Positions 1 through 64,000 of a stretch of DNA of 64,000 nucleotides are shown here, piece by piece. The translations under genes were made by a program, and so were the position numbers. The notes below the pieces were generated by a model, which did not search any database, had not been told where the DNA came from, and saw only the letters and a program-made list of their open reading frames with translations. Origin of the DNA: Bacteroidales bacterium (GTDB lineage: Bacteria; Bacteroidota; Bacteroidia; Bacteroidales; JAADJA01); contig JAWKKL010000002.1 in the NCBI GenBank assembly GCA_041393275.1, forward strand, positions 13,817 to 77,816. The letters run 5' to 3'. Within the stretch, counting starts at the first letter, position 1; every line of letters starts with the position of its first letter.

Positions 1-14
1 ATCTTATCCTTGTT

Positions 15-381
15 TTACAGCACTTCTGGTGCTAATGAAACAATCTTCATATATTGTTTTTCTCTTAATTCCCTGGCTACCGGTCCGAATATCCGGGTAC
101 CGATCATTTCGCCACCGGCATTCAACAAAACAACAGCGTTGTCGTCGAACCTGATATATGTTCCATCGGGTCTTCTTCTTTCTTTTCGTGTTCTGACCAC
201 CACTGCTTTTGTAACAGTTCCTTTTTTTATGCTGCTCGATGGAATTGTATTTTTAACAGAGACGACAATTTTATCACCAATTGTAGCGTATCGTTTTTGT
301 TCCACCCAAAACCCGGATGCAAAGTACCTCTTTTGCCCCGCTATTATCTGCAACAGCCAGCCTTGATTCTTGTTGTACCAT
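15..381 (-). CDS. rplN: 50S ribosomal protein L14 (reading frame broken once as sequenced)
   Basis: The minus-strand ATG at 381-379 gives [29 protein letters not shown]. The frame then changes at a T5 run (294-298, A5 on the coding strand) into tracked ORF 15..353 ([15 protein letters not shown]...[23 protein letters not shown]). The start overlaps the rpsQ stop as TAATG. Confidence 0.9.
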
Positions 382-637
382 TATTTAGCCCTTTCAATAA
401 TTTCAACTAATCTCCAACATTTATTTTTACTCAATGGTCTTGTTTCCATGATTCTGACTGTATCGCCTTCGTTGCAGTCATTTTTTCATCATGGGCAACA
501 AACTTGGTTGTTTTCTTAACAAACTTCCCGTAAATGGGATGTTTTTCCTTTCTTTCAACCATCACCAAGATAGATTTTTCCATCTTGTTACTCACAACAA
601 GTCCGACTCTTTCTTTCCTAATTTTTCTGGTTTCCAT
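381..637 (-). CDS. rpsQ: 30S ribosomal protein S17 (reading frame broken once as sequenced)
   Basis: ORF 431..637 is the S17 N-terminus ([39 protein letters not shown]). After a T6 run at 481-486 the adjacent frame reads [33 protein letters not shown], ending at TAA 383-381. Confidence 0.9.
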
Positions 638-853
638 TTATTTAATACTTGTTTGTTTAAGTTCTTCAAGCTCTCTTTTGCGCAATTCTGTTTTCAGCCT
701 TGCGATTGTTTTCCTGTAAGCTTTAATTTTATTTGGATTTTCTAACGGAGAAACTGCATGATTAATCTTAAGTTTAATCAGTTGTTTCGTTTCGTCGTCC
801 AGTCTTTCTTTCAGGTCGGCTGTCGATAATTCTCGGATTACATCTTGTTCCAT
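638..853 (-). CDS. rpmC: 50S ribosomal protein L29
   Basis: Intact 71-aa ORF in the conserved position between L16 and S17, with typical L29 sequence (LSTADLKERLDDETKQLIKLKINHAVSPLENPNKIKAYRKTIARLKT). Confidence 0.9.
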   Translation of the reverse strand: MEQDVIRELSTADLKERLDDETKQLIKLKINHAVSPLENPNKIKAYRKTIARLKTELRKRELEELKQTSIK

Positions 854-866
854 CGCTTACTGTTTT

Positions 867-1289
867 TTATTCTTCAACATAGTCTCGCTTTACAACGAAT
901 TTTGTTTTTACCGGAAGTTTCTGGGCGGCAAGCCTCATCGCTTCTTTGGCAACTTCAAGTGGTACCCCTCCCGATTCAAATAACATCCTTCCCGGATTTA
1001 CCCTGGCAACAAACATTTCTGGCGCTCCTTTTCCTTTACCCATACGTACCTCAGCAGGTTTTTTTGTAATGGGTTTGTCGGGAAATATCCTGATCCACAA
1101 CTGGCCTTCACGTTTCATGTGCCTGGTAACAGCCTGACGGGCAGCCTCAATCTGACGACCTGTTAGCCACGCGAACTCTAGTGATTTGATTCCAAAGGAT
1201 CCAAATGCCAGCTCATGACCGCGGTTGGCATTCCCTTTCATTCTGCCTTTCTGCTGTTTCCTGTATTTCGTTTTCTTTGGCTGTAACAT
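867..1289 (-). CDS. rplP: 50S ribosomal protein L16
   Basis: Intact 140-aa ORF starting [19 protein letters not shown], with [10 protein letters not shown] and EVRMGKGKG motifs. Confidence 0.95.
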
Positions 1290-1316
1290 TGTATATTTAC
1301 TTGTTAAATTATTCTA

Positions 1317-2027
1317 TTATCTTCTTCTTCTGGCTTTTCCCCTACCAGCACCCGGCATAATTTTCTTTTTCTCCTGTGCAAAATGTGCTGTAAGATCGGG
1401 TTTTCCATAAATTTCGCCTTTACAAATCCACACTTTTACACCTATTCTACCATAGGTTGTATGGGCTTCTACAAGGGCATAATCGATATCTGCACGTAAA
1501 GTGTGTAAGGGAATACGGCCTTCTTTATAAATTTCACTGCGTGCCATTTCAGCACCACCAAGACGACCCGAGATAGAAACTTTAATGCCTTCTGCACCAA
1601 TTCTCATGGTTGAAGCGATGGAAGTTTTGATGGCTCTTCTGTATGAAACCCTGCCTTCAATTTGTTTAGCAATTGTAGTAGCAACAATCACAGCATCAAG
1701 TTCAGGCCTTTTGATCTCCGAAATATTAATTTGGATTTCTTTGCCTGTAAGCTTTTTTAATTCCTCTTTTAACTTGTCAACTTCCTGTCCGCCTTTACCA
1801 ATAATAATACCCGGACGTGCAGTAAAAATAGTTACCGTAACAAGTTTCAGCGTACGCTCGATTAAAATTTTTGAGATACCGGCTTTTGATAACCTGGCAT
1901 TAAGATAACGCCTGATTTGATCGTCTTCAACAATCTTCAGAGCATATTTATTGCCACCGTACCAACTGGAATCCCATCCTTTGATGATTCCCAAACGTAA
2001 GCCTATCGGATTTGCTTTTTGTCCCAT
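1317..2027 (-). CDS. rpsC: 30S ribosomal protein S3
   Basis: Intact 236-aa ORF starting [14 protein letters not shown], with KH-domain region [15 protein letters not shown]. Confidence 0.95.
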
Positions 2028-2035
2028 TGTATTCC

Positions 2036-2452
2036 TTATTCTTTATTGTCTAAAATTTCATTTTTATCATCCACAATAATTGTCACGTGGTTCGACCGTT
2101 TACGAATCCTGTATGCCCTTCCCTGAGGTGCCGTAGATATTCTTTTTAACATCCGGGCACTATCAACCGAAATTTCTTTTACATACAAGTTGGCATCTTC
2201 AATTCTAACACCTTCGTTTTTTGCCTGCCAGTTGGCTACTGCAGATAGTAATAATTTATGTAAGCGAGCTGATGCCTGCATGGGCGAATGCTTTAAAATA
2301 TGCAAGGCTTTTTCAACTTCTACCCCACGCACCAAACCGGCTGATAATCTCATCTTCCGAGGTGAAGTTGGGCAATTATTTAACCTGGCAAAAGCAATGC
2401 TCTTTTTTGCCTTTTTTGCTGCTTCAGCTGATTGTCTTTTTCTGGATCCCAT
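2036..2452 (-). CDS. rplV: 50S ribosomal protein L22
   Basis: Intact 138-aa ORF in operon position, containing SPRKMRL and [15 protein letters not shown]. Confidence 0.9.
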
Positions 2453-2483
2453 TTTTGTTTAATTCAAATAGTTTAAACAACTG

Positions 2484-2765
2484 TTATTTTTTTCCTTTAT
2501 CTTTTTTCTGGCCGGCATGTCCACGAAATATACGTGTAGGAGCAAATTCTCCGAGTTTGTGTCCTACCATATTTTCAGTAATGTATACAGGGATAAATTT
2601 GTTCCCGTTATGGACAGCAATAGTTTGCCCGACAAAATCAGGTGAAATCATTGACGCCCTTGACCAGGTCTTGATCACAGTTTTCTTGTTGGATTCAATA
2701 TTCTGATAAACACGCTTTTCAAGCTTGTAATGTATATATGGTCCTTTTTTTAACGAACGGCTCAT
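2484..2765 (-). CDS. rpsS: 30S ribosomal protein S19
   Basis: Intact 93-aa ORF starting [11 protein letters not shown], with [33 protein letters not shown]. Confidence 0.95.
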
Positions 2766-2771
2766 AACCTA

Positions 2772-3596
2772 TTATTTTTTCTTTCTGTCAATAATATATT
2801 TATTAGAAGCTTTCTTTTTCGACCGGGTTTTAAACCCTTTGGCCGGTAAGCCCTTTCTCGACCGCGGATGGCCACCAGATGATCTGCCTTCGCCACCGCC
2901 CATTGGATGATCAACCGGATTCATCACAACCCCTCTTGTCCTGGGCCTGCGTCCTAACCATCGGCTTCTTCCAGCTTTACCTGATGTTTCAAGGCTGTGA
3001 TCTGGATTCGAAACCATACCTACGGTTGCTTTACAGGTTTGAAGAATCATGCGGGTTTCGCCTGAGGGAAGTTTAATGATAGCAAACTTTCCTTCGCGAG
3101 ATACCAGTTGGGCATACGATCCTGCGCTACGTGCCATTTTCCCACCCTGGCCAGGACGTAATTCAATGTTGTGGATAATGGTTCCAAACGGAATTTCTTT
3201 TAAATACATCGAATTTCCGATATCCGGGGATACGCCATTTCCAGAACTTACTTCCTGTCCGACCTTTAAACCATGAGGGGCAATGATATAACTTTTCTCC
3301 CCATCCTGGTAAGTGATCAAGGCGATACGTGCTGTCCGGTTCGGATCATATTCAATGGTCTTAACCTTTGCCGTCATGCCTTCTTTATCACGTTTAAAGT
3401 CAACAATTCTGTATTTTTGTTTATGACCACCACCTATGTAACGCATGGTCATTTTTCCTTCGTTGTTTCTACCTCCCGACCTCTTCTTCGGTGCAATTAA
3501 ACTCTTTTCCGGTGTGGAAGTAGTTATCTCATCAAACGCGCTAATTACTTTAAAGCGTTGACTGGATGTCGTCGGTTTGAATTTTTTTAAAGCCAT
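2772..3596 (-). CDS. rplB: 50S ribosomal protein L2
   Basis: Intact 274-aa ORF with [23 protein letters not shown] and [17 protein letters not shown]. Confidence 0.95.
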
Positions 3597-3601
3597 TTAT
3601 A

Positions 3602-3892
3602 TTAGATATTGCTGTAAAAATCAATAGTTTCACCTTCGGCTAATGTTACAATCGCCTTTTTGTATGAATTTGTCCGTCCAGAAATAAGCCCACCCTTTGT
3701 CGATCTGGACTTTTCTTTCCCTGAGAAATTCATAGTATTGACGGCTAATACATCAACACCGTAAAAATCCTCAACTGCATTTTTAATCTGGATTTTATTC
3801 GCTTTTTTATCCACAATAAATCCAAAGCGGTTGAGTTTTTCACCCATCTCCGTCATTTTTTCGGTTATTACTGGTTTAATTATGACATTCAT
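3602..3892 (-). CDS. rplW: 50S ribosomal protein L23
   Basis: Intact 96-aa ORF in operon position, with KPVITEKMT and AIVTLAEG motifs. Confidence 0.9.
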   Translation of the reverse strand: MNVIIKPVITEKMTEMGEKLNRFGFIVDKKANKIQIKNAVEDFYGVDVLAVNTMNFSGKEKSRSTKGGLISGRTNSYKKAIVTLAEGETIDFYSNI

Positions 3893-3904
3893 TTTTCAGT
3901 ATGT

Positions 3905-4537
3905 TTAATTTGCTGAATAAATCTTTTCAATTTCCTTTACTGAACTTTCCAATACCACAAGGTTAGTTGCATTCAAAATATCATAAGTGTTCAACGCATT
4001 GGCACTCACTATTTTTGTTTTTTGTAAATTCCTTGATGCCAGGTAAAGGTTCTCATCGTTTTGATTCAGGACAATTAGTATTTTTTTATCCTGAAGCTCA
4101 AGATTTTTTAACATTTCAACAAACCCTTTTGTTTTGGGAGAATCGAATGTAAAGTCTTCCAAAACAACAATGCCGTTGTCTTTTGCTTTGTAAGTCAAAG
4201 CAGATAACCTGGCCAGTTTTTTAAGTTTTTTATTTAATTTGAAATGATAATCTCTTGGCTTGGGTCCAAAAATGCGTCCGCCCCCTCTGAATAAAGGGTT
4301 ATTAATTCCACCAAAACGAGCTGTTCCCGTTCCTTTTTGCCTTTTGATTTTTCGGGTGCTTCCGGCAATTTCATTTCTTTCTTTGGCCTTGTGTGTTCCC
4401 TGGCGCCTGTTTGCCATGTGTTGCTTCACATCAAGATAAATGGCATGATCATTCGGTTCAATGCCAAATACATTATCATCCAGTTTTACTTTTTTGCTGG
4501 TCTTCTGGCCGCTGATATTATAGATTTCTAACTCCAT
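3905..4537 (-). CDS. rplD: 50S ribosomal protein L4
   Basis: Intact 210-aa ORF with [30 protein letters not shown]. Confidence 0.9.
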
Positions 4538-5157
4538 CTTTCTAAAATTACATATGAACCATTAGGACCTGGTACAGCCCCTTTAACAACAACCAAATTT
4601 TGTTCTGGAAGGATTTTCATCACCTTAAGGTTGATAATTTTAACCCTTGAGTTTCCGGTTTGGCCGGCCATGCGCATTCCTTTGAATACACGTGATGGCC
4701 AGGAAGAAGCACCAATAGATCCGGGCGCCCTTAAACGGTTATGCTGACCGTGCGTTGCATCGTTCACACCTCTAAAATTATGACGTTTTACAACTCCCTG
4801 AAAACCTTTTCCTTTTGTTGTTCCCACTATATCAATATATTCCCCTTCAAAGAAAATGTCAGCTTTGATTTCATCGCCAAATTTCTTTGAGTGTTCTTTT
4901 TCGAACCTCGTAAATTCCCTAACAATTCTTTTAGGGGAAACACCTGCTTTTGCGTAATGACCTTTTTCTGCTTTTGTTGTATGCTTATCCTTTTTATCAT
5001 CAAAAGCAATTTGGATAGCCTCGTACCCGTCTTTTTCTTTGGTCTTTACCTGGGTAACGTAACAAGGCCCGGCTTCAATGACAGTACATGGTATATTTTT
5101 ACCATCCTGGTCAAAGATGCTGGTCATCCCTATTTTTTTTCCGATTATTCCTGACAT
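4528..5157 (-). CDS. rplC: 50S ribosomal protein L3
   Basis: Intact 209-aa ORF starting [15 protein letters not shown], with [13 protein letters not shown]. Confidence 0.95.
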
Positions 5158-5201
5158 GTATTTATCGTTTTATCGTGTACTCAAAAATATTCAACTTACA
5201 A

Positions 5202-5507
5202 TTACACCTTAATTTCTACCTCAACACCACTCGGAAGCTCAAGCTTCATAAGGGCATCAATAGTTTTTGTTGTGGAGCTGTATATGTCGAGCAACCGTTT
5301 GTAAGAGCACAATTGAAATTGTTCGCGCGATTTTTTATTCACAAAAGTTGAACGGTTTACGGTAAAAATCCTTTTGTTTGTCGGTAAAGGAATCGGACCA
5401 CTAACTACAGCACCGGAGGCCTTAATTGTTTTAACGATCTTTTCGGCTGATTTATCAACCAGGTTATGATCGTATGACTTGAGTTTTATTCGTATTCTCT
5501 GACTCAC
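5202..5507 (-). CDS. rpsJ: 30S ribosomal protein S10
   Basis: Intact 101-aa ORF starting [14 protein letters not shown], with GPIPLPT. Confidence 0.95.
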
Positions 5508-5522
5508 TTTAAATAAATTTAT

Positions 5523-7628
5523 TTAAACAGTAACCAAATATCCTTTTATTTTATACATTACACTTTCCATCACTTCTTTTGGAGCAACTGCATGATGTGA
5601 AAATTCTAAACTATAATTTGCCCTACCCGAACTCATGGTTCTCAAGGAAGTAATGTAGCCAAACATTTCGCCCAATGGCACTTTGGCCCTAACATTCTGA
5701 CGGCCGGCTTTAGATTCAACGTCTTCAACCTGGCCTCTGCGTTTATTTAAATCGCTTGTAATATCCCCAACATATTCATCTGGTGTAACAACTTCTAATT
5801 TCATTACAGGTTCTAGCAAAACCGGTCCGGCAAGTTTACACGCTTCCCTGAAGGCTTGAGCGGCAGCAGCTTTAAATGAAATCTCATCACTATCTACATT
5901 ATGATATGAACCATCAAGCAATCTCACCTTTAAGTTAAATAATGGAAAGCCTAATAAAACACCATTCGACATAGCTGATTCAAATCCCTTTTGCACAGCA
6001 GGTATATATTCTTTCGGGATGTTTCCACCCTTTACATCATTAATAAATTCGAGTCCTTTTACACCATCATCAGCCGGACCAACTTCCACAACAATCTCAG
6101 CATATTTGCCTTTACCTCCGCTTTGTTTTTTATAAACAACTCTGTGGTTGATGGTAGTGGCAATGGCTTCTTTGTAGGCAACCGAAGGTGTGCCCCGGTT
6201 ACAGGCAATATTAAATTCGCGATACAGTCTGTCAAGGATTACATCAAGATGAAGTTCACCCATACCACTTATAATGGTCTGCCCTGAATCAGGGTCGAGA
6301 TTTACGGTAAACGTTGGATCTTCTTCGGCCATTTTTTCTAATGAAACCTGAAGTTTTTCCACATCATCCTGGGTTTTTGGTTCCACGGCCATTTTAATAA
6401 CGGGCTCAGGGAAACTCATGGTTTCAAGCACGATAGGGTGTTGAGGCGAACAAAGTGTATCTCCGGTCCGTATTTGTTTAAATCCAACGGCTGCGCCAAT
6501 ATCACCGGCATGGATAGTTTTAATGGATTTTTGCTTGTTTGCATGAACCTGCATCAACTTCATGATCCGCTCCTTTTTATCGGTGTTGGCATTTAGAATT
6601 TGCTGCCCTGCATCCATTGTACCCGAGTAAACCCTGAAATAAGCCACTCTTCCAACAAAAGGATCGGTGGTAATTTTAAATGCCAAAGCGGCAAACGGAT
6701 CATTTTCATCAGGATGCCGTTCTTCTTCTTTTTGTGTAAACGGGTTGATTCCTTTGATTGCAGGAACATCCACAGGGCATGGCAGATAATCAACCACTGC
6801 ATCCAGCAAAAGCTGAACGCCCTTATTTTTAAAAGATGACCCGCACAATACGGGCATTGCCCTTAATTCAAGCGTTGCTTTGCGAAGGGATAAAATAATA
6901 TCTTCAGATGAAACGGACTCTGGATTTTCGATATATTTCGAGAATAATTCTTCGCTATCCTCTGCTGCGCCTTCAATTAATTTCTTTCTGTATAGCTCAA
7001 CCTGATCTTTGATATCCGAAGGTATCGGAATTTCAAAATAATTCATTCCCAGAGTGGAATCATCCCAACTGTATGCTTTGTTGGCAATTAAGTCAACAAT
7101 TCCTTCAAAATCATCTTCAGCCCCAATTGGAAGTTGAATAGGAATAGGGTTTGCTCCGAGTTTTTCTCTTATTTCTGTAATGACCTTAAAAAAGTCAGCC
7201 CCGGCTCTGTCCATTTTATTAACGTAACAAATCCTGGGAACATGATACCTGTCGGCCTGTGTCCAAACGGTTTCGGATTGAGGTTCAACACCACCCACTG
7301 CACAAAAAATAGCAATGGAGCCATCAAGAACCCTTAATGATCTTTCTACTTCAACAGTAAAATCAACATGGCCGGGAGTATCAATAATATTAATCCTGTA
7401 ATTATCTCCTTTCTGTTTCCAGAAAACCGTTGTGGCTGCAGAGGTAATTGTGATTCCTCGTTCCTGTTCCTGAACCATCCAATCCATAGTGGCTGCGCCA
7501 TCATGGACTTCACCAATGCGGTGATTTATTCCTGTATAATACAAAATCCGCTCTGTCGTCGTGGTTTTACCCGCGTCGATGTGAGCCATGATGCCGATGT
7601 TTCGCGTATATGTTAAATAGTCGGACAT
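5523..7628 (-). CDS. fusA: Translation elongation factor G
   Basis: Intact 701-aa ORF with GTPase motifs [20 protein letters not shown] and NKMD. Confidence 0.97.
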
Positions 7629-7662
7629 GAATTTCGTATTCTTTATTCTATAGTATTATATA

Positions 7663-8130
7663 TTAAAATCTAAAATGAGAGAACGCTTTGTTAGCTTCTG
7701 CCATTCTGTGAGTATCTTCTTTTCTTTTAAACGCATTTCCTTCATCTTTAACCGCGGCCAGAATTTCGCCGGCAAGTTTTTGGGCCATTGATTTTTCGTG
7801 ACGTTTACGCGAAAAGCCAATAAGGTTTTTCATCCCGATTGACATTTTGCGGCTGGGCCTGATCTCTGATGGTATCTGGAAAGTTGCTCCTCCAATACGG
7901 CGGCTTCTAACTTCAACTGCCGGAGTAACATTTGCCAATCCTTTTTTCCAAACTTCTACCGGGTCTTCACCTGATTTCTCAGCAACGATATCCATGGCAT
8001 CATAAAATATATTGTATGCAATGCTTTTTTTGCCCTGATACATAAGGTTATTTACGAATTTAGTAACCAATGTATCATTGAACTTTGGGTCGGGAAGTAT
8101 GATCCGTTTTTTTGGCTTCGATTTCCTCAT
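7663..8130 (-). CDS. rpsG: 30S ribosomal protein S7
   Basis: Intact 155-aa ORF with [16 protein letters not shown] and a C-terminal AFSHFRF. Confidence 0.95.
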
Positions 8131-8162
8131 TTTATCGTATAATTAATTCCTTAATATCGTTA

Positions 8163-8537
8163 TTATTTCTTTGGTCTTTTGGTTCCATATTTTGAACGTC
8201 TTTGGGTTCTGCCCTCAACACCGGAAGTATCCAATGCGCCTCTGATAATATGGTATCTTACGCCGGGAAGGTCTTTAACCCTGCCACCCCTGATCAATAC
8301 GATAGAGTGCTCCTGGAGATTGTGGCCTTCGCCCGGAATATAAGCATTCACCTCTTTTTGGTTTGTCAACCTTACCCTTGCAACCTTACGCATTGCTGAA
8401 TTAGGCTTCTTTGGGGTTGTGGTGTAAACCCTAACGCAAACACCCCTGCGCTGCGGACATGAATCCAGTGCCGGGGATTTACTTTTGTCAGTAAGTTTTT
8501 TTCTACCTTTTCTAACTAATTGTTGTATTGTAGGCAT
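8163..8537 (-). CDS. rpsL: 30S ribosomal protein S12
   Basis: Intact 124-aa ORF starting [12 protein letters not shown], with [16 protein letters not shown]. Confidence 0.97.
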
Positions 8538-8788
8538 ATTATAAAAGTTAATTCATTCAAACCTCAAACGAGGAGAAATTTATTCAAAACTGATCAATGT
8601 ATTGTTAAAATGAATTTCGGGAATACTAATAAGGCGAGCCTTTCTGAAGACGAACCTGATATCTTATGTCGCTGAACGATTTCGTTTTTTGACTCAGGTC
8701 GGAACCTTTTACCGTCTTATTTTGTCAGGATTCCGAAATTCTACTTAAAATCAATAAATTATAAACTGAACGTCGCTTAAAGCGGGTG

Positions 8789-8818
8789 CAAAAGTAAGAA
8801 TAATTTATTAAAAACAAA
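8789..8818 (-). promoter_or_regulatory. Candidate Bacteroidota promoter of the rpsL operon
   Basis: On the minus strand, TACTTTTG (8796-8789) matches the -7 consensus TAnnTTTG. TTTG (8818-8815) lies 18 nt upstream as a -33 element. No closer TAnnTTTG box was found before the rpsL ATG. Confidence 0.4.
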
Positions 8819-8868
8819 CTTTTTATTCATTTTTTATTAATTATTTTAGATCATCTCTTTTAAATGCT

Positions 8869-8897
8869 AAAAAGCCCCCTCATTATTAAATGAAAGG
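8869..8897 (-). terminator. Candidate intrinsic terminator after the T9SS tandem-domain gene
   Basis: On the minus strand, an 8-bp stem (CCUUUCAU / AUGAGGGG, 2 G-U pairs) with a 6-nt loop is followed by GCUUUUU. Confidence 0.45.
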
Positions 8898-8928
8898 ACT
8901 CTTTATTTCATTGATTTTATAACCCCTT

Positions 8929-10368
8929 TTATCTTTTAATGAACTTATGTCGTCTTATTATATTTTTATCATCACTTATTTCAAGGATGTAAACTCCCGG
9001 AATTAACTTTGAAGTATTTACGCTTAGTGAAGTTTTATTCAAACCCTCACCAAATATTAATGAACTACCATGAAGCGAAAAGATTCGGTAAGCCTTAATT
9101 GGTGAATAAGATTTTATTTGGAAAGTATTTATTACCGGATTCGGGAAGATAGATAATCCAACTACTTTCTCTGAAATGATTGATGTGGATGTATATATTG
9201 GAACAACGAAATCAATGCAACCACCCGTCAAATCAAAATCTTTGGCTTCTCCCAATGTCCAGCCTCCTCCGTTAAAAACACAATTAATTGCATTCACCAC
9301 CGAACCTGCAGGAAATCCGTAAAAATCAACAGGCGTAAAAGTTATGGACCAGGTTGAATCGCCATTGTTTATCAATTTCGGCACCTGCCCGTTCATTGCG
9401 CTTCCATCGAAGCTAACCGTGTATTGCCAGGCTTCTCCAGCAATTGTAACCCCAGAGTGCATCATCACCGAATCGGGGTCAAACAATCCGCCATTGGGAC
9501 AGGAAAGTTTTGTATCAAGGGTTAGTGTTAACTCATCGTAAGCCGTTGCATAAGGAGGTTCAATAGTGATTGCCTGGGGAAGGATCAAAGCCGTATCTTC
9601 TACGGTAAATCCATCTTGTAGTGTTAAAAGGTTATCTTCATCATTTTCAACTTTTACATCCCAGATGCCTATATTTGCCTCTGCAGGTATGGATAGTATC
9701 GCCGAAATTAATGTATCATTAACGGCAAAAACAGAAGTGAATTCAATCACCTCTGCCCCATTCTCAATCCAGCCGCTTGTGGGCGAACTTTGAAAATGGG
9801 TATTCAGGCCGAAAACCTGGACACTCACATCATCACCTATATCGCCATGATCTGGAACAATGGAATGCAAAAATGGATCGCCCGGCGGTGAACCTGGATT
9901 TATGGGGATAAAAAAGTCGGCGCAATTTGTGCCACCTGATTGAAAATCCCTGGCATCTTGTGTCCAGTTAGTTCCGTTATTAAAAACGGCACATATCTGA
10001 GTTACTGTTTCATTTGGCATTATTCCATAAAAATCTGCCGGAATATAGGTGATGGCATAAACACCCTCCGAAACAAAATTCAGGACAGGCGACTGCCCAT
10101 TGGCGCCGGTTCCGTTAAAATCAACAACTTTTTGCCAAGCGTTACCATTGACGGTTATACCCGAATGAATGGCGACATAAGCTGCGCCCAACAAACTACC
10201 GTTTTCATAACAAGCCTCATCAAGAGTTAGGGTCAGGGTAATTTCGTCATAAACCGTTGCATTTACCGGTTGAATTTCAATGGCGGCAGGCATTTGGGCA
10301 ATCAATGCAGAGTTTCCGAGAACCAATAAAAGTGCAAATAAAATTGAAAAATGTATTCGTTTTTTCAT
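8929..10368 (-). CDS. Secreted T9SS-sorted protein with two copies of a ~115-aa module flanking an Ig/IPT-like domain; putative glycan-binding partner of the amylase
   Basis: Has a signal peptide (MKKRIHFSILFALLLVLGNSALIAQ). An internal duplication is visible (IEIQPVNATVYDEITLTL..HSGITVNGNAWQ..DFYG..VFNNGTNW..ARDF versus ITIEPPYATAYDELTLTL..HSGVTIAGEAWQ..DFYG..VFNGGGW..AKDF). The C-terminus has a T9SS type-A sorting pattern (FPNPV..GVYILEI). It lies 19 nt downstream of the amylase on the same strand. Confidence 0.7.
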   Translation of the reverse strand: MKKRIHFSILFALLLVLGNSALIAQMPAAIEIQPVNATVYDEITLTLTLDEACYENGSLLGAAYVAIHSGITVNGNAWQKVVDFNGTGANGQSPVLNFVSEGVYAITYIPADFYGIMPNETVTQICAVFNNGTNWTQDARDFQSGGTNCADFFIPINPGSPPGDPFLHSIVPDHGDIGDDVSVQVFGLNTHFQSSPTSGWIENGAEVIEFTSVFAVNDTLISAILSIPAEANIGIWDVKVENDEDNLLTLQDGFTVEDTALILPQAITIEPPYATAYDELTLTLDTKLSCPNGGLFDPDSVMMHSGVTIAGEAWQYTVSFDGSAMNGQVPKLINNGDSTWSITFTPVDFYGFPAGSVVNAINCVFNGGGWTLGEAKDFDLTGGCIDFVVPIYTSTSIISEKVVGLSIFPNPVINTFQIKSYSPIKAYRIFSLHGSSLIFGEGLNKTSLSVNTSKLIPGVYILEISDDKNIIRRHKFIKR

Positions 10369-10387
10369 ATTGAATAATGTTAATCAG

Positions 10388-11794
10388 TTATTTTGATAAG
10401 TAAACTCTATATTCCCAAGGCTGGAGGGAAACAGTTGTCTTTCCATCCCATGTTATTTCCTCTCCACTAAAATATTCTTGATATGAACCAAAATGATCCC
10501 CCCCTGAAAATGTTGTCTCAATTATATCATCCGATAAATTTACAATAGTAAAAATCTGATCAATCCCTTCCCCTCTTATAAAAGCGAAAACATCTTCATC
10601 GTTGGTTGTTTTTATCCTTATCATTGGCGAACCATATTCACCATTCCATAAGGCTTTTTGATTATTCTTTAATTGATTAAGTTTTGAATAAAATAAGATC
10701 AATGGAGAACTATCATCCCAATCAATTTGGTCTTTTTCAAAAAATTCGAGCCGTTTGTTCAACCCTACTTCCTGGCCACTGTAAATCAAAGGCATTCCCG
10801 GCAGTGTATAAGTCAACACCGTAAAGGCTTCCCCTCCCTCGCCCATTCGCTCCGTAACTGTTCCATTCCATGAATTTTCATCATGATTCGTAATAAAGGC
10901 CATCCGATACGCGTGCAAAGGGTAAGCTGTATCATTTTTATAAAAATACGCTTCGAGATCGTTGGCATTTTTTTCACCTTTAGCTATCTTATTAAATATA
11001 TGGTGTAGTTCCCAGGCGTACGACATATCAAATGATTTTTCGTGATGGGCAACTTCCTCTGCTTCGGCCAGCATAAAAACCGGTTTTATCTGATCAAGTT
11101 CGTACCGTGCTTTTTCCCAAAACTCCAGGGGGACCATTCCTGCTACATCACATCTATATCCATCAACATCGGCTTCTGTAACCCAAAACTTCAAGGCATC
11201 GATCTGGGCATCCCACAACGATTTTTCATCGTAATTCAAATCGGCTACATCCGACCAGTCAAATGGCGATACCATATTTCCCAGCGAATCTTTTGAATAC
11301 CATTCAGGATGGTTATAAATCCATTGATTATCCCAGGCGGTGTGATTGGCCACCCAATCAAGAATTACTTTAAAACCCATTTCATGCGCTTTTTTTACAA
11401 GGGATTTAAAATCTTCCAACGTTCCAAATTCAGGATTCACCGCCTTGTAATCTTTTACTGCATAATAACTTCCGAGGGATCCTTTGCGGTTTTTTTCTCC
11501 GATGGGGTAAATGGGCATCAGCCACAAAATTTTGACTCCCATATTTTGCAATCTGGGCAAATGTGATTCAAATGCCCTAAAGGTTCCTTCTTTGGTATAT
11601 TGCCTTATATTCACTTCATATATGTTGGCATTTTTGCTCCATTCGGGTGTGCTAAAGACATATGGTTGTTTTTCTGATACAATTTCTTCTGTTGAATTAG
11701 CCGGTTGATTGCATGAAAACATTATGGCCGCCAGAAACAAAATAATTCCCTGAAGTTTTAAATTTATCAGTAGTGTTGAATTCATCAGTGTCAT
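10388..11794 (-). CDS. GH13 alpha-amylase family lipoprotein
   Basis: Four GH13 conserved regions are present: DWVANH, GYRCDVAGMVP, MLAEAEE and FITNHDEN. The lipoprotein signal ends ..AAIMFSC. Confidence 0.9.
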   Translation of the reverse strand: MTLMNSTLLINLKLQGIILFLAAIMFSCNQPANSTEEIVSEKQPYVFSTPEWSKNANIYEVNIRQYTKEGTFRAFESHLPRLQNMGVKILWLMPIYPIGEKNRKGSLGSYYAVKDYKAVNPEFGTLEDFKSLVKKAHEMGFKVILDWVANHTAWDNQWIYNHPEWYSKDSLGNMVSPFDWSDVADLNYDEKSLWDAQIDALKFWVTEADVDGYRCDVAGMVPLEFWEKARYELDQIKPVFMLAEAEEVAHHEKSFDMSYAWELHHIFNKIAKGEKNANDLEAYFYKNDTAYPLHAYRMAFITNHDENSWNGTVTERMGEGGEAFTVLTYTLPGMPLIYSGQEVGLNKRLEFFEKDQIDWDDSSPLILFYSKLNQLKNNQKALWNGEYGSPMIRIKTTNDEDVFAFIRGEGIDQIFTIVNLSDDIIETTFSGGDHFGSYQEYFSGEEITWDGKTTVSLQPWEYRVYLSK

Positions 11795-12059
11795 TAAGAA
11801 TAATTTTAGTTGGCGAAATTAAAGAAGATTTTCGAGTATTAAAATATTCGTCCGAGTAAAATTGCAAATGGTATATTTAACGTGTGGACTTTCATATATC
11901 TGTGTTTGGAAATTAGAGCTTTCAGATTCACGACTATTTTTTTGGTGTTATGAAATCTTGTCACCTCATATTCTATTGTGATTCAATATCAACATCAAGG
12001 ATCGCACTAAACTGTTTTTGCATATTTTAAAAATTGAGCTGGTAAATTTAAATAATCCA

Positions 12060-12067
12060 TACATTTG
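12060..12067 (+). promoter_or_regulatory. Candidate -7 promoter box (TACATTTG)
   Basis: Matches TAnnTTTG and ends 16 nt upstream of the ATG at 12083. Confidence 0.4.
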
Positions 12068-12082
12068 TCAGGACGATAAAAA

Positions 12083-12688
12083 ATGAAAAAGATTACCCTT
12101 GAATTTGTGGTTTTTGTTTGCGGTGCGGTTGTCATGGCTTATGAAATAATTGGTTCAAGGATGCTGGCCCTTTGTGGGGTACATCCATCTCGCCCGGGAC
12201 AAGCATCATTGGCATTATCCTGTTAAGTCTAAGCGCTGGGTATTATTTTGGGGAAGCTGGCTGATAAAAAACCGTTTTATTCCATATTAGCTTTGGCCAT
12301 TGGAATATCTGGTATCTTGATTTTAATATCTACGCTGTTAAAAGATATCTTATTAAGTTGGATGTTAGACACAATTGAAAACTTAGAAGTTATTTCCGTT
12401 CTTGCTTCCATCCTGTTGTTTTCGCTTCCTGCTTTTTTCCTGGGAATGGTTTCTCCTTATGCGGTCAAACTAAAAATCAAAGATGTAAAAACCTCGGGGG
12501 CTACGGCGGGTTATCTTTATGCAATATCTACTGCGGGCAGTATTACAGGCACTTTTTTGGCCGGGTTTTACCTTATCCCCTCATTTCGCATTTCGGTTAT
12601 CCTTTATATATTTACCCTTGTTTTGCTGTCAATATCAATTGGATTATTTTTAATTTTCAAAAATTCAGGAAATAAATCAATAAACTAA
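12083..12688 (+). pseudogene. Membrane (N-terminal) portion of a fused MFS/spermidine-synthase-like protein; frame-broken, with no synthase domain following
   Basis: The ATG at 12083 gives MKKITLEFVVFVCGAVVMAYEIIGSRML. Frame changes occur between about 12170 and 12260. ORF 12248..12688 then continues (KLADKKPFYSILALAIG..MVSPYAVKL..GSITGTFLAGFYLIP). It stops at 12688, directly before the next gene. Confidence 0.6.
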
Positions 12689-12697
12689 TTTATTATT

Positions 12698-13501
12698 ATG
12701 ATAATAAAAAGCCATTTACCCGCTCTCCTCATTGCTTTCATAGTTTTATTAACAGCTTCATGTTCCCTCACGCCCAAACAACCCGACCCTGTCAGGCTGG
12801 CTATTTCAAAAGCCATACCACAGGACAAGTATATAAATTACGTCAACTGGATACATTTTGCTGATACAAGTATCGTTTGCGTGGATATGTACGGGCATGG
12901 AATTGATTCCGCCCTCGCCATTCTCGAAACCTGTGATGGATTGTTGCTAACAGGCGGCGAAGATATAAATCCCGATTTGTATAACCGGGTTTTCGATTCC
13001 TTGCGGTGTGATACCCCGAACGATTACCGCGACAGCCTTGAAATGGCCCTGATTGGGAAAGCCTTAAAACTTCAACTGCCTATCATGGGAATTTGCCGGG
13101 GCCACCAAATGCTAAATGTATATTTTGGTGGTTCATTGATTTTTGACATTCCGATGGATTACGACACCACAGTTAAACACCGTTATCCCGAATATACCCC
13201 TTCAGAACATAAAGTTACCTTGCTGCCCGGTACGTTGCTCGCCGAAATTGCCGGTGTTACGGAAGGAAATGTGTACAGCAACCACCACCAGGGAATTGAT
13301 GATTTGGCTGATGGTTTAAGCGGCCTGGGCTTTAGCGATGACGGTTTGATAGAATCCATTCAGCGAAGTAATTTTACAAAATATCCATTTTTATTGGGTG
13401 TACAATGGCATCCTGAAAAAATGGATTATCAAAATCCCTTGTCAGGAAAAATTGCCGAACGGTTTGTGATGGAAATGAAAAAATTTACTAAAAAACCATA
13501 A
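12698..13501 (+). CDS. Class I glutamine amidotransferase-like / peptidase C26 (gamma-glutamyl hydrolase family) lipoprotein
   Basis: Has the GICRGHQMLN nucleophile elbow, HHQ, and GVQWHPE. The N-terminal lipobox is LLTASC. Confidence 0.8.
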   Translation: MIIKSHLPALLIAFIVLLTASCSLTPKQPDPVRLAISKAIPQDKYINYVNWIHFADTSIVCVDMYGHGIDSALAILETCDGLLLTGGEDINPDLYNRVFDSLRCDTPNDYRDSLEMALIGKALKLQLPIMGICRGHQMLNVYFGGSLIFDIPMDYDTTVKHRYPEYTPSEHKVTLLPGTLLAEIAGVTEGNVYSNHHQGIDDLADGLSGLGFSDDGLIESIQRSNFTKYPFLLGVQWHPEKMDYQNPLSGKIAERFVMEMKKFTKKP

Positions 13502-13503
13502 AC

Positions 13504-14637
13504 ATGAAATTTCTGTATTGGGTTGTAGCTTTCATTCTAATTCTAATTTATGGCTGTCAAAATCCAGAAAACAAACCAAAAACAGAAGAGGCAAAAATGC
13601 ACATTCACAAAGAAATCTTCGGGAAGGTATACAACCAGGATATATATCAATATCAATTGACCAACCCATCAGGTATGAAAGTCAAGATCATTAATTTTGG
13701 GGCCATTGTAACTTCCATTATTGTACCTGATAAGGAAGGAAATTTTAATGATGTAGTTTTGGGCTTTGATAAACTGGACGATTACCTTATAAATGAACCT
13801 TTTTTCGGACCTGTTGTCGGGCGTTATGCCAACCGCATTGCAAATGGGAAATTTTTACTTGAGGGAAAGGAATATGATTTAGCCACTAACAATGGCCCAA
13901 ACCATTTGCATGGCGGAATAATAAATTTCAGCAAAGTGATTTGGGATGCCGAAGAAATACAAGGTGACAAGTTTGTTGGAATTGAGTTGCAATACCTTTC
14001 GAAGGATGGTGAGGAAGAATATCCCGGGAATCTTGATGTAACTGTAGTGTATACACTTACTGATAAAAACGAATTAATAATTGAATACACTGCAAAAACC
14101 GATCAAGCCACCCCGATAAATCTTACGCATCATAGTTATTTTAACCTGGCCGGTACGTCAGGGAAAAATATTCTTGATCATGAATTATTTATTGATGCGG
14201 ATAAATTCGTTGTTGTTGATGAAACACTAATTCCAACAGGCGAATTGAGGGATGTCGCAGGAACATCCATGGATTTTAGGAAACCAGCAACTGTCGGGAG
14301 CCGGATAGCAGAAGTTGAAGGTGGTTACGATCATTGTTATGTCCTTAAAAACAATTCAGAAATAAAACACATTGCTTTCCTTTTTGATCCTTTTTCCATG
14401 AGAAAAATGGATGTATATACAACCGAACCAGGTGTCCAATTTTATTCAGGCAACTTTCTGGATGGCAGCCTTGCCGGGAAAAACGGAATTAAATACACGA
14501 AAAACTTTGGATTGTGCCTCGAAACTCAGCATTTCCCTGATTCGCCTAATCAACCGTCTTTTCCGAATACAATTCTGAGGCCGGGAGAAAAATATGAGCA
14601 AACAACGATATATTCATTTTCTATAAATCAGGATTAA
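13504..14637 (+). CDS. galM: Aldose 1-epimerase (galactose mutarotase), lipoprotein form
   Basis: Has GRYANRIANGKF, NNGPNHLHGG and THHSYFNL motifs. The lipobox is LIYGC. Confidence 0.9.
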   Translation: MKFLYWVVAFILILIYGCQNPENKPKTEEAKMHIHKEIFGKVYNQDIYQYQLTNPSGMKVKIINFGAIVTSIIVPDKEGNFNDVVLGFDKLDDYLINEPFFGPVVGRYANRIANGKFLLEGKEYDLATNNGPNHLHGGIINFSKVIWDAEEIQGDKFVGIELQYLSKDGEEEYPGNLDVTVVYTLTDKNELIIEYTAKTDQATPINLTHHSYFNLAGTSGKNILDHELFIDADKFVVVDETLIPTGELRDVAGTSMDFRKPATVGSRIAEVEGGYDHCYVLKNNSEIKHIAFLFDPFSMRKMDVYTTEPGVQFYSGNFLDGSLAGKNGIKYTKNFGLCLETQHFPDSPNQPSFPNTILRPGEKYEQTTIYSFSINQD

Positions 14638-14652
14638 AAGTATTAGAATTGG

Positions 14653-17600
14653 TTAATCCGGTACCTGAGATCCTTTTCCAAGGTTAGGAAGTAAATAATC
14701 ATTTTTATCTTTATTGTCAACCTGTCCATCAAGGTTACCATCTGCGTTCAGATATCCATTGAAGGCCGCATTGGATTTCCAAAATAAAAAATCTGTTGAA
14801 TCGATCATCCCTTCCGAATAAAAATCACCGCTGATCATGCCCCAAACACCGGGTGCCAGTTCTTTGTGTCCGCTGATACCGCCATACACCCGGTCTACTC
14901 CATCAGTAAAATTATAATGATAAACACCTCCGATTTTTAACAAGGCCTCATTAGAAATCACAGCAAGATGATCCCTGTGAAAGATCACAACAAACAAATT
15001 TTGCAAAATGGTGGCATCAAATATTAGGAACGAGGGTTCCATCCAATCCGACAATATTACCGCTGTTTAGCAGAAACTCCTACCTGCCTGGACACAATTG
15101 TTCCCGCTCCAGCCAGTTCCACCGTGGCTGCATCCCTGATTTCAACCAGGATCCAATCGGTAATATTAATACCCTGAAGCGAAGGAACTGATTGCCCGCC
15201 ATAATAAAACCATGGAAATTTGTTATAGGGCTGGCTTAGTGGTAAAATCCCTGCGTCGCTTAAATCCGTGTTCATATCACCTTCCTCGTAGGGCCCTTCG
15301 AGGAGAACTGTAATATCGACAGGGATAAATGGAATAATTTCAATATCATCGATGTAAACGGATTCGTATCCATAATCGTATTCCGGTTTAAAAGCAATAA
15401 ATCCATTGGGATTCAGATTGCAACTTAGATCAATAACATATTCCTGATACTCTGGCGATAAATTCAAACATGTATCTACCATATAGGTGGATGCATCAAA
15501 TGGATCGGTTATTGTTCCAACAGACAATTTTTCGGCATTCCCATATGCATAAAACCGAATTCCATGGCATACATTGGAAACAGGCGGTGAGATCAACAAT
15601 TGAATGGCATTTAGATCGGACGCGTTTCTAATTTCAAGACATTGGGGCCAGCTATGCGTATTGTAATACACTATATTTATGTTGGCCAGGGCATCTGCCG
15701 ATTCAATAATTACACGCCAGCAGTCAGGTAATTCATAGATCGGGGAGCTATCAAAATTTTCAATGATAGATTCTTCAGTCGGTACGCAGAGCGTGCCGAA
15801 AAATAAAGGTCCGTTCCACCAGCTTACATCTCCTCCACCGCAAACACCCTGAATATACACATCATACTCTGTATCCGGTAATAGGCCACTGAGATGAAAA
15901 GGACTATCATTTGCAATAGCATTTGGTATACCAGTTGGAACAAATTCATGTTCTCCGTATTCAAGATTCCATTGGTTGGCATCTCCTGGATCTATCCATT
16001 GGAGAAACGCTGATGAATCGTTTGCAGATAATACCTGAAGATTTTCTGGCATCAAGCAGGTTGGGGCTATATCCACGGTAATATCATCAATATAAAGATT
16101 GAATATGTTTGGTTTGGCCTTCACATACCACCCGAAAAAATAAGTGCCGTCTGCAGGGGGTTCAACATAACAAACAGCGTGTTCGTAGGTAGGTTGAGTG
16201 ATCATACTGTCCTGAAAAATCGGAACATCTGGCATGGCCGAGGACATGGCATCCGTTCCGATATATACCTCCAGTTTTTCAATATATCCAGAATAAGTTG
16301 ACATATAGTAAAAGTCCACAACATAGTTTTCACCGGTATAAAGGTTTAGCGGAGCCGAAAAGAACCAGTCGTTGGTGGTGTCGTGCGAACTGTAGGATAT
16401 GCTGAAATGAGTGGATCCGGAATGCGGAAGATTGCCACTCGTTTCCCAATGATAATTGTCGTCATTTGTATTTTCAATGGAAATACATAATGGGATTTCA
16501 GGCGGCGTTACTCCTTCGAAACCTTCAAAATAAGGCACGTCCTGGATCATACAATGCGTTTGGAAACCTTTTGGACCTACCCAATAACTTTGGTCACCGG
16601 CACCACAATCAGCCTGCACGTAAAAATCGTAGGCAGTAGCTACTTCAAGGCCGATAAGTGTGGTCGGGTTCGAGTAAGCCACATGATTAGCTATTCCTAA
16701 CGGATCAAATCCCTCATAACCATATTCCACATTCCATGTAGTGGCTGTGCCATTTTCCATCCACCCGATTTCTGCCGTTGTCTGCATTAGCGATCCTTTG
16801 TATAGATCACCCGGCTTCAGGCAGGTCGGCATATCATCAATTAGGATGTTATCGATGATCAAACTTTCGTAATTGTTGTAAGCAATGGCTTTCAGGGCCA
16901 GAAATTCATCATTGCCCGTGTAATCCGCAAAATAAACCTCGAACTCCTGGTAGTCCTCGTCATATCCAGGTACATCCAGGAAAGTAAATTCACTGAATGA
17001 ATTTGTATCATTTGGATCCGACATGGTTCCGACCGACAGATCGCACCATCCCATAGCATACAGATCGAGGTATTTCATGGCCACTCCTCCGGGTAATTTC
17101 GGCGAAATAAAATACACTTCACCGTTGATTCCATTGGTCCACATCCGCAAACAATTCATACCGTTATATGCATTATCGTAAATATGTATACCTCCTCCCG
17201 ATCCGGATCGGTTTACCGACCAGCAAAACGGTATTTCCGGGTAGTAAACAGCCTCAAAATCCTCAAAAACGGACATTTCCTGTATGTTACATGCGGTATT
17301 GAATGACCATAACCGACCCGGGGTTTGTATAGTCGACAGGTCATTCCTTGAAACCACCTTCCAGTAATAGGTTTTTCCATATTTCATTGCTCCCGGATCA
17401 TAAAAGCCGGTCGTTCCGGCCGGGGCATTGTCCACAACCTTTTCGAGGTAGGGTAGGTCATAGCCGAAATAAAGATCATACCAGTCCGTATTTTCGCCGA
17501 AAGTCCAGGTCAGGTCGTCATTGATCTCCACATAAGTATCCACGCGTTCCGGAAACGGGTAATAAGCCTGTTGCGGGGCTTCGGGGGGTAAACTAAACTC

Positions 17601-18146
17601 AACTTTCAACCAGGGTGGCCGCTCTTCATTCCAGCCGTTTGCTCCCATTTTAAAATTGGGCAGATACCTGTATTCAACAAATGAAAATCCGAACCAGCCA
17701 TCAGCGAGGCTATTTTGCAAACCGGCCACACCTTCTGGCCAAAACTGAATTGTGGCCCATCCGGGCTCGTGAAAATCTCCTTCCCACCAAACATATTCAA
17801 TTCCATTCAGGCAATCAATGTACACAGAGGAAGGAGTACCAAGTAGGGGGTCATTTTCCAATGACTTATTCATCCATTTTGCAAAATTATTTTCAATAAT
17901 AAATAAATTCAATTCCACACTCTGAATGATTGCTTCAACAGGTATGGCTGAAATATTGAACCTGGCCCATGCCACCTCCGCATCCTCCGATTTTATATGT
18001 ATCAGACTGTTATCAGTAAAAATAGTCCCATTGGTCGCTCCTGTATTATAATTTCCTGTATCAGGAAAACAATAAACCAAGGCCTGGCTAAATACTATGG
18101 AAAAACTAAAAAGATTTAAAACAAATATTAAAATTTGGATTTTCAT
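14653..18146 (-). CDS. Giant secreted modular surface protein, paralog 1 (choice-of-anchor-J-like modules + FN3-like modules + non-T9SS C-terminal domain); two close frame breaks near the 3' end
   Basis: ORF 15057..18146 has a signal peptide (MKIQILIFVLNLFSFSIVFSQA). Through a short middle frame (FLLNSGNIVGLDGTLVPNI, about 15075-15020) it continues into ORF 14653..15054 (FDATILQNLFVVIFHRDHLAVISN...DGNLDGQVDNKD). The N-terminal ~290 aa are colinear with those of the 18335..23704 product. Confidence 0.75.
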
Positions 18147-18203
18147 GGCTTTTGGGGTTTTTTTCGATATTTATTTTAAGTTGTATTTGATTTTTACAAA
18201 CCT

Positions 18204-18211
18204 CAAATATA
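18204..18211 (-). promoter_or_regulatory. Candidate -7 promoter box (TATATTTG) for paralog 1
   Basis: Minus-strand TAnnTTTG match about 55 nt upstream of the ATG at 18146. The -33 element is weak. Confidence 0.35.
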
Positions 18212-18282
18212 CAAAATAAAAGCCTCAAAAGCAAGAATTTAGCTGTTCAATTATTGCCTTAAAAAGTTTAAAATATGTGAAA

Positions 18283-18314
18283 TAGAAAAGGGGTAAGCAT
18301 TCAGCCACCCCTTT
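18283..18314 (-). terminator. Candidate intrinsic terminator after paralog 2
   Basis: On the minus strand, stem AAAGGGGU / ACCCCUUU (18314-18307 pairs with 18294-18287) with a 12-nt loop is followed by UCUAUUU. Confidence 0.5.
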
Positions 18315-18334
18315 CATCCGATCATTTAATCTTA

Positions 18335-21300
18335 TTATTTGATGATAACCTTTTCGATATGATTGATCTTATCCGAATAAATGTAAAGATAATAAAGGCC
18401 TTTAGCAAAATTGCTCAGATCTATTATATCCGAAAAATCTTTGTGAAGAGAAATATTCCTCTTGACAAAAACCTCTTTCCCAAAATTATTTACCACTTTT
18501 ATGTTTACCTTTTCAACATCAACCGAATTTATTGCTAGTGTAAATTGCCCATCGTTAGGATTTGGCAAAATTGAAACGTTGAGTTCACCAGAATTTTCGT
18601 TTATTCCAATACCTAAATCCACAAGGATGGTTTCTTCGGCAAAATTTTCGCATAAATTGGCATCGGTATAGGTATAGGTTATTGTGTGTGTTCCTGGACC
18701 TGCAATGCCAGGATCAAACCATCCATTGTCCACCCCAGGGCCGGAATATTCGCCCCCGGCAGGGGCACCACCCGTTAATTCAAATGCCGGCCAATTTGGA
18801 TTAACTGCAGAAAATGGTTCAAGGGTTACGTTAGGTAAATACCGGATAATTAACAAGGGATTTGATGCAGGCCCTTCACAGCCATTATTTAATCCGGTAA
18901 CCACAAGATTCACATTGCCAGTAAATCCAATTGTCCAGTTAACTGTAACAGAAGTACCAGTACCAGAAACCGTACCGGCTGCAACTGGGTCTAATGCCCA
19001 ACTATATGTATTTGCTCCCGACGCACCGCTTGTACTGTAAGTGGATGTCGGATAATTTGCACATAAGTATGAGACTCCGAGAGGTGGACCAGGAGTGCCC
19101 GGCAGGTCATAAACAATCACTGTAACACTGTCGAACATAGAAATTAATCCATCGTTGACTTCAAGAAAATATTCGGTTGTTTCAGTAGGTGATACCGTTG
19201 GATTTTGCAGGGTTGAATTAAATCCCGGAGGCTCGGATGTCCAGGTGTAGTTGAAGTTTCCTGAACCGCCAACGGCTGTGGCATTCAACTGTGTACCTTC
19301 TCCATCACAAATTTCTTCGGGCGTTGCAGTCGCACTTATCACCAAACTATTATCCCATTCAATAAAAATATCATCAATATAAATATCCCATTGCCCTGGG
19401 ATGCTGTATCCATGCCAGCCAACAAAATATATTCCGCTTTCCTCAGGGCTGAACGATGTACTAGCTTCCTGATAAATATTATTATATGCAAACATTTCAT
19501 CCGTAAATATCGGATCGCTGGTCATTGAATCGGAAACCGCAGCCGAACCGAATTTAACTTCAAGGTTTTCATAATAATTGGCTGAATTTGTAGTGTAATG
19601 AAACACCACATTATAGGTTTGGCCACCTAACAAATCCAGGGGAGGTGAAAAGAACCAGTCATCCATCGGATTATTATAGGTATAACTTATAGCAAGGTGA
19701 TACATTCCACTGTTTGGTGTGTTCATGGAAGTCATCCATTGCAGGTTATCGCCATTCGTATTTTCAACTGCAATACAAGGCGGCACAAGTGGGACAAAGA
19801 CGTCTTCAAAACCTTCTTCATAGGGCAAAGCAGCAGGATAACATAAGGTTTTAAAAGTATATGGTCCAACCCAATAGCTCAGGTCACCGGCTCCACAATC
19901 AGCCTGAACATAATAATCGTAAAATGTGCCATCATTCAAGCTGGTAAGATTATAAGGATTAGTATTGGCTACTGCGGTAGGAACACCGGTTGGTGTAAAT
20001 CCCATTTCTCCGTATTCAATGTTCCATTGAGTGGCCGTACCATTTTCTGTCCAACCTAAAGTTGCTGTTGTTTGGGTCATTCCTCCTGCGGTCAGGTTTG
20101 AAGGCTTAGGGCATGTCGGTGGGTGGTCAATCGTGATATCATCTATATAAATATCCTGGTACATACCCGTAAATACCCCTTTAATTGCCATAAACTGATC
20201 GGGACCGGTATAGTTCGTAAAAAACACTTCATACTCTTGATAGAATGTAGATAAAGTAAGTGTTGTAATTTCATTATAGGTATTTGGATCATAAGGATCA
20301 GCCATTGTTCCAACCGAAATTTGAGGTGCATAACCCAAGGCAAAAAAGTTAAGGTATTTTCCGCTCGCCCCATCGGAAATAGGAGCAGATATAAAATACA
20401 AATCTGCATTTGCGTCATCGCTGTTGTTAATTGTCAAACAATTCGGCCCGCTATAAAAATTATAATTTACTGTTGCTACATCGGCGAATCCACTTACTGA
20501 TTCAGATATTTTCATCCAACAGTCGGGAAGGTCAGGAATTGACACTCCATCAAAATCTTCAAAAACAGGGACAGCAGCTGCCTCACACAAGGTAGTAAAG
20601 GTTTTTGGGGAAGACCACCAACTAACATCACCTCCGCCACAATCGGCCTGAAGATAATAGTCGTATGTTGTTCCAGGCTCAAGCCCTGTTAATTCGAATG
20701 GATTTGAATCGGCCGTTGCATTTGCACTCCCTGTCGGTACGAAACCAGTATACCCGTATTCAATATTCCATTGTGTTGCTGTCCCATTTTCCGTCCATGT
20801 TAACAAGGCTGAAGAACTACTCACCGTAATAACATCCAGCCAGGATGGTTTTAAACAGCTTGGGGCCACATCAATCAAAATTTCATCAACATACAAATTA
20901 TATTGATCAGGAACGCTATATCCATGCCATCCGACATAATAAACGCCATCTGTTGTGGGTGTAAAATACCCCACACCTTCGTACCATGTAAAGGCATAAT
21001 TTATGTTTTCATCCGAAAAAATCGGCCCATTTACCATCGCTGAGGAATTTGGAAAACTACCCCACAAAACCTCCATCTTTTCGACATAGCTTGAACTATT
21101 GCTGGTATAATAAAATTGAACAATGTAGGTTTCTCCTCCTGTTAAATCGAGTGGGGCAGAAAAAAACCAGTCATTCATGGCCAGGCTTCCATTGTAGTTT
21201 ACCCGAATGCTGTTTGATCCGGCATAAGCTGCATCATTTGTTGCGTACCACGAATTGAAATCCCCATTTGTATTTTCCACAATAATGCATGGGGGCACAT

Positions 21301-23704
21301 CTGGAATGATGGCTGATTCAAAACCTTCTGTATACGGAACCGAAGTGGCTTCACATGCGGTTTTAAAACTAACCGGCCCAACCCAATAACTTACATCTCC
21401 TTCGCCACAATCGGCCTGTACATAGTAATCATAAGCCGTGGCGTCATCAAGTCCGGTTAAGGTATATGGATTAGCATCAGCGATTGCATTAGGCACACCA
21501 CCTGGTAAAAAATCTTTTAAACCATATTCAATATTCCACTGGGTAGCCGATCCATTCTCTGTCCATTCAAGAACTGCAGATGTGGTTGTAAAATTATAAG
21601 CCAACGCATCGGTAGGTTTAGGACATGTCGGGGGGTGATCAATGATAATATTATCAATAAATACACCCTGGTAGCTAAATTGATATACCGCTTTGAATGC
21701 TATATACTGGTCAGTTCCTGAATACGTGCTAAAATCAATCTCAAACTCCTGAAAATCATTTGTTAAATCAACGGTTGTAAACTCTGTAAATGTTGCAGCA
21801 ACCAGGGGATCCGACATTGTACCAACAATTACCTGTGGTGAATATCCCAGTGAAAAGAAATTTACCCACAGACTATTTACCGGTTCGTTCAATTGAGGGG
21901 AAATAAACAGCGTTGTAGCAGTTCCATCATCACTATTAGTCAAATAAACAGAATTGGGTTCGGTATAAAAATTATAATTAACAGTTATCACATCTGCCCA
22001 GATGGATGTGGACTCAACCAGGCCTGACCAGCATAAAGGTAATTCCGGAGGATCCATGAGATCAAAATCTTCAATTACAGGCACATTTGCCAATTCACAT
22101 TCGGTATTAAATTCGTAAGGTCCTGACCAATAGCTCACATCCCCTGCACCACAATCGGCCTGAACATAAAATTCGTATACAGTGGAAGGCATCAATCCAG
22201 TTATTTCATGAGGATTTTGGCTTGTCGAAAATGTAGGAACACCAGTAGGAGTAAATCCCTTTGGACCATATTCAACATTCCACATAGTGGCACTGCCGTT
22301 TTCAACCCAACCTATAAATGCCGTTGTCGAAGAATATTCGCCTGCATAAAGGTCGGTTGGTTTCGGGCATGTCGGGGCATAATCAATAAGAATTTCATCA
22401 ATAAAAATAGTCTCATAAAAATTCCCAACCGGATGCTTAAATGCAATAAAGTTATCTGTTCCGGTATAATTGGTAAAATACACCTGGAATTCCTGATAAT
22501 CCTGATAATTTCCTGAAAGGTTAACGATGCTGATTTCATTATAAGTTGCCGGGTCATTAGGATCCGAAATTGTTCCAACAGATAATTGGGGGGAATAACC
22601 CCAGGCAAAGAAATTAACGAATTTACTGCTAACACCCCCATCAATGAGAGGAGAAATAAACAGTAATTCAGCCGTTAAATCATCAGCATTTTCCATCGAA
22701 ACGCAATAGGAATCGCCTATTCCATTGTAAGGTTGGGTTTGCACATACGCCCATTGCGAAAAAGTATTTTCAACCTTGTACCAGCATTCCGGTAAAACAG
22801 GGGGTAACGTGTTTTCAAAATCTTCGAAAACAGCCACTTCATAAGCATCGCATGCGGTCCTGAAAGACCAGACAGGCCCAGGGGTTTCCAGTAATTTTGA
22901 ACTGTTCCTCGAAACTACCTGCCAGAAATAATCGGTATTAAAAAGTAAGGTTCCCGGATCCCAGCTACCGTTTACCCCGGATATCGCATTGTCAACAACT
23001 TTTGTCATCGGGGGAAAATCGGTTCCAAAAAACAAATCATAGTTTTCAGTATTTGCTCCAAATGTCCATTCTACATCTGCCTCCACATCAACGGCAACAG
23101 ACTCATCCTGAGGTATTGGAGCGTATGCAGGGAGAGGGGCACCGGCTACCAGGTACGAAACAGCCAAATAGGGTTGGTTTGTTTCATTCCAACCATCACA
23201 GGTAATAGCGTAGCCTGTAAATGTCTCCCATTCCCAAATACTGATAGCAAACCATCCATCATCCATCTGCGCCTGTGCAGTAATAACTGCATCTGTACCT
23301 AAATCAGCAATAAACCAACCAGGCTCTGGGAAATTGGCCCCCTGCCACTCGGCATACATCGTGCCGTCAGTGCAGTCGGTAAATACATCTGCTGCGGTTC
23401 CTGAAAGCGGATCATATTCCATTGACATTACCCGCCAATAGGCATTGTTGTCAACGGCCACATAAAGGTTAAGTTCCAGCGTTTGGATAGTTGCCCCAGC
23501 TGGAATAGTTGAAATATCAAAGCGGGCCCAACCAGCCTCAATTCCTGCTGACTCAGTCTTAATCAAACTCGTTTGTGTAAAGCTTGTTCCATTTGTTGAT
23601 CCGGTATTGTAATCACCTGATCCTGGAAAACAGTTAATCGTCCCCTGTCCGAAGAGGAAAATTGTCAAAAAAAGGAATGACAATAGTAAAAATTGTTTTT
23701 TCAT
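18335..23704 (-). CDS. Giant secreted modular surface protein, paralog 2 (1789 aa; alternating choice-of-anchor-J-like and FN3-like modules, Ig-like domains, T9SS C-terminal sorting domain)
   Basis: Intact ORF with a signal peptide. It carries four FN3-like modules (C.KP..L...W.ENG.AT.WN.EYG..GF.P.G...YVQADCG.GD.SYW.GP..F.T.C), three A-type modules (FEDF..P.CW...ID.I.ID..PTC) and two B-type modules (PY.EGFE..PPCI.VENTNGD..NDWFFS.PLDL.GG.TY). The C-terminus reads LPNPNDGQFTL...GLYYLYI. Confidence 0.85.
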   Translation of the reverse strand: MKKQFLLLSFLFLTIFLFGQGTINCFPGSGDYNTGSTNGTSFTQTSLIKTESAGIEAGWARFDISTIPAGATIQTLELNLYVAVDNNAYWRVMSMEYDPLSGTAADVFTDCTDGTMYAEWQGANFPEPGWFIADLGTDAVITAQAQMDDGWFAISIWEWETFTGYAITCDGWNETNQPYLAVSYLVAGAPLPAYAPIPQDESVAVDVEADVEWTFGANTENYDLFFGTDFPPMTKVVDNAISGVNGSWDPGTLLFNTDYFWQVVSRNSSKLLETPGPVWSFRTACDAYEVAVFEDFENTLPPVLPECWYKVENTFSQWAYVQTQPYNGIGDSYCVSMENADDLTAELLFISPLIDGGVSSKFVNFFAWGYSPQLSVGTISDPNDPATYNEISIVNLSGNYQDYQEFQVYFTNYTGTDNFIAFKHPVGNFYETIFIDEILIDYAPTCPKPTDLYAGEYSSTTAFIGWVENGSATMWNVEYGPKGFTPTGVPTFSTSQNPHEITGLMPSTVYEFYVQADCGAGDVSYWSGPYEFNTECELANVPVIEDFDLMDPPELPLCWSGLVESTSIWADVITVNYNFYTEPNSVYLTNSDDGTATTLFISPQLNEPVNSLWVNFFSLGYSPQVIVGTMSDPLVAATFTEFTTVDLTNDFQEFEIDFSTYSGTDQYIAFKAVYQFSYQGVFIDNIIIDHPPTCPKPTDALAYNFTTTSAVLEWTENGSATQWNIEYGLKDFLPGGVPNAIADANPYTLTGLDDATAYDYYVQADCGEGDVSYWVGPVSFKTACEATSVPYTEGFESAIIPDVPPCIIVENTNGDFNSWYATNDAAYAGSNSIRVNYNGSLAMNDWFFSAPLDLTGGETYIVQFYYTSNSSSYVEKMEVLWGSFPNSSAMVNGPIFSDENINYAFTWYEGVGYFTPTTDGVYYVGWHGYSVPDQYNLYVDEILIDVAPSCLKPSWLDVITVSSSSALLTWTENGTATQWNIEYGYTGFVPTGSANATADSNPFELTGLEPGTTYDYYLQADCGGGDVSWWSSPKTFTTLCEAAAVPVFEDFDGVSIPDLPDCWMKISESVSGFADVATVNYNFYSGPNCLTINNSDDANADLYFISAPISDGASGKYLNFFALGYAPQISVGTMADPYDPNTYNEITTLTLSTFYQEYEVFFTNYTGPDQFMAIKGVFTGMYQDIYIDDITIDHPPTCPKPSNLTAGGMTQTTATLGWTENGTATQWNIEYGEMGFTPTGVPTAVANTNPYNLTSLNDGTFYDYYVQADCGAGDLSYWVGPYTFKTLCYPAALPYEEGFEDVFVPLVPPCIAVENTNGDNLQWMTSMNTPNSGMYHLAISYTYNNPMDDWFFSPPLDLLGGQTYNVVFHYTTNSANYYENLEVKFGSAAVSDSMTSDPIFTDEMFAYNNIYQEASTSFSPEESGIYFVGWHGYSIPGQWDIYIDDIFIEWDNSLVISATATPEEICDGEGTQLNATAVGGSGNFNYTWTSEPPGFNSTLQNPTVSPTETTEYFLEVNDGLISMFDSVTVIVYDLPGTPGPPLGVSYLCANYPTSTYSTSGASGANTYSWALDPVAAGTVSGTGTSVTVNWTIGFTGNVNLVVTGLNNGCEGPASNPLLIIRYLPNVTLEPFSAVNPNWPAFELTGGAPAGGEYSGPGVDNGWFDPGIAGPGTHTITYTYTDANLCENFAEETILVDLGIGINENSGELNVSILPNPNDGQFTLAINSVDVEKVNIKVVNNFGKEVFVKRNISLHKDFSDIIDLSNFAKGLYYLYIYSDKINHIEKVIIK

Positions 23705-23878
23705 AATGATAGATTTATATTATTTACTCAACCAAAAAATTGTTTCGAATTTGATATTTAGATTCATAAATAATTTAATTTATGGAAATAACTACCTGCA
23801 TTTCAAGGCTCATTAGCCTCAAGACCTTATTAAAATTCACCCGATGTTTTCGACCCTATAAATGTAATAAATTAAATG

Positions 23879-24685
23879 TTAATATATCTCGGGCACAAAA
23901 GTTTGTTCCGACATGGGTGGCCTGACATATCCTTTTTGACGTTCTCGAACAGGTAAATCAATATCTTTCGATGGTATATAATCATAGGGAATCATGGAAA
24001 GCATATGCGATATACAGTTCAGGCGGGCCCGTTTTTTATCGTCGGCTTCCACTACATACCAGGGCGATTGTTTCGTATCAGTATAGGAAAACATCTCATC
24101 TTTGGCCTTTGAGTACTCTTCCCATTTAGTGAAAGATTTTAAATCCACATCACTGAATTTCCAGCGTTTTGTTGGGTCTGTCAGGCGTGAACGGAATCGT
24201 TTTTCCTGTTCTTTATCACTTACTGAAAACCAGTATTTTATTAAAATGATCCCAGACCGGATCAACATTCTTTCAAAATTAGGGCACGACCGTAAAAACT
24301 CCCAATATTCTTCATCGCTGCAAAAACCCATGACCCGCTCCACCACAGGCCGGTTGTACCAGCTTCTGTCAAACAACACGATCTCACCAGCCGCCGGCAA
24401 ATGCGGAACATATCGTTGAAAATACCATTGTGTTTTTTCCCGTTCGGTGGGTTTGGCCAAAGCAACAATACGGCTCATCCGGGGGTTTAATTTTTCAGTG
24501 ATCCTTTTTATGGTACCCCCTTTTCCTGCAGCATCCCTTCCTTCGAAGATAACGACCACTTTAAGTCCTTTATCACGAACCCATTCCTGCAGTTTCACCA
24601 ATTCAATCTGAAGGCTTACCAATTCCTTCAAATACATTTTATCGCTTATTTTTGGCCGTTTTGCCGCTTTCTTTTTTTCCGTCAT
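23879..24685 (-). CDS. ppk2: Polyphosphate kinase 2 family protein
   Basis: 268 aa with a P-loop FEGRDAAGKGGTIKRI and FDRSWYNR. Confidence 0.9.
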   Translation of the reverse strand: MTEKKKAAKRPKISDKMYLKELVSLQIELVKLQEWVRDKGLKVVVIFEGRDAAGKGGTIKRITEKLNPRMSRIVALAKPTEREKTQWYFQRYVPHLPAAGEIVLFDRSWYNRPVVERVMGFCSDEEYWEFLRSCPNFERMLIRSGIILIKYWFSVSDKEQEKRFRSRLTDPTKRWKFSDVDLKSFTKWEEYSKAKDEMFSYTDTKQSPWYVVEADDKKRARLNCISHMLSMIPYDYIPSKDIDLPVRERQKGYVRPPMSEQTFVPEIY

Positions 24686-24720
24686 GTGTTTTACAAATTA
24701 TGACTCAAAGATAAAAATAA

Positions 24721-25893
24721 TCAAATATCAATTTTCCTGATCCCTAAACCAGTTTCGGCTTCGTAAAAATCGGCCGTTCTGTTTGTACTTTCAAAATATT
24801 TTTTACCCACATGCACCTTAAACATTTCCACCTGTTCTTTTGGCAACAAGCTGATTGAGCAACCTCCAAAGCCGGCCCCGGTCATTCGTGAGCCCAGGAC
24901 ACCCGGCACGTTTAGTGCCTCCTCAACAAGAATATCAAGTTCGATGCATGAAACTTCATAATCGTCGCGCAACGAATTGTGTGAACTTATCATTAGTTTC
25001 CCGAATCCAGTAAGGTTATTTTCGGATAATGCCCGGATGGCTTTCCTTACCCTGAAATTTTCATAAACCACATGCTGAGTTCTTTTTTGTATTATTTTAT
25101 CTTTAATTAAATTTTTCTTGTTTTCAAATTGCTCAACGCTTAAATCGGACAAATGGGAAATGGACAACTCTCTTTTAAGAACAAGTAAAGCCGACTCACA
25201 TTCTTGTCTGCGTTCATTGTATTTCGAATCGGCAAGCCCACGTTTTTTATTTGTATTTGTAATAATAATCACATAATCCTTCAAATCAAATAGGACAAGC
25301 TCATAATCCAGGGAATCACAATTTAAAAAGACAGCCCGGTCTTTTTTTCCTATTCCTACAGCAAATTGATCCATGATGCCACAATTCATCCCAACAAATT
25401 CGTTTTCTGCTTTTTGCGACATTTTAATCAGGTCAATCCTTGATAATTTCAAATCAAATAATTCATTCAATGCAAATGCCATCACCATTTCAATGGAAGC
25501 CGACGATGATAAACCCGCTTCATTGGGAATATCCCCAAAGAAAAGCATTTCCAATCCTGCATTTAAGGGTTTCATTTTTTCAAGTTGTGAAATAACCCCA
25601 AGCGGATAATTTACCCACTCCCGGCCAAGCGGCTTAATTTCATCTTTCAGCAAAATTTCAGCAGAATACGGGAAATTTATCGATTTAAATTTCAGGGTTT
25701 TATTTTTTGTTTTTCGTACCGCGAGGTAAGTTCCGAATTGCAGTGCAAAGGGCAGTACAAGTCCGCCATTGTAATCGGTGTGTTCACCGATCAGGTTCAC
25801 TCGACCCGGGGCAAAAAAAAGATGAATTTCTTCCGCATTACCTTTGTAGATTCGGATAAACTCTTTTTTAAGACTGATAATATCTAATGCCAT
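24721..25893 (-). CDS. galK: Galactokinase
   Basis: Has the GRVNLIGEHTDYNGG signature, GHMP motif GLSSSAS, and MTGAGFGGC. Confidence 0.93.
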   Translation of the reverse strand: MALDIISLKKEFIRIYKGNAEEIHLFFAPGRVNLIGEHTDYNGGLVLPFALQFGTYLAVRKTKNKTLKFKSINFPYSAEILLKDEIKPLGREWVNYPLGVISQLEKMKPLNAGLEMLFFGDIPNEAGLSSSASIEMVMAFALNELFDLKLSRIDLIKMSQKAENEFVGMNCGIMDQFAVGIGKKDRAVFLNCDSLDYELVLFDLKDYVIIITNTNKKRGLADSKYNERRQECESALLVLKRELSISHLSDLSVEQFENKKNLIKDKIIQKRTQHVVYENFRVRKAIRALSENNLTGFGKLMISSHNSLRDDYEVSCIELDILVEEALNVPGVLGSRMTGAGFGGCSISLLPKEQVEMFKVHVGKKYFESTNRTADFYEAETGLGIRKIDI

Positions 25894-25908
25894 TGGATTA
25901 GTAATTAT

Positions 25909-26684
25909 CTATCCAAAAATCCCTTTTACCGCCCCGCCATCAACACTTATTGTCTGTCCGGTAATATACCCTGAATGTTCAGATAATAACCAGGCTGCCA
26001 GCATCCCGAATGTTGATGTATCGCCCATATGGCCAACCCTAATTTGATTTTCATATTTCTTTTTTGCCTCTTCGAAGGTTATATTTTCGACTTGGCTGCG
26101 TTTCGTGAACAGACGCTGGGCAGCCGGTGTATCGTGGAAACCGGGGGCAAGGATATTTAATGTGATCCCTTCGCGTGCGATCTCTTGTGAAAGTGTTTTT
26201 ACAAAACCCACCACAGCCAGCCGCAATGAATTGCTCAACACCAGGTTTTCAACAGGCTGTTTAACCGATTCGCTTTCGATATAGACAAACCGGCCGTAGC
26301 GTTGCGCCCGGAAAACGGGTAATAATTTTTTTGTAAAATTCACTTTCCATCGTACAATGGTTTGATAGGCATTGTCCCAGTCTTCCATTTGTGTTTCGAG
26401 GAATGATTTGGCCGGTGGCCCGCCGGCATTGATCAATACGCCACTTAAAAACCTGCTGTTTATTTTTTCCAGGATTTCATTCTGAACGGAATCAGATGTA
26501 ATATCCCCTGAAATAATTTCGACCTGATCCGGAAAGTCTTTGAAAGTTGGTGGAGTTTATCTATATCCCTGGCGACTGCAATAATTTTAGCCCCATCATT
26601 CAATAATCCGAGGGCAACGCCTTTTCCTAAACCGCTGGTTGCGCCGCATACCACAAATAATTTTCCTTTTATCTTTAAATCCAT
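25909..26684 (-). CDS. SDR-family oxidoreductase (single frame break as sequenced)
   Basis: The N-terminus VVCGATSGLGKG (TGxxxGxG) lies in ORF 26460..26684. At about 26530 (CCGG where CCCGG would restore the frame) the protein continues as TFPDQVEIISGDITSD...LINAGGPPAK into ORF 25909..26436. Confidence 0.8.
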
Positions 26685-26724
26685 AGTTTATTAATCTTTA
26701 ATTTTTACTCAAAACTTTTCATTC

Positions 26725-26757
26725 ATCGGCTAAGCGGTTTAAATCCGCTAAGCCGAT
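26725..26757. other. Strong intergenic hairpin (13-bp stem, one A-A mismatch, 7-nt loop)
   Basis: ATCGGCTAAGCGG (26725-26737), TTTAAAT, CCGCTAAGCCGAT (26745-26757), between the radical SAM and SDR genes. No adjacent U-run on either strand. Confidence 0.6.
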
Positions 26758-26767
26758 TTATCCCCTA

Positions 26768-27658
26768 TCAAAGCCCCCTTTGCCATTCTTCCCGCAGAAT
26801 GCCAGAGCGGGGATTTGCAATGGCATAATCAAGCTGGCTTTGCAATTTTTGATTATCCCGCCCCAAAATTCCTTTTAACGAAACATAATTCGATGCATGA
26901 TCGCTTCTGAAAATCGTATTGGATAAGGATGTTTCCGATAAGAAAAACAGAAGCTCCTGCATCAGTTCAATGTTGTTCATTTCTTCGAATTCTCCTAAAA
27001 ACTTTTGTTTGTAGTGATCGACCCCAAAAGGAAAACTCAGTACAAGGGTGGATAAAAAGTCAGGCTGGATTACAGAAACTATCTTCGCAGAATTCAACGC
27101 GTGTTGTTTTGAATATTTTTTCCCGCCGAGACCATTTAAAATCATCACGGAAGTTTTAATTCCTGCATGCTGCGCTTTCAATAGGTTTCGCTCAATTGAA
27201 TTAACCGTCTCCCCCTTATTGACCAGGGCCAATAATTCTTCGTCTCCGGTTTCAATTCCCACGTAGATAAGTTTTAATCCGGCATTTCTTAATTCCAAAA
27301 GTTCTTTTTCCGACTTGTTTTCCAGGTCGCTGCAACTTGCATAAGTCGATACCCGTGTTAATTTTGGAAAACTATGCTGAAGCTGGTTTAATATGTTCAG
27401 CAATCGTTTTGTGCTCAATACCATGGCGTTTCCATCGGCCAGGAAAACCTTGCGGACATCAGCATAGTAATTCGATGCCACTTCAATTTCTTCTATTACC
27501 GCGTCTTCACTTTTTACTTTAAATGTTTTGGAGGTGTACATTTCGCAAAAGGCGCAACGGTTCCACGAACATCCTGTCGTTACCTGAAAAATGAAGGAGT
27601 AGGCCTCGCTGGGAGGACGGAACAGGGGTTCGTCATACTTAACCGGAGAAAAAATCAT
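26768..27658 (-). CDS. Radical SAM domain protein, function unknown
   Basis: 296 aa with the CxxxCxxC cluster motif CSWNRCAFC near the N-terminus, followed by GIETGDEE-type barrel motifs. Confidence 0.8.
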   Translation of the reverse strand: MIFSPVKYDEPLFRPPSEAYSFIFQVTTGCSWNRCAFCEMYTSKTFKVKSEDAVIEEIEVASNYYADVRKVFLADGNAMVLSTKRLLNILNQLQHSFPKLTRVSTYASCSDLENKSEKELLELRNAGLKLIYVGIETGDEELLALVNKGETVNSIERNLLKAQHAGIKTSVMILNGLGGKKYSKQHALNSAKIVSVIQPDFLSTLVLSFPFGVDHYKQKFLGEFEEMNNIELMQELLFFLSETSLSNTIFRSDHASNYVSLKGILGRDNQKLQSQLDYAIANPRSGILREEWQRGL

Positions 27659-27748
27659 GGTTGTTCTATTTGAAACTTATTTTAATTTAGCCAAATGTTA
27701 CGCAAAATTAACAATCGTATTTAATTATTTACATTTATAATCCTTAAA

Positions 27749-29977
27749 ATGAAAAGTACACAACATCTTCTCCCCTCTTTTTTCCTGATTATTTTTTTAT
27801 CACTTTTAACTTTCAGTGGTTTTTGTCAACTACAAAATGTCAACAACTTGCCGGATATTTCATTCAATGGAAAATTTATTATCACTCCGCAGAATAGCGG
27901 TTTCAGAGCCATTTCGGAAAACGGGCTGTACAATGTTAAATATGAAATAGCTGAAGTTTCGGACGAAAACAGGAAACTGACCCATGTTCAACTTTACAAA
28001 AATGAACAGCGTTTGTACTCGCTTCCTTCTGTTCCGGGGGCTGATGTTTATGTTTCGAATAGCGGATGTATGGCGGTACTGGATATGAACCTCCATTTTA
28101 TGCAAAAACTGACCATCCACTTTTTTGATAATAAGGGAGAATCGCTGTTTTCGGAAGCTTTCGAGTATGCTTCATTGTTTGGTTTCAGTCCTTCGGGGAA
28201 ACGGTTTGTGGTTGGGACCGATAAAAACCTGCACGTGATTTTGATTGAAGAAAACAAAATTATTAAGCTTAAACCGGCCAGCGAGTTTGCGTTTTCGGAG
28301 GACGAAACTTATTTGGCAACGGCCAGGGAATCGGACCTTACCATTTATAAAAACGGGAAAGAAATTAATTCAATTAATACGGGTTTGTTTTACCCGAGAG
28401 GATTAGCTGTGGATGCCGGAAATAATAAGGTTTGGATAATTGGAAAACAAAAAATAAAAGCTTATCAAATTGAAAACGGCAGCTTATTCTATGAAGATGA
28501 ACTTTCAGAGGATTTCTCTTTCAGGGATTTGATAATTAAGAATGATATGATTTATTCCGGGATTCATTATAAATACAACGGCATTTCAAAAGGAATTATC
28601 AGAACATATAATAGCTCAGGCCAGATCATCACCGAAGAAGTGAAAGCAACGAAATCATTCCAGCAATTTGAGAAAAAACCGGCTTCCAGTAAATCATCAA
28701 AATACAACGCCATTCCCTGGCCTTTTGTCCCGTTCGATGAGGTGCATAAAGTATGGAACCATTACGAACAACATATGGGAGATGGTTCGGGCGACTGGGC
28801 CTATTTGCACCAGGGCCTCGATCTTGAAGTGCCGATTAATGAACCGACGTATGCCGTTGAGGAAGGATGGGTAAAGTTGGTCCTTACCATAGGCGGTGCC
28901 TCCTATTGGCGGCTTGCCATCAGTCCTGAGCAAACATCAGGCTATTCCGATGGCTGGTTGTATGCCCACCTTGTCGAAAGCAGCATTATGGTTGATGTGG
29001 GGGATTATGTTGAGGTGCATGATTACCTGGGCGATATCATTTACTGGTCCGACGACTGGGGGCATATTCATTTTGTCAACATTCACGACCAGGGAAATAT
29101 CTGGTATTATGATGATGATGAATGGGGCATAAATTTTAATCCTCTGCTGGCGTTAGATCCAATAACTGATGAAGTTGCGCCTGTCATCGAAAACTTTTCA
29201 TCATCATCAAAATTTGGTATCTGCATAAATGAATCATCAACTTTTTTAAATCCCGGGAATGTGTATGGAGATATTGATATCATTGCAAAGATCAGCGACT
29301 TTCATGGCGATTCTGAATGGGAACAACCGGCCTTTAAAACCTATTATTGGCTTACCAAACTTCCGGCAAATGATACGGTTTTTCCGAAAACCCTGGGGCA
29401 AATATTAAATCATTCGTACGAAATGTACAACAGCACGTTTTTTACGTATTATGCCCCGGTACTTTATTACAAAGACTACCTCCACCCTTCTCCGCCCTGG
29501 ATGAACACCAGCCGCGACTATTACCAGATACTTACAAACAATAATGGAGACTCGATTATAGAGATTTCAGAAAGTGCCCTCGCATTTGAAACGACAAATT
29601 ACACCGATGGCGACTACCGTCTTTTTGTTGAAGCCTGGGACGAATTTGGTAACATGGATGTGGACAGCATGACGGTGACGTTTAATAATGGAATTTATAC
29701 AAACACTCAGTCAATTGTTGTAAGCAAAAAGGCTGGATTGTATCCAAATCCATGCCATGATGTTGTGGTAATTGAGGCATCATTTGTTGGGGATCAAAAG
29801 ATATCACTATCAATTTATAACCTGGAAATGCAAGAATTTTTCAATAAAGAAATAAACCCGGACAGCTTTAAAAATGGGAATTATACAATTAATACGAATT
29901 TCCTGAAATCCGGCATATACTTAATTGAGCTTTCTAACGATGAAAATTTTTACAGCAATAAATTGGTTAAACTGTAA
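27749..29977 (+). CDS. T9SS-sorted secreted protein with an M23-like metallopeptidase core
   Basis: Has a signal peptide. HQGLD (HxxxD) and a later WGHIHF (HxH) match M23 zinc ligands. The C-terminus is LYPNPCHDVVVIE...GIYLIEL. Confidence 0.65.
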   Translation: MKSTQHLLPSFFLIIFLSLLTFSGFCQLQNVNNLPDISFNGKFIITPQNSGFRAISENGLYNVKYEIAEVSDENRKLTHVQLYKNEQRLYSLPSVPGADVYVSNSGCMAVLDMNLHFMQKLTIHFFDNKGESLFSEAFEYASLFGFSPSGKRFVVGTDKNLHVILIEENKIIKLKPASEFAFSEDETYLATARESDLTIYKNGKEINSINTGLFYPRGLAVDAGNNKVWIIGKQKIKAYQIENGSLFYEDELSEDFSFRDLIIKNDMIYSGIHYKYNGISKGIIRTYNSSGQIITEEVKATKSFQQFEKKPASSKSSKYNAIPWPFVPFDEVHKVWNHYEQHMGDGSGDWAYLHQGLDLEVPINEPTYAVEEGWVKLVLTIGGASYWRLAISPEQTSGYSDGWLYAHLVESSIMVDVGDYVEVHDYLGDIIYWSDDWGHIHFVNIHDQGNIWYYDDDEWGINFNPLLALDPITDEVAPVIENFSSSSKFGICINESSTFLNPGNVYGDIDIIAKISDFHGDSEWEQPAFKTYYWLTKLPANDTVFPKTLGQILNHSYEMYNSTFFTYYAPVLYYKDYLHPSPPWMNTSRDYYQILTNNNGDSIIEISESALAFETTNYTDGDYRLFVEAWDEFGNMDVDSMTVTFNNGIYTNTQSIVVSKKAGLYPNPCHDVVVIEASFVGDQKISLSIYNLEMQEFFNKEINPDSFKNGNYTINTNFLKSGIYLIELSNDENFYSNKLVKL

Positions 29978-30069
29978 GGCAAAGAATTAATTACTAACCC
30001 TTTGTTTACCAACTGGCGCGAGTCTGAGATAAAGCCTCAGGGCTAATTTTGCGCCCTAAAATATAACGC

Positions 30070-31574
30070 ATGCAAGAAACCATCCTGATCCTGATTTTGG
30101 CTCACAATATACCCAATTGATCGCCCGCCGTGAGAATTAAATGTTTATTGCGAGATCCATCCTTTCAATGATTTTCCTGAAATCAACGATCATATTAAAG
30201 GGGTTATCCTGTCAGGGAGCCCGTTTTCGGTAAACGATGCGGATGCACCGGTTCCCAACCTTGATAAAATACGTAAAATCCCCTTGTTAGGGGTTTGCCA
30301 GGGCCCAGTTTCTGGGCAAAGGATTCAGGGGGTAAAGTTGAGCCTTCTTCCACCAGGGAATATGGCCGGGCCAATTTATCCTTCATCCATTTCCGAATAT
30401 TTTGATGGCATGCCAGGTTGCATAGGTGCGGATGTCGCATGGCGATAACATACTTCTGAGGTGCTGTTTTTGAAATCATTACCGAAAATTCACGATGAAA
30501 TTGCAGGCTACAAAATTAAAAATGAAAAGACCTTTGGCATACAGTTTCATCCCGAAGTGTATCATACCACAGAAGGAAAAACGTCAGCTTCATAATTTTG
30601 TGATAAACATTTGCGGGTGCACACAGGACTGGACCCTTGAATCGTTTATCGAAACCACCATTGATGCCCTGAAGAAAAAACTTAAAACGACAAAGTGGTG
30701 CTGGGCCTTCGGGCGGGGTTGACTCTTCTGTTACAGCTGTTTTGCTTAACAAAGCCATTGGCGATAACTTAACATGCATCTTTGTGGATAACGGCCTGTT
30801 AAGGAAATATGAATTTGAATCGGTTATTGATTCTTATAAGCATATGGGGTTAAATGTTATTGGAGTGGATGTTAACAGTTTTATAAAAACCTCAAAGGGG
30901 CGGTTGATCCGGAAAAGAAGAGAAAATCATCGGGAATACTTTCATCGAAGTGTTTGATGCGGAAGCCCATAAAATACAGGATGTAAAATGGCTCGCACAA
31001 GGTACTATTTATCCTGATGTGATCGAGTCAAAATCGGTGAAAGGGCCAAGCGCTACCATTAAATCGCATCACAATGTTGGCGGCCTGCCCGACTTTATGA
31101 AACTTAAAGTAGTGGAACCACTTAATTCCTTATTTAAAGACGAAGTACGAAAATTGGATTAACCCTGAAAATGGACAAAGTCTGATAGGTAGGCATCCTT
31201 TTTCCTGGCCCGGATTAGGGGATTCGAATACTGGGAGATGTAACGCCTGAAAGTTAGGGTTCTTCAGGATGCTGACTATATTTTTATTGAAGGCCTGAAA
31301 AAGTTTGGACTTTAATAGGATAAAGTATGGCAGGCGGGGGTTATGTTATTGCCGGTATGATCAGGCGCCATGGGCGATGAACGGACTTATGAAAATTGAG
31401 AGTTGCTCCTGCGGGCTGTCGGTTCCACTGATGGCAATGACCGACTGGTCGCACTGTTCCCATGATTTCCTCGCTAAAGTATCGAATGAGATCATCATCA
31501 ACCAGGTTAAGGGTGTCAACCGGGTTGGTTATGATATTAGCTCAAAACCACCGGCTACGATTGAGTGGGAATAA
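30070..31574 (+). pseudogene. guaA: GMP synthase (glutamine-hydrolysing), multiply frame-broken as sequenced
   Basis: Stitching frames gives MQETILILDFGSQYTQLIARR.., [73 protein letters not shown] and [12 protein letters not shown]. By manual translation there are at least six frame changes. Confidence 0.85.
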
Positions 31575-31620
31575 TAAAATAAGATAAATGTTGTTATCAA
31601 TCATGATATTTTGAATTAGC

Positions 31621-33965
31621 ATGAGAAACTCCCTGGATTTTTATTTTTTCATTTTACTGTCACAGTTGGCATTGTCAGTTCAGGCGCAACATGGCCAGCC
31701 AGCAACCAGGTCAGAGATCATTGAAGAAAAACCACATGGAAAGATTTTTATATCCATTTTGTAAAAAAAGGAGAAACGTTATTTACCATTGCCCGTGCAT
31801 ATGGAATTACGGTGGATGACATATTTAAAACTAACCTCCATCGGCAACGGAAGGTATTTATGAAGGAAAAATTTTAAAATACCTGTTAAAAGTAAAAACC
31901 GGCCAGGCTGTTGAAAAGAAGGAAAAAAATGAAAAAGATTTTTTCACCATATCGTGCAAAAAACAGGAAACCTTGTATGGCATTTCAAAGAAATATGGAA
32001 TTGGTGAGCAATTGACAAAATTAAAGCCATAAATCCGGGGTTAAGTGATAATATTAGTGGAAGGGCTAACTTTGAAAATTCCGGTTCGGCAGGAATATGA
32101 AGATTTATTGCGCCCGAATGGGATGGCTTAAACAAACAACATACTGTAAATAAAAAGGTGAAACACTTTATGGTATAGCCCGCCAGTACAATGTTACTAT
32201 TGGTGAAATAAAATGTAAACCCGGACTATCTGATAATCTTAATGTCGGTGAAAAGGTCGCTATTCCTAACCAGGAAACAGGAATGGACAGGAGGGGTAAC
32301 GGCAATTGCCATTGATGAAGATGGAAATATTGTTGAATTGCCCAAACAGAAAAAACATACAGTTGTCAAAGGCGAAACCTTATACAGTATAGCCCGCGAT
32401 AATGCCACCAGTGTTGATAGCCTGAAAAAATACAACCCCTGGTTAAGCTCGTACCTGAGCGTCGGGCAGGTAATTATCTTACCTCCATTCCAAAATACAA
32501 ATGAATATATTGTTCACAAACCTGACGCAAAAAAATCGCTTGAGGAAATCGCCAATCTTTATGACGTGGATTACAACAAGGTTGCTGAATTAAATCCACA
32601 TATTGCAAAAAGCCAGTAAGCCGTGGCTTAACACAACAAAACATTACCTGTTGAAATAAAGGATGATGTTATCGAATCTGAAAATTCAATCCCCGAAGAA
32701 AAATAACGGTATTGGGTTGCGAAGATCAGGAAACCAATCATTTGGAAACCGCAATATTACTTAATGCTTCCTCTTTTTCCTTGAACAGCTCGATAGCATC
32801 AATGCAAAAGAGAAAGTGGATTTTGGCACCCTTTACCAAACTCTCCTCTTTCGTTTCTTTCGATTTTTATGGAGGTTTTAAATTGGCTGTTGATTCAATG
32901 CAAGCACTGGGGATGAACATTAATTTGTTTGTATACGATGTGGATAACGACCCGGAAAAGACCACACATGTACTTAATTCATATCCGAACTCGGATCAAT
33001 GGACTTAATTGTCGGGCCGCTTTATCAGAATATTGAACAAATGGCACGCATTTTGCAAAAGAGTATCAAATACCAATCATTAATCCGCTTTCAAACCGAG
33101 AAGAAGTCATTTATGGAAACCCTTATGTTTTTAAATTAATCCCTTCCGAAAGCCATCAGGTTGAAATTTTAACCGATTACATCCTTCGCACATACCCTGA
33201 TAAAAACATTGTTTTTAATAAAGTACAATAAGTATAAATACCAAAACGAAATTTCATTTATCCGAAACACACTAAATAGTGAAAGGCCCGTAAAGGTAAA
33301 TATATCAAATAAAAATATTTGTATCATTAGCAAGGCAAAATAATAAATCAACCCTGCTAACTGAAAATAAATTGCTGAATGCACGACTTAAATGAAACCA
33401 AACGACAGTGCATCGTTTACCAATCTTGTTCAATAGAAGTAATTTATGTTTCCGACAGCGTAAACGGATTAAAAATGAGTTTATCGAAAGTGAGGGATAA
33501 TGTGTGTCATTGCCATTAGCGATATTGTTTTTTCTGAAAGAAGTGTTATCGAAGCTGAATAAACTTAGCCTTCAACATAACATTGTCCTTTTTGGGCTTC
33601 CGTTGTGGAATGATTACATCGATTTGGAAACCTCTCAATTGCTAAACCTGAATTTTCACTTCTTTTCGACATCTCTGGTTAATTATAAAAGTGAAAAGAC
33701 AAAACACTGGATAAAAAAATTCAGGGAAAATTATAAAACCGAACCTTCGGTCAATAATTATGCGTTTGATGGGTTTGATGCCGGATGGTATTTTCTGAAC
33801 GGATTATACAGGTTTGGCCCTGATTTTATCAACTGCCTTGAATATATGGATTTCCGGCCCATGCATACCAGGTACAAATTTATTCAGTCGCAAGGCAATG
33901 GCTACCAAAACAGTTTTTGGAACATAGGGAAGTACGAATCATATAATGTAATTAAAGTAAATTGA
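31621..33965 (+). pseudogene. Multi-LysM protein with a C-terminal periplasmic-binding-protein (type 1)-like domain, multiply frame-broken
   Basis: Signal peptide (MRNSLDFYFFILLSQLALSVQA) followed by repeated LysM units (VKKGETLFTIARAYGITVDDI, TLYGISKKYGI, TLYGIARQYNVTIGEI, HTVVKGETLYSIARDNATSVDSLKKYNPWL, SLEEIANLYDVDYNKVAELNP). The PBP-like tail is intact in 33504..33965. Confidence 0.7.
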
Positions 33966-34181
33966 TAGGTGTTGGTTGTCATATATACCGAATTTACCAA
34001 AGCCTAAAATTTAATAAATGCAATACGTCGCCTATCCAATGATCGTTGAATTACAGCGCAATCCTTGTTTTCTATGGCACTATTACAAATCCCAAAAGGC
34101 AATAATAAGCTTTATTAAAATCAACACAAATTTGTATAGAAATCTATTTCCTTTATATTTGCGCAAAATTCTTTGAAATAT

Positions 34182-35150
34182 ATGCTCAGCAGAAGGCACC
34201 TCAGAATTAAAGCACTCCAGCTATTGTATGCTTTTATTCAATCGAATAACGACAATCTTGTAACGGGAGAGAAAGACTTATTGAAAAGCCTCAATAAAAT
34301 CTATGAACTGTTTATATACCAGTTTTCGCTCCTGATTGAGATAACTGAATTTGCATATAAAAGGTCAGAAGAAAACAAGCAGAAATATTTTCCAACCGAA
34401 GAAGACCTTCATCCAAATACCCGCTTTATTAATAACCGCATTATCAAAATGATTTCCAACAATCGCGATTACCAGCGCTATTATGATGTTTACAAAATAA
34501 ACTGGGCCGAAGAAGAAGAAATGATCAGGAAATTATACAAAGGGATCATTGCAAGCGAAGAATACAAAGCATACATGGATGCCAAAATTGCAACACTAAA
34601 TGCTGACAAGGAAATTTTGATCAAAATCATAAAAAAACACCTTTCCCGCTCGGAGCTGTTGCAATCGTTTTACGAAGAAAAAAACATTCACTGGTCCGAT
34701 GACTTTCATACGGCAAACCTTCTGCTTATAAAAGCAATCAAAGGACTAAAAGAGGGTTTTGGTGAAAATGTGAAAAACTACCTACACTGCTTAAAAACGA
34801 TTTGTCGATGATCCCGATGAAGACATTGAATTCAAAAATCTTATTCAGGAAACGATAATCAACAACCAGCAATATCTTGATTTAATTGAAAATGCTGTGC
34901 GCAAAACTGGGAAATGGAACGCATTGCTATTATAGATAATATCCTTGCGTTGAAAATGGCCATTGTCGAGCTGCTTTGAATTTCCATCAGTCCTCGACTG
35001 TTAGCATTGAACGAATACATCGAACTGGCAAAGCTCTACAGTACACCCGCAAGTAAAATATTCGTTAACGGTATTCTTGATAAACCCATTGTAGATTTAA
35101 AAGCTGACAATAAAATAAAAAAATTGGCCGGCCTGCCTGAAAGTTATTAA
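34182..35150 (+). pseudogene. nusB: Transcription antitermination factor NusB (long Bacteroidota form), 3' third frame-broken
   Basis: MLSRRHLRIKALQLLYAF is intact to about 34790. Shifted frames then read DDPDEDIEFKNLIQETI...ERIAIIDNILALKMAIVELL...INEYIELAKLYSTPASKIFVNGILDK. The exact stop is uncertain. Confidence 0.8.
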
Positions 35151-35243
35151 GTTTTGTCTATCCAATTGCTGAATATTAAATTCTTTTTGCAATTTTCAAT
35201 TTTAATTAGATTTTTAGAATTTTGCACGTAGTAATAAAAAAAG

Positions 35244-35903
35244 ATGATGAAAGCTAAGGTATATTTTTATGGATTAACCGTTGTTTTTTTAAGTTTTATG
35301 TTTGTCCAATGCGACCCGCCTCTAAAAAAGACGGTAAACGGAACAAGCGAAATCAGAACAAACAAAGCCAGCCATTCCCGAGAAAAGCAAACAAAGGGAA
35401 GAACCGGTAATCACCAAAGATGACAGGGGGAATATCATTGAACGGCAGTCGTATTCGTACAAAAAATCGGATAACAGCATTCGATCGAAAGAAAGTTATT
35501 ATTATGAATACGATGATAGCAACAATCTGATAAAAGATGTTAAAGAATCATATGACCTGATGGCTCTCGAAATATAAAAATATTAATTATCATACATATA
35601 ATAAAAAAATGAATTGGTCAAAAACCATTTTTGAATCGTACGACGACCACAATAACTCAGCGAAAAGCCCACAACGAATTTATTTATAATGAAAAGGGGC
35701 ATAAAATAAAAGAACTAAACTTTTATGAAAATGGCTCATTACGTGGAGAGATCATCCTCGACCCTGATGTAAACGGTGCTCTTCGTTCGGAAGAATTCAT
35801 CAATTATAATCCTGACGGATCTAAAAAAGACCACAAAAAATATTATTACAACCAATACGGCCTTGAGAAAACGGTGGATTTGATGGAGAAAGGAAAAGGG
35901 TAA
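35244..35903 (+). pseudogene. Small lipoprotein with Tyr/Asn-rich repeats, frame-broken, function unknown
   Basis: MMKAKVYFYGLTVVFLSFMFVQC lipobox, with fragments in three frames ending in ORF 35631..35903. Confidence 0.45.
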
Positions 35904-36054
35904 TGGTCCTCCTTCACTTATCTCCTTCGCAAAAAGCATCAGAGTTGGAGCAGGCTTCGGAGGACAAGTGGGAATAGATAAACTTTGCGTTCTTTGCGAA
36001 AACCTTATGCGGCCATTGTGTGAAATTCATATCTTTAATGTTTATATCTAAAAT

Positions 36055-36591
36055 ATGCCCGAGTCAAATTCAATTTTTGTTCAAATTGCGCGGCTTACCA
36101 TAAAGCACCATCTTGAACATGGCCATCTAAACGACCTGAAATTTCAGGATGCACCGGAAATCCTTACCGGTGAAAGAAGGGGTTGTTTTGTTTCGCTTCA
36201 TTTAAAGGACGGTTCGCTGCGGGGCTGTATTGGCACTATTGAACCTGTTGAAAAAAACCTGTTGAATGAAATTAAACGGAATGCCTTATCGGCTGCCTTC
36301 CGCGATTCACGTTTTGAACCACTCCGCGAAGATGAATTTGGAGACCTGGAAATTTCGGTTGACGTATTATCCGTACCTGAACAAATTGAAAGCCCCAACG
36401 ACCTTGACCCGGCTATTTACGGCGTGATCGTTTCTGATGGCTCTTACCACCGGGCTGTTTTGCTTCCCTTCATTGAAGGTATTGATACGGTTGAAAAACA
36501 ATTAAACGTTGTAAAGCGGAAAGCCGGACTGGAACGTAAAAGTTGGGACGAATTGACGATATTCCGGTTTACAACGAAGAGGTACCATTAG
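36055..36591 (+). CDS. AMMECR1 domain protein (AmmeMemoRadiSam system protein A family)
   Basis: 178 aa with GCFVSLH...GSLRGCIGT and FRDSRF motifs. Confidence 0.85.
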   Translation: MPESNSIFVQIARLTIKHHLEHGHLNDLKFQDAPEILTGERRGCFVSLHLKDGSLRGCIGTIEPVEKNLLNEIKRNALSAAFRDSRFEPLREDEFGDLEISVDVLSVPEQIESPNDLDPAIYGVIVSDGSYHRAVLLPFIEGIDTVEKQLNVVKRKAGLERKSWDELTIFRFTTKRYH

Positions 36592-36711
36592 CATTTATTT
36601 TCAAATTTACAATTTTCCATCACCAAACATCCTATTTCCTTTGTATTAGATTTATCATTTTACTACCCTTTATTTCATACCTTTGCCCGAAACTTACAAA
36701 AAAAAAGTACT

Positions 36712-37545
36712 ATGGCTCAAAATGAAATCAACCCAAGAAAATTAATCCCCATAGCAATCATCGTAATTGCTGCAATTTTTCTTATCATCTCCTGGAACAG
36801 CATAACCATCACCATCGATGCCGGGCATGCCGGTGTTTTGTTCAGACGGTTTGGCGGCGGCCTTGAACTCGACAAAACCTATGGGGAAGGATTTCATATT
36901 CTTGCCCCCTGGAATAAAATGTATATCTATGAAGTAAGGCAGCAAGAGACAGCCGAAGACATGAACGTGCTTTCAAGCAACGGACTGGAAATTCAGGTCG
37001 ATGTTTCAGCATGGTATCAACCCGAACACGAAAACCTGGGAAGATTACACTCTGAGATTGGAATTAATTATTTGCAGCGGGTTATTATACCCAGCTTAAG
37101 ATCATCGGCCCGAAGCGTTGTAGGGCGTTACACCCCTGAGCAGATTTATTCTACAAAACGCGACGCTATCCAGGATGAAATTTTTGAAGAAACCAAAAAA
37201 CTGCTGGATGAAAAATATGTCCAGCTCAACCAGATATTAATTCGATCCATTAAACTGCCTCCTACCATTAAAGAAGCTATTGAAAGTAAATTACAACAAG
37301 AACAGCTGGCTCTTGAATACGAATTTAAAATTGAAAGGGCTAGTAAGGAAGCCGAACGCCAGAAAATTGAAGCCGAAGGGAAAGCGATGGCCAATAATAT
37401 TATCAACGCCAGTTTAACCGACAAGATACTTAGGGAAAAAGGGATCCTGGCAACACTTCAGTTAGCTGAATCAAGCAATACAAAAGTAGTCGTAATTGGC
37501 AATACAAAAGATGGCTTGCCGCTGATCCTTGGCGATTCGAAATAG
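36712..37545 (+). CDS. SPFH/band-7 (prohibitin-like) membrane protein
   Basis: N-terminal TM helix, a PHB-domain pattern (GHAGVLFRRFGG..EGFHILAPW..), and a coiled-coil EAERQKIEAEGKA. Confidence 0.85.
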   Translation: MAQNEINPRKLIPIAIIVIAAIFLIISWNSITITIDAGHAGVLFRRFGGGLELDKTYGEGFHILAPWNKMYIYEVRQQETAEDMNVLSSNGLEIQVDVSAWYQPEHENLGRLHSEIGINYLQRVIIPSLRSSARSVVGRYTPEQIYSTKRDAIQDEIFEETKKLLDEKYVQLNQILIRSIKLPPTIKEAIESKLQQEQLALEYEFKIERASKEAERQKIEAEGKAMANNIINASLTDKILREKGILATLQLAESSNTKVVVIGNTKDGLPLILGDSK

Positions 37546-37600
37546 CAATCTGAAAAATTTTGCTTTGTAGTTTTTGATATCATGGCAAAACGGATAACTA

Positions 37601-38962
37601 ATGGGCAGTAAATTTTCGGAAATGCGGCTTTTTATCCTGGTTTTCTTTCTGTTTAATTTATTTATCAGTTCGTATTACATTGATGTCTGGCAAAACTCGA
37701 ACTCCACTTCCAGGGCATTGCCCATCATTGCCTGGTTTGAAGAAGGAACATTTAAGATTGATAAATACCAGGAGATAACCGTAGATAAAGCGTATGTAAA
37801 TGGCCATTATTATACGGATAAAGCCCCTTTGCCAACCTACGTTGTAATACCTTTTTTCGGAGTCATAAAAAGCCTTGGCATTATTCAAACCGATGCAGAT
37901 GGAAGCCTTTTTGGCAAACACGTTTATGTCATCGGTGGATTGTTGGTGGGAAGTTTGCCTTTTGTAGTATTTATTCTGATCATCTTTCTGGAAATAAAAA
38001 AACTAAATCCCCCATTAGGCCCGGTTTTACTTTCAATGCTGCCACTTTATTTCTCATTCTTTTATATTTTTTCAGGAACCTTTTTTGCCCACCTCTTTGC
38101 AGGAATACTCTTGTTGGGGGGATATATCTTTCTAATAAAAGAGAAATTTTTGTTGGCCGGTTTCTTATCAGGATTGGCTTTTATAAGCGAATACAACCTG
38201 GCCGTCATTATATTTCTATGGGGAATAATGATTTTAATCCGAACAAGAAAGTTCAAACCATTTGTAAGATTTTCCATAGGTGTGCTTCCGGCTTTGCAAT
38301 TTATGCTTTATTACAATTATTTGTTTTCCTCCTCCCCTTTTGAATTTTTATATAAACATCACAATTTTACAGAGATCAATAAAAATTACGGATTTCTTCT
38401 GCCGGGTTTTGAATCGATATGGGGATTGGCTTTATCGTTTTACCGCGGGATATTTTGGTATGTCCCTGTTTTATTTTTGGTGGCAGGTTTAGCTATTGTC
38501 AATTGGAAACATCTTAATTGGAAAAAAGCAATCGTCAGCTACATTTTTATCCCCGGCCTCATCTATTATGTTTTTATCGCTTCCTATTTTGCCTGGTGGG
38601 GTGGCTGGACTTATGGGCCAAGGCTTTTATTCGGATTGGCTTTTTTACTTATTTACGAAGGAATTGTATTTCTTTCAAAACAAAATTTTCATCCTGCATT
38701 TTTCTGGCTTTTCATGGTGTTAGGTTTGATCTGGATATTTCCTGCCAAAGCCACCATTGTGTATTCAGCGCCCACAGGGGTGTACAACCCATTCATCAAG
38801 CTTGTATTGCCGGCTTTTCTTTCCGGAAACCTCAACAACAACAACCTGGCAGGAATTCTCTTTGGGGGCCATGCTGTTGTTTCGTTTACTGTTTTTATGA
38901 TTGTTTTTATTCTAGGAACGATACTCTTAAACATATGGTACAAAAGAATCATCGCAAAGTAA
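37601..38962 (+). CDS. Polytopic membrane protein, possibly a GT-C-type glycosyltransferase
   Basis: 453 aa with many hydrophobic segments and an early loop YYTDKAPLPTY reminiscent of GT-C loop-1 motifs. The family assignment is not secure. Confidence 0.45.
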   Translation: MGSKFSEMRLFILVFFLFNLFISSYYIDVWQNSNSTSRALPIIAWFEEGTFKIDKYQEITVDKAYVNGHYYTDKAPLPTYVVIPFFGVIKSLGIIQTDADGSLFGKHVYVIGGLLVGSLPFVVFILIIFLEIKKLNPPLGPVLLSMLPLYFSFFYIFSGTFFAHLFAGILLLGGYIFLIKEKFLLAGFLSGLAFISEYNLAVIIFLWGIMILIRTRKFKPFVRFSIGVLPALQFMLYYNYLFSSSPFEFLYKHHNFTEINKNYGFLLPGFESIWGLALSFYRGIFWYVPVLFLVAGLAIVNWKHLNWKKAIVSYIFIPGLIYYVFIASYFAWWGGWTYGPRLLFGLAFLLIYEGIVFLSKQNFHPAFFWLFMVLGLIWIFPAKATIVYSAPTGVYNPFIKLVLPAFLSGNLNNNNLAGILFGGHAVVSFTVFMIVFILGTILLNIWYKRIIAK

Positions 38963-39816
38963 AGATACTGGAAACTTACCGGGATGCCCTGCAAAGTATT
39001 CCCGGCTTTATCCCTACGGATAAAAAAGTCCAGGCAATCAATACTTTGCTTGAGGTCAATTTCGATATCCTTGATGTTGGGAGTTTCGTTTCTGAAAAAT
39101 TTGTTCCCCAGTTTAAGGATATGGATGCGGTACTGAATCAAATCCAGAAAGGGAACTCAATAACTGAAATATTTGTTTTGACAGCTACACCAGAAGGTGC
39201 AAATAAAGCAGCACAACATAAGATCATTGATATTATAGGTTATCCCTTTTCTACCTCTCCCACTTTTCTAAACAAGAATATAAACAGAAATTTTGATGAA
39301 GCATGGGTTGATATTGTAAAGATTCAGGATATTTGTCAAAAATACAATAAAGACCTAATGCTTTACCTCGCTATGGCTTTTGGCAATCCGTATGGCGATC
39401 CGGTGGAAATTAAGGATATTTTTTCCTGGGTTCAAAAATTTTCTTCAATTGGTATCACTTATATCAGCCTGTCTGATATTATTGGTGTTGCCTCTCCCCA
39501 ATTTATTGCCGATGCATATCAGACTTTTACTACAAATTTCCCTGATATTGAATTTGGGCTTCATTTACATACCAAACCAAATGACTGGGAACAAAAAATC
39601 GAAGCCGCCTACACGAACGGATGCACTATTTTCGACGGGGTGATCTCTGGCCTGGGTGGATGCCCGATGACGGGTTACGAAATGCTTGGGAATTTGCCAA
39701 CCGCAAAACTGGTTGATTTTTTCCTGAAAAAAGGGATCCCTTTGCAACCTGGAAAGGACAAATTTGAAAAAGCCCTCACAATGTCAAACGATTATATTCA
39801 GCCTGGTAAGCAATAA
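38935..39816 (+). CDS. HMG-CoA-lyase-like (HMGL/DRE-TIM) protein
   Basis: From the ATG at 38935: MVQKNHRKVKILETYRDALQS.., LHLHTKPN, and DGVISGLGGCP. The upstream part of tracked ORF 38518.. overlaps the membrane gene in another frame. Confidence 0.75.
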   Translation: MVQKNHRKVKILETYRDALQSIPGFIPTDKKVQAINTLLEVNFDILDVGSFVSEKFVPQFKDMDAVLNQIQKGNSITEIFVLTATPEGANKAAQHKIIDIIGYPFSTSPTFLNKNINRNFDEAWVDIVKIQDICQKYNKDLMLYLAMAFGNPYGDPVEIKDIFSWVQKFSSIGITYISLSDIIGVASPQFIADAYQTFTTNFPDIEFGLHLHTKPNDWEQKIEAAYTNGCTIFDGVISGLGGCPMTGYEMLGNLPTAKLVDFFLKKGIPLQPGKDKFEKALTMSNDYIQPGKQ

Positions 39817-40181
39817 TTGGCAACTGGGTTTTTAATCCTAAAAAAACCATTAGACTTTTTAGGGGTAAATTTATATCCATTTTAAACAATGCAAAAACTT
39901 ATTGTTTTTCAGCAACTTACCCCCTCCCCCGACAAACACCCAAGCCAACTATCTTCAGAAAATAAGTTTGGATATCCCTGCGTATTACCTTTATATGAAA
40001 CGTAGGGTAAAAATTGCTCAATGGATTAAAGGATCAGTAACGCATGTTGTTCCCATTTAATTTGGATGATGGATATATTAATTTTACCAAAGGCTTCCCT
40101 TATGTAAAATAGTAATAATTCCATTTTTGAATAAGTGTAATTAATATAAGAAAATAAAAGCTAACCTGAAATAGCAAAGAG

Positions 40182-41602
40182 ATGAAAAAAATTTTAATTG
40201 TTATAATAGCCATTTTTTTTACAGGAAACAGCCCGCCAAATACCAAAAGCCAATACACCATTCCGGTGGGCAATGTACCGCCTGCACATCGGATATTGGA
40301 CAATGACATGGGCCTTGATGTTATAACCGGTCATAGTGTTGGATGGGGATATACCAATAAATCTATATCGGTTATGGAAAATATAAACAATGGTGTGTTT
40401 TTTTAGTAACAGATACATCCAAGTCTTTGTGGGAACCAAAAGAATATATTTACCATACAGGTAAACAACGACACATTTCCCGACCTGGCGGTTTTTTATT
40501 CTTGATTTCCACCTCTGCTACACAAAGGTATATAAGGGTATTTTATAATGAACAGGGTGAGTTTAACAATTTTAGCGATTTCAGCCTCGAAAGCGACGCC
40601 ACATTTTCAGGGATCAATCACGGTAAAGTTAATGATGATGATTATGACGATATTGTGGTCATATCAAACAATGGGCATTTTTGGGGTATCCTTTACAATG
40701 ATGGGAATAGTGGGTTTACTTCGCCAGAATATTTTAATCTTGACGGACCTCCATCTGATATTGCCTGTAGTGATTTAAATAAAGACGGACGTGACGATGT
40801 TGTTGTTGTTGGAAACAAGTTAAACGTATACTACAGTTATGACACAAGCTTGTAAAGGATCTCAATTGGGTTCCAGCAATTTTTAGTTCAATTGGCAGAC
40901 ATGGATATGGATAATGACATGGACCTGGTTTGTTTAAGTGGCTATTTTTCAACAACAATTGCCACCATCATTGAAAACATTGGGGATGGCAATTTCTACA
41001 CACATGAGCCTTTCCCATACAATCCCTACTGCTGGCGATTTCTTGTATCTGACCTTAACAACGATTCATTGCCTGACATCATTTCATCAAGTGTCAACAA
41101 TGGTGTATATATTTTGTACAATGAAGGAAATTACCAGCTTTCCGGCCCAGTTTTTATACCGGTGCCATTGGTAGGTTACGATTTTGTGAATGCCCATTGT
41201 GCCGACCTCGACAACAATGGGTTCAATGATCTAATTATAACACAAACCAATGCCCATTTCATCAACTTGTTATTTAATGACGGCAATGGCAACTTTGTTG
41301 AAGATCCTCTCACCTATTCTAAAGAAAGTATACATGAAAGAGAAATTTATCTGAATTGTAGTCCAAATCCATTTTCAGGTACAACAAAAATTTGGTACAA
41401 GCTTGAAAGTGAATCATCTGTTCAATTGAATGTTTACAATTTTACCGGACAATTGATCAAATCATATGATGAAGGGTCAAAAATGAAAGGAAACCATTTT
41501 GTTGAATTTGATGCAACAGGGCTAAAGAGTGGGATTTATTTCTATTCGATCGGTATAAATGGACAAATATCGGATTCAAAGAAGATGACTATTTTAAAGT
41601 AG
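40182..41602 (+). pseudogene. FG-GAP/VCBS-repeat protein with T9SS C-terminal sorting domain, frame-broken
   Basis: Has a signal peptide and repeated Ca-loop motifs (DLNKDGRDDVVVVG, DMDNDMDLV, DLNNDSLPDII, DLDNNGFNDLII). The C-terminus is SPNPFSGTTKIWY...GIYFYSI. Frame breaks lie near 40400-40520 and 40855-40890. Confidence 0.7.
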
Positions 41603-41654
41603 CCCCAAATTAATTTATGTAAATCATTATTTAGGTTTTAAATTTCTAAAAAGC

Positions 41655-41684
41655 TGTCCCTGTAATACGGGGCATTTTTTATTT
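41655..41684 (+). terminator. Candidate intrinsic terminator
   Basis: Stem UGUCCC / GGGGCA (one G-U pair) with an 8-nt loop, followed by UUUUUUAUUU. Confidence 0.55.
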
Positions 41685-42018
41685 CAATGGCCACTTTATT
41701 GCATTTATTTGCCATGATTGACATTGAGGTAAAACTGGAATATTGGGAAATTTCAAACAATTATTTTTATCACTCTTACAATATTCTATCATTCCAGAAT
41801 GGGAAGGCTGAAGTAAGCTCGGTTTATAAATCATTTACCCTATTGCATTTATCATAATTAGGTTAATTTATTTCGCTAAAATAGTGGTCTATTTATAAAA
41901 CATCTACAAAACTACATTATTCAATCCTTCCAATTTTACTGTATTTACTTAATTAACAGTCCATAGTTTATAATCCTTCTAAATTTCTAATCCTCATTGC
42001 TAGTCAAATAAATAAATA

Positions 42019-42026
42019 TATTTTTG
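42019..42026 (+). promoter_or_regulatory. Candidate -7 promoter box (TATTTTTG) of the hox operon
   Basis: TAnnTTTG match 52 nt upstream of the hoxF ATG, with a TTG 17 nt further upstream. Confidence 0.4.
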
Positions 42027-42029
42027 TGC

Positions 42030-42045
42030 TGTTAATTAATTAACA
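42030..42045. promoter_or_regulatory. Perfect 16-bp palindrome TGTTAATTAATTAACA (operator candidate)
   Basis: Self-complementary, located between the -7 box and the hoxF start. A related half-site TTAATTAACAG lies at 41949-41959. Confidence 0.4.
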
Positions 42046-42077
42046 ATTGAATTTAATCATTTATAAAATAACATAAT

Positions 42078-43861
42078 ATGAGTTCACAAGTCCAAAGTAT
42101 TGTTGAGAAATACAGTAAAGATGCAACCCGTCTTATGGATATCCTTATCGATATAAAAGATGAAAATGGGTGTGTTGGCAGTGACGAAATTGCCGAAATA
42201 GCTGATCAACTGAATATTTCGCATGTTGATGTTGAACAAACACTTTCATTTTATCACTTTTTCAATAAAAAATCACGCGGGAAATACACCATCTATTTAA
42301 ACGATAGCCTTGTGGCCAACATGATGGGCAGGGATGAAATTGCAGATGCCTTTGAAAAAGCCACAAAAACAAAATTTGGTTCGGTATCGAATGATGGAAT
42401 GTTTGGCCTCTTCAACACATCATGTATTGGTATGAACGACCAGGAGCCGGCAGCCATCATAAATGGGGTTGTATTTCCTAAAATTACGACCTACAGGGTA
42501 AGGGAACTGATCAAAGAGTTCAGGACAGGCAAAACAGCCCAGGATATGATCAACAGTTTTGGCGGTGGCCAAAATCAATCCGACCTCATCCGTTCCATGG
42601 TAACAAACAATCTTAACCGCAGGGGAAAAGTTATTTTCGCCGACTACCATGCCGGGGATATGTTGAAAAAATTGCCTTCGATGAAACCTGTGGAAGTCAT
42701 CGAAGAAGTGAAAAACTCAAACCTCCGTGGCCGCGGTGGTGCAGGTTTCCCAACCGGATTAAAATGGGATTTTTGCACAAAGTCTCCAGGCAACGAAAGG
42801 TATTTGCTTTGCAATGCAGATGAAGGAGAACCCGGGACATTTAAAGACAGGGTTATCCTCACAGAAATTCCTTACTTGTTGTTTGAAGGAATGATCGCCG
42901 CCGGTTATGCCATCAGCGCAAAAGAAGGAATATTATACCTCCGAATGGAATATAAATACCTGGAAAACACCTTGATGCCGTAATAGATAACTTCCAGGAA
43001 AACGGTTGGCTTGGTAAAATGCCTGTGGAATTGAAGGATTCAATTATGATATAAGAATTCAGTTTGAGCCGGTGCTTTATGTATGCGGTGAAGAATCGGC
43101 CCTGATTGAATCATATGAGGGAAAACGTGGTGAACCAAGAAACCGCCCACCTTTTCCTGTTCAGGTTGGATACCTCGACAAACCAACTGTGGAGTTAATA
43201 ATGTTGAAACTTTACCGACAATGTTAAAAATTTGATGAATGGTGCCGAATGGTATAACCGTCGGGGACCAAAAGAAACATCAGGTACAAAACTATTAAGC
43301 ATTCTCAGGAGATGAAATTTCCGGGTGTTTTTGAAATCGAATGGGGCATGACGGTTCGTGGAATGTCGAATGTCGTGGAGCCTCCATGACACAAAAGCGG
43401 TTCAAATAGGAGGCCCATCAGGACGTTTAATTGCAGAAAATGAATTCGGACTTTGAAATTTGTTATGAAGACCTGCCAACCGGTGGAGCCATGATCGTTT
43501 TGACAAATCTCGCAACATCCTTGATATCGTTAAAAACTTCACCGACTTTTTCATTGATGAATTTTGTGGTTCATGTGCACTTTGCCGCTATTCGACTGTT
43601 ATCTTACGTAATAAATACAGAAGATACTGAATGGGCGTAGTAAGCGATATTGAAGAAATGATCCATTGCGGAAAACAAATGAAAAATGCCAACCGTTGCG
43701 GCTTGGACAAACGGCTGCAAACCCCATTCTTACATATTGAAAATTTCCAGGGCGACTATGAAGCCAAAATTGAAAAAGGAAAAGTGTTTGATACAAAATT
43801 CAACCTTGATGAAGCCATTCAGGAATCATGTCGTGTTGTCGGCAGGTTCCCGCAGGCATAA
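42078..43861 (+). pseudogene. hoxF: NAD(H)-binding diaphorase subunit HoxF (NuoE-like + NuoF-like fusion); 3' half multiply frame-broken
   Basis: Intact to 42983 ([30 protein letters not shown]). Stitched frames then read [52 protein letters not shown], and NRCGL...FPQA with the stop at 43859-43861. Confidence 0.85.
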
Positions 43862-43989
43862 TTTATACAACAATTAGAAATTTTTTTCAAGTAATATTTT
43901 TGGCAAAACTATTTAAATCAGGAAACGGCAATCACCAAATTGTTGCTGATACTGAAATAAATCATGAAAAATCAAAAATATCAACTGTT

Positions 43990-44694
43990 ATGAGTGAAAA
44001 AGTAAAATTTTCAATTGACGGTAAACAATGTACAGCAGACAAAGGCATTAACCTGGTTGAGGCCGCCAAAGAAAATGGCGTCTACATCCCTACCCTATGC
44101 CACCTTGAAGGCATTAAAGCTGCCGGCTCGTGCAGGATCTGTAACGTTAAAATTAACGGCAGGTTCATGACGGCTTGTACAACAAATGTTGCCGATGGCA
44201 TGGTCATCGAAAACGTAACACCCGAAATTCAGGAATTAAGAAAAATTATTGTTGAAACGCTTTTCGTATCTGGCAACCATTATTGCCCGGCCTGCGAAAA
44301 AAGCGGGAACTGTGAACTCCAGGCATTAGGATACAAATACCAAATGCTTGTTCCACGCTTCCCCTATGAATTTGAAGAAAAAGAAGTAGACGCCAAAGCA
44401 ACCAAATTTTATATCGACAGGAATAGGTGCATTCTTTGCAAACGTTGTGTTAGAAGTATAAAAACCAAAGACGGCAAAAGTATATTTGCCATTCTTGGAA
44501 GAGGCCATAAAGCCATGATCAATATTGACCACGAACTGGCTAATAATATGACCGACGACGAAGCGGCAACATACAATGACACATGCCCCGTGGGAAGCAT
44601 CCTGAGAAAAGAGAGAGGCTATGTCGATCCAATAGGAAGCCGGAAGTACGACAAACCTATTGGAAGCGAAATTGAACAAAGTGTAACTAACTAA
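43990..44694 (+). CDS. hoxU: Iron-sulfur diaphorase subunit HoxU (NuoG N-terminal-like)
   Basis: From MSEKVKFSIDGK: a 2Fe-2S pattern CHLEGIKAAGSCRICNV...TAC, then HYCPACEKSGNC and CILCKRCVRS...CPVG. Confidence 0.88.
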   Translation: MSEKVKFSIDGKQCTADKGINLVEAAKENGVYIPTLCHLEGIKAAGSCRICNVKINGRFMTACTTNVADGMVIENVTPEIQELRKIIVETLFVSGNHYCPACEKSGNCELQALGYKYQMLVPRFPYEFEEKEVDAKATKFYIDRNRCILCKRCVRSIKTKDGKSIFAILGRGHKAMINIDHELANNMTDDEAATYNDTCPVGSILRKERGYVDPIGSRKYDKPIGSEIEQSVTN

Positions 44695-44703
44695 TAGGAG
44701 GAA

Positions 44704-45255
44704 ATAACAACAGTAAACCAATTGTAGCTACCACATCTTTAGCCGGTTGAAGCTGGATGTCATATGTCAATCCTTGACATTGACGAAAGAATACTGGAAC
44801 TTATTGAACTGGTCGATTTTAATAAATCTCCCATTGATGATATCAAAGAATTTACCACGATGTGTGATATAGGTATCATTGAAGGAGGTCGTGCAACAGC
44901 GAAAACGTTCATGTTTTGAAAGATTTCAGGAAAAATTGTAACGGATTTCCCTTGGAGAATGTGCCATCATGGGTGACTCGGCCATGCGAAATAATATTCC
45001 TATCAGGGAGTGTTTGAGGAAGGTATTTGAACGGGCCATCCTACAAAAACGCCAATCCGGGCTGTAATTACTCCCAACAATGAGGAACTACCACCATTCT
45101 CGATAAAGTATATCCCTGTCATGAAGTTGTAAAAATTCGACTATTACCTCCCGGGCTGCCCACCGCGCCGATTTGAATTTGAATGCACTGGTTGCTCTGG
45201 TAACAGGTTATTTGAAGAAATGAAACTTCCCTACGAAGTTGTTAAATTTGATTAA
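44704..45255 (+). pseudogene. hoxY: [NiFe] hydrogenase small subunit HoxY, multiply frame-broken; start not resolved
   Basis: Stitched frames read KPIVATTSLAGC..GCHMSILDIDERILELIELVDFNKSPIDDIKEF...IIEGG, YLPGCPP and KLPYEVVKFD, with the stop at 45253-45255. No intact ATG was seen. Confidence 0.75.
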
Positions 45256-45275
45256 CTCTGGTAAAGCTTAAGAAA

Positions 45276-46727
45276 ATGGAAAAAAAGATAACAATAGAAC
45301 CTGTAACCCGAGTGGAAGGCCACGGTAAGGTTACAATTCAGATAGACAAAGAAGGCAACGTATCACAAAGCCGCCTGCATATCGTTGAGTTCAGGGGATT
45401 TGAGCGTTTTGTACAAGGCCGCCCCTACTGGGAAGCCCCCGTTTTGGTACAACGCCTTTGCGGAATTTGCCCAGTTAGCCATCACCTGGCTGCAGCTAAA
45501 GCACTTGATGTAATTGTTGGTGCGGGAACGGGAGATGGTCTTACACCCACCGGTGAAAAAATGAGAAGGCTGATGCACTACGGACAAATGTTCCAGTCAC
45601 ATGCCCTGCACTTCTTCCACCTTGTTTCTCCTGATCTTCTTTTTGGTGTGGATGGTGACCCGACAATCAGAAATGTTATTGGTGTTGCTAAAAAACATCC
45701 TGATCTTGCAGTGCAAGGTGTAATGATGCGTAAATTCGGACAGGAAGTTATTAAAGCAACTGCCGGTAAAAAAATTCACGGCACGGGCGCTATCCCTGGT
45801 GGAATTAATAAACATCTGACCCAGGCAGAAAAAGATAGTTTCCTGAACGGACCCGACCCATTGAACATTGATAAAATGATTTCATTGGCCCAGGATGCAG
45901 TTAATTTCCTGAAAGCTTATCATAAAGAAAATAAAGCATTCATTGACGGATTTGCCGCTTTCCCTTCAAGTCATTTAAGCCTTGTTAGGAAAGATGGTGC
46001 GCTTGACCTTTATCATGGTGTATTACGGGCCATTGATAAAGACGGAAACAAAATCCTTCACGATGTTGATTACCAGAACTACCTGGATTATATAAACGAA
46101 GAAGTGAGGGACTGGAGTTATATGAAATTCCCCTTCCTTACCGAATATGGTAAAAAAGAGGGTTGGTACCGGGTTGGGCCATTGGCCAGGTTAAATACCT
46201 GCGATTTTATTCCAAGTCCGATGGCACAAAAAGAATTTGAAGAATTCCGGGCTTATACCAATGGGAAACCAAACCACATGTCGATGCATATGCATTGGGC
46301 CCGTTTGATTGAGTTGCTTCACTCTGCTGAGATGATGAAAGAATTGTTGAATGATCCTGATCTGATGAAGGGAGAATTGATAACTAAAGGTGAAAAACGC
46401 AGTGAAGGTGTTGGTTTAATTGAAGCCCCGCGTGGTACGCTGTTTCATCATTACAGGATAAATGAACATGATCAGATTGCTATGGCCAACCTTATTGTAA
46501 GTACTACAAACAATAATGAACCTATGAATGTTGCTGTAAATCATGCTGCAAAACAATTCATGAATGGCCAGGAAAAAATCACCGAAGGTATGATGAATGC
46601 TGTTGAAGTGGCAATCAGGGCATACGATCCTTGTTTAAGTTGTGCAACCCACGCTGTTGGACAAATGCCGCTTGAAATGGTGTTGATCGATCAATACAAT
46701 AAAGTAATCGACCGGAAAAGAAGGTAA
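45276..46727 (+). CDS. hoxH: [NiFe] hydrogenase large subunit HoxH (group 3d-like)
   Basis: Intact 483 aa with RVEGHG, the N-terminal Ni-Fe ligand motif RLCGICPVSH, and the C-terminal DPCLSCATH. Confidence 0.93.
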   Translation: MEKKITIEPVTRVEGHGKVTIQIDKEGNVSQSRLHIVEFRGFERFVQGRPYWEAPVLVQRLCGICPVSHHLAAAKALDVIVGAGTGDGLTPTGEKMRRLMHYGQMFQSHALHFFHLVSPDLLFGVDGDPTIRNVIGVAKKHPDLAVQGVMMRKFGQEVIKATAGKKIHGTGAIPGGINKHLTQAEKDSFLNGPDPLNIDKMISLAQDAVNFLKAYHKENKAFIDGFAAFPSSHLSLVRKDGALDLYHGVLRAIDKDGNKILHDVDYQNYLDYINEEVRDWSYMKFPFLTEYGKKEGWYRVGPLARLNTCDFIPSPMAQKEFEEFRAYTNGKPNHMSMHMHWARLIELLHSAEMMKELLNDPDLMKGELITKGEKRSEGVGLIEAPRGTLFHHYRINEHDQIAMANLIVSTTNNNEPMNVAVNHAAKQFMNGQEKITEGMMNAVEVAIRAYDPCLSCATHAVGQMPLEMVLIDQYNKVIDRKRR

Positions 46728-46733
46728 ACATTC

Positions 46734-47222
46734 GTGTCAAGTTATAAAATTCTAATCTATGGATATGGGAACCCGGGTCGCCAGGATGACGGTCTGGGAA
46801 ATTCCTTTGTTAATCTATTTGAGAAATGGATTAAAGAAGAAAACATGCATGGATTTGAATTTGACAGTAATTATCAATTAAACATAGAAGATGCAGATGC
46901 CATCGCTGGAAAAGACCTGGTAATTTTTGTGGATGCTTCCACGGAAGAAATCGAAGACTTTATACTAACACCGGTAGATGCGGACACCAATGTGGCATTT
47001 ACTTCGCATGCTGCGTCTCCTGGTTATATTGTTAGTTTATGCAAGGATATTTATAATAAAATTCCCCCAACCTATCTTTTACATATAAAAGGATACGAAT
47101 GGGCATTTAAGGAAGGGTTATCAGATAAAGCAAAAAAAAACCTTGAGCTTGCTTTTAGGCATATGAAGGATATTTGCCTGGAACCAAAAAAATTAATTGA
47201 CCGTTTCGAGAATTTCTTATAA
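46734..47222 (+). CDS. hoxW: Hydrogenase maturation endopeptidase
   Basis: 162 aa with GYGNPGRQDDGLG, a later FVDAS...H pattern, and a GTG start 7 nt after hoxH. Confidence 0.85.
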   Translation: MSSYKILIYGYGNPGRQDDGLGNSFVNLFEKWIKEENMHGFEFDSNYQLNIEDADAIAGKDLVIFVDASTEEIEDFILTPVDADTNVAFTSHAASPGYIVSLCKDIYNKIPPTYLLHIKGYEWAFKEGLSDKAKKNLELAFRHMKDICLEPKKLIDRFENFL

Positions 47223-47262
47223 AAGAAAATAATTTAATCACAATCACATAAAATTAAAAAAC

Positions 47263-48240
47263 ATGGACCTATCAACAGAATACATGGGATTAAAACTAAA
47301 AAATCCCATCATCGTGAGCAGTTCAAAACTTACAGGTGATATAAATAACATAAAAAAATGTGCTGATTTTGGTGCGGGTGCCATTGTTCTGAAGTCATTA
47401 TTTGAAGAGCAATTAATCGCCGATTCAAATGCTTTGATGGATCAGGACATGAAATATTTCTGGTTTCCTGAGGCCATCGAACATATCAACAAACATTCAA
47501 AGGAATACGGTGTTAAACAAACCCTCGAACTTATAAAAGGGGCTAAAGCATATACTGATATTCCAATTATTGCCAGTATAAATTGTGTTTCATCGCATGA
47601 ATGGCCACAATTCGCAAAACAACTTGAAGATGCCGGAGCAGATGGGATTGAACTGAACATTGCTATTTTCCCTTTTGATAAATACATGGCTTGTGGCGAA
47701 ATCTGTGATCAGTATGTGGAAATTGTAAAAAAAGTTAAAGAATTCGTTACAATTCCTATTGCTGTAAAAATGGGCAACTATTTTACAAACCTCGTTCAAA
47801 TGACACACAGGTTAGAAGAAGCCGGAGCGAATGGACTTGTACTTTTTAACCGCTACTACCGTCCTGATATTGACATTGAAAAAGAGGCCATTGTCAGGGA
47901 TAACATTTTAAGTGCACCACAAGAAGTAACAAAATCACTACGCTGGGTAGCATTGCTCTCACCACAATTGAATTGTGATATTGCTGCTGCTACCGGAATC
48001 CATGATTATAACGGGGTGGTGAAACAACTACTGGCAGGCGCCGAAGCCACACAAATTTGTTCTACCCTTTTTAATAATGGGCTAAGTTATATTGATACTA
48101 TTTTGTTCGATTTACAAAAATGGATGCAAAAGCATAATTATAAATCAGTTGCTGAGTTTAAAGGAAAAGTAGCAAACAAAGAAGGAAGTACTCAGAAATT
48201 TGAGCGGATGCAGTTTCTTAGAAAGAAATTTAGCCAATGA
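47263..48240 (+). CDS. Dihydroorotate-dehydrogenase-like FMN TIM-barrel protein (not a canonical PyrD)
   Basis: 325 aa starting MGLKLKNPIIVSSS, with GAGAIVLKS, ASIN and GADGIELNIAIFP. The usual ELN(L/I)SCPN or SSPN catalytic Cys/Ser position reads AIFP. It lies 40 nt after hoxW and is followed by a terminator. Confidence 0.75.
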   Translation: MDLSTEYMGLKLKNPIIVSSSKLTGDINNIKKCADFGAGAIVLKSLFEEQLIADSNALMDQDMKYFWFPEAIEHINKHSKEYGVKQTLELIKGAKAYTDIPIIASINCVSSHEWPQFAKQLEDAGADGIELNIAIFPFDKYMACGEICDQYVEIVKKVKEFVTIPIAVKMGNYFTNLVQMTHRLEEAGANGLVLFNRYYRPDIDIEKEAIVRDNILSAPQEVTKSLRWVALLSPQLNCDIAAATGIHDYNGVVKQLLAGAEATQICSTLFNNGLSYIDTILFDLQKWMQKHNYKSVAEFKGKVANKEGSTQKFERMQFLRKKFSQ

Positions 48241-48255
48241 AAAAATAGTTTGCTG

Positions 48256-48283
48256 AAACCCGGTCCAATGGCCGGGTTTTTTT
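48256..48283 (+). terminator. Intrinsic terminator closing the hox-DHOD-like unit
   Basis: AAACCCGG (48256-48263) pairs with CCGGGUUU (48272-48279), followed by a U-run ending at 48283. Confidence 0.75.
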
Positions 48284-48334
48284 GCCCAAATCTGGCCCAA
48301 CACCCGCTATGCACTTTCAATATGCTAAGGGGTT

Positions 48335-48529
48335 CTAAGCCACCGAAGAAATCCCATACTCGCCCACAATTATACCTTTTGAATTCTTACCTGTACAGAG
48401 TATATTTTTCCCTTCGCAAGCAGATAAACCCTGCCATTTACAATTTATATTTTTACAATGGCTCAGGCCATTTATTTGAATTCCCCAGCATTCGTCATGA
48501 GAAAGTAAAGATGTGTCAACTCGTTTCAT
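48335..48529 (-). CDS. Small Cys-rich protein (64 aa), unknown function
   Basis: ORF MKRVDTSLLSHDECWGIQINGLSHCKNINCKWQGLSACEGKNILCTGK.. has five Cys. TACATTTG (a TAnnTTTG match, minus strand 48569-48562) lies 32 nt upstream of its ATG. I recognise no family. Confidence 0.35.
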   Translation of the reverse strand: MKRVDTSLLSHDECWGIQINGLSHCKNINCKWQGLSACEGKNILCTGKNSKGIIVGEYGISSVA

Positions 48530-48664
48530 TACATTGATAAAAATTATATATATCAGGTTGTCAAATGTAAAAATGCTTTTTTAAATCCACAATAAAAAAG
48601 ATGAAAATTATCATTTTTCTTTAGATGAATTTGTATTTTAGCAGTTCTATGAAAAAAATATCAT

Positions 48665-49552
48665 ATGAGAGTTTTATTTAATAAGAAATTCCTTAACCAT
48701 AATATTGACAGCCTCGCGGAAGGACATTACCGCATTGCAAATTTTCCAGGGTTTTACGAAGATGAAAACGCCGACGGGGAAAGATTCATGAGTCTTATTC
48801 ACCCCCAATCATATATTGATTCCATCAAAGAAGCCTGTTTCAACGGCGATATGTTAGCCGAAGTTACCCTCACCCCCGCGAGTTGGGAAGCTGCAAAATC
48901 AGCTGTTGGGCTTACTGTCATGGCAAGTTTGCAGGGCGACTTTGCTGCAGTTCGGCCTCCGGGCCATCATGCAAAAGCCGATTGTGCCTCAGGTTTTTGT
49001 TTCTTCAACAATATAGCTATTGCCACCCAAAACCTTGTCAATCGAGGCAAAAAGGTTATGATCATTGATATTGATGCACATCATGGCGATGGGACACAAG
49101 CTATTTTTTATTCTTCAGGCAATGTTTTTTATTCCTCCGTTCATCAGGCATTTTCGTTTCCATTTACAGGCAATGCCAGTGAAACAGGCGAAGGTGAAGG
49201 CAAAGGATATACGTTAAATATTCCCATAATGCCGGGAAGTAAAGACGAACATTTTTTAAAAGCCCTTGATACAATTATTTCCGCCGGCCATCTATTTAAT
49301 CCAGATGTTGTAGGTATTTCTGCTGGTTTCGACGCATATGAAAATGACCGGATGTTAGACTTAAAAGTTACTCAAAAAGGATTTTATGAATGCGGATTTA
49401 GGTTGAGAAGGGCCTTTAATAATATTTTTGCCGTTCTTGAGGGGGGTTATCACTTCGAAATAAAGGAATGCATGGAAGCCTTTATCAGTGGTATTAATGT
49501 TGGTTCACGTCCAATAAAAAATTCCTTCGACCACGAAATGTCGATTGGATAA
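48665..49552 (+). CDS. Histone-deacetylase-family (acetoin utilisation/acetylpolyamine amidohydrolase-like) protein
   Basis: Has RPPGHHAKADCASGFCFFNN and DIDAHHGDGTQ motifs. Confidence 0.88.
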   Translation: MRVLFNKKFLNHNIDSLAEGHYRIANFPGFYEDENADGERFMSLIHPQSYIDSIKEACFNGDMLAEVTLTPASWEAAKSAVGLTVMASLQGDFAAVRPPGHHAKADCASGFCFFNNIAIATQNLVNRGKKVMIIDIDAHHGDGTQAIFYSSGNVFYSSVHQAFSFPFTGNASETGEGEGKGYTLNIPIMPGSKDEHFLKALDTIISAGHLFNPDVVGISAGFDAYENDRMLDLKVTQKGFYECGFRLRRAFNNIFAVLEGGYHFEIKECMEAFISGINVGSRPIKNSFDHEMSIG

Positions 49553-49623
49553 ATCGGTTGAGTATAAAAAAGTATTTATTGATAAACTAACTTATATATT
49601 CAAGTTGGTAAAAGGAGGTAATT

Positions 49624-49935
49624 ATGAATTTAAAAGTTTTACTGGTATTATTAACAATATTTGTAATCAACACACCCTTTGGATATTGGAGAGCCAATGT
49701 CAAAAAATACTCATTACAGTGGATACTGGCTATTCATATTCCGGTAATTGTTGGTATTTTTGAGCGAATAGTAAGTCATATAAGCTTTTCCTGGGTAGGT
49801 TTTCCAATATTCATTGCCGTATTCTTCCTGGGCCAGTTTACAGGTGGTCGAATTTACAATTATATGAAAGAGATTAAACATTATCCCGTCTCATCCTGCT
49901 TATTAGTTGATTGTTATAAAGGTTTTCTCAGATAA
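49624..49935 (+). CDS. Small integral membrane protein, unknown function
   Basis: 103 aa with three hydrophobic segments. No recognised motif. Confidence 0.45.
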   Translation: MNLKVLLVLLTIFVINTPFGYWRANVKKYSLQWILAIHIPVIVGIFERIVSHISFSWVGFPIFIAVFFLGQFTGGRIYNYMKEIKHYPVSSCLLVDCYKGFLR

Positions 49936-49949
49936 TTGATACTACCTAT

Positions 49950-50657
49950 TTACAAACCCAATACGATAGCCACTCCACTCAACAAAACAATAGCCCCCGC
50001 CAGCGCATGAGTATACCTTTCCAATCTGCCAAGTTTTACAAAATTAAAACCAAAGGTGGCAATCAGCACGACGGCAAGCATGGTGATAATCGTAACTACT
50101 GAAAATATAATGGCGATGAATATCATTCCGCTAGTACTTGTTTCAGCCGCAGGGTACATCAAAACAGGGATTAATGGCTCACATGGCCCCAACACAAAAA
50201 TGGTAAACAGTATCCAGGGTGTGATATTTTTCTTATAAATATGATCATGATCATTGGCATGGTTATGTTCGTGCAAATGTATCGTACCGTCATTATGAAT
50301 ATGTTTATGTTTATGTGGTTTATTTAAAATAGCCCGCCTGACTCCCCAAATAAAATATACCAGGCCAAAAAGGATAAAGGCGTAAGCCGCTAAATCACCT
50401 CGAAACCCTTCAAATGCTTCGAGTTTAAATAAGGCAATTCCAAAAGAATATCCAATGACTCCTAACAAAACTGAACTTCCTACATGGCCAATTCCACATG
50501 CAATAGTTACAAGGGTGGTTTTCATCAATGACCATTTGCGGGCTTTTGCCATAAAAATAAAGGGAAGGTAATGATCAGGACCAAGCAGGGTGTGAAAAAA
50601 CCCAATAGATGCCGCAGTTACAGCTAATAACAATACTTCCTGACTGAAATCAAACAT
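49950..50657 (-). CDS. Metal-cation (Ni/Co-type) transporter with a His-rich loop (NicO/RcnA- or UreH/HupE-like)
   Basis: 235 aa with about six TM segments, FFHTLLGPDH in TM1, and a central loop KPHKHKHIHNDGTIHLHEHNHANDHDH. Confidence 0.65.
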   Translation of the reverse strand: MFDFSQEVLLLAVTAASIGFFHTLLGPDHYLPFIFMAKARKWSLMKTTLVTIACGIGHVGSSVLLGVIGYSFGIALFKLEAFEGFRGDLAAYAFILFGLVYFIWGVRRAILNKPHKHKHIHNDGTIHLHEHNHANDHDHIYKKNITPWILFTIFVLGPCEPLIPVLMYPAAETSTSGMIFIAIIFSVVTIITMLAVVLIATFGFNFVKLGRLERYTHALAGAIVLLSGVAIVLGL

Positions 50658-50805
50658 TTTTAAGCTACAATCAATAAATTAAACCTGAGAATAAAACTCA
50701 GATATAGTGCTACTAAAATTTATTTTCGTGCCACAAAAATATTCAATATAAGTTCAGTGAGTATAAAAAGATCGAGAAGATGATTATTTATTTTGATTAT
50801 GAATA

Positions 50806-50838
50806 AGAAAAAAAAAGTCCCGGAATATTCCGGGACTT
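50806..50838 (-). terminator. Intrinsic terminator after csp
   Basis: On the minus strand, AGUCCCGG AAUAUU CCGGGACU is followed by UUUUUUUU. Confidence 0.8.
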
Positions 50839-50864
50839 TAAATTCTTAAAAAGCATTGTTTTGC

Positions 50865-51056
50865 TTATGCCAGTCTTACTTCAACAGCATTAAGGCCTTT
50901 TTTGCCCTCTTTAAGTTCAAAAGTAACTTCATCATTTTCCTGAACTTTATCAATAAGTCCGGAAATATGTACAAAGTATTCCTTTTTTGTGTCATTGTCA
51001 ACAATGAATCCATACCCTTTGGATTCATTAAAAAATTTCACTGTTCCGTTTTTCAT
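50865..51056 (-). CDS. Cold-shock domain protein
   Basis: From the internal Met: MKNGTVKFFNESKGYGFI...FVHISG (RNP1/RNP2-like). The upstream 13 codons of the tracked ORF are unlikely to be translated. Confidence 0.9.
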   Translation of the reverse strand: MKNGTVKFFNESKGYGFIVDNDTKKEYFVHISGLIDKVQENDEVTFELKEGKKGLNAVEVRLA

Positions 51057-51163
51057 TGTAATGTAAAATAAAATTAATTGAGATGCAATTGACAAATTGG
51101 TAGCAAAAATCAGGTTTATTTACCAAATCAAAAAATTACATCGAAATAAAAAATTAACGCATG

Positions 51164-51171
51164 CAAAAATA
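51164..51171 (-). promoter_or_regulatory. Candidate -7 box (TATTTTTG) giving a ~100-nt csp 5' UTR
   Basis: Minus-strand TAnnTTTG match. Long leaders are typical of csp genes. Confidence 0.35.
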
Positions 51172-51201
51172 AATAATTTAAATTAAATCAAAACAAAATA
51201 T

Positions 51202-52392
51202 TTATAATCCCATTAAACACTCTTCTATTCGATTAAAGGTCCGTTCAATATCATTGTCAAGGCCTACCGAAAACCTAACTAACCCTTCCGACATACCCAT
51301 CTTTTTTTGTAATTCTTCCGGGACTTCCGAAGATGTACTTTTTCCAGAACAACTAAAGAGGGTTTTAAAATATCCCAGACTTACAGCCAGGTAGCCCACG
51401 CCAGCCATTTCCATTTTCTCCATAAAAGTGTTGGCTTTTTCACTTGTTTTCATATCAATGGCAAGCATTCCTCCAAATCCAAACTTTTCATTCATTATCT
51501 TCTTCATTAAAAGATGACCTGGATTATCGGGCAATCCAGGGTAAACTACATCCAATCCGATTTCTTTAAACTTCTCTGCCAGGTACATGGCATTACAGGA
51601 ATGTTGTTTCATTCGAATATGAAGAGTATGAAGGTTTTTCAAAATCTGGGCTGATCGCAAAGGATCCAATACCGGCCCTAGCAGCATGGATGTCCCGTTA
51701 TTGACATCAATAAGCGAATCAATAAAATCAACAGAACCACAAATAGCACCTGCTACACAATCATTTTTTCCGTTAACAAACTTGGTCAGACTGTAGACTG
51801 TTATGTCTGCGCCTAACTTTGTTGGATTAATGATCATGGGTGTAAAGGTGTTATCAATCATCAGCTTGATGTTATATCTATGGGCTATTTCGGCTAAAGC
51901 CGGAATATCAGATACAACAAGCAAGGGATTTGTCAATGATTCGGTATAAATTATTTTGGTATTGGGTTTTATGGCCTGTTCAACCGAATTCAAATCAGTA
52001 ATGTCCAGAAATGATGTTTGTATGTCAAACCTGGGTAAATAATTCGAAAACAAGGCGTAAGTACCTCCATAGGTTGTGCGGCTTGAAATGATGTGATCGC
52101 CTGACTTGCAAATTTGCATAACTGCATTGCTAATAGCCGCCATACCTGACGCTGTAACCCAGGCCGCTTCAGTGCCTTCCATTGCTGCCATAGCATCAGC
52201 TAAAAATTTATTCGTTGGGTTCCAATGCCTTGAATAAAGGAAACACCCTTTGGCTTCCCCTTTGAATGTTTCCAACATGGTGTTGGCTTGCATAAATGTA
52301 TAGGTTGCCGAATCGGTAATGCTTGGGTTTACATCACCAAACTCTCCGAATTGGAGAATATCCTGAATATTACTTGCCGGATCAAATTTCAT
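51202..52392 (-). CDS. Cys/Met-metabolism PLP-dependent enzyme (methionine gamma-lyase / sulfhydrylase family)
   Basis: PLP-lysine region YSLTKFVNGKND and overall family pattern (SRHWNPT, TYGGTY). Alternative start at 52434. Confidence 0.8.
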   Translation of the reverse strand: MKFDPASNIQDILQFGEFGDVNPSITDSATYTFMQANTMLETFKGEAKGCFLYSRHWNPTNKFLADAMAAMEGTEAAWVTASGMAAISNAVMQICKSGDHIISSRTTYGGTYALFSNYLPRFDIQTSFLDITDLNSVEQAIKPNTKIIYTESLTNPLLVVSDIPALAEIAHRYNIKLMIDNTFTPMIINPTKLGADITVYSLTKFVNGKNDCVAGAICGSVDFIDSLIDVNNGTSMLLGPVLDPLRSAQILKNLHTLHIRMKQHSCNAMYLAEKFKEIGLDVVYPGLPDNPGHLLMKKIMNEKFGFGGMLAIDMKTSEKANTFMEKMEMAGVGYLAVSLGYFKTLFSCSGKSTSSEVPEELQKKMGMSEGLVRFSVGLDNDIERTFNRIEECLMGL

Positions 52393-52525
52393 AATATTGT
52401 TACTTTGAATTAATGCTTCAAAATTACAAATCAAGTTAATTATGTAAGTAAATTTTATAACAATTTAAAATATTGTAATGAAATGTTCAGTATTTTTGCA
52501 AATATGTAAATTTATAAATAAAATT

Positions 52526-53008
52526 ATGGCAAATAACTTTCACCTTGATAGTTTGGATAAAAGGATCCTTACAATTTTGTCAAAAAACGCCCGCATCCCT
52601 TTTCTTGAAGTTGCCAGAAAATGTGGTGTTTCAGGAGCGGCTATCCATCAACGGGTGCAAAAAATGGTAGAAGAAAAAGTGATCGGCGGATCACAATTTA
52701 TTATCAATCCGGTTGGAGCCGGATTTATTACCTGTGCATTTGTTGGTGTCCAGGTTAATCTTACAAAAGAGACAACCCACCAGGAAGTATTTCAACAGAT
52801 TCAGGAAATTCCTGAAATAGTAGAATGCCACCATATTACAGGCAAACATTCACTTTTACTAAAAATCCATACCCGCAACAATGAACATTTAAAACAGATT
52901 TTGGTTGAAAAAATTCAATCCATCCGCGAAATTATTAGTACAGAAACATTAATTTCGCTTGAAGAAGGGTTTACTCGTCAGTTGCCCATTGAGAATTTTA
53001 ATAAATAA
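52526..53008 (+). CDS. Lrp/AsnC family transcriptional regulator
   Basis: From MANNFHLDSLDKRILTILSKNARIPFLEVARKCGVSGAAIHQRV: an HTH followed by a RAM domain. Divergent from the PLP enzyme gene. Confidence 0.88.
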   Translation: MANNFHLDSLDKRILTILSKNARIPFLEVARKCGVSGAAIHQRVQKMVEEKVIGGSQFIINPVGAGFITCAFVGVQVNLTKETTHQEVFQQIQEIPEIVECHHITGKHSLLLKIHTRNNEHLKQILVEKIQSIREIISTETLISLEEGFTRQLPIENFNK

Positions 53009-53026
53009 TCATCTAATAAAACATAA

Positions 53027-54559
53027 ATGAAATATCTGCGGCTTCATTTTCTACTCCTGTTAATTTCTGCAGGATTCATATTTTCTTCTGTCAACGCCCA
53101 AAACGATAGGGATTACAACGAACTGAAAGAGTATCTTCAGAAAGCCAACGAGCAATTTGAGATGCCGGGTATGGCGGTGGGAATTATAAAAGATGGCCAG
53201 GTTGTTTTTAATGAAGCGTTCGGGAAGCGAAATACAAAAACCGGGGAAAAAACCAATACGGAAACCATTTTTGGGATTGCCTCATGCACGAAGGCCTTCA
53301 CCGCTGCTTGTATGGCCATTCTGGTGGATGAAGGAAAATTAGACTGGACCGACAAAGTGATTGATCATTACCCTGATTTTAAGCTTCACGATCCATACAT
53401 CACACGCGAAATGGAAGTTCAGGATTTGCTCTGCCATCGCTCAGGTTTACAAACCTTTGATGGAGATTTATTATGGTACGGTACCGATTATACCAGGAAA
53501 GAGGTTGTAGAACGTATACAATTCCGGGAAAATGCTTACAGTTTCAGGAGCCGTTTTGGTTATCAAAATGTGATGTACATTGCTGCAGGACAACTCATCG
53601 AAAAAGTATCGGGAAAATCATGGGATGAATTTATGAAAGAAAAAATATTTATTCCCCTGGGAATGAACGCCACAACAACTTCCAATGGTGGATTTAATGA
53701 AAGTATGAACCTGGCATATCCACACATTGATGGTGAGCCCATGGAATTCATTAATTACGATAATTGCGGGCCAGCCGCGTCGATCAATACATCATCGGAC
53801 GATTTGTTAAAATGGGTTGAACTGTTTTTAAATAAAGGGACCTTAAACGGACAGACAATTTTCTCTGAAAAACAATATTACAAGCTGACAAGCCTTCTTA
53901 CTCCTCTTAATCCTGGTCCAGGCGAAACCATTGGTGAAACCCATTTCTTTGGATATGGGTTAGGGTGGTTTGTCCTTGATTATGAAGGACGTAAAGTAAT
54001 TCAGCATGGTGGTGGATTGCCCGGATTTCATAGCAAGGTTGCTTTAATACCCGAGGAAAAGGTTGGATTTATTATTCTGGCAAATCAACTTTCCGGACTT
54101 GTAGAAGCAACCTATAAAAGGATTATTGACATCTATACAAAAAATGAACAAAAAGACTGGGCACAACTTTATTATGAAAATGAACAAAACCAGGAATCCA
54201 GGAATCTTAAAAAGAAGGAAGAAAAAGAAATAGCAAGAGTGAAGGGGACAACTCCTTCCCTATCGATTGAAAAATATATTGGGATGTATGAAGATAAAAT
54301 GTATGGTAAAGCAGAAATAAGCCTGAAGGAAAATCGGCTTCACATTGAATTGCTACCGTCAAACACATTATTTACGGCAGAAATGGAACATTGGCATTAT
54401 GATACTTTCAAGTTTCAATTCAATGACCCCTTTTTACCGGAAGGATATGCAACCTTTGTTCTCAACGGGCAGGGAAATCCTGATTACTTTACCATTGACC
54501 TCGAAAACCCTGACTTTCACTTTTTTAAATTAAAATTCGAAAAAATCAATGAAAACTAA
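53027..54559 (+). CDS. Secreted serine hydrolase (class C beta-lactamase/transpeptidase fold)
   Basis: Has a signal peptide, SxxK motif ASCTKAF, and Y-x-N (GYQNV). The extra C-terminal ~120 aa form a lipocalin-like extension. Confidence 0.85.
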   Translation: MKYLRLHFLLLLISAGFIFSSVNAQNDRDYNELKEYLQKANEQFEMPGMAVGIIKDGQVVFNEAFGKRNTKTGEKTNTETIFGIASCTKAFTAACMAILVDEGKLDWTDKVIDHYPDFKLHDPYITREMEVQDLLCHRSGLQTFDGDLLWYGTDYTRKEVVERIQFRENAYSFRSRFGYQNVMYIAAGQLIEKVSGKSWDEFMKEKIFIPLGMNATTTSNGGFNESMNLAYPHIDGEPMEFINYDNCGPAASINTSSDDLLKWVELFLNKGTLNGQTIFSEKQYYKLTSLLTPLNPGPGETIGETHFFGYGLGWFVLDYEGRKVIQHGGGLPGFHSKVALIPEEKVGFIILANQLSGLVEATYKRIIDIYTKNEQKDWAQLYYENEQNQESRNLKKKEEKEIARVKGTTPSLSIEKYIGMYEDKMYGKAEISLKENRLHIELLPSNTLFTAEMEHWHYDTFKFQFNDPFLPEGYATFVLNGQGNPDYFTIDLENPDFHFFKLKFEKINEN

Positions 54560-54632
54560 TTTTAAAATATTTCATGTACTTTAGTATGGCCATTGCTAAT
54601 AATATCTTTACTTTTATAAAAATTATAAACCC

Positions 54633-55460
54633 ATGAAAACACAAATCACATTCCTCAGCCTTATCGCAATAATGCTATTTTCTTTTTCATTAAAAGCGCA
54701 AGATGTCATAACTAAAAGGAATAACGAGGTCATCAATTGTAAAGTGAAGGAAATTGGTGTTGATGTTGTCAAGTACACCTTACCGGATTATCCGGAGGAT
54801 GTGTTGTTTAGCGTCGAAAATGATAAAATATTAAAGATTGTCTTTGAAAACGGCAAAGAAAAAATGTTTGAAATCGAAATGGAAAATCCTGAGAATTACC
54901 TTGAAAACAGGAAAAATGCAATTAAAATTGATTTTCTCTCCCCACTAACCGGAAATACTACATTCGGGTATGAGCGAAGCTTAAAACCTGGCCAAAGCTT
55001 TGAAGCAGCCCTGGGTATCATTGGCCTTGGCTCTGATCCGAACGATGTAAATCCTACCGGATTTTTCGTTAAATTTGGCTATAAATTTATTAAAAGCCCG
55101 GATTTTTACATGCGGGGCATGCGATACGCCCATATACTTAAAGGAGGGTATATAAAGCCCGAAATTATCATTGGTAATTATTCCAAAGATTTTGATTATT
55201 ATGACTATTCCGGTTATCCATATTATAACTCTACCTATTCCTCCGAAAGAAAAAATATTACATCCGGCGGTATTATGCTAAACCTGGGCAAGCAATGGGT
55301 TTACAGCAACGCATTTCTGGTTGATTTTTACGTTGGCGTAGGGTATGGTTTTGATTCCGATGATTATGAAGACAATTACCATTATGGTTTTGTCACGGTG
55401 GCAGAAGATGTTCCACTGGCCTTTACTGCCGGCTTGAAAATCGGATTTTTATTTAAATAG
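54633..55460 (+). CDS. Putative outer-membrane beta-barrel protein, unknown function
   Basis: Has a signal peptide (..SFSLKAQ), alternating aromatic/Gly-rich strands, and a C-terminal GLKIGFLFK. Confidence 0.55.
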   Translation: MKTQITFLSLIAIMLFSFSLKAQDVITKRNNEVINCKVKEIGVDVVKYTLPDYPEDVLFSVENDKILKIVFENGKEKMFEIEMENPENYLENRKNAIKIDFLSPLTGNTTFGYERSLKPGQSFEAALGIIGLGSDPNDVNPTGFFVKFGYKFIKSPDFYMRGMRYAHILKGGYIKPEIIIGNYSKDFDYYDYSGYPYYNSTYSSERKNITSGGIMLNLGKQWVYSNAFLVDFYVGVGYGFDSDDYEDNYHYGFVTVAEDVPLAFTAGLKIGFLFK

Positions 55461-55483
55461 TGAAATGAAATAAACTATCTGAG

Positions 55484-55508
55484 AGAGGGCCTGGCCCTCT
55501 TTTTTTTA
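55484..55508 (+). terminator. Intrinsic terminator
   Basis: AGAGGGC CUG GCCCUCU followed by U9. Confidence 0.75.
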
Positions 55509-56281
55509 TGTCCGCAAATAGGAGGCTCCATTGATATCAATGATACAACCCGTCATATATTCGGTGCCTTCAGCAGCCAGAAATAAAACAGCATTAGCAA
55601 TTTCTTCCGGCTTTGCTACCCTGTTTAATGGGCTTTGACTTTTTAACTCAGCCGAGCGTTCGCCATGCACCGCAAAAGCGGCCATATCCGTATCCACAAA
55701 CCCGGGGGCTATGGTATAAACAAAAATATTATGGCTGGCAAAGGCTTTCGCAAATGATTGGCTAAAGGAATTCAATCCGGCTTTGCTGGCACCGTAGGCC
55801 GGGGCATTGGGTTCGCCTCGAAAAGCTCCCCGCGAAGAAATGTTGATGATTTTACAGCCACCCTTGTTTTTCATTTCTTTGGCAACTAAAAACGATAAAT
55901 TGGCAACTCCCGTCAGGTTTGTTTCTATGGTTTTTTTCCAGCTTGCTTGCCATTTTTTGTAATCCAGGTCAAGGACTTCAAACTCTTCATAAACACCGGC
56001 ATTGTTGACCAGAATATCAATCTTTCCATAGGAATTGATACACTGGCTTCGACAAGCCAACATGTTCAGGATTTGAAATATCTGCCTGAAAAATCGAATG
56101 ATCACGAGAAGGGAGCCCTTTACCACAAATTCAGCGCTGGACACATATCATTTACATAATGAACGATGACTTTTGCCCCTGCTTCGGCAAACATAATCGC
56201 TGTAGCCCTACCAATTCCCCGGGAAGAACCTGTTACAAGGACAACCTTATCCTTGAAATTGTATTTTGTTGATTGTTTCAT
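55506..56281 (-). pseudogene. SDR-family oxidoreductase (FabG-like), frame-broken in its 5' third
   Basis: The ATG at 56281 gives MKQSTKYNFKDKVVLVTGSSRGIGRATAIMFAEAGAKVIVHY. Frames change between about 56000 and 56150 (HSIFQADISNPEHV appears in another frame). After that the sequence is intact: GKIDILVNNAG...YGASKAG... Confidence 0.8.
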
Positions 56282-56289
56282 ACGATCTT

Positions 56290-57201
56290 TTATTCAATAA
56301 TCTGAACGCCGGTATTAGAAGTAAAGGTCTTTATCACCTTTACAAAGTTCGGATTGTCAGAAAACTGTTTTTCCATAAATGCAGCAATCTCTTCCTGTTT
56401 GTCCTGTGTGCAAAAAGCAATAACTGACGAACCTCCACCACTGATCGTGCAACCATAAGCCCCCATTTCAATAGCCTGATTTTTAAGCCCCAATATCCTG
56501 AATGACTGCTCCCCTGACAGGTTCGTGAATGTAATCAACACTGATGGCTTTTCCGAACTCAACCATATCGTTTGCATAAATGGCGTGAATTACACGCGAA
56601 CAACGAGCCATTTGAGATTTTAGTTTTTCCTGCCCGATTTCGTAAGTAATGAATCCCCGTGTTGTCCGCTGACTCTTTTTTATGGCTGCCAGGACAACAG
56701 GGACATTTGGCAGGTTGAGTTTTAAAACATCAATTGGGTTGTAATCTTTCACCAGAACAAATCCACCCAAAATGGCGGCAGCCACATTATCAGCATGGGG
56801 TGACCCGCCTGAAGCGACCTCCCCCTCCGGGCAAAATCAATTAATTCGTTATTGGAAAGGCCAAGTGAAAAAAGTTTATCCAGACCAAAAATTGTGGCTC
56901 CGGCTGATGCCCCGGTAGTTCCCATTCCACCACCCGAACTCATATTTTTTATTATGTTTATATGAATGCCGGTGTTTAATTTTTTTGCATTTAATAAAGC
57001 CATGGCGGCCAAACCCGCTGTATTATCATTGGGATTAGTAGGAATGTTTTGAACATTATGATCAATCTGGATTGTAATTTGCCCAGAATCATTCAGGCTT
57101 AATTCAATTATATCATAGGGTTTTCTAAGGCAAGGCAAAAATATCGTATCCGGGACCTAAGGTTGGCACTGGTTGCAGGGCTTAATCCTGATGCTGTTCA
57201 T
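56290..57201 (-). pseudogene. thrB: Homoserine kinase (GHMP family), multiply frame-broken
   Basis: Three tracked ORF pieces plus a start MNSIRIK... are present. The GHMP motif SSGGGMGTTGASAGA, HADNV-region remnants, and C-terminal GAYGCTISGGGSSV are visible. Confidence 0.75.
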
Positions 57202-57202
57202 A

Positions 57203-58075
57203 TCAATCCCCTTTCGCCAAGGATTTTTCAAGGATTTTGGTTTTCCCTTCGCTTAAAGTTGTTAATGGATGGCGTAATGAACCATTGATTACACCCATCA
57301 ATTCAAGGGCTTTTTTCGCGGCCATAGGATTAGACTCAAATCGCAGGGCTTCAAAAAGAGGATAATATTCAATATGCAGTTCATTGGCTTCTTTTAATTT
57401 TCCCTCCAGGGCAAAGTTGATCATTTTGCCCATAACATCGGGGATTACATTACCTGAAACACTGAAGGATCCGGCACCTCCAAAGGCAACAGTTGGATAG
57501 GCCGTTGTATCTTTTCCTGTAAATACCAGAAAATCATCATCGCGGGTTAAATAAATTAGTTTAGCCAAATGGTCCAATTCCTTCTTTCCGTCTTTTGTAG
57601 CGGCAATGTTAGGATGTTTGGCCAGTTCGGCGGTCATTTCAGGGCTTAGCTCAACTCCCGTTCTACTTTTGGAACTATGCAATATTACCGGCAAAGGTGA
57701 TGCATCGGCAAGTTGGGTATAATATTCCATCAATCCGACCGCTGTTGGTAATACCAGGTAGGGTGTAAAGGCCACCACATAATCAGCACCCAAATCGGCA
57801 TACATTTTTGCCCTTTCGATGCTTTCATTTGTTCCCATCAAAACAATATCGGGTAAAACAAGTTTTTTACCCCCTGCCTCATCAACAATGATTTGAACTA
57901 CCCTTTTCACTTCTTCATTGGACATGAGGGTGTTTTCGCCGGTAACTCCCAGTGGGGCAATTCCTGCAACATCTGATTCAACCTGCATCCGCACAAGTTT
58001 TCTCAATGCTTCTTCGTCTAAAGAAAAGTCCTTCTTAAAAGGGGTAATGATCAATGTATAAGCGCCTTTTTTCAT
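57203..58075 (-). CDS. Dihydrodipicolinate synthase/N-acetylneuraminate lyase family protein
   Basis: 290 aa with TPFKKD...GIAPLGVTGE, the lysine region IAATKDG, and an aldolase class I pattern. Confidence 0.75.
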   Translation of the reverse strand: MKKGAYTLIITPFKKDFSLDEEALRKLVRMQVESDVAGIAPLGVTGENTLMSNEEVKRVVQIIVDEAGGKKLVLPDIVLMGTNESIERAKMYADLGADYVVAFTPYLVLPTAVGLMEYYTQLADASPLPVILHSSKSRTGVELSPEMTAELAKHPNIAATKDGKKELDHLAKLIYLTRDDDFLVFTGKDTTAYPTVAFGGAGSFSVSGNVIPDVMGKMINFALEGKLKEANELHIEYYPLFEALRFESNPMAAKKALELMGVINGSLRHPLTTLSEGKTKILEKSLAKGD

Positions 58076-58239
58076 AATGATTTATTTTTTTGCAAAGATG
58101 GTAATTTAGGTTTACAGAATCAACACAAAATGATTGAATTAATTGTTTTGAACATGGTAACCTCAGATTTCACTATTTATTTTAAAAAAACAGATTATAT
58201 TTGATGAATATTTAAATCACCCGAATTATATATATAACT

Positions 58240-58716
58240 ATGAAATTCAGACGCATTGTTTTGTTGCTGATAGTATGCCCGTTGGTGTTTTCATGCCAGG
58301 ATACCCACCGGCTGTTAAATGAAAACTTTGAGAAAATCATTGTTCAACTTCCGGGATTATGGAAAATTGACAATGCAGATTATTACGAAGAATGGGAAAA
58401 AGCAGAACAAATATATGAAGGGCGCAGTTATTCCATCAAAGGCAATGATACTGTTGTGCTGGAATTAATCAGAATTTATCATGAAACCGGAAATATAATT
58501 TACGAACCAACGGTATTTGGTCAAAATGATGGCAATCCTATAAAATTTGAACTTATTTCCGCAGACTCCGCCTCATTTACATTTGAAAATAAATTGCACG
58601 ATTTTCCTCAACAAATTTCATATTCGTTTTTGTCTGAAAATAAATTGGCTGCAAAAATCAGTGGAATTGTTGATGGCAAAGAAGAACAAATCTCATTTAA
58701 TTTTACAAAACAATAA
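58240..58716 (+). CDS. Lipoprotein, unknown function
   Basis: Lipobox PLVFSC, 158 aa, no recognised catalytic motif. Confidence 0.55.
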   Translation: MKFRRIVLLLIVCPLVFSCQDTHRLLNENFEKIIVQLPGLWKIDNADYYEEWEKAEQIYEGRSYSIKGNDTVVLELIRIYHETGNIIYEPTVFGQNDGNPIKFELISADSASFTFENKLHDFPQQISYSFLSENKLAAKISGIVDGKEEQISFNFTKQ

Positions 58717-58721
58717 ATTGA

Positions 58722-59777
58722 CTAAGTTTTGCTTAAATCGAGTAAAAATGCCATTGTATCAATGCCATCGGCATAATCCCAAAGTTCGGGTTTTTGAGCA
58801 GATCCAAAACCGACTACGCCCATGCTAAACGTTGCGTTTGAAACCACACATTGAATTTGTTCTTCGTCAGCTTTTAAGCGATCCTCAACTTCGTTAAAAT
58901 TATCATACTCTTCGAAAAATATTACCGAAGGGGGTGAAGAATAGCCAGCATCTTTTTTCACCATTAAAAATCCATTGTCGAGGTGTTCAATGCTATTTAC
59001 GAGGTATATGGACCGGTAATAGTCGTAATTATTTCTATATTTATGGTGCTCGCCGACGAAACTGAACTTTTCAACGGCTTTAAAGAACAAATTGAAATTG
59101 TAATTTTTGGGGACAAACAATTTAGATACATTTCTGCACCCTAAACCAAAGTACATAAAAATATCCTGGCCCAGGCCCTCCAACTCCTGTTTGGATTCAT
59201 TTCCACTCAAAACAGCCACCCCATTTCTGTTCTTCCGGATGATATGCGGATATTTTCCAAAATAATATTCAAAATACCGGGAGGTATTATTGCTTCCGGT
59301 TGCAATAACAGCATCAAATCCTTCCAGTTTTCCTTCTGTAAATTCAATAAATTCAGAAAGTCCAGGTTCAATCCTAACCAATTGCTCAGCCACGGCGGGA
59401 ATTAATTTGCTGTCGTCTGAAGATAATTTTCCTAAAAATTTATTTCCAGACAGAATTACACAAATAAAATCATGGAATCCTACTATAGGAATATTCCCGG
59501 CCATAACCACACCAATTGTTTTTGGTCTATTATTTTCAGCCATTTTTTCTTCATATGGTTCTATCCATTTCCTTATGTTATCTATTGTCAGCGAGCTGCC
59601 AATACTTTGCAAAGCGAATTCTACATTTTTTGCAATAAACCATGGGTTAAGAATGCTGGACTTATTAATGGCTTCCAAAATTTCAGGATATTCAGATACA
59701 CTGGAAATATAATTCTCCTCCTTTCGAAGGATTTTCCCTAATTTGGTAAAAGTTTGTATTAAGTTTTCTGTTTTCAT
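58722..59777 (-). CDS. LuxC-like acyl-CoA reductase family protein
   Basis: 351 aa. The N-terminal pattern (..NPWF....V..AL..I...L) and overall similarity to the Bacteroidota acyl-CoA reductase family are recalled from memory. Confidence 0.55.
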   Translation of the reverse strand: MKTENLIQTFTKLGKILRKEENYISSVSEYPEILEAINKSSILNPWFIAKNVEFALQSIGSSLTIDNIRKWIEPYEEKMAENNRPKTIGVVMAGNIPIVGFHDFICVILSGNKFLGKLSSDDSKLIPAVAEQLVRIEPGLSEFIEFTEGKLEGFDAVIATGSNNTSRYFEYYFGKYPHIIRKNRNGVAVLSGNESKQELEGLGQDIFMYFGLGCRNVSKLFVPKNYNFNLFFKAVEKFSFVGEHHKYRNNYDYYRSIYLVNSIEHLDNGFLMVKKDAGYSSPPSVIFFEEYDNFNEVEDRLKADEEQIQCVVSNATFSMGVVGFGSAQKPELWDYADGIDTMAFLLDLSKT

Positions 59778-60030
59778 TTATCGCAGCAAGAATTTACAGA
59801 ATTAAAATAGAAAAATATTTCTTCAATTTGGTTCAGCGAAATTACACCTATTTTATAAAATACAGGCATTTGTGTAAACCAGGCAATGTTTCTCATTCTG
59901 TTTTGTTTCATCGAAAAAAAAGATTTAAAAATTTATTAATGCCTTTTGTGATCCTTACTTTAGAAACTTTATAAATTAGGCACTTTTTGAAAATTATAAC
60001 TGAATTGTTATTTATTTCACAAGAATATTT

Positions 60031-60038
60031 TACTTTTG
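60031..60038 (+). promoter_or_regulatory. Candidate -7 box (TACTTTTG) for serC
   Basis: TAnnTTTG match 53 nt upstream of the serC ATG. Confidence 0.4.
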
Positions 60039-60090
60039 CTCCCTTCATGTAATACTGTAATAGAGTAGATTTAATTAAATATTAACAACT

Positions 60091-61158
60091 ATGAAGAAAC
60101 ATAATTTTTATGCCGGCCCATCAATTTTACCGGAATATACTATTGAAAACACTGCAAAAGCAATTAAAGACTTCGCCGGAACCGGTTTGAGCATCATGGA
60201 AGTTTCGCACCGAAGCAAAGAATTCATCGCTGTCATGGACGAAGCTATCGCACTTTTTAAAGAATTGCTGAACATCCCCGAAGGGTATTCGGTCATCTTC
60301 CTGGGTGGCGGGGCAAGTACTCAATTTGCCATGATCCCTTATAATTTATTGAATAAGAAAGCAGCTTACCTAAACACCGGAACCTGGGCAAAAAAAGCGA
60401 TTAAAGAGGCAAAATTATTTGGTGAAGTGGATGTGGTTGGATCGTCGGAAGAACAGCAGTACAGGTTCATTCCGAAAGGTTATACCATCCCTAAAGAGGC
60501 TGATTATTTCCATATTACTACCAACAATACCATTTATGGGACACAAATCCACAAGGATATTGATTGCCCCGTGCCACTGGTAGCCGACATGTCATCAGAC
60601 ATTTTCAGCCGGCCGGTTGATATTTCAAAATATGCGCTTATATATGGCGGTGCACAAAAAAACCTGGCTCCTGCAGGTGTTACTTTTGTTATTGTAAAAA
60701 ATGACATATTGGGCAAAGTTGATCGCATTATTCCTACTATGTTCAACTATCAAACGCATATTGAAAAAGAATCCATGTTTAATACACCTCCAGTACTGCC
60801 AATTTTTGCTGCGTTACAAACACTAAAATGGCTCAAAAACAATGGTGGAATTGCAGCAATGGAAAAGAAAAACATTGAAAAAGCGAAGTTGCTTTATGAT
60901 GAAATTGACCGGAACAAACTATTTGTCGGAACCGTGGCAAAAGAAGACAGATCGCTGATGAATATTTGTTTTATTATGAATCCTGAATACCAGGAACTTG
61001 AAAAGGAATTTGTTGATTTTGCTACCACTCGCGGAATGATTGGGATTAAAGGGCACAGGTCAGCCGGTGGATTCAGGGCTTCGACCTACAATGCACTGCC
61101 AAAAGAAAGTGTGGAAGCACTAATAGCGGTTATGAAGGAATTTGAATCAATGAAATAG
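60091..61158 (+). CDS. serC: Phosphoserine aminotransferase
   Basis: 355 aa starting [14 protein letters not shown], with SHRSKEF and the GGAQKN PLP-lysine region. Confidence 0.93.
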
Positions 61159-61197
61159 AAATAAGCAGGTTGTAAACCATCTAAAATTATTTTACCC

Positions 61198-62118
61198 ATG
61201 ACTAAAGTACTTGTTGCCACTGAAAAACCATTCGCTCCTGAAGCAGTTAATGGTATCAGAAATATTTGCGAAAAAGCAGGTTATCAATTGGTTTTACTTG
61301 AAAAATATGCCGGCCCTTCGGATTTAATCAAAGCGGTGGCGGATGCAGACGCATTGATCATTCGCAGTGATAAAGCTACCCGTGAAGTTATAGATGCTGG
61401 TAAAAAATTGAGGATCATCGTCCGTGCCGGAGCTGGATACGACAATATTGACCTGAACGCTGCCACTGAACATAAGGTAGTTGCGATGAACACCCCTGGA
61501 CAAAACTCCAATGCGGTTGCAGAACTTGCTCTGGGCATGATGGTTTTTATGGCAAGGAACAAATTCAACGGAACATCAGGAACTGAACTTCGTGGAAAAA
61601 AACTTGGCATTCACGCCTTTGGCCATGTCGGCCAGTTAGTTGGCCAAATTGCTAAAGGCTTTGGTATGGAAATATATGCCTTTGATCCGTTCATCTCCGA
61701 TGAAAAAATCAAGGACCTTGGAGCAATACCTGTTTCAAGTGTAGAGAAGTTATATTCAACTTGCCAGTATATTTCTTTGCATATTCCGGCAAATGATCAA
61801 ACCAGGAAGTCAATAAATTTTGATCTTTTATCGAAAATGCCAATCGGAGCAACCCTTGTTAACACGGCAAGGAAAGAGGTTATTGATGAAGAAGGACTGA
61901 TTTCAATGTTTGAAAAAAGAGCTGATTTTATTTACCTTTCGGATATTGCCCCCGATAATAAGGAATTAATCGAAAGAAAATTTGAAGACAGGAGTTTTTT
62001 TACACCTAAAAAAATGGGCGCTCAAACGGAAGAGGCAAACATTAATGCCGGACTTGCCGCAGCTAACCAAATTGTAAATTTCCTAAAAAATGGTGATACT
62101 ACTTTTAAAGTAAATTAA
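61198..62118 (+). CDS. serA: D-3-phosphoglycerate dehydrogenase (short form, D-2-hydroxyacid dehydrogenase family)
   Basis: 306 aa with RAGAGYDNID and NTPGQNSNAVAEL motifs, adjacent to serC. Confidence 0.85.
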   Translation: MTKVLVATEKPFAPEAVNGIRNICEKAGYQLVLLEKYAGPSDLIKAVADADALIIRSDKATREVIDAGKKLRIIVRAGAGYDNIDLNAATEHKVVAMNTPGQNSNAVAELALGMMVFMARNKFNGTSGTELRGKKLGIHAFGHVGQLVGQIAKGFGMEIYAFDPFISDEKIKDLGAIPVSSVEKLYSTCQYISLHIPANDQTRKSINFDLLSKMPIGATLVNTARKEVIDEEGLISMFEKRADFIYLSDIAPDNKELIERKFEDRSFFTPKKMGAQTEEANINAGLAAANQIVNFLKNGDTTFKVN

Positions 62119-62138
62119 ACGTATTAAAGCTTACAATC

Positions 62139-62181
62139 GAACATTCCACCGTGCATGCGGTTCCTTTTGGTTTGAATGTTC
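62139..62181 (+). terminator. Nested hairpin after serA (possible terminator)
   Basis: The outer arms are GAACATTC (62139-62146) and GAATGTTC (62174-62181). The inner hairpin ACCG UGCAUG CGGU is followed by UCCUUUU. Confidence 0.4.
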
Positions 62182-62225
62182 ACTAATTTATATCTAACTG
62201 AGGTTATTAACTTAAAGAAATTATC

Positions 62226-62723
62226 ATGGACAACGATGCTACTCAAAACGTTTCTTTTTTCAGATTTGAAGACTTAAGGGTCTACCATAAATCACTGGAT
62301 TACACTGATTGGGTTTACAATGCAGTAAAAAAATTTCCAGAAACACAACCATCAAGATTAGCCGATAAATTTATTAACTCAGCACAGGCTATTTCTTTTT
62401 ACATTGCTGAAGGTTCATCACGGAACAAAAGCCAGTTTGTTCATTATTTAAAATTGGCAAAAAGTTCTATCCGCGAATGTGTTATCCTTACTACCATTTG
62501 CGAAAAACAAAATTTATTTGATATGATTGCAATTGATGAATCGAGAAATGAATTGATGGAATTAACAAAAATGACCGGGGCATTGATAGGCTCTTTGCAA
62601 AAAACAAATGGCAGGGCAAAAAATAAACATTATCAGAAAGACAAAAATTTTGATGATTACAATTATGATGCTGATTCTGATGAGTTGATCACGGTTGACA
62701 CGACCGATTATAATAAATATTAA
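62226..62723 (+). CDS. Four-helix-bundle protein (23S rRNA intervening-sequence protein / Avd-like family) with an acidic Asn/Tyr-rich C-terminal tail
   Basis: FRFEDLRVYHKSLDY......INSAQAISFYIAEGSSR...QFVHYLKLAKSSIRE matches the family pattern. An extra ~45-aa tail follows (..KNFDDYNYDADSDELITVDTTDYNKY). Confidence 0.75.
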   Translation: MDNDATQNVSFFRFEDLRVYHKSLDYTDWVYNAVKKFPETQPSRLADKFINSAQAISFYIAEGSSRNKSQFVHYLKLAKSSIRECVILTTICEKQNLFDMIAIDESRNELMELTKMTGALIGSLQKTNGRAKNKHYQKDKNFDDYNYDADSDELITVDTTDYNKY

Positions 62724-62732
62724 AAAATTAGC

Positions 62733-63978
62733 ATGGCAATATTAAAAGCATTCAAAGGGGTAAGGCCACCTGAAAAATTGGCAAAAGATGTAGCCTCAAG
62801 GCCTTATGACGTGTTAAACTCAGAAGAAGCCCGGGAAGAGGCAAAAGGAAATGAACGTTCTCTTCTTCACATCATAAAACCTGAAATTGACCTGGATCCG
62901 GATATCGATGTACATTCTGAACAAGTCTATAATAAAGCGAGAGAAAACTTTGAACTGTTCCAGTCAAAAGGCTGGCTAAAGCAGGATGAAGATGAATATT
63001 TATACATCTACGGACAAACCATGTGGGGAAAAACCCAGTATGGTTTGGTGGGATGTGCTTCGGTTGATGACTACATGAATAACATTATTAAAAAACATGA
63101 ATTGACCCGGCCCGACAAAGAAGAAGACCGGATGAAACATGTGAGGATCAACAATGCCAACCTCGAACCTGTTTTTTTCTCCTATCCTGCTCATGCCGAG
63201 CTTGATGGAATAATTAAGGATTTTGTAAAAACAAACATTCCTGTATATGATTTCGTGGCTGATGATGGAATTGGCCATCATTTCTGGGTGATAAGGGAAA
63301 AGAACAAAATTGGAAAAATCATCGAACTTTTTGCAACCATACCTGCTACTTATGTCGCTGATGGACATCATAGAACTGCTGCTGCCGCACTGGTTGGAAA
63401 AGAAAAGCGTGATAACAACCCTAACCACACAGGAAATGAAGAATATAACTTCTTTTTGGCAGTACATTTCCCTGATGATCAATTAACAATTATTGACTAC
63501 AACCGGGTTGTGAAAGATTTAAATGGATTTTCGACAGAAGATTTTATTCATTATCTTAAGAAAGGATTTGAGGTTGAACAAAAAGGGGCTGCTATTTATA
63601 AACCTGAATCGCTGCACAATTTCAGCATGTACCTCGAAGGCCAATGGTATTCGTTGACGGCCAAAGAAGGCACCTATGACGATAACGACCCCATTGGCGT
63701 ACTGGATGTTACTATTCTTTCCAATCAGGTATTAGAACCCATTTTAGGCATTGAAGATCTTCGACGTTCGACACGGATTGATTTTGTTGGAGGAATTCGG
63801 GACTTGGCGAACTTAAAAACGGGTAGATTCAGGCGAAATGAAAGTGGCCTTTGCCCTCTATCCTGTTTCTATGAAACAATTGATTGATATTGCCGATACC
63901 GGAAATATTATGCCGCCTAAAACCACCTGGTTTGAACCCAAATTAAGAAGCGGACTGGTTATACATAAGCTTGATTAG
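62733..63978 (+). CDS. DUF1015 family protein (frame broken near the 3' end as sequenced)
   Basis: MAILKAFKGVRP...ASRPYDVL...HELTRPDKEEDR...ADGHHR. After about 63810-63830 the true frame continues VDSGEMKVAFALYPVSMKQLIDIADTGNIMPPKTTWFEPKLRSGL to TAG 63976-63978. Confidence 0.8.
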
Positions 63979-64000
63979 GATTTTTTTAAACGAATTTAAG

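Follow-up and report, generated by a model that had tools for sequence, protein, structure and literature searches.

Two adjacent modular, putatively surface-displayed proteins of an uncultured Bacteroidales bacterium share one plan and differ in their C-terminal modules

The window analysed here is a stretch of 64,000 nucleotides from the MAG of an uncultured Bacteroidales bacterium (contig JAWKKL010000002.1). Two neighbouring genes on its minus strand, P1 and P2, encode large modular proteins (Table 1). Both ORFs are present as described in a first-pass annotation, and their products are about 41-42% identical (BLASTP: 41% over 839 columns, E = 0.0). The N-terminal region that they were said to have in common is indeed colinear (46% identity), and the peptides quoted from it and from the modules were all found in the two ORFs. 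The length of ~1160 aa given for the second protein does not apply to the gene as assembled, in which the single ORF stops at 15057 and the rest is gained only by two +1 frameshift repairs. The homolog P0005 is identical to P2. Module HMMs give the order N-A-F-A-F-B-F-A-F-B-Ig/PKD-CTD for P1 and N-A-F-B-F-A-Cx for P2, in exact agreement with the module orders first proposed. Judged by sequence, P1 and P2 are colinear paralogs that appear to have arisen by an ancient duplication, and the difference between their C-terminal modules seems to be the sole unusual feature of the pair. Horizontal acquisition as the source of the divergence of P2 was rejected, because its GC3 (0.415) lies inside the range of the neighbouring genes (0.33-0.44).

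Table 1. Coordinates of the genes, predicted domains and other features of the P1/P2 locus, numbered within the window.
Feature	Position	Strand	Basis or remark
Gene P1	18335..23704	-	ORF, 1789 aa, intact
P1 putative signal peptide MKKQFLLLSFLFLTIFLFG, then Gln20	23648..23704	-	read from translation
P1 N1 domain, ~170-aa β-sandwich cap, CBM96/DNRLRE-like fold	23135..23647	-	module HMM, AF2, Foldseek
P1 N2 domain, ~95 aa, motif YFWQV...WSF.T	22850..23134	-	module HMM
P1 A1, choice-of-anchor J subtype A	22370..22849	-	choice_anch_J 34.3 bits, cut-off 30; module HMM
P1 F1, FN3, three invariant Cys	22097..22369	-	fn3 match, module HMM
P1 A2+F2, 248-aa unit	21353..22096	-	A2 21626-22096, F2 21353-21625
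P1 B1, choice-of-anchor J subtype B (VENTN...NDWFFS)	20858..21352	-	choice_anch_J 36.1 bits
P1 F3, FN3	20585..20857	-	best Pfam fn3 stretch, residues 952-1032
P1 A3	20114..20584	-	50% identical to A1 and A2; module HMM
P1 F4, FN3	19841..20113	-	fn3 E = 3.2e-8, 34.1 bits, scanned alone
P1 B2	19349..19840	-	best choice_anch_J stretch, residues 1296-1448
P1 Ig/PKD-like stalk, ~260 aa	18569..19348	-	PKD_6 at residues 1537-1614
P1 T9SS type A C-terminal sorting domain (CTD)	18338..18568	-	PF18962, TIGR04183
P1-P2 intergenic region	18147..18334	-	terminator-like hairpin + U-tract, TATATTTG box
Gene P2 as assembled	15057..18146	-	ORF, 1029 aa; NCBI MEZ5081987.1
P2 N1	17574-18086	-	module HMM
P2 N2	17289-17573	-	module HMM
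P2 A1	16824-17288	-	module HMM
P2 F1	16551-16823	-	module HMM
P2 B1	16059-16550	-	module HMM
P2 F2	15786-16058	-	module HMM
P2 A2	15327-15785	-	module HMM; start of Cx comes next
P2 Cx, ~223 aa, ends QVPD	14656..15326	-	β-sandwich + two dockerin-like Ca-loop motifs; three frames
P2 frameshift zone	15017..15083	-	two +1 frameshifts, ~15077-15080 and 15020-15037

The repeated part of both proteins was first thought to contain three module types. Only two families are found: A and B both match the NCBIfam model choice_anch_J (NF038128) and are, on the strength of these matches, two subtypes of one family, choice-of-anchor J, and the F modules are predicted FN3 domains. For choice_anch_J, P1 scores 95 bits over four stretches and P2 70.3 bits over two (cut-off 30); scanned alone, A1 and B1 pass (Table 1), A2 of P1 (26.8 bits) and A2 of P2 (25.8 bits) fall just under the cut-off, and A3 gives no NCBIfam match. 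The A modules are mutually 29-50% identical, and A aligns to B with 15-25% identity. Pfam fn3 (PF00041, gathering score 25) is matched at 98 bits over four stretches in P1 and at 41.8 bits in P2. The claim that conserved cysteines mark the module boundaries holds, with invariant positions at F columns 1, 73 and 91 (14/14 modules), A column 22 (13/13) and B column 23 (6/6); each unit of 248-256 aa contains four invariant cysteines.

In Pfam, the A and B modules match no family at E<=1, the cleaved-adhesin model included. The fold of module A, searched with Foldseek as a combined A2+Cx model of which the matches covered the A part only, is closest to the cleaved-adhesin domains K1/K2/K3 of Kgp (E = 1.4e-7 to 1.8e-6, TM 0.61-0.70 on the target), followed by a MAM domain and then by CBM4/16/29/61. 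The choice-of-anchor J, FN3 and MAM annotations that had been anticipated are thereby recovered, the last at the level of the fold. The gingipain/HagA cleaved adhesins of P. gingivalis (structures 4itc, 3km5 and 3m1h) likewise contain repeated jelly rolls in T9SS-secreted Bacteroidales surface proteins, but their identity to module A is only 15-17%, and P1 and P2 differ from them in having no protease domain and in modules that are FN3-separated and Cys-bracketed.

The N-terminal cap is formed by N1 and N2, neither of which has a Pfam match even at E<=1. N2 gives no NCBIfam or PDB sequence match, and a profile of N1 and N2 together finds nothing among PDB sequences at E<=5. The N1 family counts 673 representatives at E<=1e-3, and N2-like stretches are present across many phyla. 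N1 often lies ~65 aa upstream of the C-terminal module Cx. The AF2 model of N1 (pLDDT 95.2) has as its best folds a chondroitin-sulfate-binding CBM (8wab) and an alginate-binding CBM96 (7vbo), both at TM 0.62-0.64 and 12-15% identity; Foldseek also matches TGF-β/BMP prodomains. The latter CBM, TM6-N4, was reported to be ~30% identical to DNRLRE-domain members (PMC9971899). DNRLRE_dom is matched weakly in 21 of 35 N1 family members (best E = 3e-7), and the N1 domains of the window reach 15.3-16.2 bits against DNRLRE (NF033679), under its cut-off of 34. Taken together with the model, N1 would be a family without a Pfam name that adopts a β-sandwich of CBM96/DNRLRE-like fold and that, in contrast to CBM96/DNRLRE proteins, is not joined to a lyase or hydrolase.

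By translation, the hydrophobic N-terminus of P1 reads MKKQFLLLSFLFLTIFLFG followed by Q, and a Gln is conserved at this position in P2 and in the homologs P0001, P0002, P0007, P0008 and P0015. At the other end of P1, residues 1713-1789 match PF18962 (Por_Secre_tail; 40.7 bits, cut-off 27), and the C-terminus matches TIGR04183 (30.5 bits, cut-off 23). The description of these products as surface proteins is consistent with this putative signal peptide and the T9SS type A CTD of P1; two more CTD-bearing ORFs lie within the window. In the stalk, PKD_6 (cut-off 25) scores 24.4 bits in the whole protein and 28.1 bits when the stretch is scanned alone, and an NCBIfam scan of the Ig region gives no match. 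A phmmer search with whole P1 returned FN3, CTD and Ig-type chains only. Between the two genes, a hairpin with a U-tract (~18287-18314; -16.4 kcal/mol, z = -3.5) was spotted by eye and then folded; the equivalent hairpin in the relative L159 folds at -18.2 kcal/mol. The TATATTTG box at 18204-18211 is presumably a candidate Bacteroides-type -7 element (TAnnTTTG). Scans for sigma-70 promoters (33 vs 29.9 in shuffles) and for terminators (9 vs 9.0 in shuffles) were not above expectation.

P2, even with its frameshifts repaired, matches no T9SS C-terminal domain in Pfam or NCBIfam at E<=1. Its last module, Cx, consists of a ~150-aa β-sandwich followed by a dockerin-like part, and its very end is a conserved Q[VIM]P[EDA]. 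In the alignment, the final ~60 aa hold two DxDxDG/DxNxDG...D loops ~30 residues apart, and in the model the dockerin-like part has a pLDDT below 50. A Cx profile finds six weak matches in the PDB, all of them dockerins and all sub-threshold (best E = 0.037); Pfam Dockerin_1 is matched in 1 of 12 Cx members (weak, E = 0.01), with no other Pfam match at E<=1 and none in NCBIfam. Cx weakly resembles dockerins (PF00404; e.g. 2vn5_B) in its putative paired Ca-loop motifs, at sub-threshold scores throughout, and differs from them by the β-sandwich in front and by its terminal motif. The family comprises at least 920 clusters at E<=1e-5, always C-terminal and with varied passengers that include Cohesin, Beta_helix, BACON_2, GEVED and PKD. 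It is widespread in uncultured Bacteroidales, where hundreds of otherwise unrelated proteins end in Cx; the homolog P0007 carries an intact copy, and the Cx protein P0154 also bears a cohesin domain. In the literature on dockerin, cohesin and T9SS in Bacteroidetes, we found nothing on a Cx-like module. Cx may serve as an alternative anchoring or sorting module. Tentatively, and with more doubt than confidence, we propose that it is a new C-terminal display module of uncultured Bacteroidales, offering a second anchoring or sorting route without a T9SS CTD, possibly of cohesin-dockerin type. If this is true, P1 and P2 would be a natural case of one passenger type on two anchors, and N1 could be a functional partner of Cx.

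Positions 1-81 and 101-223 of the Cx HMM lie in different frames of P2, and the last 133 aa (14653..15054) are reachable only via the two +1 frameshifts. The frameshift zone was placed by three-frame translation against the Cx consensus ...ARQAAFLLNNGSIVGLDG...NLFVV..HRNHLG. A repair with a single frameshift was rejected: it yields ...VSAKQ-AVILSDWMEPSF..., which mismatches the family consensus FLLNxGxIVGLDG, whereas the three-frame path matches. As the frame is interrupted twice, P2 may have lost its function here. P2 could then be a decaying pseudogene, P1 alone having stayed functional after the duplication and real frameshifts having cost P2 its C-terminal module. The two +1 frameshifts within ~60 nt of Cx and the truncated 1029-aa product in the database entry are consistent with this, as are the lower identity of P2 (49%) than of P1 (83%) to the respective orthologs in L159, a relative with the same tandem pair, and the complete absence of P2 from the syntenic locus L001. 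However, outside the 60-nt zone the frame stays open, for 3.1 kb on the upstream and 400 nt on the downstream side; P2 retains every boundary cysteine and every nearly invariant Cx residue, and the P2-type gene of L159 is intact. Moreover, a neighbouring short-chain dehydrogenase gene is also frameshifted, which suggests sporadic consensus errors in the MAG. Decay of P2 is, on balance, a serious possibility that falls somewhat short of being probable.

No catalytic domain was found in P1 or P2 in the Pfam and NCBIfam scans, and both are probably secreted, non-catalytic, multivalent binding proteins, that is, putative adhesins or lectins. The domain identities, folds, architectures and differences between relatives are established by the analysis, and from there we infer secretion, surface attachment, ligand binding and the role of Cx. 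In the plan common to both, a Sec signal peptide followed by Gln would precede a distal β-sandwich cap, N1, and the small N2, and behind this cap choice-of-anchor J jelly rolls (A, B) alternating with FN3 spacers would form a rod. P1 would be carried across the outer membrane by the T9SS, after which its CTD would be removed and the protein fixed to the cell surface with N1 facing outward; these steps of export, CTD cleavage and surface attachment follow established T9SS biology. P2 would present the same type of passenger with Cx instead of the Ig/PKD stalk and T9SS CTD.

A more specific role would be glycan capture in a polysaccharide-degrading lifestyle, with the jelly rolls acting as CBMs that hold polymer at the surface and not as cell or host adhesins. 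The nearest folds of N1, CBMs for chondroitin sulfate and alginate, point in this direction, as do the matches of module A to CBM4, CBM16, CBM29 and CBM61 and the sugar-metabolism genes at the flanks (GalK, aldose 1-epimerase, and an α-amylase adjoining another T9SS cargo), with synteny kept in L001 and L002. Yet module A finds its best matches in gingipain adhesin domains rather than in CBMs, the pair has no glycoside hydrolase, lyase or SusC/D-like gene as a fusion partner or neighbour, and the flanking genes are housekeeping genes that lie on the other strand or form separate units. Against the broader binding role, too, stands that N1 and module A resemble binding modules only in their fold (9-17% identity), and that such jelly rolls occur in non-binding contexts as well, as in the TGF-β/BMP prodomains matched by N1. 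We consider glycan capture possible but less likely than not, and retain the broader reading of multivalent binding proteins.

Since P1 bears a T9SS sorting domain, it fits the class described as putative adhesins that combine FN3 with choice-of-anchor J. The likeness, by architecture only, extends to the putative signal peptide, the type A T9SS CTD and the lack of a catalytic domain, and NCBI names both window proteins accordingly. Both differ from the class by the N1+N2 cap, which lies outside any library model, and P2 differs further in ending in Cx without a T9SS CTD.

The modules had at first been taken to be shuffled. The comparison argues otherwise: in NJ trees, modules cluster by position across orthologs, and P2 is colinear with P1 except for a single gap of 248 aa. 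The same gap, exactly this long, recurs in global alignments, where the aligner puts it at P1 488-735, with the A2+F2 unit present in P1, L001 and P0015 and absent from P0016, L002, L080 and P2. Module number does differ among relatives, as the proposed comparison of copy number was meant to reveal; in addition to the A+F unit, the P2 ortholog of L159 has the form N1-N2-A-Cx, with one module against five, and P0008 contains a recent internal duplicate, in which two A modules are 74% identical. The pattern is best described as colinear descent with gain and loss of whole units, without exchange. As the position-wise clustering extends across species that are ~60% identical, the arrangement would have been stable for long. 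Choice-of-anchor J + FN3 units would be gained or lost in register over evolutionary time, a process that appears inactive in this genome.

It had also been suggested that DNA-level similarity between modules would allow their recombinational expansion or contraction. Such similarity exists in the segments at 16581 and 19871, which share 51 nt at ~86% identity and encode the invariant YxxYVQADCGxGDxSYW motif, but it is weak, no exact run being longer than 14 nt. Overall, the codon-threaded DNA identity among modules is 35-66%, Tandem Repeats Finder detects no array at module scale on the locus, and exact repeats in the 9 kb reach 17 nt at most, barely above chance (triplet shuffles: mean 12.7, maximum 15). 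RecA-type recombination requires roughly 20-30 bp of perfect identity. With DNA identity of at most 66% and a longest exact repeat of this size, ongoing recombination is implausible here, and the repeats of this genome appear too diverged to sustain it. Neither exact-sequence queries of the contig collection with P1 and P2 nor P1-specific peptide patterns run against metagenomes turned up strains of the same species. That the pair is an active contingency locus, with present-day homologous recombination within and between both genes and strain-level variation, is very improbable, since the whole-unit differences between orthologs, the four-module difference between P2 orthologs of close relatives and the duplicated A modules of P0008, which favour it, stand against the diverged module DNA, the short exact repeats, the missing tandem array and the long-stable arrangement.

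The P1/P2 pair is an unexceptional variant, of modest interest, within a protein kind that is already recognised, and P1 adds one member to the large class of T9SS cargo with FN3 as well as choice-of-anchor J domains, which is a small gain. It does offer a clean example of copy-number change in which a 248-aa unit comes or goes in register and the order of the modules is left unaltered, correcting the impression of shuffling. Two unnamed families, N1 and Cx, recur often among the surface proteins of environmental Bacteroidales. Because P1 and P2 differ mainly in their C-terminal module, the pair would be a convenient handle on anchor choice and a handy system in which to test it.

P1 and P2, the two adjoining minus-strand genes, are paralogs built on a common plan (41% identity over 839 columns in BLASTP, E = 0.0; 42% over 1157 columns in a global alignment). 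Their architectures (table) were derived from motif and cysteine positions, module alignments and searches of the six-frame translations with module HMMs; these HMMs detected no further copy of any P1 or P2 module elsewhere in the 64 kb. All peptides listed in the first-pass annotation were found in this region, and the module orders it proposed for both proteins match exactly by motifs, alignments and HMMs. Its division into three module types holds in part: F is an FN3 unit (Pfam, 98 bits in P1 and 41.8 in P2), but A and B are not separate kinds, as both match NCBIfam choice_anch_J (NF038128) and are two subtypes of one family, choice-of-anchor J. Of the domains it had suggested, FN3 and choice-of-anchor J are assigned by Pfam/NCBIfam, and MAM appears among the PDB fold matches of A. 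Amino-acid identity is 46% between the N regions of P1 and P2, 42-66% between F, 29-50% between A and 42-45% between B modules, versus 15-25% between A and B. The boundary cysteines are invariant in 33 modules of six family members (F columns 1, 73 and 91; A column 22; B column 23), and the repeat period is 744 nt for A+F and 768 nt for B+F.

Features of the window, by position
Feature	Position	Strand	Length	Content
P1 ORF	18335..23704	minus	1789 aa	signal peptide, N1 (20-190), N2 (191-285), A, F, A, F, B, F, A, F, B, Ig/PKD-like (1453-1712), type IX secretion system (T9SS) type A C-terminal sorting domain, CTD (1713-1789)
P2 ORF	15057..18146	minus	1029 aa	signal peptide, N1, N2, A, F, B, F, A, start of Cx
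133-aa ORF	14653..15054		133 aa	downstream of P2, other frame
Cx module	14656-15326		about 223 aa	C-terminal module of P2
+1 shifts	about 15077-15080, 15020-15037			P2 tail
Gln codons	23645-23647, 18084-18086			P1, P2
Dehydrogenase gene	26380-26780	minus		short-chain, split
Overlapping ORFs	37601-38962, 38518-39816	plus		overlap about 445 nt
T9SS-tailed ORF	8929-10368	minus		Por_Secre_tail 34.7 bits; DUF4961
T9SS-tailed ORF	27749-29977	plus		Por_Secre_tail 35 bits
α-amylase gene	10388-11794			adjoins 8929-10368

The modules had been described as shuffled. In NJ trees, however, they cluster by position across proteins: the first B of P1 groups with the first B of the homologs P0015 and P0016 and with the B of P2, the last B of P1 with the last B of P0016, and the F after the first B forms a single clade that includes the P2 copy. 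Module order was therefore inherited, and variation among relatives is a matter of whole units gained or lost. Radical SAM, GalK, PPK2 and the giant gene share synteny at three loci. The architecture of P1 recurs at locus L001, which lacks a second gene, and its module order in P0015; the syntenic L002 begins N1-N2-A-F-B, L080 reads N1-N2-A-F-B-F-A to the contig end, and P0016 runs N1-N2-A-F-B-F-A-F-B-Ig-CTD. Copy number, when compared across relatives, differs by whole units: exactly 248 P1 residues, one A+F unit, are missing from both P0016 and P2 in the global alignment, and the P2-type protein P0007 of locus L159 contains a single module in place of the five in P2. P0008, of another lineage, has undergone a recent internal duplication, with two A modules 74% identical.

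DNA-level similarity between modules, as previously noted, is present but weak. The pair at 16581/19871 covers 51 nt that are about 86% identical, matches exactly over 14 nt at most, and codes for the invariant YVQADCG motif. In codon-threaded alignments, modules are 35-66% identical at the DNA level, exact repeats within the 9 kb reach 17 nt at most (triplet shuffles: mean 12.7, maximum 15), and Tandem Repeats Finder detected no module-scale tandem array. The proposed recombinational expansion and contraction thus holds for the past of the locus, not as a mechanism at work today.

The tandem pair is also present in a relative (L159 1-3948; ENA ERZ24842145, Bacteroidales_JAADJA01_3). There, the tail of a P1 ortholog (last 559 aa 83% identical to P1) is followed after 197 nt by an intact P2-type gene, N1-N2-A-Cx (P0007, 668 aa), 49% identical to P2. 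The tandem arrangement thus predates these species; of its two members, the one carrying Cx diverges much more quickly and varies in length.

The second protein, earlier given as about 1160 aa, is not one ORF: the P2 frame stops at 15057, and MEZ5081987.1 in the database corresponds to this truncated product of 1029 aa. In the interrupted stretch, the aligned Cx family has the consensus ...ARQAAFLLNNGSIVGLDG...NLFVV..HRNHLG..., which P2 regains only across three frames; the Cx HMM consequently matches P2 in two pieces, each in a different frame. The neighbouring short-chain dehydrogenase gene is likewise frameshifted, with its N-terminal part MDLKIKGKLFVVCGATSGLGKG... in one frame and the Pfam-matched part (profile positions 78-234) in another, which suggests sporadic indel errors in the MAG, or a second pseudogene. 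For P2, consensus errors therefore have to be considered alongside pseudogenisation. The overlapping plus-strand ORFs could be another frameshifted gene or include a spurious ORF. At L001 10058-15434 (ENA ERZ25039514 contig_88919), the syntenic P1 ortholog falls into about a dozen called genes through frameshifts, and its neighbours are likewise broken; this contig appears to come from an assembly rich in errors, which makes the genes called on it unusable as evidence for fragmentation.

The tails of the paralogs differ. P1 terminates, after a PKD_6 match, in a sorting domain of T9SS type A that exceeds both curated cut-offs, and P2 in Cx, for which Pfam and NCBIfam give no match. In the Cx alignment, a conserved core is accompanied by a pair of dockerin-like loops, GDxDxDGxIxxxD and DFNLDGQVDNKD; a conserved Q[VIM]P[EDA] forms the extreme C-terminus. 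Against the PDB, the profile retrieved dockerins only, as weak matches (best E = 0.037), and the dockerin-like tail is a lead on function rather than a demonstration. The family comprises at least 920 clusters at E<=1e-5, almost all "hypothetical protein" of uncultured Bacteroidales, many of about 297 aa, with several copies per MAG; Cx takes the C-terminal position throughout. Other members carry Cohesin, Beta_helix, BACON_2, GEVED or PKD passengers ahead of Cx; in P0154 (among the family members P0154-P0273) a cohesin domain takes this place. In the N1-containing representatives, too, Cx is always C-terminal, and an N1 copy frequently precedes it by about 65 aa. Because it is a C-terminal module shared by varied passengers, we infer that Cx may act in P2 as an alternative anchoring or sorting module; that it marks an undescribed display route seems rather doubtful.

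N1, the first part of the N-terminal cap, matches no Pfam family. A four-sequence profile retrieved 673 representatives at E<=1e-3 from 1.84 billion sequences, and N1 sits N-terminally, internally or C-terminally in many large proteins; it is a mobile domain, not confined to the P1/P2 family. The very large P0006, P0019, P0021 and P0024 contain two or three internal N1 copies; they also have stretches resembling cohesins and dockerins, and a tail of T9SS type. NCBIfam DNRLRE_dom is weakly matched by 21 of 35 N1 members, every one below cut-off. N1 is modelled with very high confidence (pLDDT 95.2); the folds closest to it belong to a chondroitin-sulfate-binding CBM (8wab) and to the founder of CBM96, which binds alginate (7vbo), at TM 0.62-0.64, followed by TGF-β/BMP prodomains and gingipain adhesin domains. 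The CBM96 paper ties 7VBO to the DNRLRE domain (PMC9971899). N2 (about 95 aa, YYWxV...W.F.T) has no match in the domain libraries or PDB, and N2-like stretches occur in many phyla. In P1, P2 and homologs, Gln directly follows the hydrophobic signal sequence (...FGQ, ...FSQ, ...YGQ, ...HGQ). Substrates of Bacteroidetes signal peptidase I reportedly tend to begin with Gln (pyroglutamate), a tendency that these ends match.

One NCBI MAG, labelled Bacteroidales bacterium, is the source of both proteins, each of them a singleton. The locus is flanked by housekeeping genes (peptidase C26, aldose 1-epimerase, PPK2, galactokinase, a dehydrogenase, a radical SAM protein), and the GC3 of P1 and P2 lies inside the local range. 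Two more ORFs of the window end in a T9SS type A domain. With a terminator-like hairpin and U-tract after the P1 stop codon, here and in a relative, and a TATATTTG box upstream of P2, the two genes are probably separate transcription units.

In the AlphaFold model of the last A module of P2 plus Cx, the A part is confident (pLDDT mostly above 90), and among PDB folds this part most resembles the "cleaved adhesin" domains K1, K2 and K3 of Lys-gingipain (TM 0.61-0.70 on target), then a MAM domain and CBM4/16/29/61. These neighbours point to putative adhesin-type protein or glycan binding for A and B, and those of modelled N1 to polysaccharides as putative ligands. P1 and P2 would be secreted, non-catalytic, multivalent binding proteins, in which jelly rolls of adhesin/MAM/CBM-like type alternate with FN3 spacers to form a rod topped by a CBM-like cap, and P1 would be displayed via the T9SS; family knowledge is what suggests secretion, attachment and binding. 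This body plan fits the FN3 and choice-of-anchor J class of T9SS cargo, whose members have been described as putative adhesins (PMC11969387). The pair is thus an ordinary representative of a known kind, for which domain-level annotation already exists; modestly new are the N1 cap and the Cx module, both unnamed, the latter taking the place of the T9SS domain in one of the paralogs, and the different rates at which the P1 and P2 copies evolve.

Follow-up and report, generated by a model that had tools for sequence, protein, structure and literature searches.

An Ordinary Type of NAD-Linked [NiFe]-Hydrogenase Operon in a Bacteroidales Genome, with Frameshifts of Most Likely Technical Origin in hoxF and hoxY

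Introduction

The stretch of Bacteroidales DNA analyzed here (64,000 nt, referred to as the window) carries a cluster of [NiFe]-hydrogenase genes, two of which, hoxF and hoxY, are interrupted by frameshifts. This raises the questions of what type of hydrogenase the cluster encodes, whether such an enzyme is unusual in the Bacteroidota, and whether the interruptions belong to the organism or only to its deposited sequence. We consider it likely that the locus is an ordinary NAD-linked SH operon and that its frameshifts reflect a consensus of patchy, low quality.

Organization and Identity of the hox Operon

The cluster occupies 42078–48240 on the forward strand, in the order hoxF-hoxU-hoxY-hoxH-hoxW, followed by a dihydroorotate-dehydrogenase-like (DHOD-like) gene (Table 1). 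The initial annotation had described a same-strand hoxF-U-Y-H-W cluster at 42078–48283, and the genes are indeed found there; its end coordinate lies 43 nt beyond the stop of the DHOD-like gene. All the motifs it quoted occur in the sequence, RLCGICPVSH and DPCLSCATH in HoxH and GNPGRQDDGLG in HoxW, while of the quoted HoxF strings some lie within the intact 301-aa 5′ ORF and one in another reading frame further on. Its assignment of the DNA to a T9SS-bearing member of the Bacteroidota was also correct, as a T9SS C-terminal sorting domain was found in five proteins and the NCBI source name is that of a Bacteroidales MAG.

Table 1. Coordinates of the hox genes, the error-like patches and neighboring genes in the window.
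Feature	Position	Strand	Description
hoxF	42078–43861	+	NuoE-like domain (without cluster) fused to NuoF-like NAD(H)/FMN/[4Fe-4S] diaphorase subunit
Error-like patch 1 (within hoxF)	42965–43736	+	12 frameshifting indels of 1–5 nt and clustered base changes
hoxU	43990–44694	+	234 aa; NuoG-N-terminal-like [2Fe-2S] + [4Fe-4S] electron-transfer subunit
Error-like patch 2	44565–45211	+	Begins in 3′ end of hoxU, spans all of hoxY
hoxY remnant	44709–45255	+	Hydrogenase small subunit; 183 aa in relatives
hoxH	45276–46727	+	[NiFe] large subunit; 483 aa, intact, both CxxC ligand motifs
hoxW	46734–47222	+	Hydrogenase maturation endopeptidase; 162 aa, intact
DHOD-like flavoprotein gene	47263–48240	+	325 aa; 40 nt 3′ of hoxW
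Histone-deacetylase-family gene	48665–49552	+	Pfam PF00850, E = 3.7e-69
His-rich membrane protein (HKHKHIHNDGTIHLHEHNHANDHDH loop)	49950–50657	-	Weak DsbD_2 match

HoxH has 100% identity to MEZ5082012.1, a Bacteroidales MAG protein annotated at NCBI; it matches the Pfam family NiFeSe_Hases and continues for 24 residues past the His of DPCLSCATH. A precomputed match to Pfam PF27537 (“HoxH”) is recorded for all close HoxH homologues, P0001 with its 100% identity among them. The best solved relative was 5XF9_D (E = 5e-158, 530 bits), ahead of Acetomicrobium mobile HydL (477 bits), MvhA (405 bits) and enzymes of groups 3a and 3b (~100 bits). For HoxY, the intact orthologue of the relative L001 matched 5XF9_C best (E = 8.5e-56), followed by a 7T2R chain (150.9 bits). 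HoxW scored above the cut-off of TIGR00072 (50.8 versus 47.45 bits) and is named “hydrogenase maturation protease” at NCBI.

In hoxF, only codons 1–301 (42078–42983) form an intact ORF, which matched Pfam PF01257 (2Fe-2S_thioredx) and PF01512 (Complex1_51K); the remainder can be read only after frame correction. Frameshift-aware alignment to the 597-aa HoxF of L001 gave 520 identical residues of 584, with 12 frameshifts. The best PDB match of that orthologue was 5XF9_A (E = 2e-115), and residues 36–593 of the full-length orthologous HoxF aligned to residues 30–574 of this chain. The NuoE-like domain retains one of four cluster cysteines; the initial annotation had noted the loss of three, and the HoxF of 5XF9 shows the same loss. 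HoxU matched Fer2_4, NADH-G_4Fe-4S_3 and Fer4_Nqo3 in Pfam, and its best NCBIfam match was the HoxU model NF005745 (187 bits, below the cut-off of 333). It is identical to its L001 counterpart at 214 of 234 residues with no net frameshift, and the gene is intact except for one +1/-1 pair of compensating indels (44565/44577) and the loss of 3 nt at 44653.

These sequence comparisons support the view that the operon specifies a bidirectional [NiFe]-hydrogenase that is soluble, linked to NAD(H) and of the ordinary SH, or group 3d, type, and the enzyme would be expected to have NAD(H)/H2 activity. The earlier proposal of a HoxFUYH(W) operon of the SH type, resembling group 3d and lacking HoxE, is supported by the best solved relatives of HoxH, HoxF and HoxY all being chains of 5XF9; a separate hoxE is likewise absent. 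In such an enzyme, HoxH and HoxY would form the H2-activating module, with the C-terminus of HoxH presumably cleaved by HoxW, while the diaphorase module would consist of HoxU, relaying electrons through its Fe-S clusters, and HoxF, which would provide FMN, a single [4Fe-4S] and the site for NAD(H). The NuoE-like N-terminal domain of HoxF is predicted to hold no cluster, and no HoxE would take part.

The DHOD-like gene scored 401 bits against NF005741 (cut-off 303) and was immediately 3′ of hoxW in 32 of 60 informative loci, which suggests a frequent sixth operon member in Bacteroidales. No site resembling a terminator was detected upstream of 48457, and the gene is probably co-transcribed with the hox genes. 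An earlier suggestion of extra linked genes holds for the DHOD-like gene, whose linkage is conserved, and for no other. The histone-deacetylase-family gene keeps its position in many close relatives. The gene for the His-rich membrane protein adjoins those of a TonB-dependent receptor and NikR in the relatives L002 and L003, and its product is possibly a nickel transporter. As had been reported, no hyp maturation genes were seen among the ~55 proteins and ORF fragments of the window that were scanned, which comprised essentially all ORFs of at least 120 aa and part of the HypA/HypC-sized ORFs.

Distribution of Related Operons

The Bacteroidota copy had initially been regarded as unusual. Our data do not support that claim of novelty: more than 120 HoxH clusters showed identities of ≥80%, the majority being from MAGs of Bacteroidales or Bacteroidota, and one scan of species-representative genomes returned 438 related loci, with most of the 80 listed being from Bacteroidales. 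A group 3d enzyme was already listed in a Bacteroidetes isolate in HydDB in 2016 (PMC5037454). Operons of this standard kind occur in hundreds of Bacteroidales genomes. In five relatives (L001–L005) the same operon is intact, with products of 597, 235, 183, 483, 161 and 323 aa.

Frameshifts in hoxF, hoxY and Other Genes

Frameshifts were counted against intact orthologues. HoxF had 12 and HoxY nine, whereas none were present in HoxU, HoxH, HoxW, the DHOD-like protein, Band7, GT446 or HMGL, and hoxH had no indels at all against its relatives. In hoxY the frameshifts (44749–45211) are accompanied by loss of the ATG and by an in-frame stop in place of a Cys of the LAGCFGCH cluster motif. The lesions stand in the deposited NCBI record, in which MEZ5082007.1 is a 301-aa HoxF fragment.

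Similar damage was observed well away from the hydrogenase genes. GuaA had 17 frameshifts and three stops, a LysM-like 792-aa gene had 21 frameshifts, and fewer were found in a 321-aa gene (five), a 212-aa gene (three) and an SDR gene (two, with one stop). Three apparent frame switches at ~56140–56830 seem to break two further genes, one thrB-like and the other a second SDR gene, and an FG-GAP/T9SS gene is broken as well. The hydrogenase genes are not singled out by the damage: dense indels of 1–5 nt of the same type also occur in guaA and in seven or more further genes of the window that are unrelated to them.

It is unlikely, in our estimation, that these frameshifts are real and belong to a Bacteroidales lineage in gene decay, in which the NAD-linked hydrogenase was inactivated via hoxF and hoxY and guaA, the LysM-like, the thrB-like and other genes are pseudogenes too. 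The deposited sequence does carry the lesions, and they break ~10 of the window's ~60 genes but leave intact fusA (EF-G), the genes for ribosomal proteins and two very long ORFs, of 1029 and 1789 aa. Pseudogene-rich genomes have intact and broken genes interleaved, and intact genes, including hoxU, hoxH and hoxW, are interleaved with broken ones here. However, a dead gene should be damaged uniformly. The first 888 nt of hoxF contain no indels and the next 770 nt contain 12 frameshifts, after which the final 125 nt downstream of patch 1 are clean again; among conserved first and second codon positions, 0 of 405 were changed in 5′ hoxF compared with 34 of 416 in the adjacent patch. The patches also disregard gene borders, patch 2 passing from hoxU into hoxY. 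Moreover, hoxH, hoxU and hoxW, which would serve no purpose in the absence of HoxY and HoxF, are strongly conserved with no net frameshift, and guaA is normally indispensable.

The nature of the lesions argues further against decay. Large deletions are absent and gene lengths are kept (hoxF is 1784 nt, versus 1794 nt in L001). The ratio of indels to substitutions is far above that of natural bacterial mutation spectra. Natural slippage indels are expected to be enriched at homopolymers, but no such enrichment was found at the frameshifts (27% near runs, versus 26% for random positions).

We conclude that the hoxF and hoxY frameshifts are most likely not biological and result from sequencing or assembly errors. 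They would belong to scattered patches where the consensus of the deposited MAG contig has low accuracy, possibly stretches derived from noisy long reads or from coverage too thin for polishing. The separate dense patches have a similar density (~1–2 frameshifts per 100 nt), several compensating +1/-1 pairs lie a few bases apart, and after frame correction the proteins are 89–91% identical to those of L001. If the frameshifts are consensus errors, the organism would have an intact, working operon as in its relatives. The closest relatives found were only ~82–84% identical at the DNA level, and no sequence of the same species with the intact state was among them. The lack of homopolymer bias is also a poor fit to the consensus errors typical of nanopore, 454 or IonTorrent sequencing, and a proportion of ~10 affected genes in ~60 could arise in a decaying genome as well.

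Patchy damage with sharp edges that is independent of gene borders might also be produced if two or more co-occurring strains had been merged into a chimeric consensus in the contig, with collapsed haplotypes giving local mosaics and spurious indels, so that the patch sequence as shown would be present in neither strain. The operon is carried by many closely related Bacteroidales populations in metagenomes. We nevertheless regard a strain chimera as improbable, since collapse of strains from short reads usually yields substitutions or breaks, not ~1.5 small indels per 100 nt, and no sign of two haplotypes was seen; it is in effect a sub-case of a technical origin.

Comparison with Known Hydrogenases

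The electron-bifurcating A. mobile NiFe-HydABCSL (PDB 7T2R/7T30), which has a NuoF-like subunit and uses NAD and ferredoxin together, provides the second-best solved relatives of HoxH and HoxY at the bit scores given above. That the operon encodes an enzyme of this type and not a simple SH is nonetheless highly improbable. Bifurcating enzymes require extra clusters on HydB and HydC. In contrast, 5XF9_A aligns end to end with the orthologous HoxF, whose precomputed Pfam matches are limited to 2Fe-2S_thioredx, Complex1_51K, SLBB and NADH_4Fe-4S and include no C-terminal Fer4 (ferredoxin) domain. The NuoE-like domain is without three of the four cluster cysteines, the operon has no separate cluster-bearing NuoE-like subunit (HydC/HoxE), and the NuoG-like subunit, HoxU, is short at 234 aa.

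The cyanobacterial group 3d enzymes (HoxEFUYH) share the HoxFUYH core, and NF005745 is the best match of HoxU. They differ in the sub-threshold score of that match and in having a separate HoxE; the operon analyzed here has a NuoE-like part that forms one protein with HoxF and is without [2Fe-2S] ligands. The soluble hydrogenase of Cupriavidus necator (Ralstonia eutropha) is HoxFUYHI2. It has in common with the window operon a HoxFU diaphorase, a HoxHY module, a HoxW protease and the absence of HoxE, although no hoxI homologue was seen in the window cluster.

The closest counterpart is the group 3d SH of Hydrogenophilus thermoluteolus (HoxFUYH, PDB 5XF9/5XFA), which ranks first among solved relatives for each of HoxH, HoxF and HoxY, in alignments that run end to end and were judged by bit score and E value. 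The four-subunit layout is shared, HoxF is likewise fused to a NuoE-like domain with one of four cluster cysteines, and HoxY is short in both (~183–189 aa). 5XF9_D ends at the His of DPCxxCxxH, where HoxH is processed, whereas the HoxH of the window still carries its C-terminal extension. The two differ in phylum, the window deriving from a Bacteroidales MAG of anaerobic habitat, and its operon adds the DHOD-like gene after hoxW.

Organization of the hox operon

The hydrogenase genes were found in a run of six co-oriented genes on the forward strand (42078-48240), separated by gaps of ~6-130 nt. The intact 5' ORF of hoxF encodes 301 aa, with a NuoE-like 2Fe-2S_thioredx domain (PF01257) at residues 5-148 and, after it, the first part of the Nuo51 FMN domain. 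HoxU, the NuoG-like subunit that would make up the diaphorase module together with NuoF-like HoxF, was intact and had the domains Fer2_4, NADH-G_4Fe-4S_3 and Fer4_Nqo3. HoxH was identified by Pfam as a NiFeSe_Hases protein, and both Ni-Fe ligand motifs (RxCGxCxxxH and DPCxxCxxH) were present in its intact ORF, as QRLCGICPVSH and DPCLSCATH; all of the motifs quoted in the initial annotation were located in the sequence. HoxH has a C-terminal extension of 24 residues beyond the His of DPCLSCATH, the residue at which the HoxH chain of the Hydrogenophilus thermoluteolus soluble NAD+-reducing hydrogenase (5XF9_D) stops, and this extension would be the expected substrate of HoxW. HoxW itself scored 50.8 bits against the hydrogenase maturation protease model TIGR00072 (cut-off 47.45). 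The sixth gene scored 401 bits against NF005741, “dihydroorotate dehydrogenase-like protein” (cut-off 303), and is referred to here as the DHOD-like gene. A promoter and terminator scan gave counts that were not above those of shuffled sequence, and was taken as weak support for the limits of the operon.

Genes of the hox operon and damaged genes elsewhere in the window
Feature	Position	Strand	Frameshifts	In-frame stops	Extent of frameshifts or stops	Basis
hoxF	42078-43861	+	12		42965-43736	Pfam/NCBIfam
hoxU	43990-44694	+	0			Pfam/NCBIfam
hoxY	44709-45255	+	9		44749-45211	frameshifted copy; frame-corrected alignment to the relative's locus L001
hoxH	45276-46727	+	0			Pfam/NCBIfam; intact 483-aa ORF
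hoxW	46734-47222	+	0			TIGR00072
DHOD-like	47263-48240	+	0			NF005741
guaA (GMP synthase)	~30031-31572		17	3	30064-31437	frameshift-aware alignment
LysM-like gene, 792 aa			21	0	31743-33952	frameshift-aware alignment
321-aa gene			5	0	34772-34992	frameshift-aware alignment
212-aa gene			3	0	35395-35658	frameshift-aware alignment
Short-chain dehydrogenase			2	1	26532-26725	frameshift-aware alignment

Surroundings of the operon

A scan of the window's ORFs, including essentially all of those of at least 120 aa, revealed no hyp maturation genes, as the initial annotation had stated, and its description of the genome as T9SS-bearing was borne out by the sorting domain on several window proteins. 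A histone-deacetylase-family gene lies downstream of the operon. Also downstream is a gene for a His-rich membrane protein (49950-50657, reverse strand), after which comes a cold-shock protein gene. In two of the relatives' loci (L002/L003, 12976-16611) a TonB-dependent receptor and NikR follow the His-rich membrane protein instead. This gene order suggests that the protein may belong to a linked nickel-uptake and regulation module, and we infer a possible role in nickel supply. Upstream of the operon, the window has ~2.2 kb (39816-42078) that is extra relative to the related loci; in L001, the HMGL-like gene is separated from hoxF by ~230 nt. Within this extra stretch lie the FG-GAP/T9SS-tail gene, which is broken, and a hairpin resembling a terminator (41655-41674).

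Damage in hoxF and hoxY

The window was aligned to intact orthologues by frameshift-aware alignment, which placed every frameshift of the operon's genes in hoxF and hoxY. The hoxY copy has no ATG, and a stop stands where a Cys should be in its LAGCFGCH motif. In hoxF, the GAGAY and ESCGSCAPCR motifs were altered, with EPVLY at the GAGAY site. The lesions were short insertions and deletions, often paired within a few bases so that one offset the other; gene lengths were kept and there were no large deletions.

We consider it most likely that the apparent inactivation of hoxF and hoxY is a sequence-quality artefact common to many other genes of the window. This is, firstly, because the damage disregards gene borders. 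Conserved sites, defined as first and second codon positions invariant in six relatives, were unchanged in the first 888 nt of hoxF (0/405), which also had no indels; the next 770 nt held all 12 frameshifts and 34 changes at 416 conserved sites, and the final 125 nt was clean. The second patch (44565-45211) opens with a +1/-1 pair, compensated, that still lies in the 3' end of hoxU. A dead gene under neutral decay, by contrast, should be altered evenly along its length. Secondly, hoxH, hoxU and hoxW, which could serve no purpose if HoxY and HoxF were missing, showed no indels apart from those at the end of hoxU and hardly any change at conserved sites. Thirdly, the small size and both signs of the often compensating lesions, together with the retained gene lengths, argue for an artefact, as does the 89-91% identity to L001 that HoxF and HoxY still have once frame-corrected. 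Real gene decay is therefore unlikely, although the lesions are present in the deposited NCBI record, in which the 301-aa HoxF fragment is annotated as MEZ5082007.1.

The type of indel also bears on this question. Indels that arise by natural slippage are expected to be enriched at homopolymers. No such enrichment was found for the indels here (27% vs 26% for random positions), which again favours an artefact, but the missing homopolymer bias is also a poor match to typical nanopore or 454 (or IonTorrent) consensus errors. Noisy long-read or very thinly covered stretches inside an otherwise accurate assembly would be a plausible, if unproven, source of the errors. Numbers of transitions and transversions (35 vs 28 in the patches, 18 vs 16 in the clean parts) were uninformative, in part because many of the “substitutions” are brief runs read in a shifted frame, bounded by indels that offset each other.

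A same-species copy that could reveal the intact state was not found; the NCBI sequence is the sole member of its HoxH cluster. The closest relatives have HoxH proteins that are 95-96% identical, yet they are only 82-84% identical at the DNA level.

Damage elsewhere in the window

Dense patches were also found in genes unrelated to the hydrogenase, and these patches were alike in density, at ~1-2 frameshifts per 100 nt. This likeness suggests that one process produced them, rather than that the genes died at different times. The guaA and LysM-like genes together form one unbroken run of dense small indels of nearly 4 kb (30031-33952). In the short-chain dehydrogenase, the N-terminal 78 profile positions are out of frame. 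The FG-GAP/T9SS-tail gene is broken at ~40400-40890 and split into three ORFs. Sparser damage, spanning two neighbouring genes, was seen at ~56140-56830, where three widely spaced frame switches occur in a thrB-like GHMP kinase and an adjacent second short-chain dehydrogenase (reverse strand); both genes appear broken as read from three-frame translation alone, without an orthologue. Between the damaged genes, the Band7, glycosyltransferase-like and HMGL-like genes were clean. Part of the ribosomal str/S10 region (867-8537, reverse strand) has intact ORFs for S12, S7, EF-G, L3, L4, L2, L22, S3 and L16, which shows that the window is undamaged over long stretches.

It is unlikely that the patches are real. 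They would then be segments with sharp limits, hypermutated locally or in decay, in which hoxF, hoxY, guaA and other genes are inactivated while their neighbours are under strong selection, and would indicate either a localised mutational process of an unusual kind or very recent, mosaic genome decay. As sequence artefacts, the preferred explanation, the patches of this contig mimic pseudogenes, and the hydrogenase, guaA or any other gene of this MAG should be called lost or inactivated only after the reads have been checked.

Distribution of the operon and of the DHOD-like gene

The initial annotation noted that group 3d enzymes are best known from Proteobacteria and Cyanobacteria, but by our searches a Bacteroidota copy is not unusual. 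The HoxH sequence matches that of MEZ5082012.1 ([quoted passage not shown]) at 100% identity and has relatives in >120 protein clusters at ≥80% identity, of which the named ones come, with few exceptions, from MAGs of Bacteroidales, of Bacteroidota or of neighbouring lineages in the FCB group. When species-representative genomes were scanned once with the N-terminus of HoxF, 438 loci were returned, and Bacteroidales made up most of the best 80 of these 438. In the relatives, the intact operon encodes HoxF (597 aa), HoxU (235), HoxY (183), HoxH (483), HoxW (161) and the DHOD-like protein (323). A group 3d enzyme is also listed for the Bacteroidetes isolate Phaeodactylibacter xiamenensis in the HydDB paper (PMC5037454); apart from that table entry, we found no literature on group 3d in Bacteroidales. 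Novelty of the operon is thus not supported, and, with such operons plentiful and already annotated in Bacteroidales MAGs, this one is of little consequence for hydrogenase biology.

The DHOD-like gene lies directly 3' of hoxW in 32 of 60 informative loci (among L001-L083), with gaps of 21-159 nt. Of the 17 close loci, 15 have it no more than 160 nt after hoxW, as do 17 of the 43 more distant ones. No literature linking this gene to hydrogenases was found. The flavoprotein could work together with the group 3d hydrogenases of Bacteroidales as a partner not yet described, and its recurrence after hoxW offers a small lead for H2 metabolism in anaerobic Bacteroidales.

Comparison with known hydrogenases

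Sequence comparisons support the assignment of the operon to the SH-type of group 3d, as initially annotated. The best match of HoxH was 5XF9_D (E = 5e-158, 530 bits), ahead of 7T2R_D, from the electron-bifurcating HydABCSL of Acetomicrobium mobile (477 bits), and MvhA of group 3c (405 bits); scores were ~100 bits against groups 3a/3b and ~70-110 bits against group 1. A precomputed match to Pfam PF27537, “HoxH”, agrees with this. For the damaged subunits the intact orthologues of L001 were used: residues 36-593 of its HoxF align with residues 30-574 of 5XF9_A, and residues 5-183 of its HoxY align with residues 15-189 of 5XF9_C, the best match.

The initial annotation had also described an enzyme without HoxE and with a degenerate NuoE domain, and the alignment with 5XF9_A indicates that this is correct, because the same cysteines are lost in both proteins. 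At the first motif of the NuoE-like domain, the first two cluster cysteines are absent from both the window protein and 5XF9_A (IHFVDHVVDHHAG), and at the second motif one Cys of the pair remains in each (TSCIGMNDQ in the window, TACAGLSDQ in 5XF9_A). The cluster has no other NuoE-like ORF, and thus no separate hoxE.

An electron-bifurcating enzyme of the HydABCSL kind was considered and rejected on domain content, there being no separate NuoE gene at the window cluster. In the HoxF orthologue, NADH_4Fe-4S is the last domain and there is no Fer4 match, and this lack of a C-terminal ferredoxin domain speaks against a HydABC-type bifurcating enzyme.

The window HoxF thus resembles that of 5XF9 in having the NuoE-like domain fused and in keeping one cluster Cys. 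It differs from the cyanobacterial HoxEFUYH enzymes, in which hoxE is a separate gene, whereas here the fused NuoE-like domain is without [2Fe-2S] ligands. It differs likewise from HydABCSL, which has a separate cluster-bearing NuoE-like subunit and a C-terminal 2x[4Fe-4S] ferredoxin domain on its NuoF-like subunit, neither of which is found here.

Follow-up and report, generated by a model that had tools for sequence, protein, structure and literature searches.

A dihydroorotate dehydrogenase-like flavoprotein encoded behind hoxW in Bacteroidales: a candidate redox partner of the bidirectional [NiFe]-hydrogenase

Introduction

What is a protein resembling dihydroorotate dehydrogenase (DHOD) doing at the end of a set of genes for an NAD-linked bidirectional [NiFe]-hydrogenase? 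The question is raised by a gene, here called DHODL, at positions 47263–48240 (plus strand) of a 64-kb stretch of Bacteroidales DNA, which we refer to as the window. Hox-type hydrogenases attract interest both as catalysts that regenerate NAD(P)H and as redox valves in bacteria that ferment or grow phototrophically; an additional flavoprotein subunit, if true, would open a new route for electrons out of or into the H2 metabolism of Bacteroidales abundant in sediments and digesters. The initial annotation knew of no hydrogenase-linked accessory reductase of the DHOD type, and the searchable literature indeed holds no account of one, nor any description of the linkage between DHODL and hox; the only precedent that turned up was HoxI, discussed below.

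Results

The gene and its transcription unit

DHODL is an intact open reading frame of 325 amino acids with an ATG start, and its translation contains GIELNIAIFPFDKYMACGEICDQY, letter for letter as initially annotated. Codon-position identity to the closest relative (locus L001) is 0.92/0.97/0.57 and the family to which the protein belongs has more than 8000 homologues (at E < 1e-10 and likewise at E < 1e-20), so the gene is real and under purifying selection. The spacer between hoxW and DHODL (47223–47262, plus strand) is 40 nt long and A/T-rich, with neither hairpin nor promoter motif, and its fold of −2.4 kcal/mol (z = +1.5) amounts to no stable structure; the initial claim of a short junction free of any terminator thus stands. 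The first strong terminator indeed follows DHODL, at 48255–48284 (plus strand), where a GC-rich 11-bp stem with a 4-nt loop and a U-run folds at −18.6 kcal/mol. Synteny with the closest relative stops exactly there, the blastn alignment reaching window position 48284.

A search for an independent promoter found no motif of the Bacteroidetes −7 type between 45243 and 48300; instead, such a motif, TATTTTTG, lies at 42019–42026 (plus strand), about 52 nt 5′ of hoxE, as a candidate operon promoter by pattern match only. The strict two-part Bacteroidetes promoter pattern has no plus-strand match within the hox operon. A terminator-like hairpin of the gene before the hoxE operon is found at 41655–41674. 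With the motif placed 5′ of hoxE, none in 45243–48300 and the terminator found only beyond DHODL, the gene is, as far as sequence can show, the last one transcribed with hox. Scanning the 64-kb window for Rfam families and tRNAs gave no matches.

The hydrogenase genes

Upstream on the plus strand lie a hoxE–hoxF fusion with NuoE-like 2Fe-2S and NuoF-like FMN/NADH domains (42078–43861; Pfam 2Fe-2S_thioredx and Complex1_51K), an intact hoxU for the 2Fe-2S and 4Fe-4S diaphorase subunit (43990–44694; Pfam Fer2_4, NADH-G_4Fe-4S_3 and Fer4_Nqo3), the small-subunit gene hoxY (44710–45255), an intact hoxH for the [NiFe] large subunit (45276–46727; Pfam NiFeSe_Hases) and hoxW for the large-subunit C-terminal endopeptidase (46734–47222; NCBIfam TIGR00072, 50.8 bits against a cut-off of 47.45). 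HoxU reaches 186 bits with the NCBIfam HoxU model NF005745, which is under the cut-off, and is 91% identical to HoxU of L001; HoxH is 95% identical to HoxH of L001, which has the PF27537 HoxH domain.

Beyond about 42960 the hoxEF reading frame is repeatedly broken: the tblastn match of the intact 597-residue HoxEF of L001 is split over two frames in the window, and the alignment of the two genes has 16 frameshifting gaps, yet codon-position identity is 0.92/0.95/0.56. The hoxY gene has lost its start codon and has 12 frameshifting gaps, and hoxY of the relatives is intact (181–183 residues, PF01058). We considered and rejected a hydrogenase pseudogene in long-term decay: codon positions 1 and 2 are conserved as in the intact neighbours, the essential guaA is fragmented likewise, and every relative sampled that has sufficient upstream DNA carries the genes intact. 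This indicates that the hoxF and hoxY frameshifts are sequence errors. The broken frames had gone unmentioned in the initial annotation. That hoxF and hoxY have no open frames in the window counts against a partnership of DHODL with their products.

Family and fold

DHODL matches NCBIfam NF005741 (PRK07565, “dihydroorotate dehydrogenase-like protein”) at 401.3 bits against a cut-off of 303, the match being full-length (residues 1–320 on model positions 2–324 of 335). It had been taken for an FMN oxidoreductase; the DHOD-type barrel holds, and the protein is no orphan. The next-best NCBIfam matches, to class 1B PyrD (NF005574, 119 bits against 269; TIGR01037, 107 against 270) and PreA (NF006183, 111 against 335), stay far below their cut-offs, as do the class 1A model NF002702 (54 against 301) and the class 2 models (at most 25 bits, with cut-offs of at least 200; TIGR01036, 20 against 200). 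Clustered at 50% identity, the NF005741 family forms 649 clusters at E ≤ 1e-30 and 2373 at E ≤ 1e-10, and it occupies at least 597 loci in GTDB species-representative genomes. Its members are annotated only as “DHOD-like”, or wrongly as fumarate-dependent DHOD. Neither the PDB profile and fold matches nor the searchable literature yielded a solved structure or a published function, respectively, for the family. The corresponding CDD model, cd04739 (DHOD_like), is annotated as having kept the FMN site and as devoid of the catalytic residues.

The barrel pattern of DHOD and dihydropyrimidine dehydrogenase (DPD) recognised in the initial annotation was borne out by Pfam DHO_dh (PF01180; 50 bits, residues 3–288), by an AlphaFold2 model (pLDDT 95) and by Foldseek. 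The best PDB fold matches of the model are DPD domain IV, DHOD-B and DHOD-A, and against 1ep1, 1dor and 5ue9 Foldseek gives a probability of 1.0 with TM scores of 0.65–0.69. The HMMER alignment with DHOD-A/B begins only at about residue 100; residues 48–97 are modelled as three helices, a family-specific insert replacing the N-terminal substrate-loop region. It is this N-terminal third that, in DHODs, holds the orotate-binding Asn loop (the Asn67 region of L. lactis DHOD-A). DHODL has no NAD(P)H-binding domain of its own, and Pfam matched no Fe-S (Fer4) or docking domain in it.

The catalytic position

In HMMER profile alignments Ile135 falls on the catalytic Cys both of DHOD-B (ELNISCPN, 1ep1) and of DPD (C671), the same column reading A in the C671A entry of DPD, C in the wild type and S in C671S (ELNLS[A/C/S]PHG). 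The missing Cys/Ser noted from the window is thereby confirmed, and across 140 diverse family members the column holds I, V, Y or L; judged from these alignments, the absence of a Cys/Ser base is a property of the entire NF005741 family. Not so the two Cys of MACGEIC, pointed out initially as a feature: position 144 varies between Cys and Ser, at position 148 Cys is present in only 6 of 117 aligned Hox-clade sequences and Glu in 118/140 family-wide, and the pair is lineage noise. As a redox or metal motif it was discarded, being unconserved and its “ACGE” aligning with the non-catalytic “ACGQ” of DPD; an Fe-S site made of the four clade-conserved Cys 33, 108, 238 and 266 seems unlikely, as by modelled secondary structure these lie on different faces of the barrel.

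The FMN-site residues K44, N132, K169, N196, G245 and G259 are kept in the window protein. The nearly invariant S45-x-F47-E48-E49 is a motif of the NF005741 family; S45, F47, E48, E49, N107, E130, N132, K169, N196, G245, G259 and R315 are all present in DHODL and each conserved in at least 93% of the 140 sequences, with R197 and D202 each at 86% or more. K44 is conserved in 71% family-wide, which counts against an FMN subunit served by a partner. The Hox clade is marked by an insertion of its own with invariant F66-W67, and by Ala or Ser, not Tyr or Phe, at position 134.

Linkage to hox in one clade

Where a relative is at least 50% identical and its upstream DNA is usable, hoxEF-U-Y-H-W lies directly upstream on the same strand, with one exception; hoxW is the immediate neighbour in about 22 of 23 clade loci. 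The hosts are Bacteroidales and one Anaerolineales metagenome-assembled genome (linked loci L001, L003, L004 from Anaerolineales, L005, L009, L010, L083/84, L085/86, L087, L089/90 and L095–L105; the linkage is partial in L006 and L101). In most linked loci the gap between hoxW and DHODL is −4 to about 45 nt, and the outer flanks differ from locus to locus. In a neighbour-joining tree the linked loci form a single clade, with 50–90% identity. From this comparison of loci we conclude that DHODL of the Hox clade relocates with the operon, both between genomic positions and between phyla. Against the linkage counts the close relative L093, in which hoxW is absent from the 257 nt of upstream DNA. 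Part of the conservation may also reflect vertical inheritance within Bacteroidales, a further point against.

The expected enrichment near hydrogenase genes therefore holds within the clade and not outside it, since none of the approximately 70 GTDB loci with less than 50% identity is Hox-linked. Only one distant locus, L074, is beside any hydrogenase, a HydABC-type [FeFe] enzyme, with DHODL followed by FNR-like, NuoE, NuoF and [FeFe]-HydA genes. Elsewhere DHODL is first (L030, L042) or last (L067, L079) in a 13-gene Mrp-Mbx-like operon ending in a GltD-like subunit, follows nfnA-like and gltD/nfnB-like genes (L044, L046, L063, L065, L081), or precedes rnfBCD (L020, L048). Pairing of a GltD-like with a DHOD-like gene is found in 9 of 80 family loci, and PyrK/NfnA-like genes adjoin family members in other clades. 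The order serC-DUF1015-yggS-DHODL occurs in 14/80; other members lie beside gcvTHP, beside E2/E3, or next to no recurring neighbour, and the distant representatives P0200, P0208 and P0212 are on contigs too short for context. The housekeeping or non-recurring contexts of many members fit a free-standing enzyme equally well.

Discussion

A proposed role and its alternatives

The DHODL of the Hox clade probably serves the hydrogenase as a redox partner not described before. In the form that we tentatively put forward, it may be a partner-dependent FMN subunit of the bidirectional [NiFe]-hydrogenase HoxEFUYH. DHODL itself contains neither an NAD(P)H-binding nor an Fe-S domain. Its FMN would be reduced or oxidised through the terminal Fe-S cluster of a partner, namely HoxU/HoxF, by analogy with PyrD and PyrK, or with PreA/DPD domain IV and the GltD-like PreT module. 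Electrons would pass from H2 or NADH to a small-molecule substrate, or from that substrate to NAD+/H+. With no Cys/Ser base, plain hydride transfer at FMN N5 would be expected, with protonation from another residue, for which E48/E49 and D139 are candidates. In fold DHODL comes closest to DPD and DHOD-B, both of them DHOD-type enzymes dependent on an Fe-S flavoprotein partner, which favours this reading, and the location of other clades in FeS-flavoprotein operons lends independent support to a plug-in FMN module. Electron exchange between the Hox diaphorase and DHODL is what we infer from the gene arrangement, and is indirectly strengthened by those other clades in NAD(P)H/FeS-flavoprotein operons. 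To our knowledge the characterised Hox/SH enzymes have no such subunit, which speaks against it. That an accessory subunit can be encoded behind hoxW is shown by the hoxFUYHWI operon of Cupriavidus necator and its HoxHYFUI2 enzyme (PMC3189943).

Somewhat unlikely, though a serious contender, is a free-standing soluble FMN oxidoreductase with a substrate of its own, co-expressed with Hox without any direct electron transfer. Its second substrate would then be a diffusible reductant or oxidant sharing the one active site, in the manner of class 1A DHODs, and its place in the hox operon would reflect a common need for both enzymes under fermentative, reduced conditions. Class 1A DHODs, which share the fold, function without a partner; most family members are beside no redox complex, in heterogeneous contexts, and no Fe-S or docking domain is recognisable by Pfam, all of which fits. 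So does a Microcystis “dihydroorotate dehydrogenase-like protein” among the genes most over-expressed at night (bioRxiv 10.1101/2024.07.07.602159), a case of condition-dependent regulation in a gene that carries this PGAP name and may be a family member. What weighs against a free-standing enzyme is that DHODL has stayed behind hoxW although the sequences have diverged by 50% and the operon has been relocated and has passed to another phylum, that in the Mrp-Mbx-like operons it shifts position yet remains inside the operon, and that the characterised enzymes closest to it depend on partners.

We think it quite improbable that DHODL is a non-catalytic or auxiliary flavin-binding factor for assembly, activation or protection of the hydrogenase (for example FMN delivery to HoxF, reductive reactivation, or scavenging of O2/ROS beside oxygen-sensitive Fe-S enzymes) and not a metabolic reductase. 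The gene does lie directly 3′ of the maturation protease gene hoxW, the catalytic Cys/Ser is missing family-wide, every neighbouring complex carries flavins and NAD(P)H sites, and in C. necator HoxI is an example of a non-catalytic accessory subunit encoded after hoxW (PMC3189943). However, conservation is strong on what is presumably the active-site face (S45, F47, E48, E49, N107, E130, N132, K169, N196, R197 and D202, each at least 86%, n = 140), arguing for a defined ligand or substrate site, and there is no hyp or other maturation gene among the genes annotated at 36–64 kb of the window. That DHODL is a genuine dihydroorotate or dihydropyrimidine dehydrogenase of pyrimidine metabolism, beside hox by chance, seems to us scarcely credible: the PF01180 match and the automatic JGI name “dihydroorotate dehydrogenase (fumarate)” stand against scores far under every PyrD and PreA cut-off, Ile at the catalytic position, an N-terminal third that is unalignable with DHOD-A/B and modelled as a helical insert, and the lack of a C-terminal 4Fe-4S domain of the PreA kind.

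The proposal of a partner-dependent FMN subunit can be extended, as a long shot, to the whole family: NF005741 might be a general plug-in FMN module of anaerobic Fe-S flavoprotein machines (Hox, HydABC, NfnAB-like, Mrp-Mbx-like with a GltD-like subunit, and Rnf), its hydride chemistry being base-independent owing to loss of the acid/base residue. The Hox clade would then represent a new six-subunit hydrogenase in which H2 directly drives the reduction of an organic acceptor, or a renalase-like repair system, attached to enzymes that cycle NAD(P)H, re-oxidising mis-reduced 1,2-/1,6-dihydro-NAD(P) made at low potential. Should the partnership with Hox be true, the Hox-linked clade would offer the first functional handle on this very large family, and the recurring GltD-like/Mrp-Mbx-like pairing suggests that the module is also important to further energy-converting complexes that are still poorly understood.

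Comparison with known systems

With the NF005741/PRK07565 family DHODL shares the full-length match, the S-x-F-E-E motif and K169, N132, N196, G245, G259 and R315; it differs in belonging to a small sub-clade (at least 50% identity) to which, within the family, a place behind hoxW is confined. Class 1B PyrD (1ep1) has the same barrel, aligned by profile over residues 100–305 (E = 1.5e-26), lacks an NAD site and relies on the Fe-S cluster of its flavoprotein partner PyrK. In contrast, the Cys of its ELNISCPN is Ile in DHODL, identity is 19–22%, the N-terminal third is unalignable, and the window locus has no pyrK-like gene. DPD domain IV/PreA gives the best match in both sequence and fold (profile E = 9e-27; Foldseek E = 1e-17, from residue 1), and other clades of the family repeat the GltD-like with DHOD-like gene pairing known from PreT/PreA, whereas DHODL has neither an equivalent of Cys671 nor the C-terminal 2x[4Fe-4S] domain, and the neighbouring electron-transfer module at the window locus is HoxEFU in place of a GltD-like protein.

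HoxI of C. necator, a protein of the cyclic-nucleotide-binding type that binds NADPH, has a fold unrelated to that of DHODL. Physical association has been shown for HoxI; that of DHODL with Hox is a proposal. Like HoxI, DHODL is encoded right after hoxW in the operon of an NAD-linked [NiFe]-hydrogenase and is a protein with no counterpart in Complex I (PMC3189943).

A DHOD-like gene behind hoxW

The genes of the NAD-linked [NiFe]-hydrogenase (Hox) are followed on the forward strand by a gene for a DHOD-like protein (DHODL): hoxEF (42078-43861), hoxU (43990-44694), hoxY (44710-45255), hoxH (45276-46727), the maturation protease gene hoxW (46734..47222, +; TIGR00072) and, starting 40 nt after the hoxW stop, the 325-aa ORF called for DHODL (47263..48240, +). 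A Bacteroidetes -7 type motif, TATTTTTG (42019-42026), lies ~52 nt before hoxE, while a motif scan of 45243-48300 finds none; the hoxW-DHODL spacer is unstructured by folding, and 3' of the DHODL gene stands an 11-bp hairpin with a U-run behind it (48255-48284), exactly where the blastn alignment with the closest relative's locus (L001, a Bacteroidales MAG) stops. From these signals we predict a transcription unit in the order hoxEF, hoxU, hoxY, hoxH, hoxW, DHODL, and they bear out the initial annotation, which had DHODL following hoxW with no intervening terminator.

Neither hoxF (after ~42960) nor hoxY has an open frame within the window. Against the intact operon of L001, whose DHODL is 90% identical, the C-terminal half of hoxF shows 16 frameshifting gaps (42960-43861) and hoxY 12 (44710-45255), the hoxY ATG being gone. 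Decay into pseudogenes was rejected, since codon-position identity in the broken stretches (0.92/0.95/0.56 in hoxF and 0.94/0.92/0.60 in hoxY) is of the selected type and comparable to that of the intact neighbour hoxH (0.95/0.98/0.61), since hoxEF and hoxY are intact in all relatives sampled whose upstream DNA reaches far enough, and since the essential GMP synthase gene guaA (30134-31571, with pieces of GATase, ATP-PPase and GMP_synt_C) is likewise broken, into at least four reading frames. For the same reasons, errors in the local sequence or assembly explain the frameshifts best, very recent events being the most that they could otherwise be; guaA, together with a stretch of short ORFs only (29977-36055), points to sequence errors of the indel type in places along the window.

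Between an HMGL-like gene and hoxE, ~2.2 kb (39732-41902) are missing from L001; FG-GAP repeats and a T9SS C-terminal sorting domain mark the protein(s) encoded there, the coding region being split between two ORFs (40427-40855 and 40892-41602). Elsewhere in the window is a very long intact ORF of 1789 aa (18335-23704, reverse strand), followed by a second long one of 1029 aa (15057-18146).

Family, fold and the catalytic position

DHODL is a member of a catalogued, uncharacterised family, matching NCBIfam NF005741/PRK07565 "dihydroorotate dehydrogenase-like protein" over its full length (401 bits vs a cut-off of 303) and Pfam DHO_dh with 50 bits. The PDB holds no member of this family; the best matches there, by sequence and by fold, are domain IV of dihydropyrimidine dehydrogenase (DPD), DHOD-B and DHOD-A (AF2 model, pLDDT 95; TM 0.65-0.71, 19-22% identity). 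Three DPD entries differ solely at residue 671 (ELNLSAPHG, ELNLSCPHG, ELNLSSPHG); this fixes where the catalytic residue falls when the sequences are aligned, and Ile135 of DHODL occupies that place. Where DHOD-B has the Cys of ELNISCPN, the family profile shows a hydrophobic residue, and in 140 aligned representatives, 35-54% identical to the window protein, the catalytic column is I/V/Y/L and its neighbour Y/F/S/A. The peptide strings quoted in the initial annotation are found in the translation and the catalytic Cys/Ser is indeed missing, as it stated; the two cysteines of MACGEIC that it singled out, C144 and C148, show no conservation. The missing residue is not new, because the CDD already annotates this subgroup as without catalytic residues.

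K169, N132, N196, G245, G259-A260 and S267 are kept in the family, and K44 in 99 of the 140 sequences; by likeness to DHOD and DPD, all are taken to be FMN-contacting positions. The nearly invariant family-wide motif S45-x-F47-E48-E49 opens a helical insert (residues 48-97), which stands in place of a region unalignable with DHOD-A/B.

Linkage to Hox in one clade

The neighbourhood survey covered 80 GTDB loci, further proteins on other contigs, and 12 metagenome loci. Among the GTDB loci, hoxEF-U-Y-H-W stands immediately before the DHODL gene, in the same orientation, wherever a relative reaches 50% identity or more and has upstream DNA (L003, L004 from an Anaerolineales MAG, L005, L009 and L010), and in L006 hoxW sits upstream of DHODL at the contig edge. 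Likewise behind hox are the proteins of 63-64% identity (L083/84, L085/86 and L087), whose contig flanks are quite different, and the representative of L089/90 (51%). The metagenome loci with upstream sequence are Hox-linked in 11 of 12 cases, the exception being L093 (83% identity), whose 257 upstream nt (positions 1-257) lack hoxW; genome rearrangement or contig chimerism could account for this. Hox-linked proteins form a single clade in a neighbour-joining tree and share a clade-specific insertion in which F66-W67 is invariant. Relatives below 50% identity never adjoin hox in the surveyed neighbourhoods, and the enrichment beside hydrogenase genes on which the initial annotation was to be judged is therefore found, L093 apart, in the clade of at least 50% identity but not beyond it. 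The placement of DHODL behind hoxW is real and conserved.

Other contexts of the family

The family comprises >8000 proteins at E<1e-10 and 649 clusters (50% identity) at E<=1e-30; GTDB species-representative genomes contain 597 or more of its loci. Tabulating recurrent, same-strand, short-gap contexts, we find DHODL first (L030, L042) or last, 6 nt after a GltD-like gene (L067, L079), in 13-gene Mrp-Mbx-like operons ordered mnhEFG-B-C-D/A, nuoH-B-C-D-like and then a GltD-like subunit, so its position shifts without ever leaving the operon. It also follows nfnA/pyrK-like and gltD/nfnB-like genes (L044, L046, L063, L065, L081), and a GltD-like gene is paired with it in 9/80 loci. DHODL precedes FNR-like, NuoE, NuoF and [FeFe] hydrogenase genes of the HydABC type in L074 and rnfBCD in L020 and L048, and adjoins gcvT-H-P in spirochaetes (L018, L036, L056) and E2-E3 in Desulfuromonadales (L032, L076). 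At many other family loci the neighbours do not recur, and inherited synteny within Bacteroidales may be part of the pattern.

The Mrp-antiporter and NuoH/B/C/D-like operon is conserved and encodes an Mbx/Ehr-type complex that has received little description in Bacteroidales; by eye, its NuoD-like subunit lacks obvious [NiFe] Cys motifs. The 595-aa [FeFe]-hydrogenase in the L074 gene row (103-6355, from DHODL onward) is a second, unrelated hydrogenase type adjoining a family member.

In 14 other Bacteroidales genomes, of Marinilabiliales type, yggS and a DHOD-like paralogue of the core type come after the serC-DUF1015 string. The window carries serC, a serA-like 2-hydroxyacid dehydrogenase, a 23S-rRNA-IVP family gene and DUF1015 at 60091-63977, with a frame change in DUF1015 near 63887, and because of this gene order a second paralogue may lie just past its 3' end. 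Multi-copy genomes exist, since one genome (L069) has two paralogues within 3 kb, at 6745-7755 (-) and 9998-10972 (+), 35% and 42% identical to the query.

Proposed role

DHODL lacks both a nicotinamide and an Fe-S domain. Among characterised proteins it is closest to class 1B PyrD and PreA/DPD, the DHOD-type barrels that take up or hand on electrons via a partner's Fe-S clusters, and different clades of the family sit in operons of different Fe-S flavoprotein complexes. Given such partner-dependent kin and such varied operons, a modular FMN subunit is the most economical reading. In the Hox clade the FMN module would dock on the HoxEFU diaphorase and link the H2/NADH pool to a substrate; as the Cys/Ser base is absent, the chemistry would be a simple transfer of hydride at N5, and any protonation would fall to another residue. 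From the need for a partner onward we infer these steps, and we consider this reading quite possible but tentative.

A free-standing enzyme merely co-regulated with Hox seems to us somewhat less likely. We consider it improbable that DHODL is an auxiliary, non-catalytic flavin protein serving Hox. A true DHOD or DPD is hardly credible and was rejected, the protein having Ile in place of the catalytic Cys/Ser and falling far under the cut-offs of all true PyrD and PreA NCBIfam models.

What the locus presents is a Hox operon that carries one further flavoprotein, of the DHOD-like type. The searchable literature describes neither the conserved placement behind hoxW nor the family-wide association with Fe-S flavoprotein complexes; the Hox linkage is testable, and no long-standing question depends on it. 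The GltD-like pairing and the mobile position of DHODL within Mrp-Mbx-like operons match the architecture of PreT/PreA and DPD. As for an accessory gene after hoxW, the hoxFUYHWI operon of C. necator (enzyme HoxHYFUI2; PMC3189943) offers the nearest precedent with its hoxI, whose product is structurally unrelated to DHODL.
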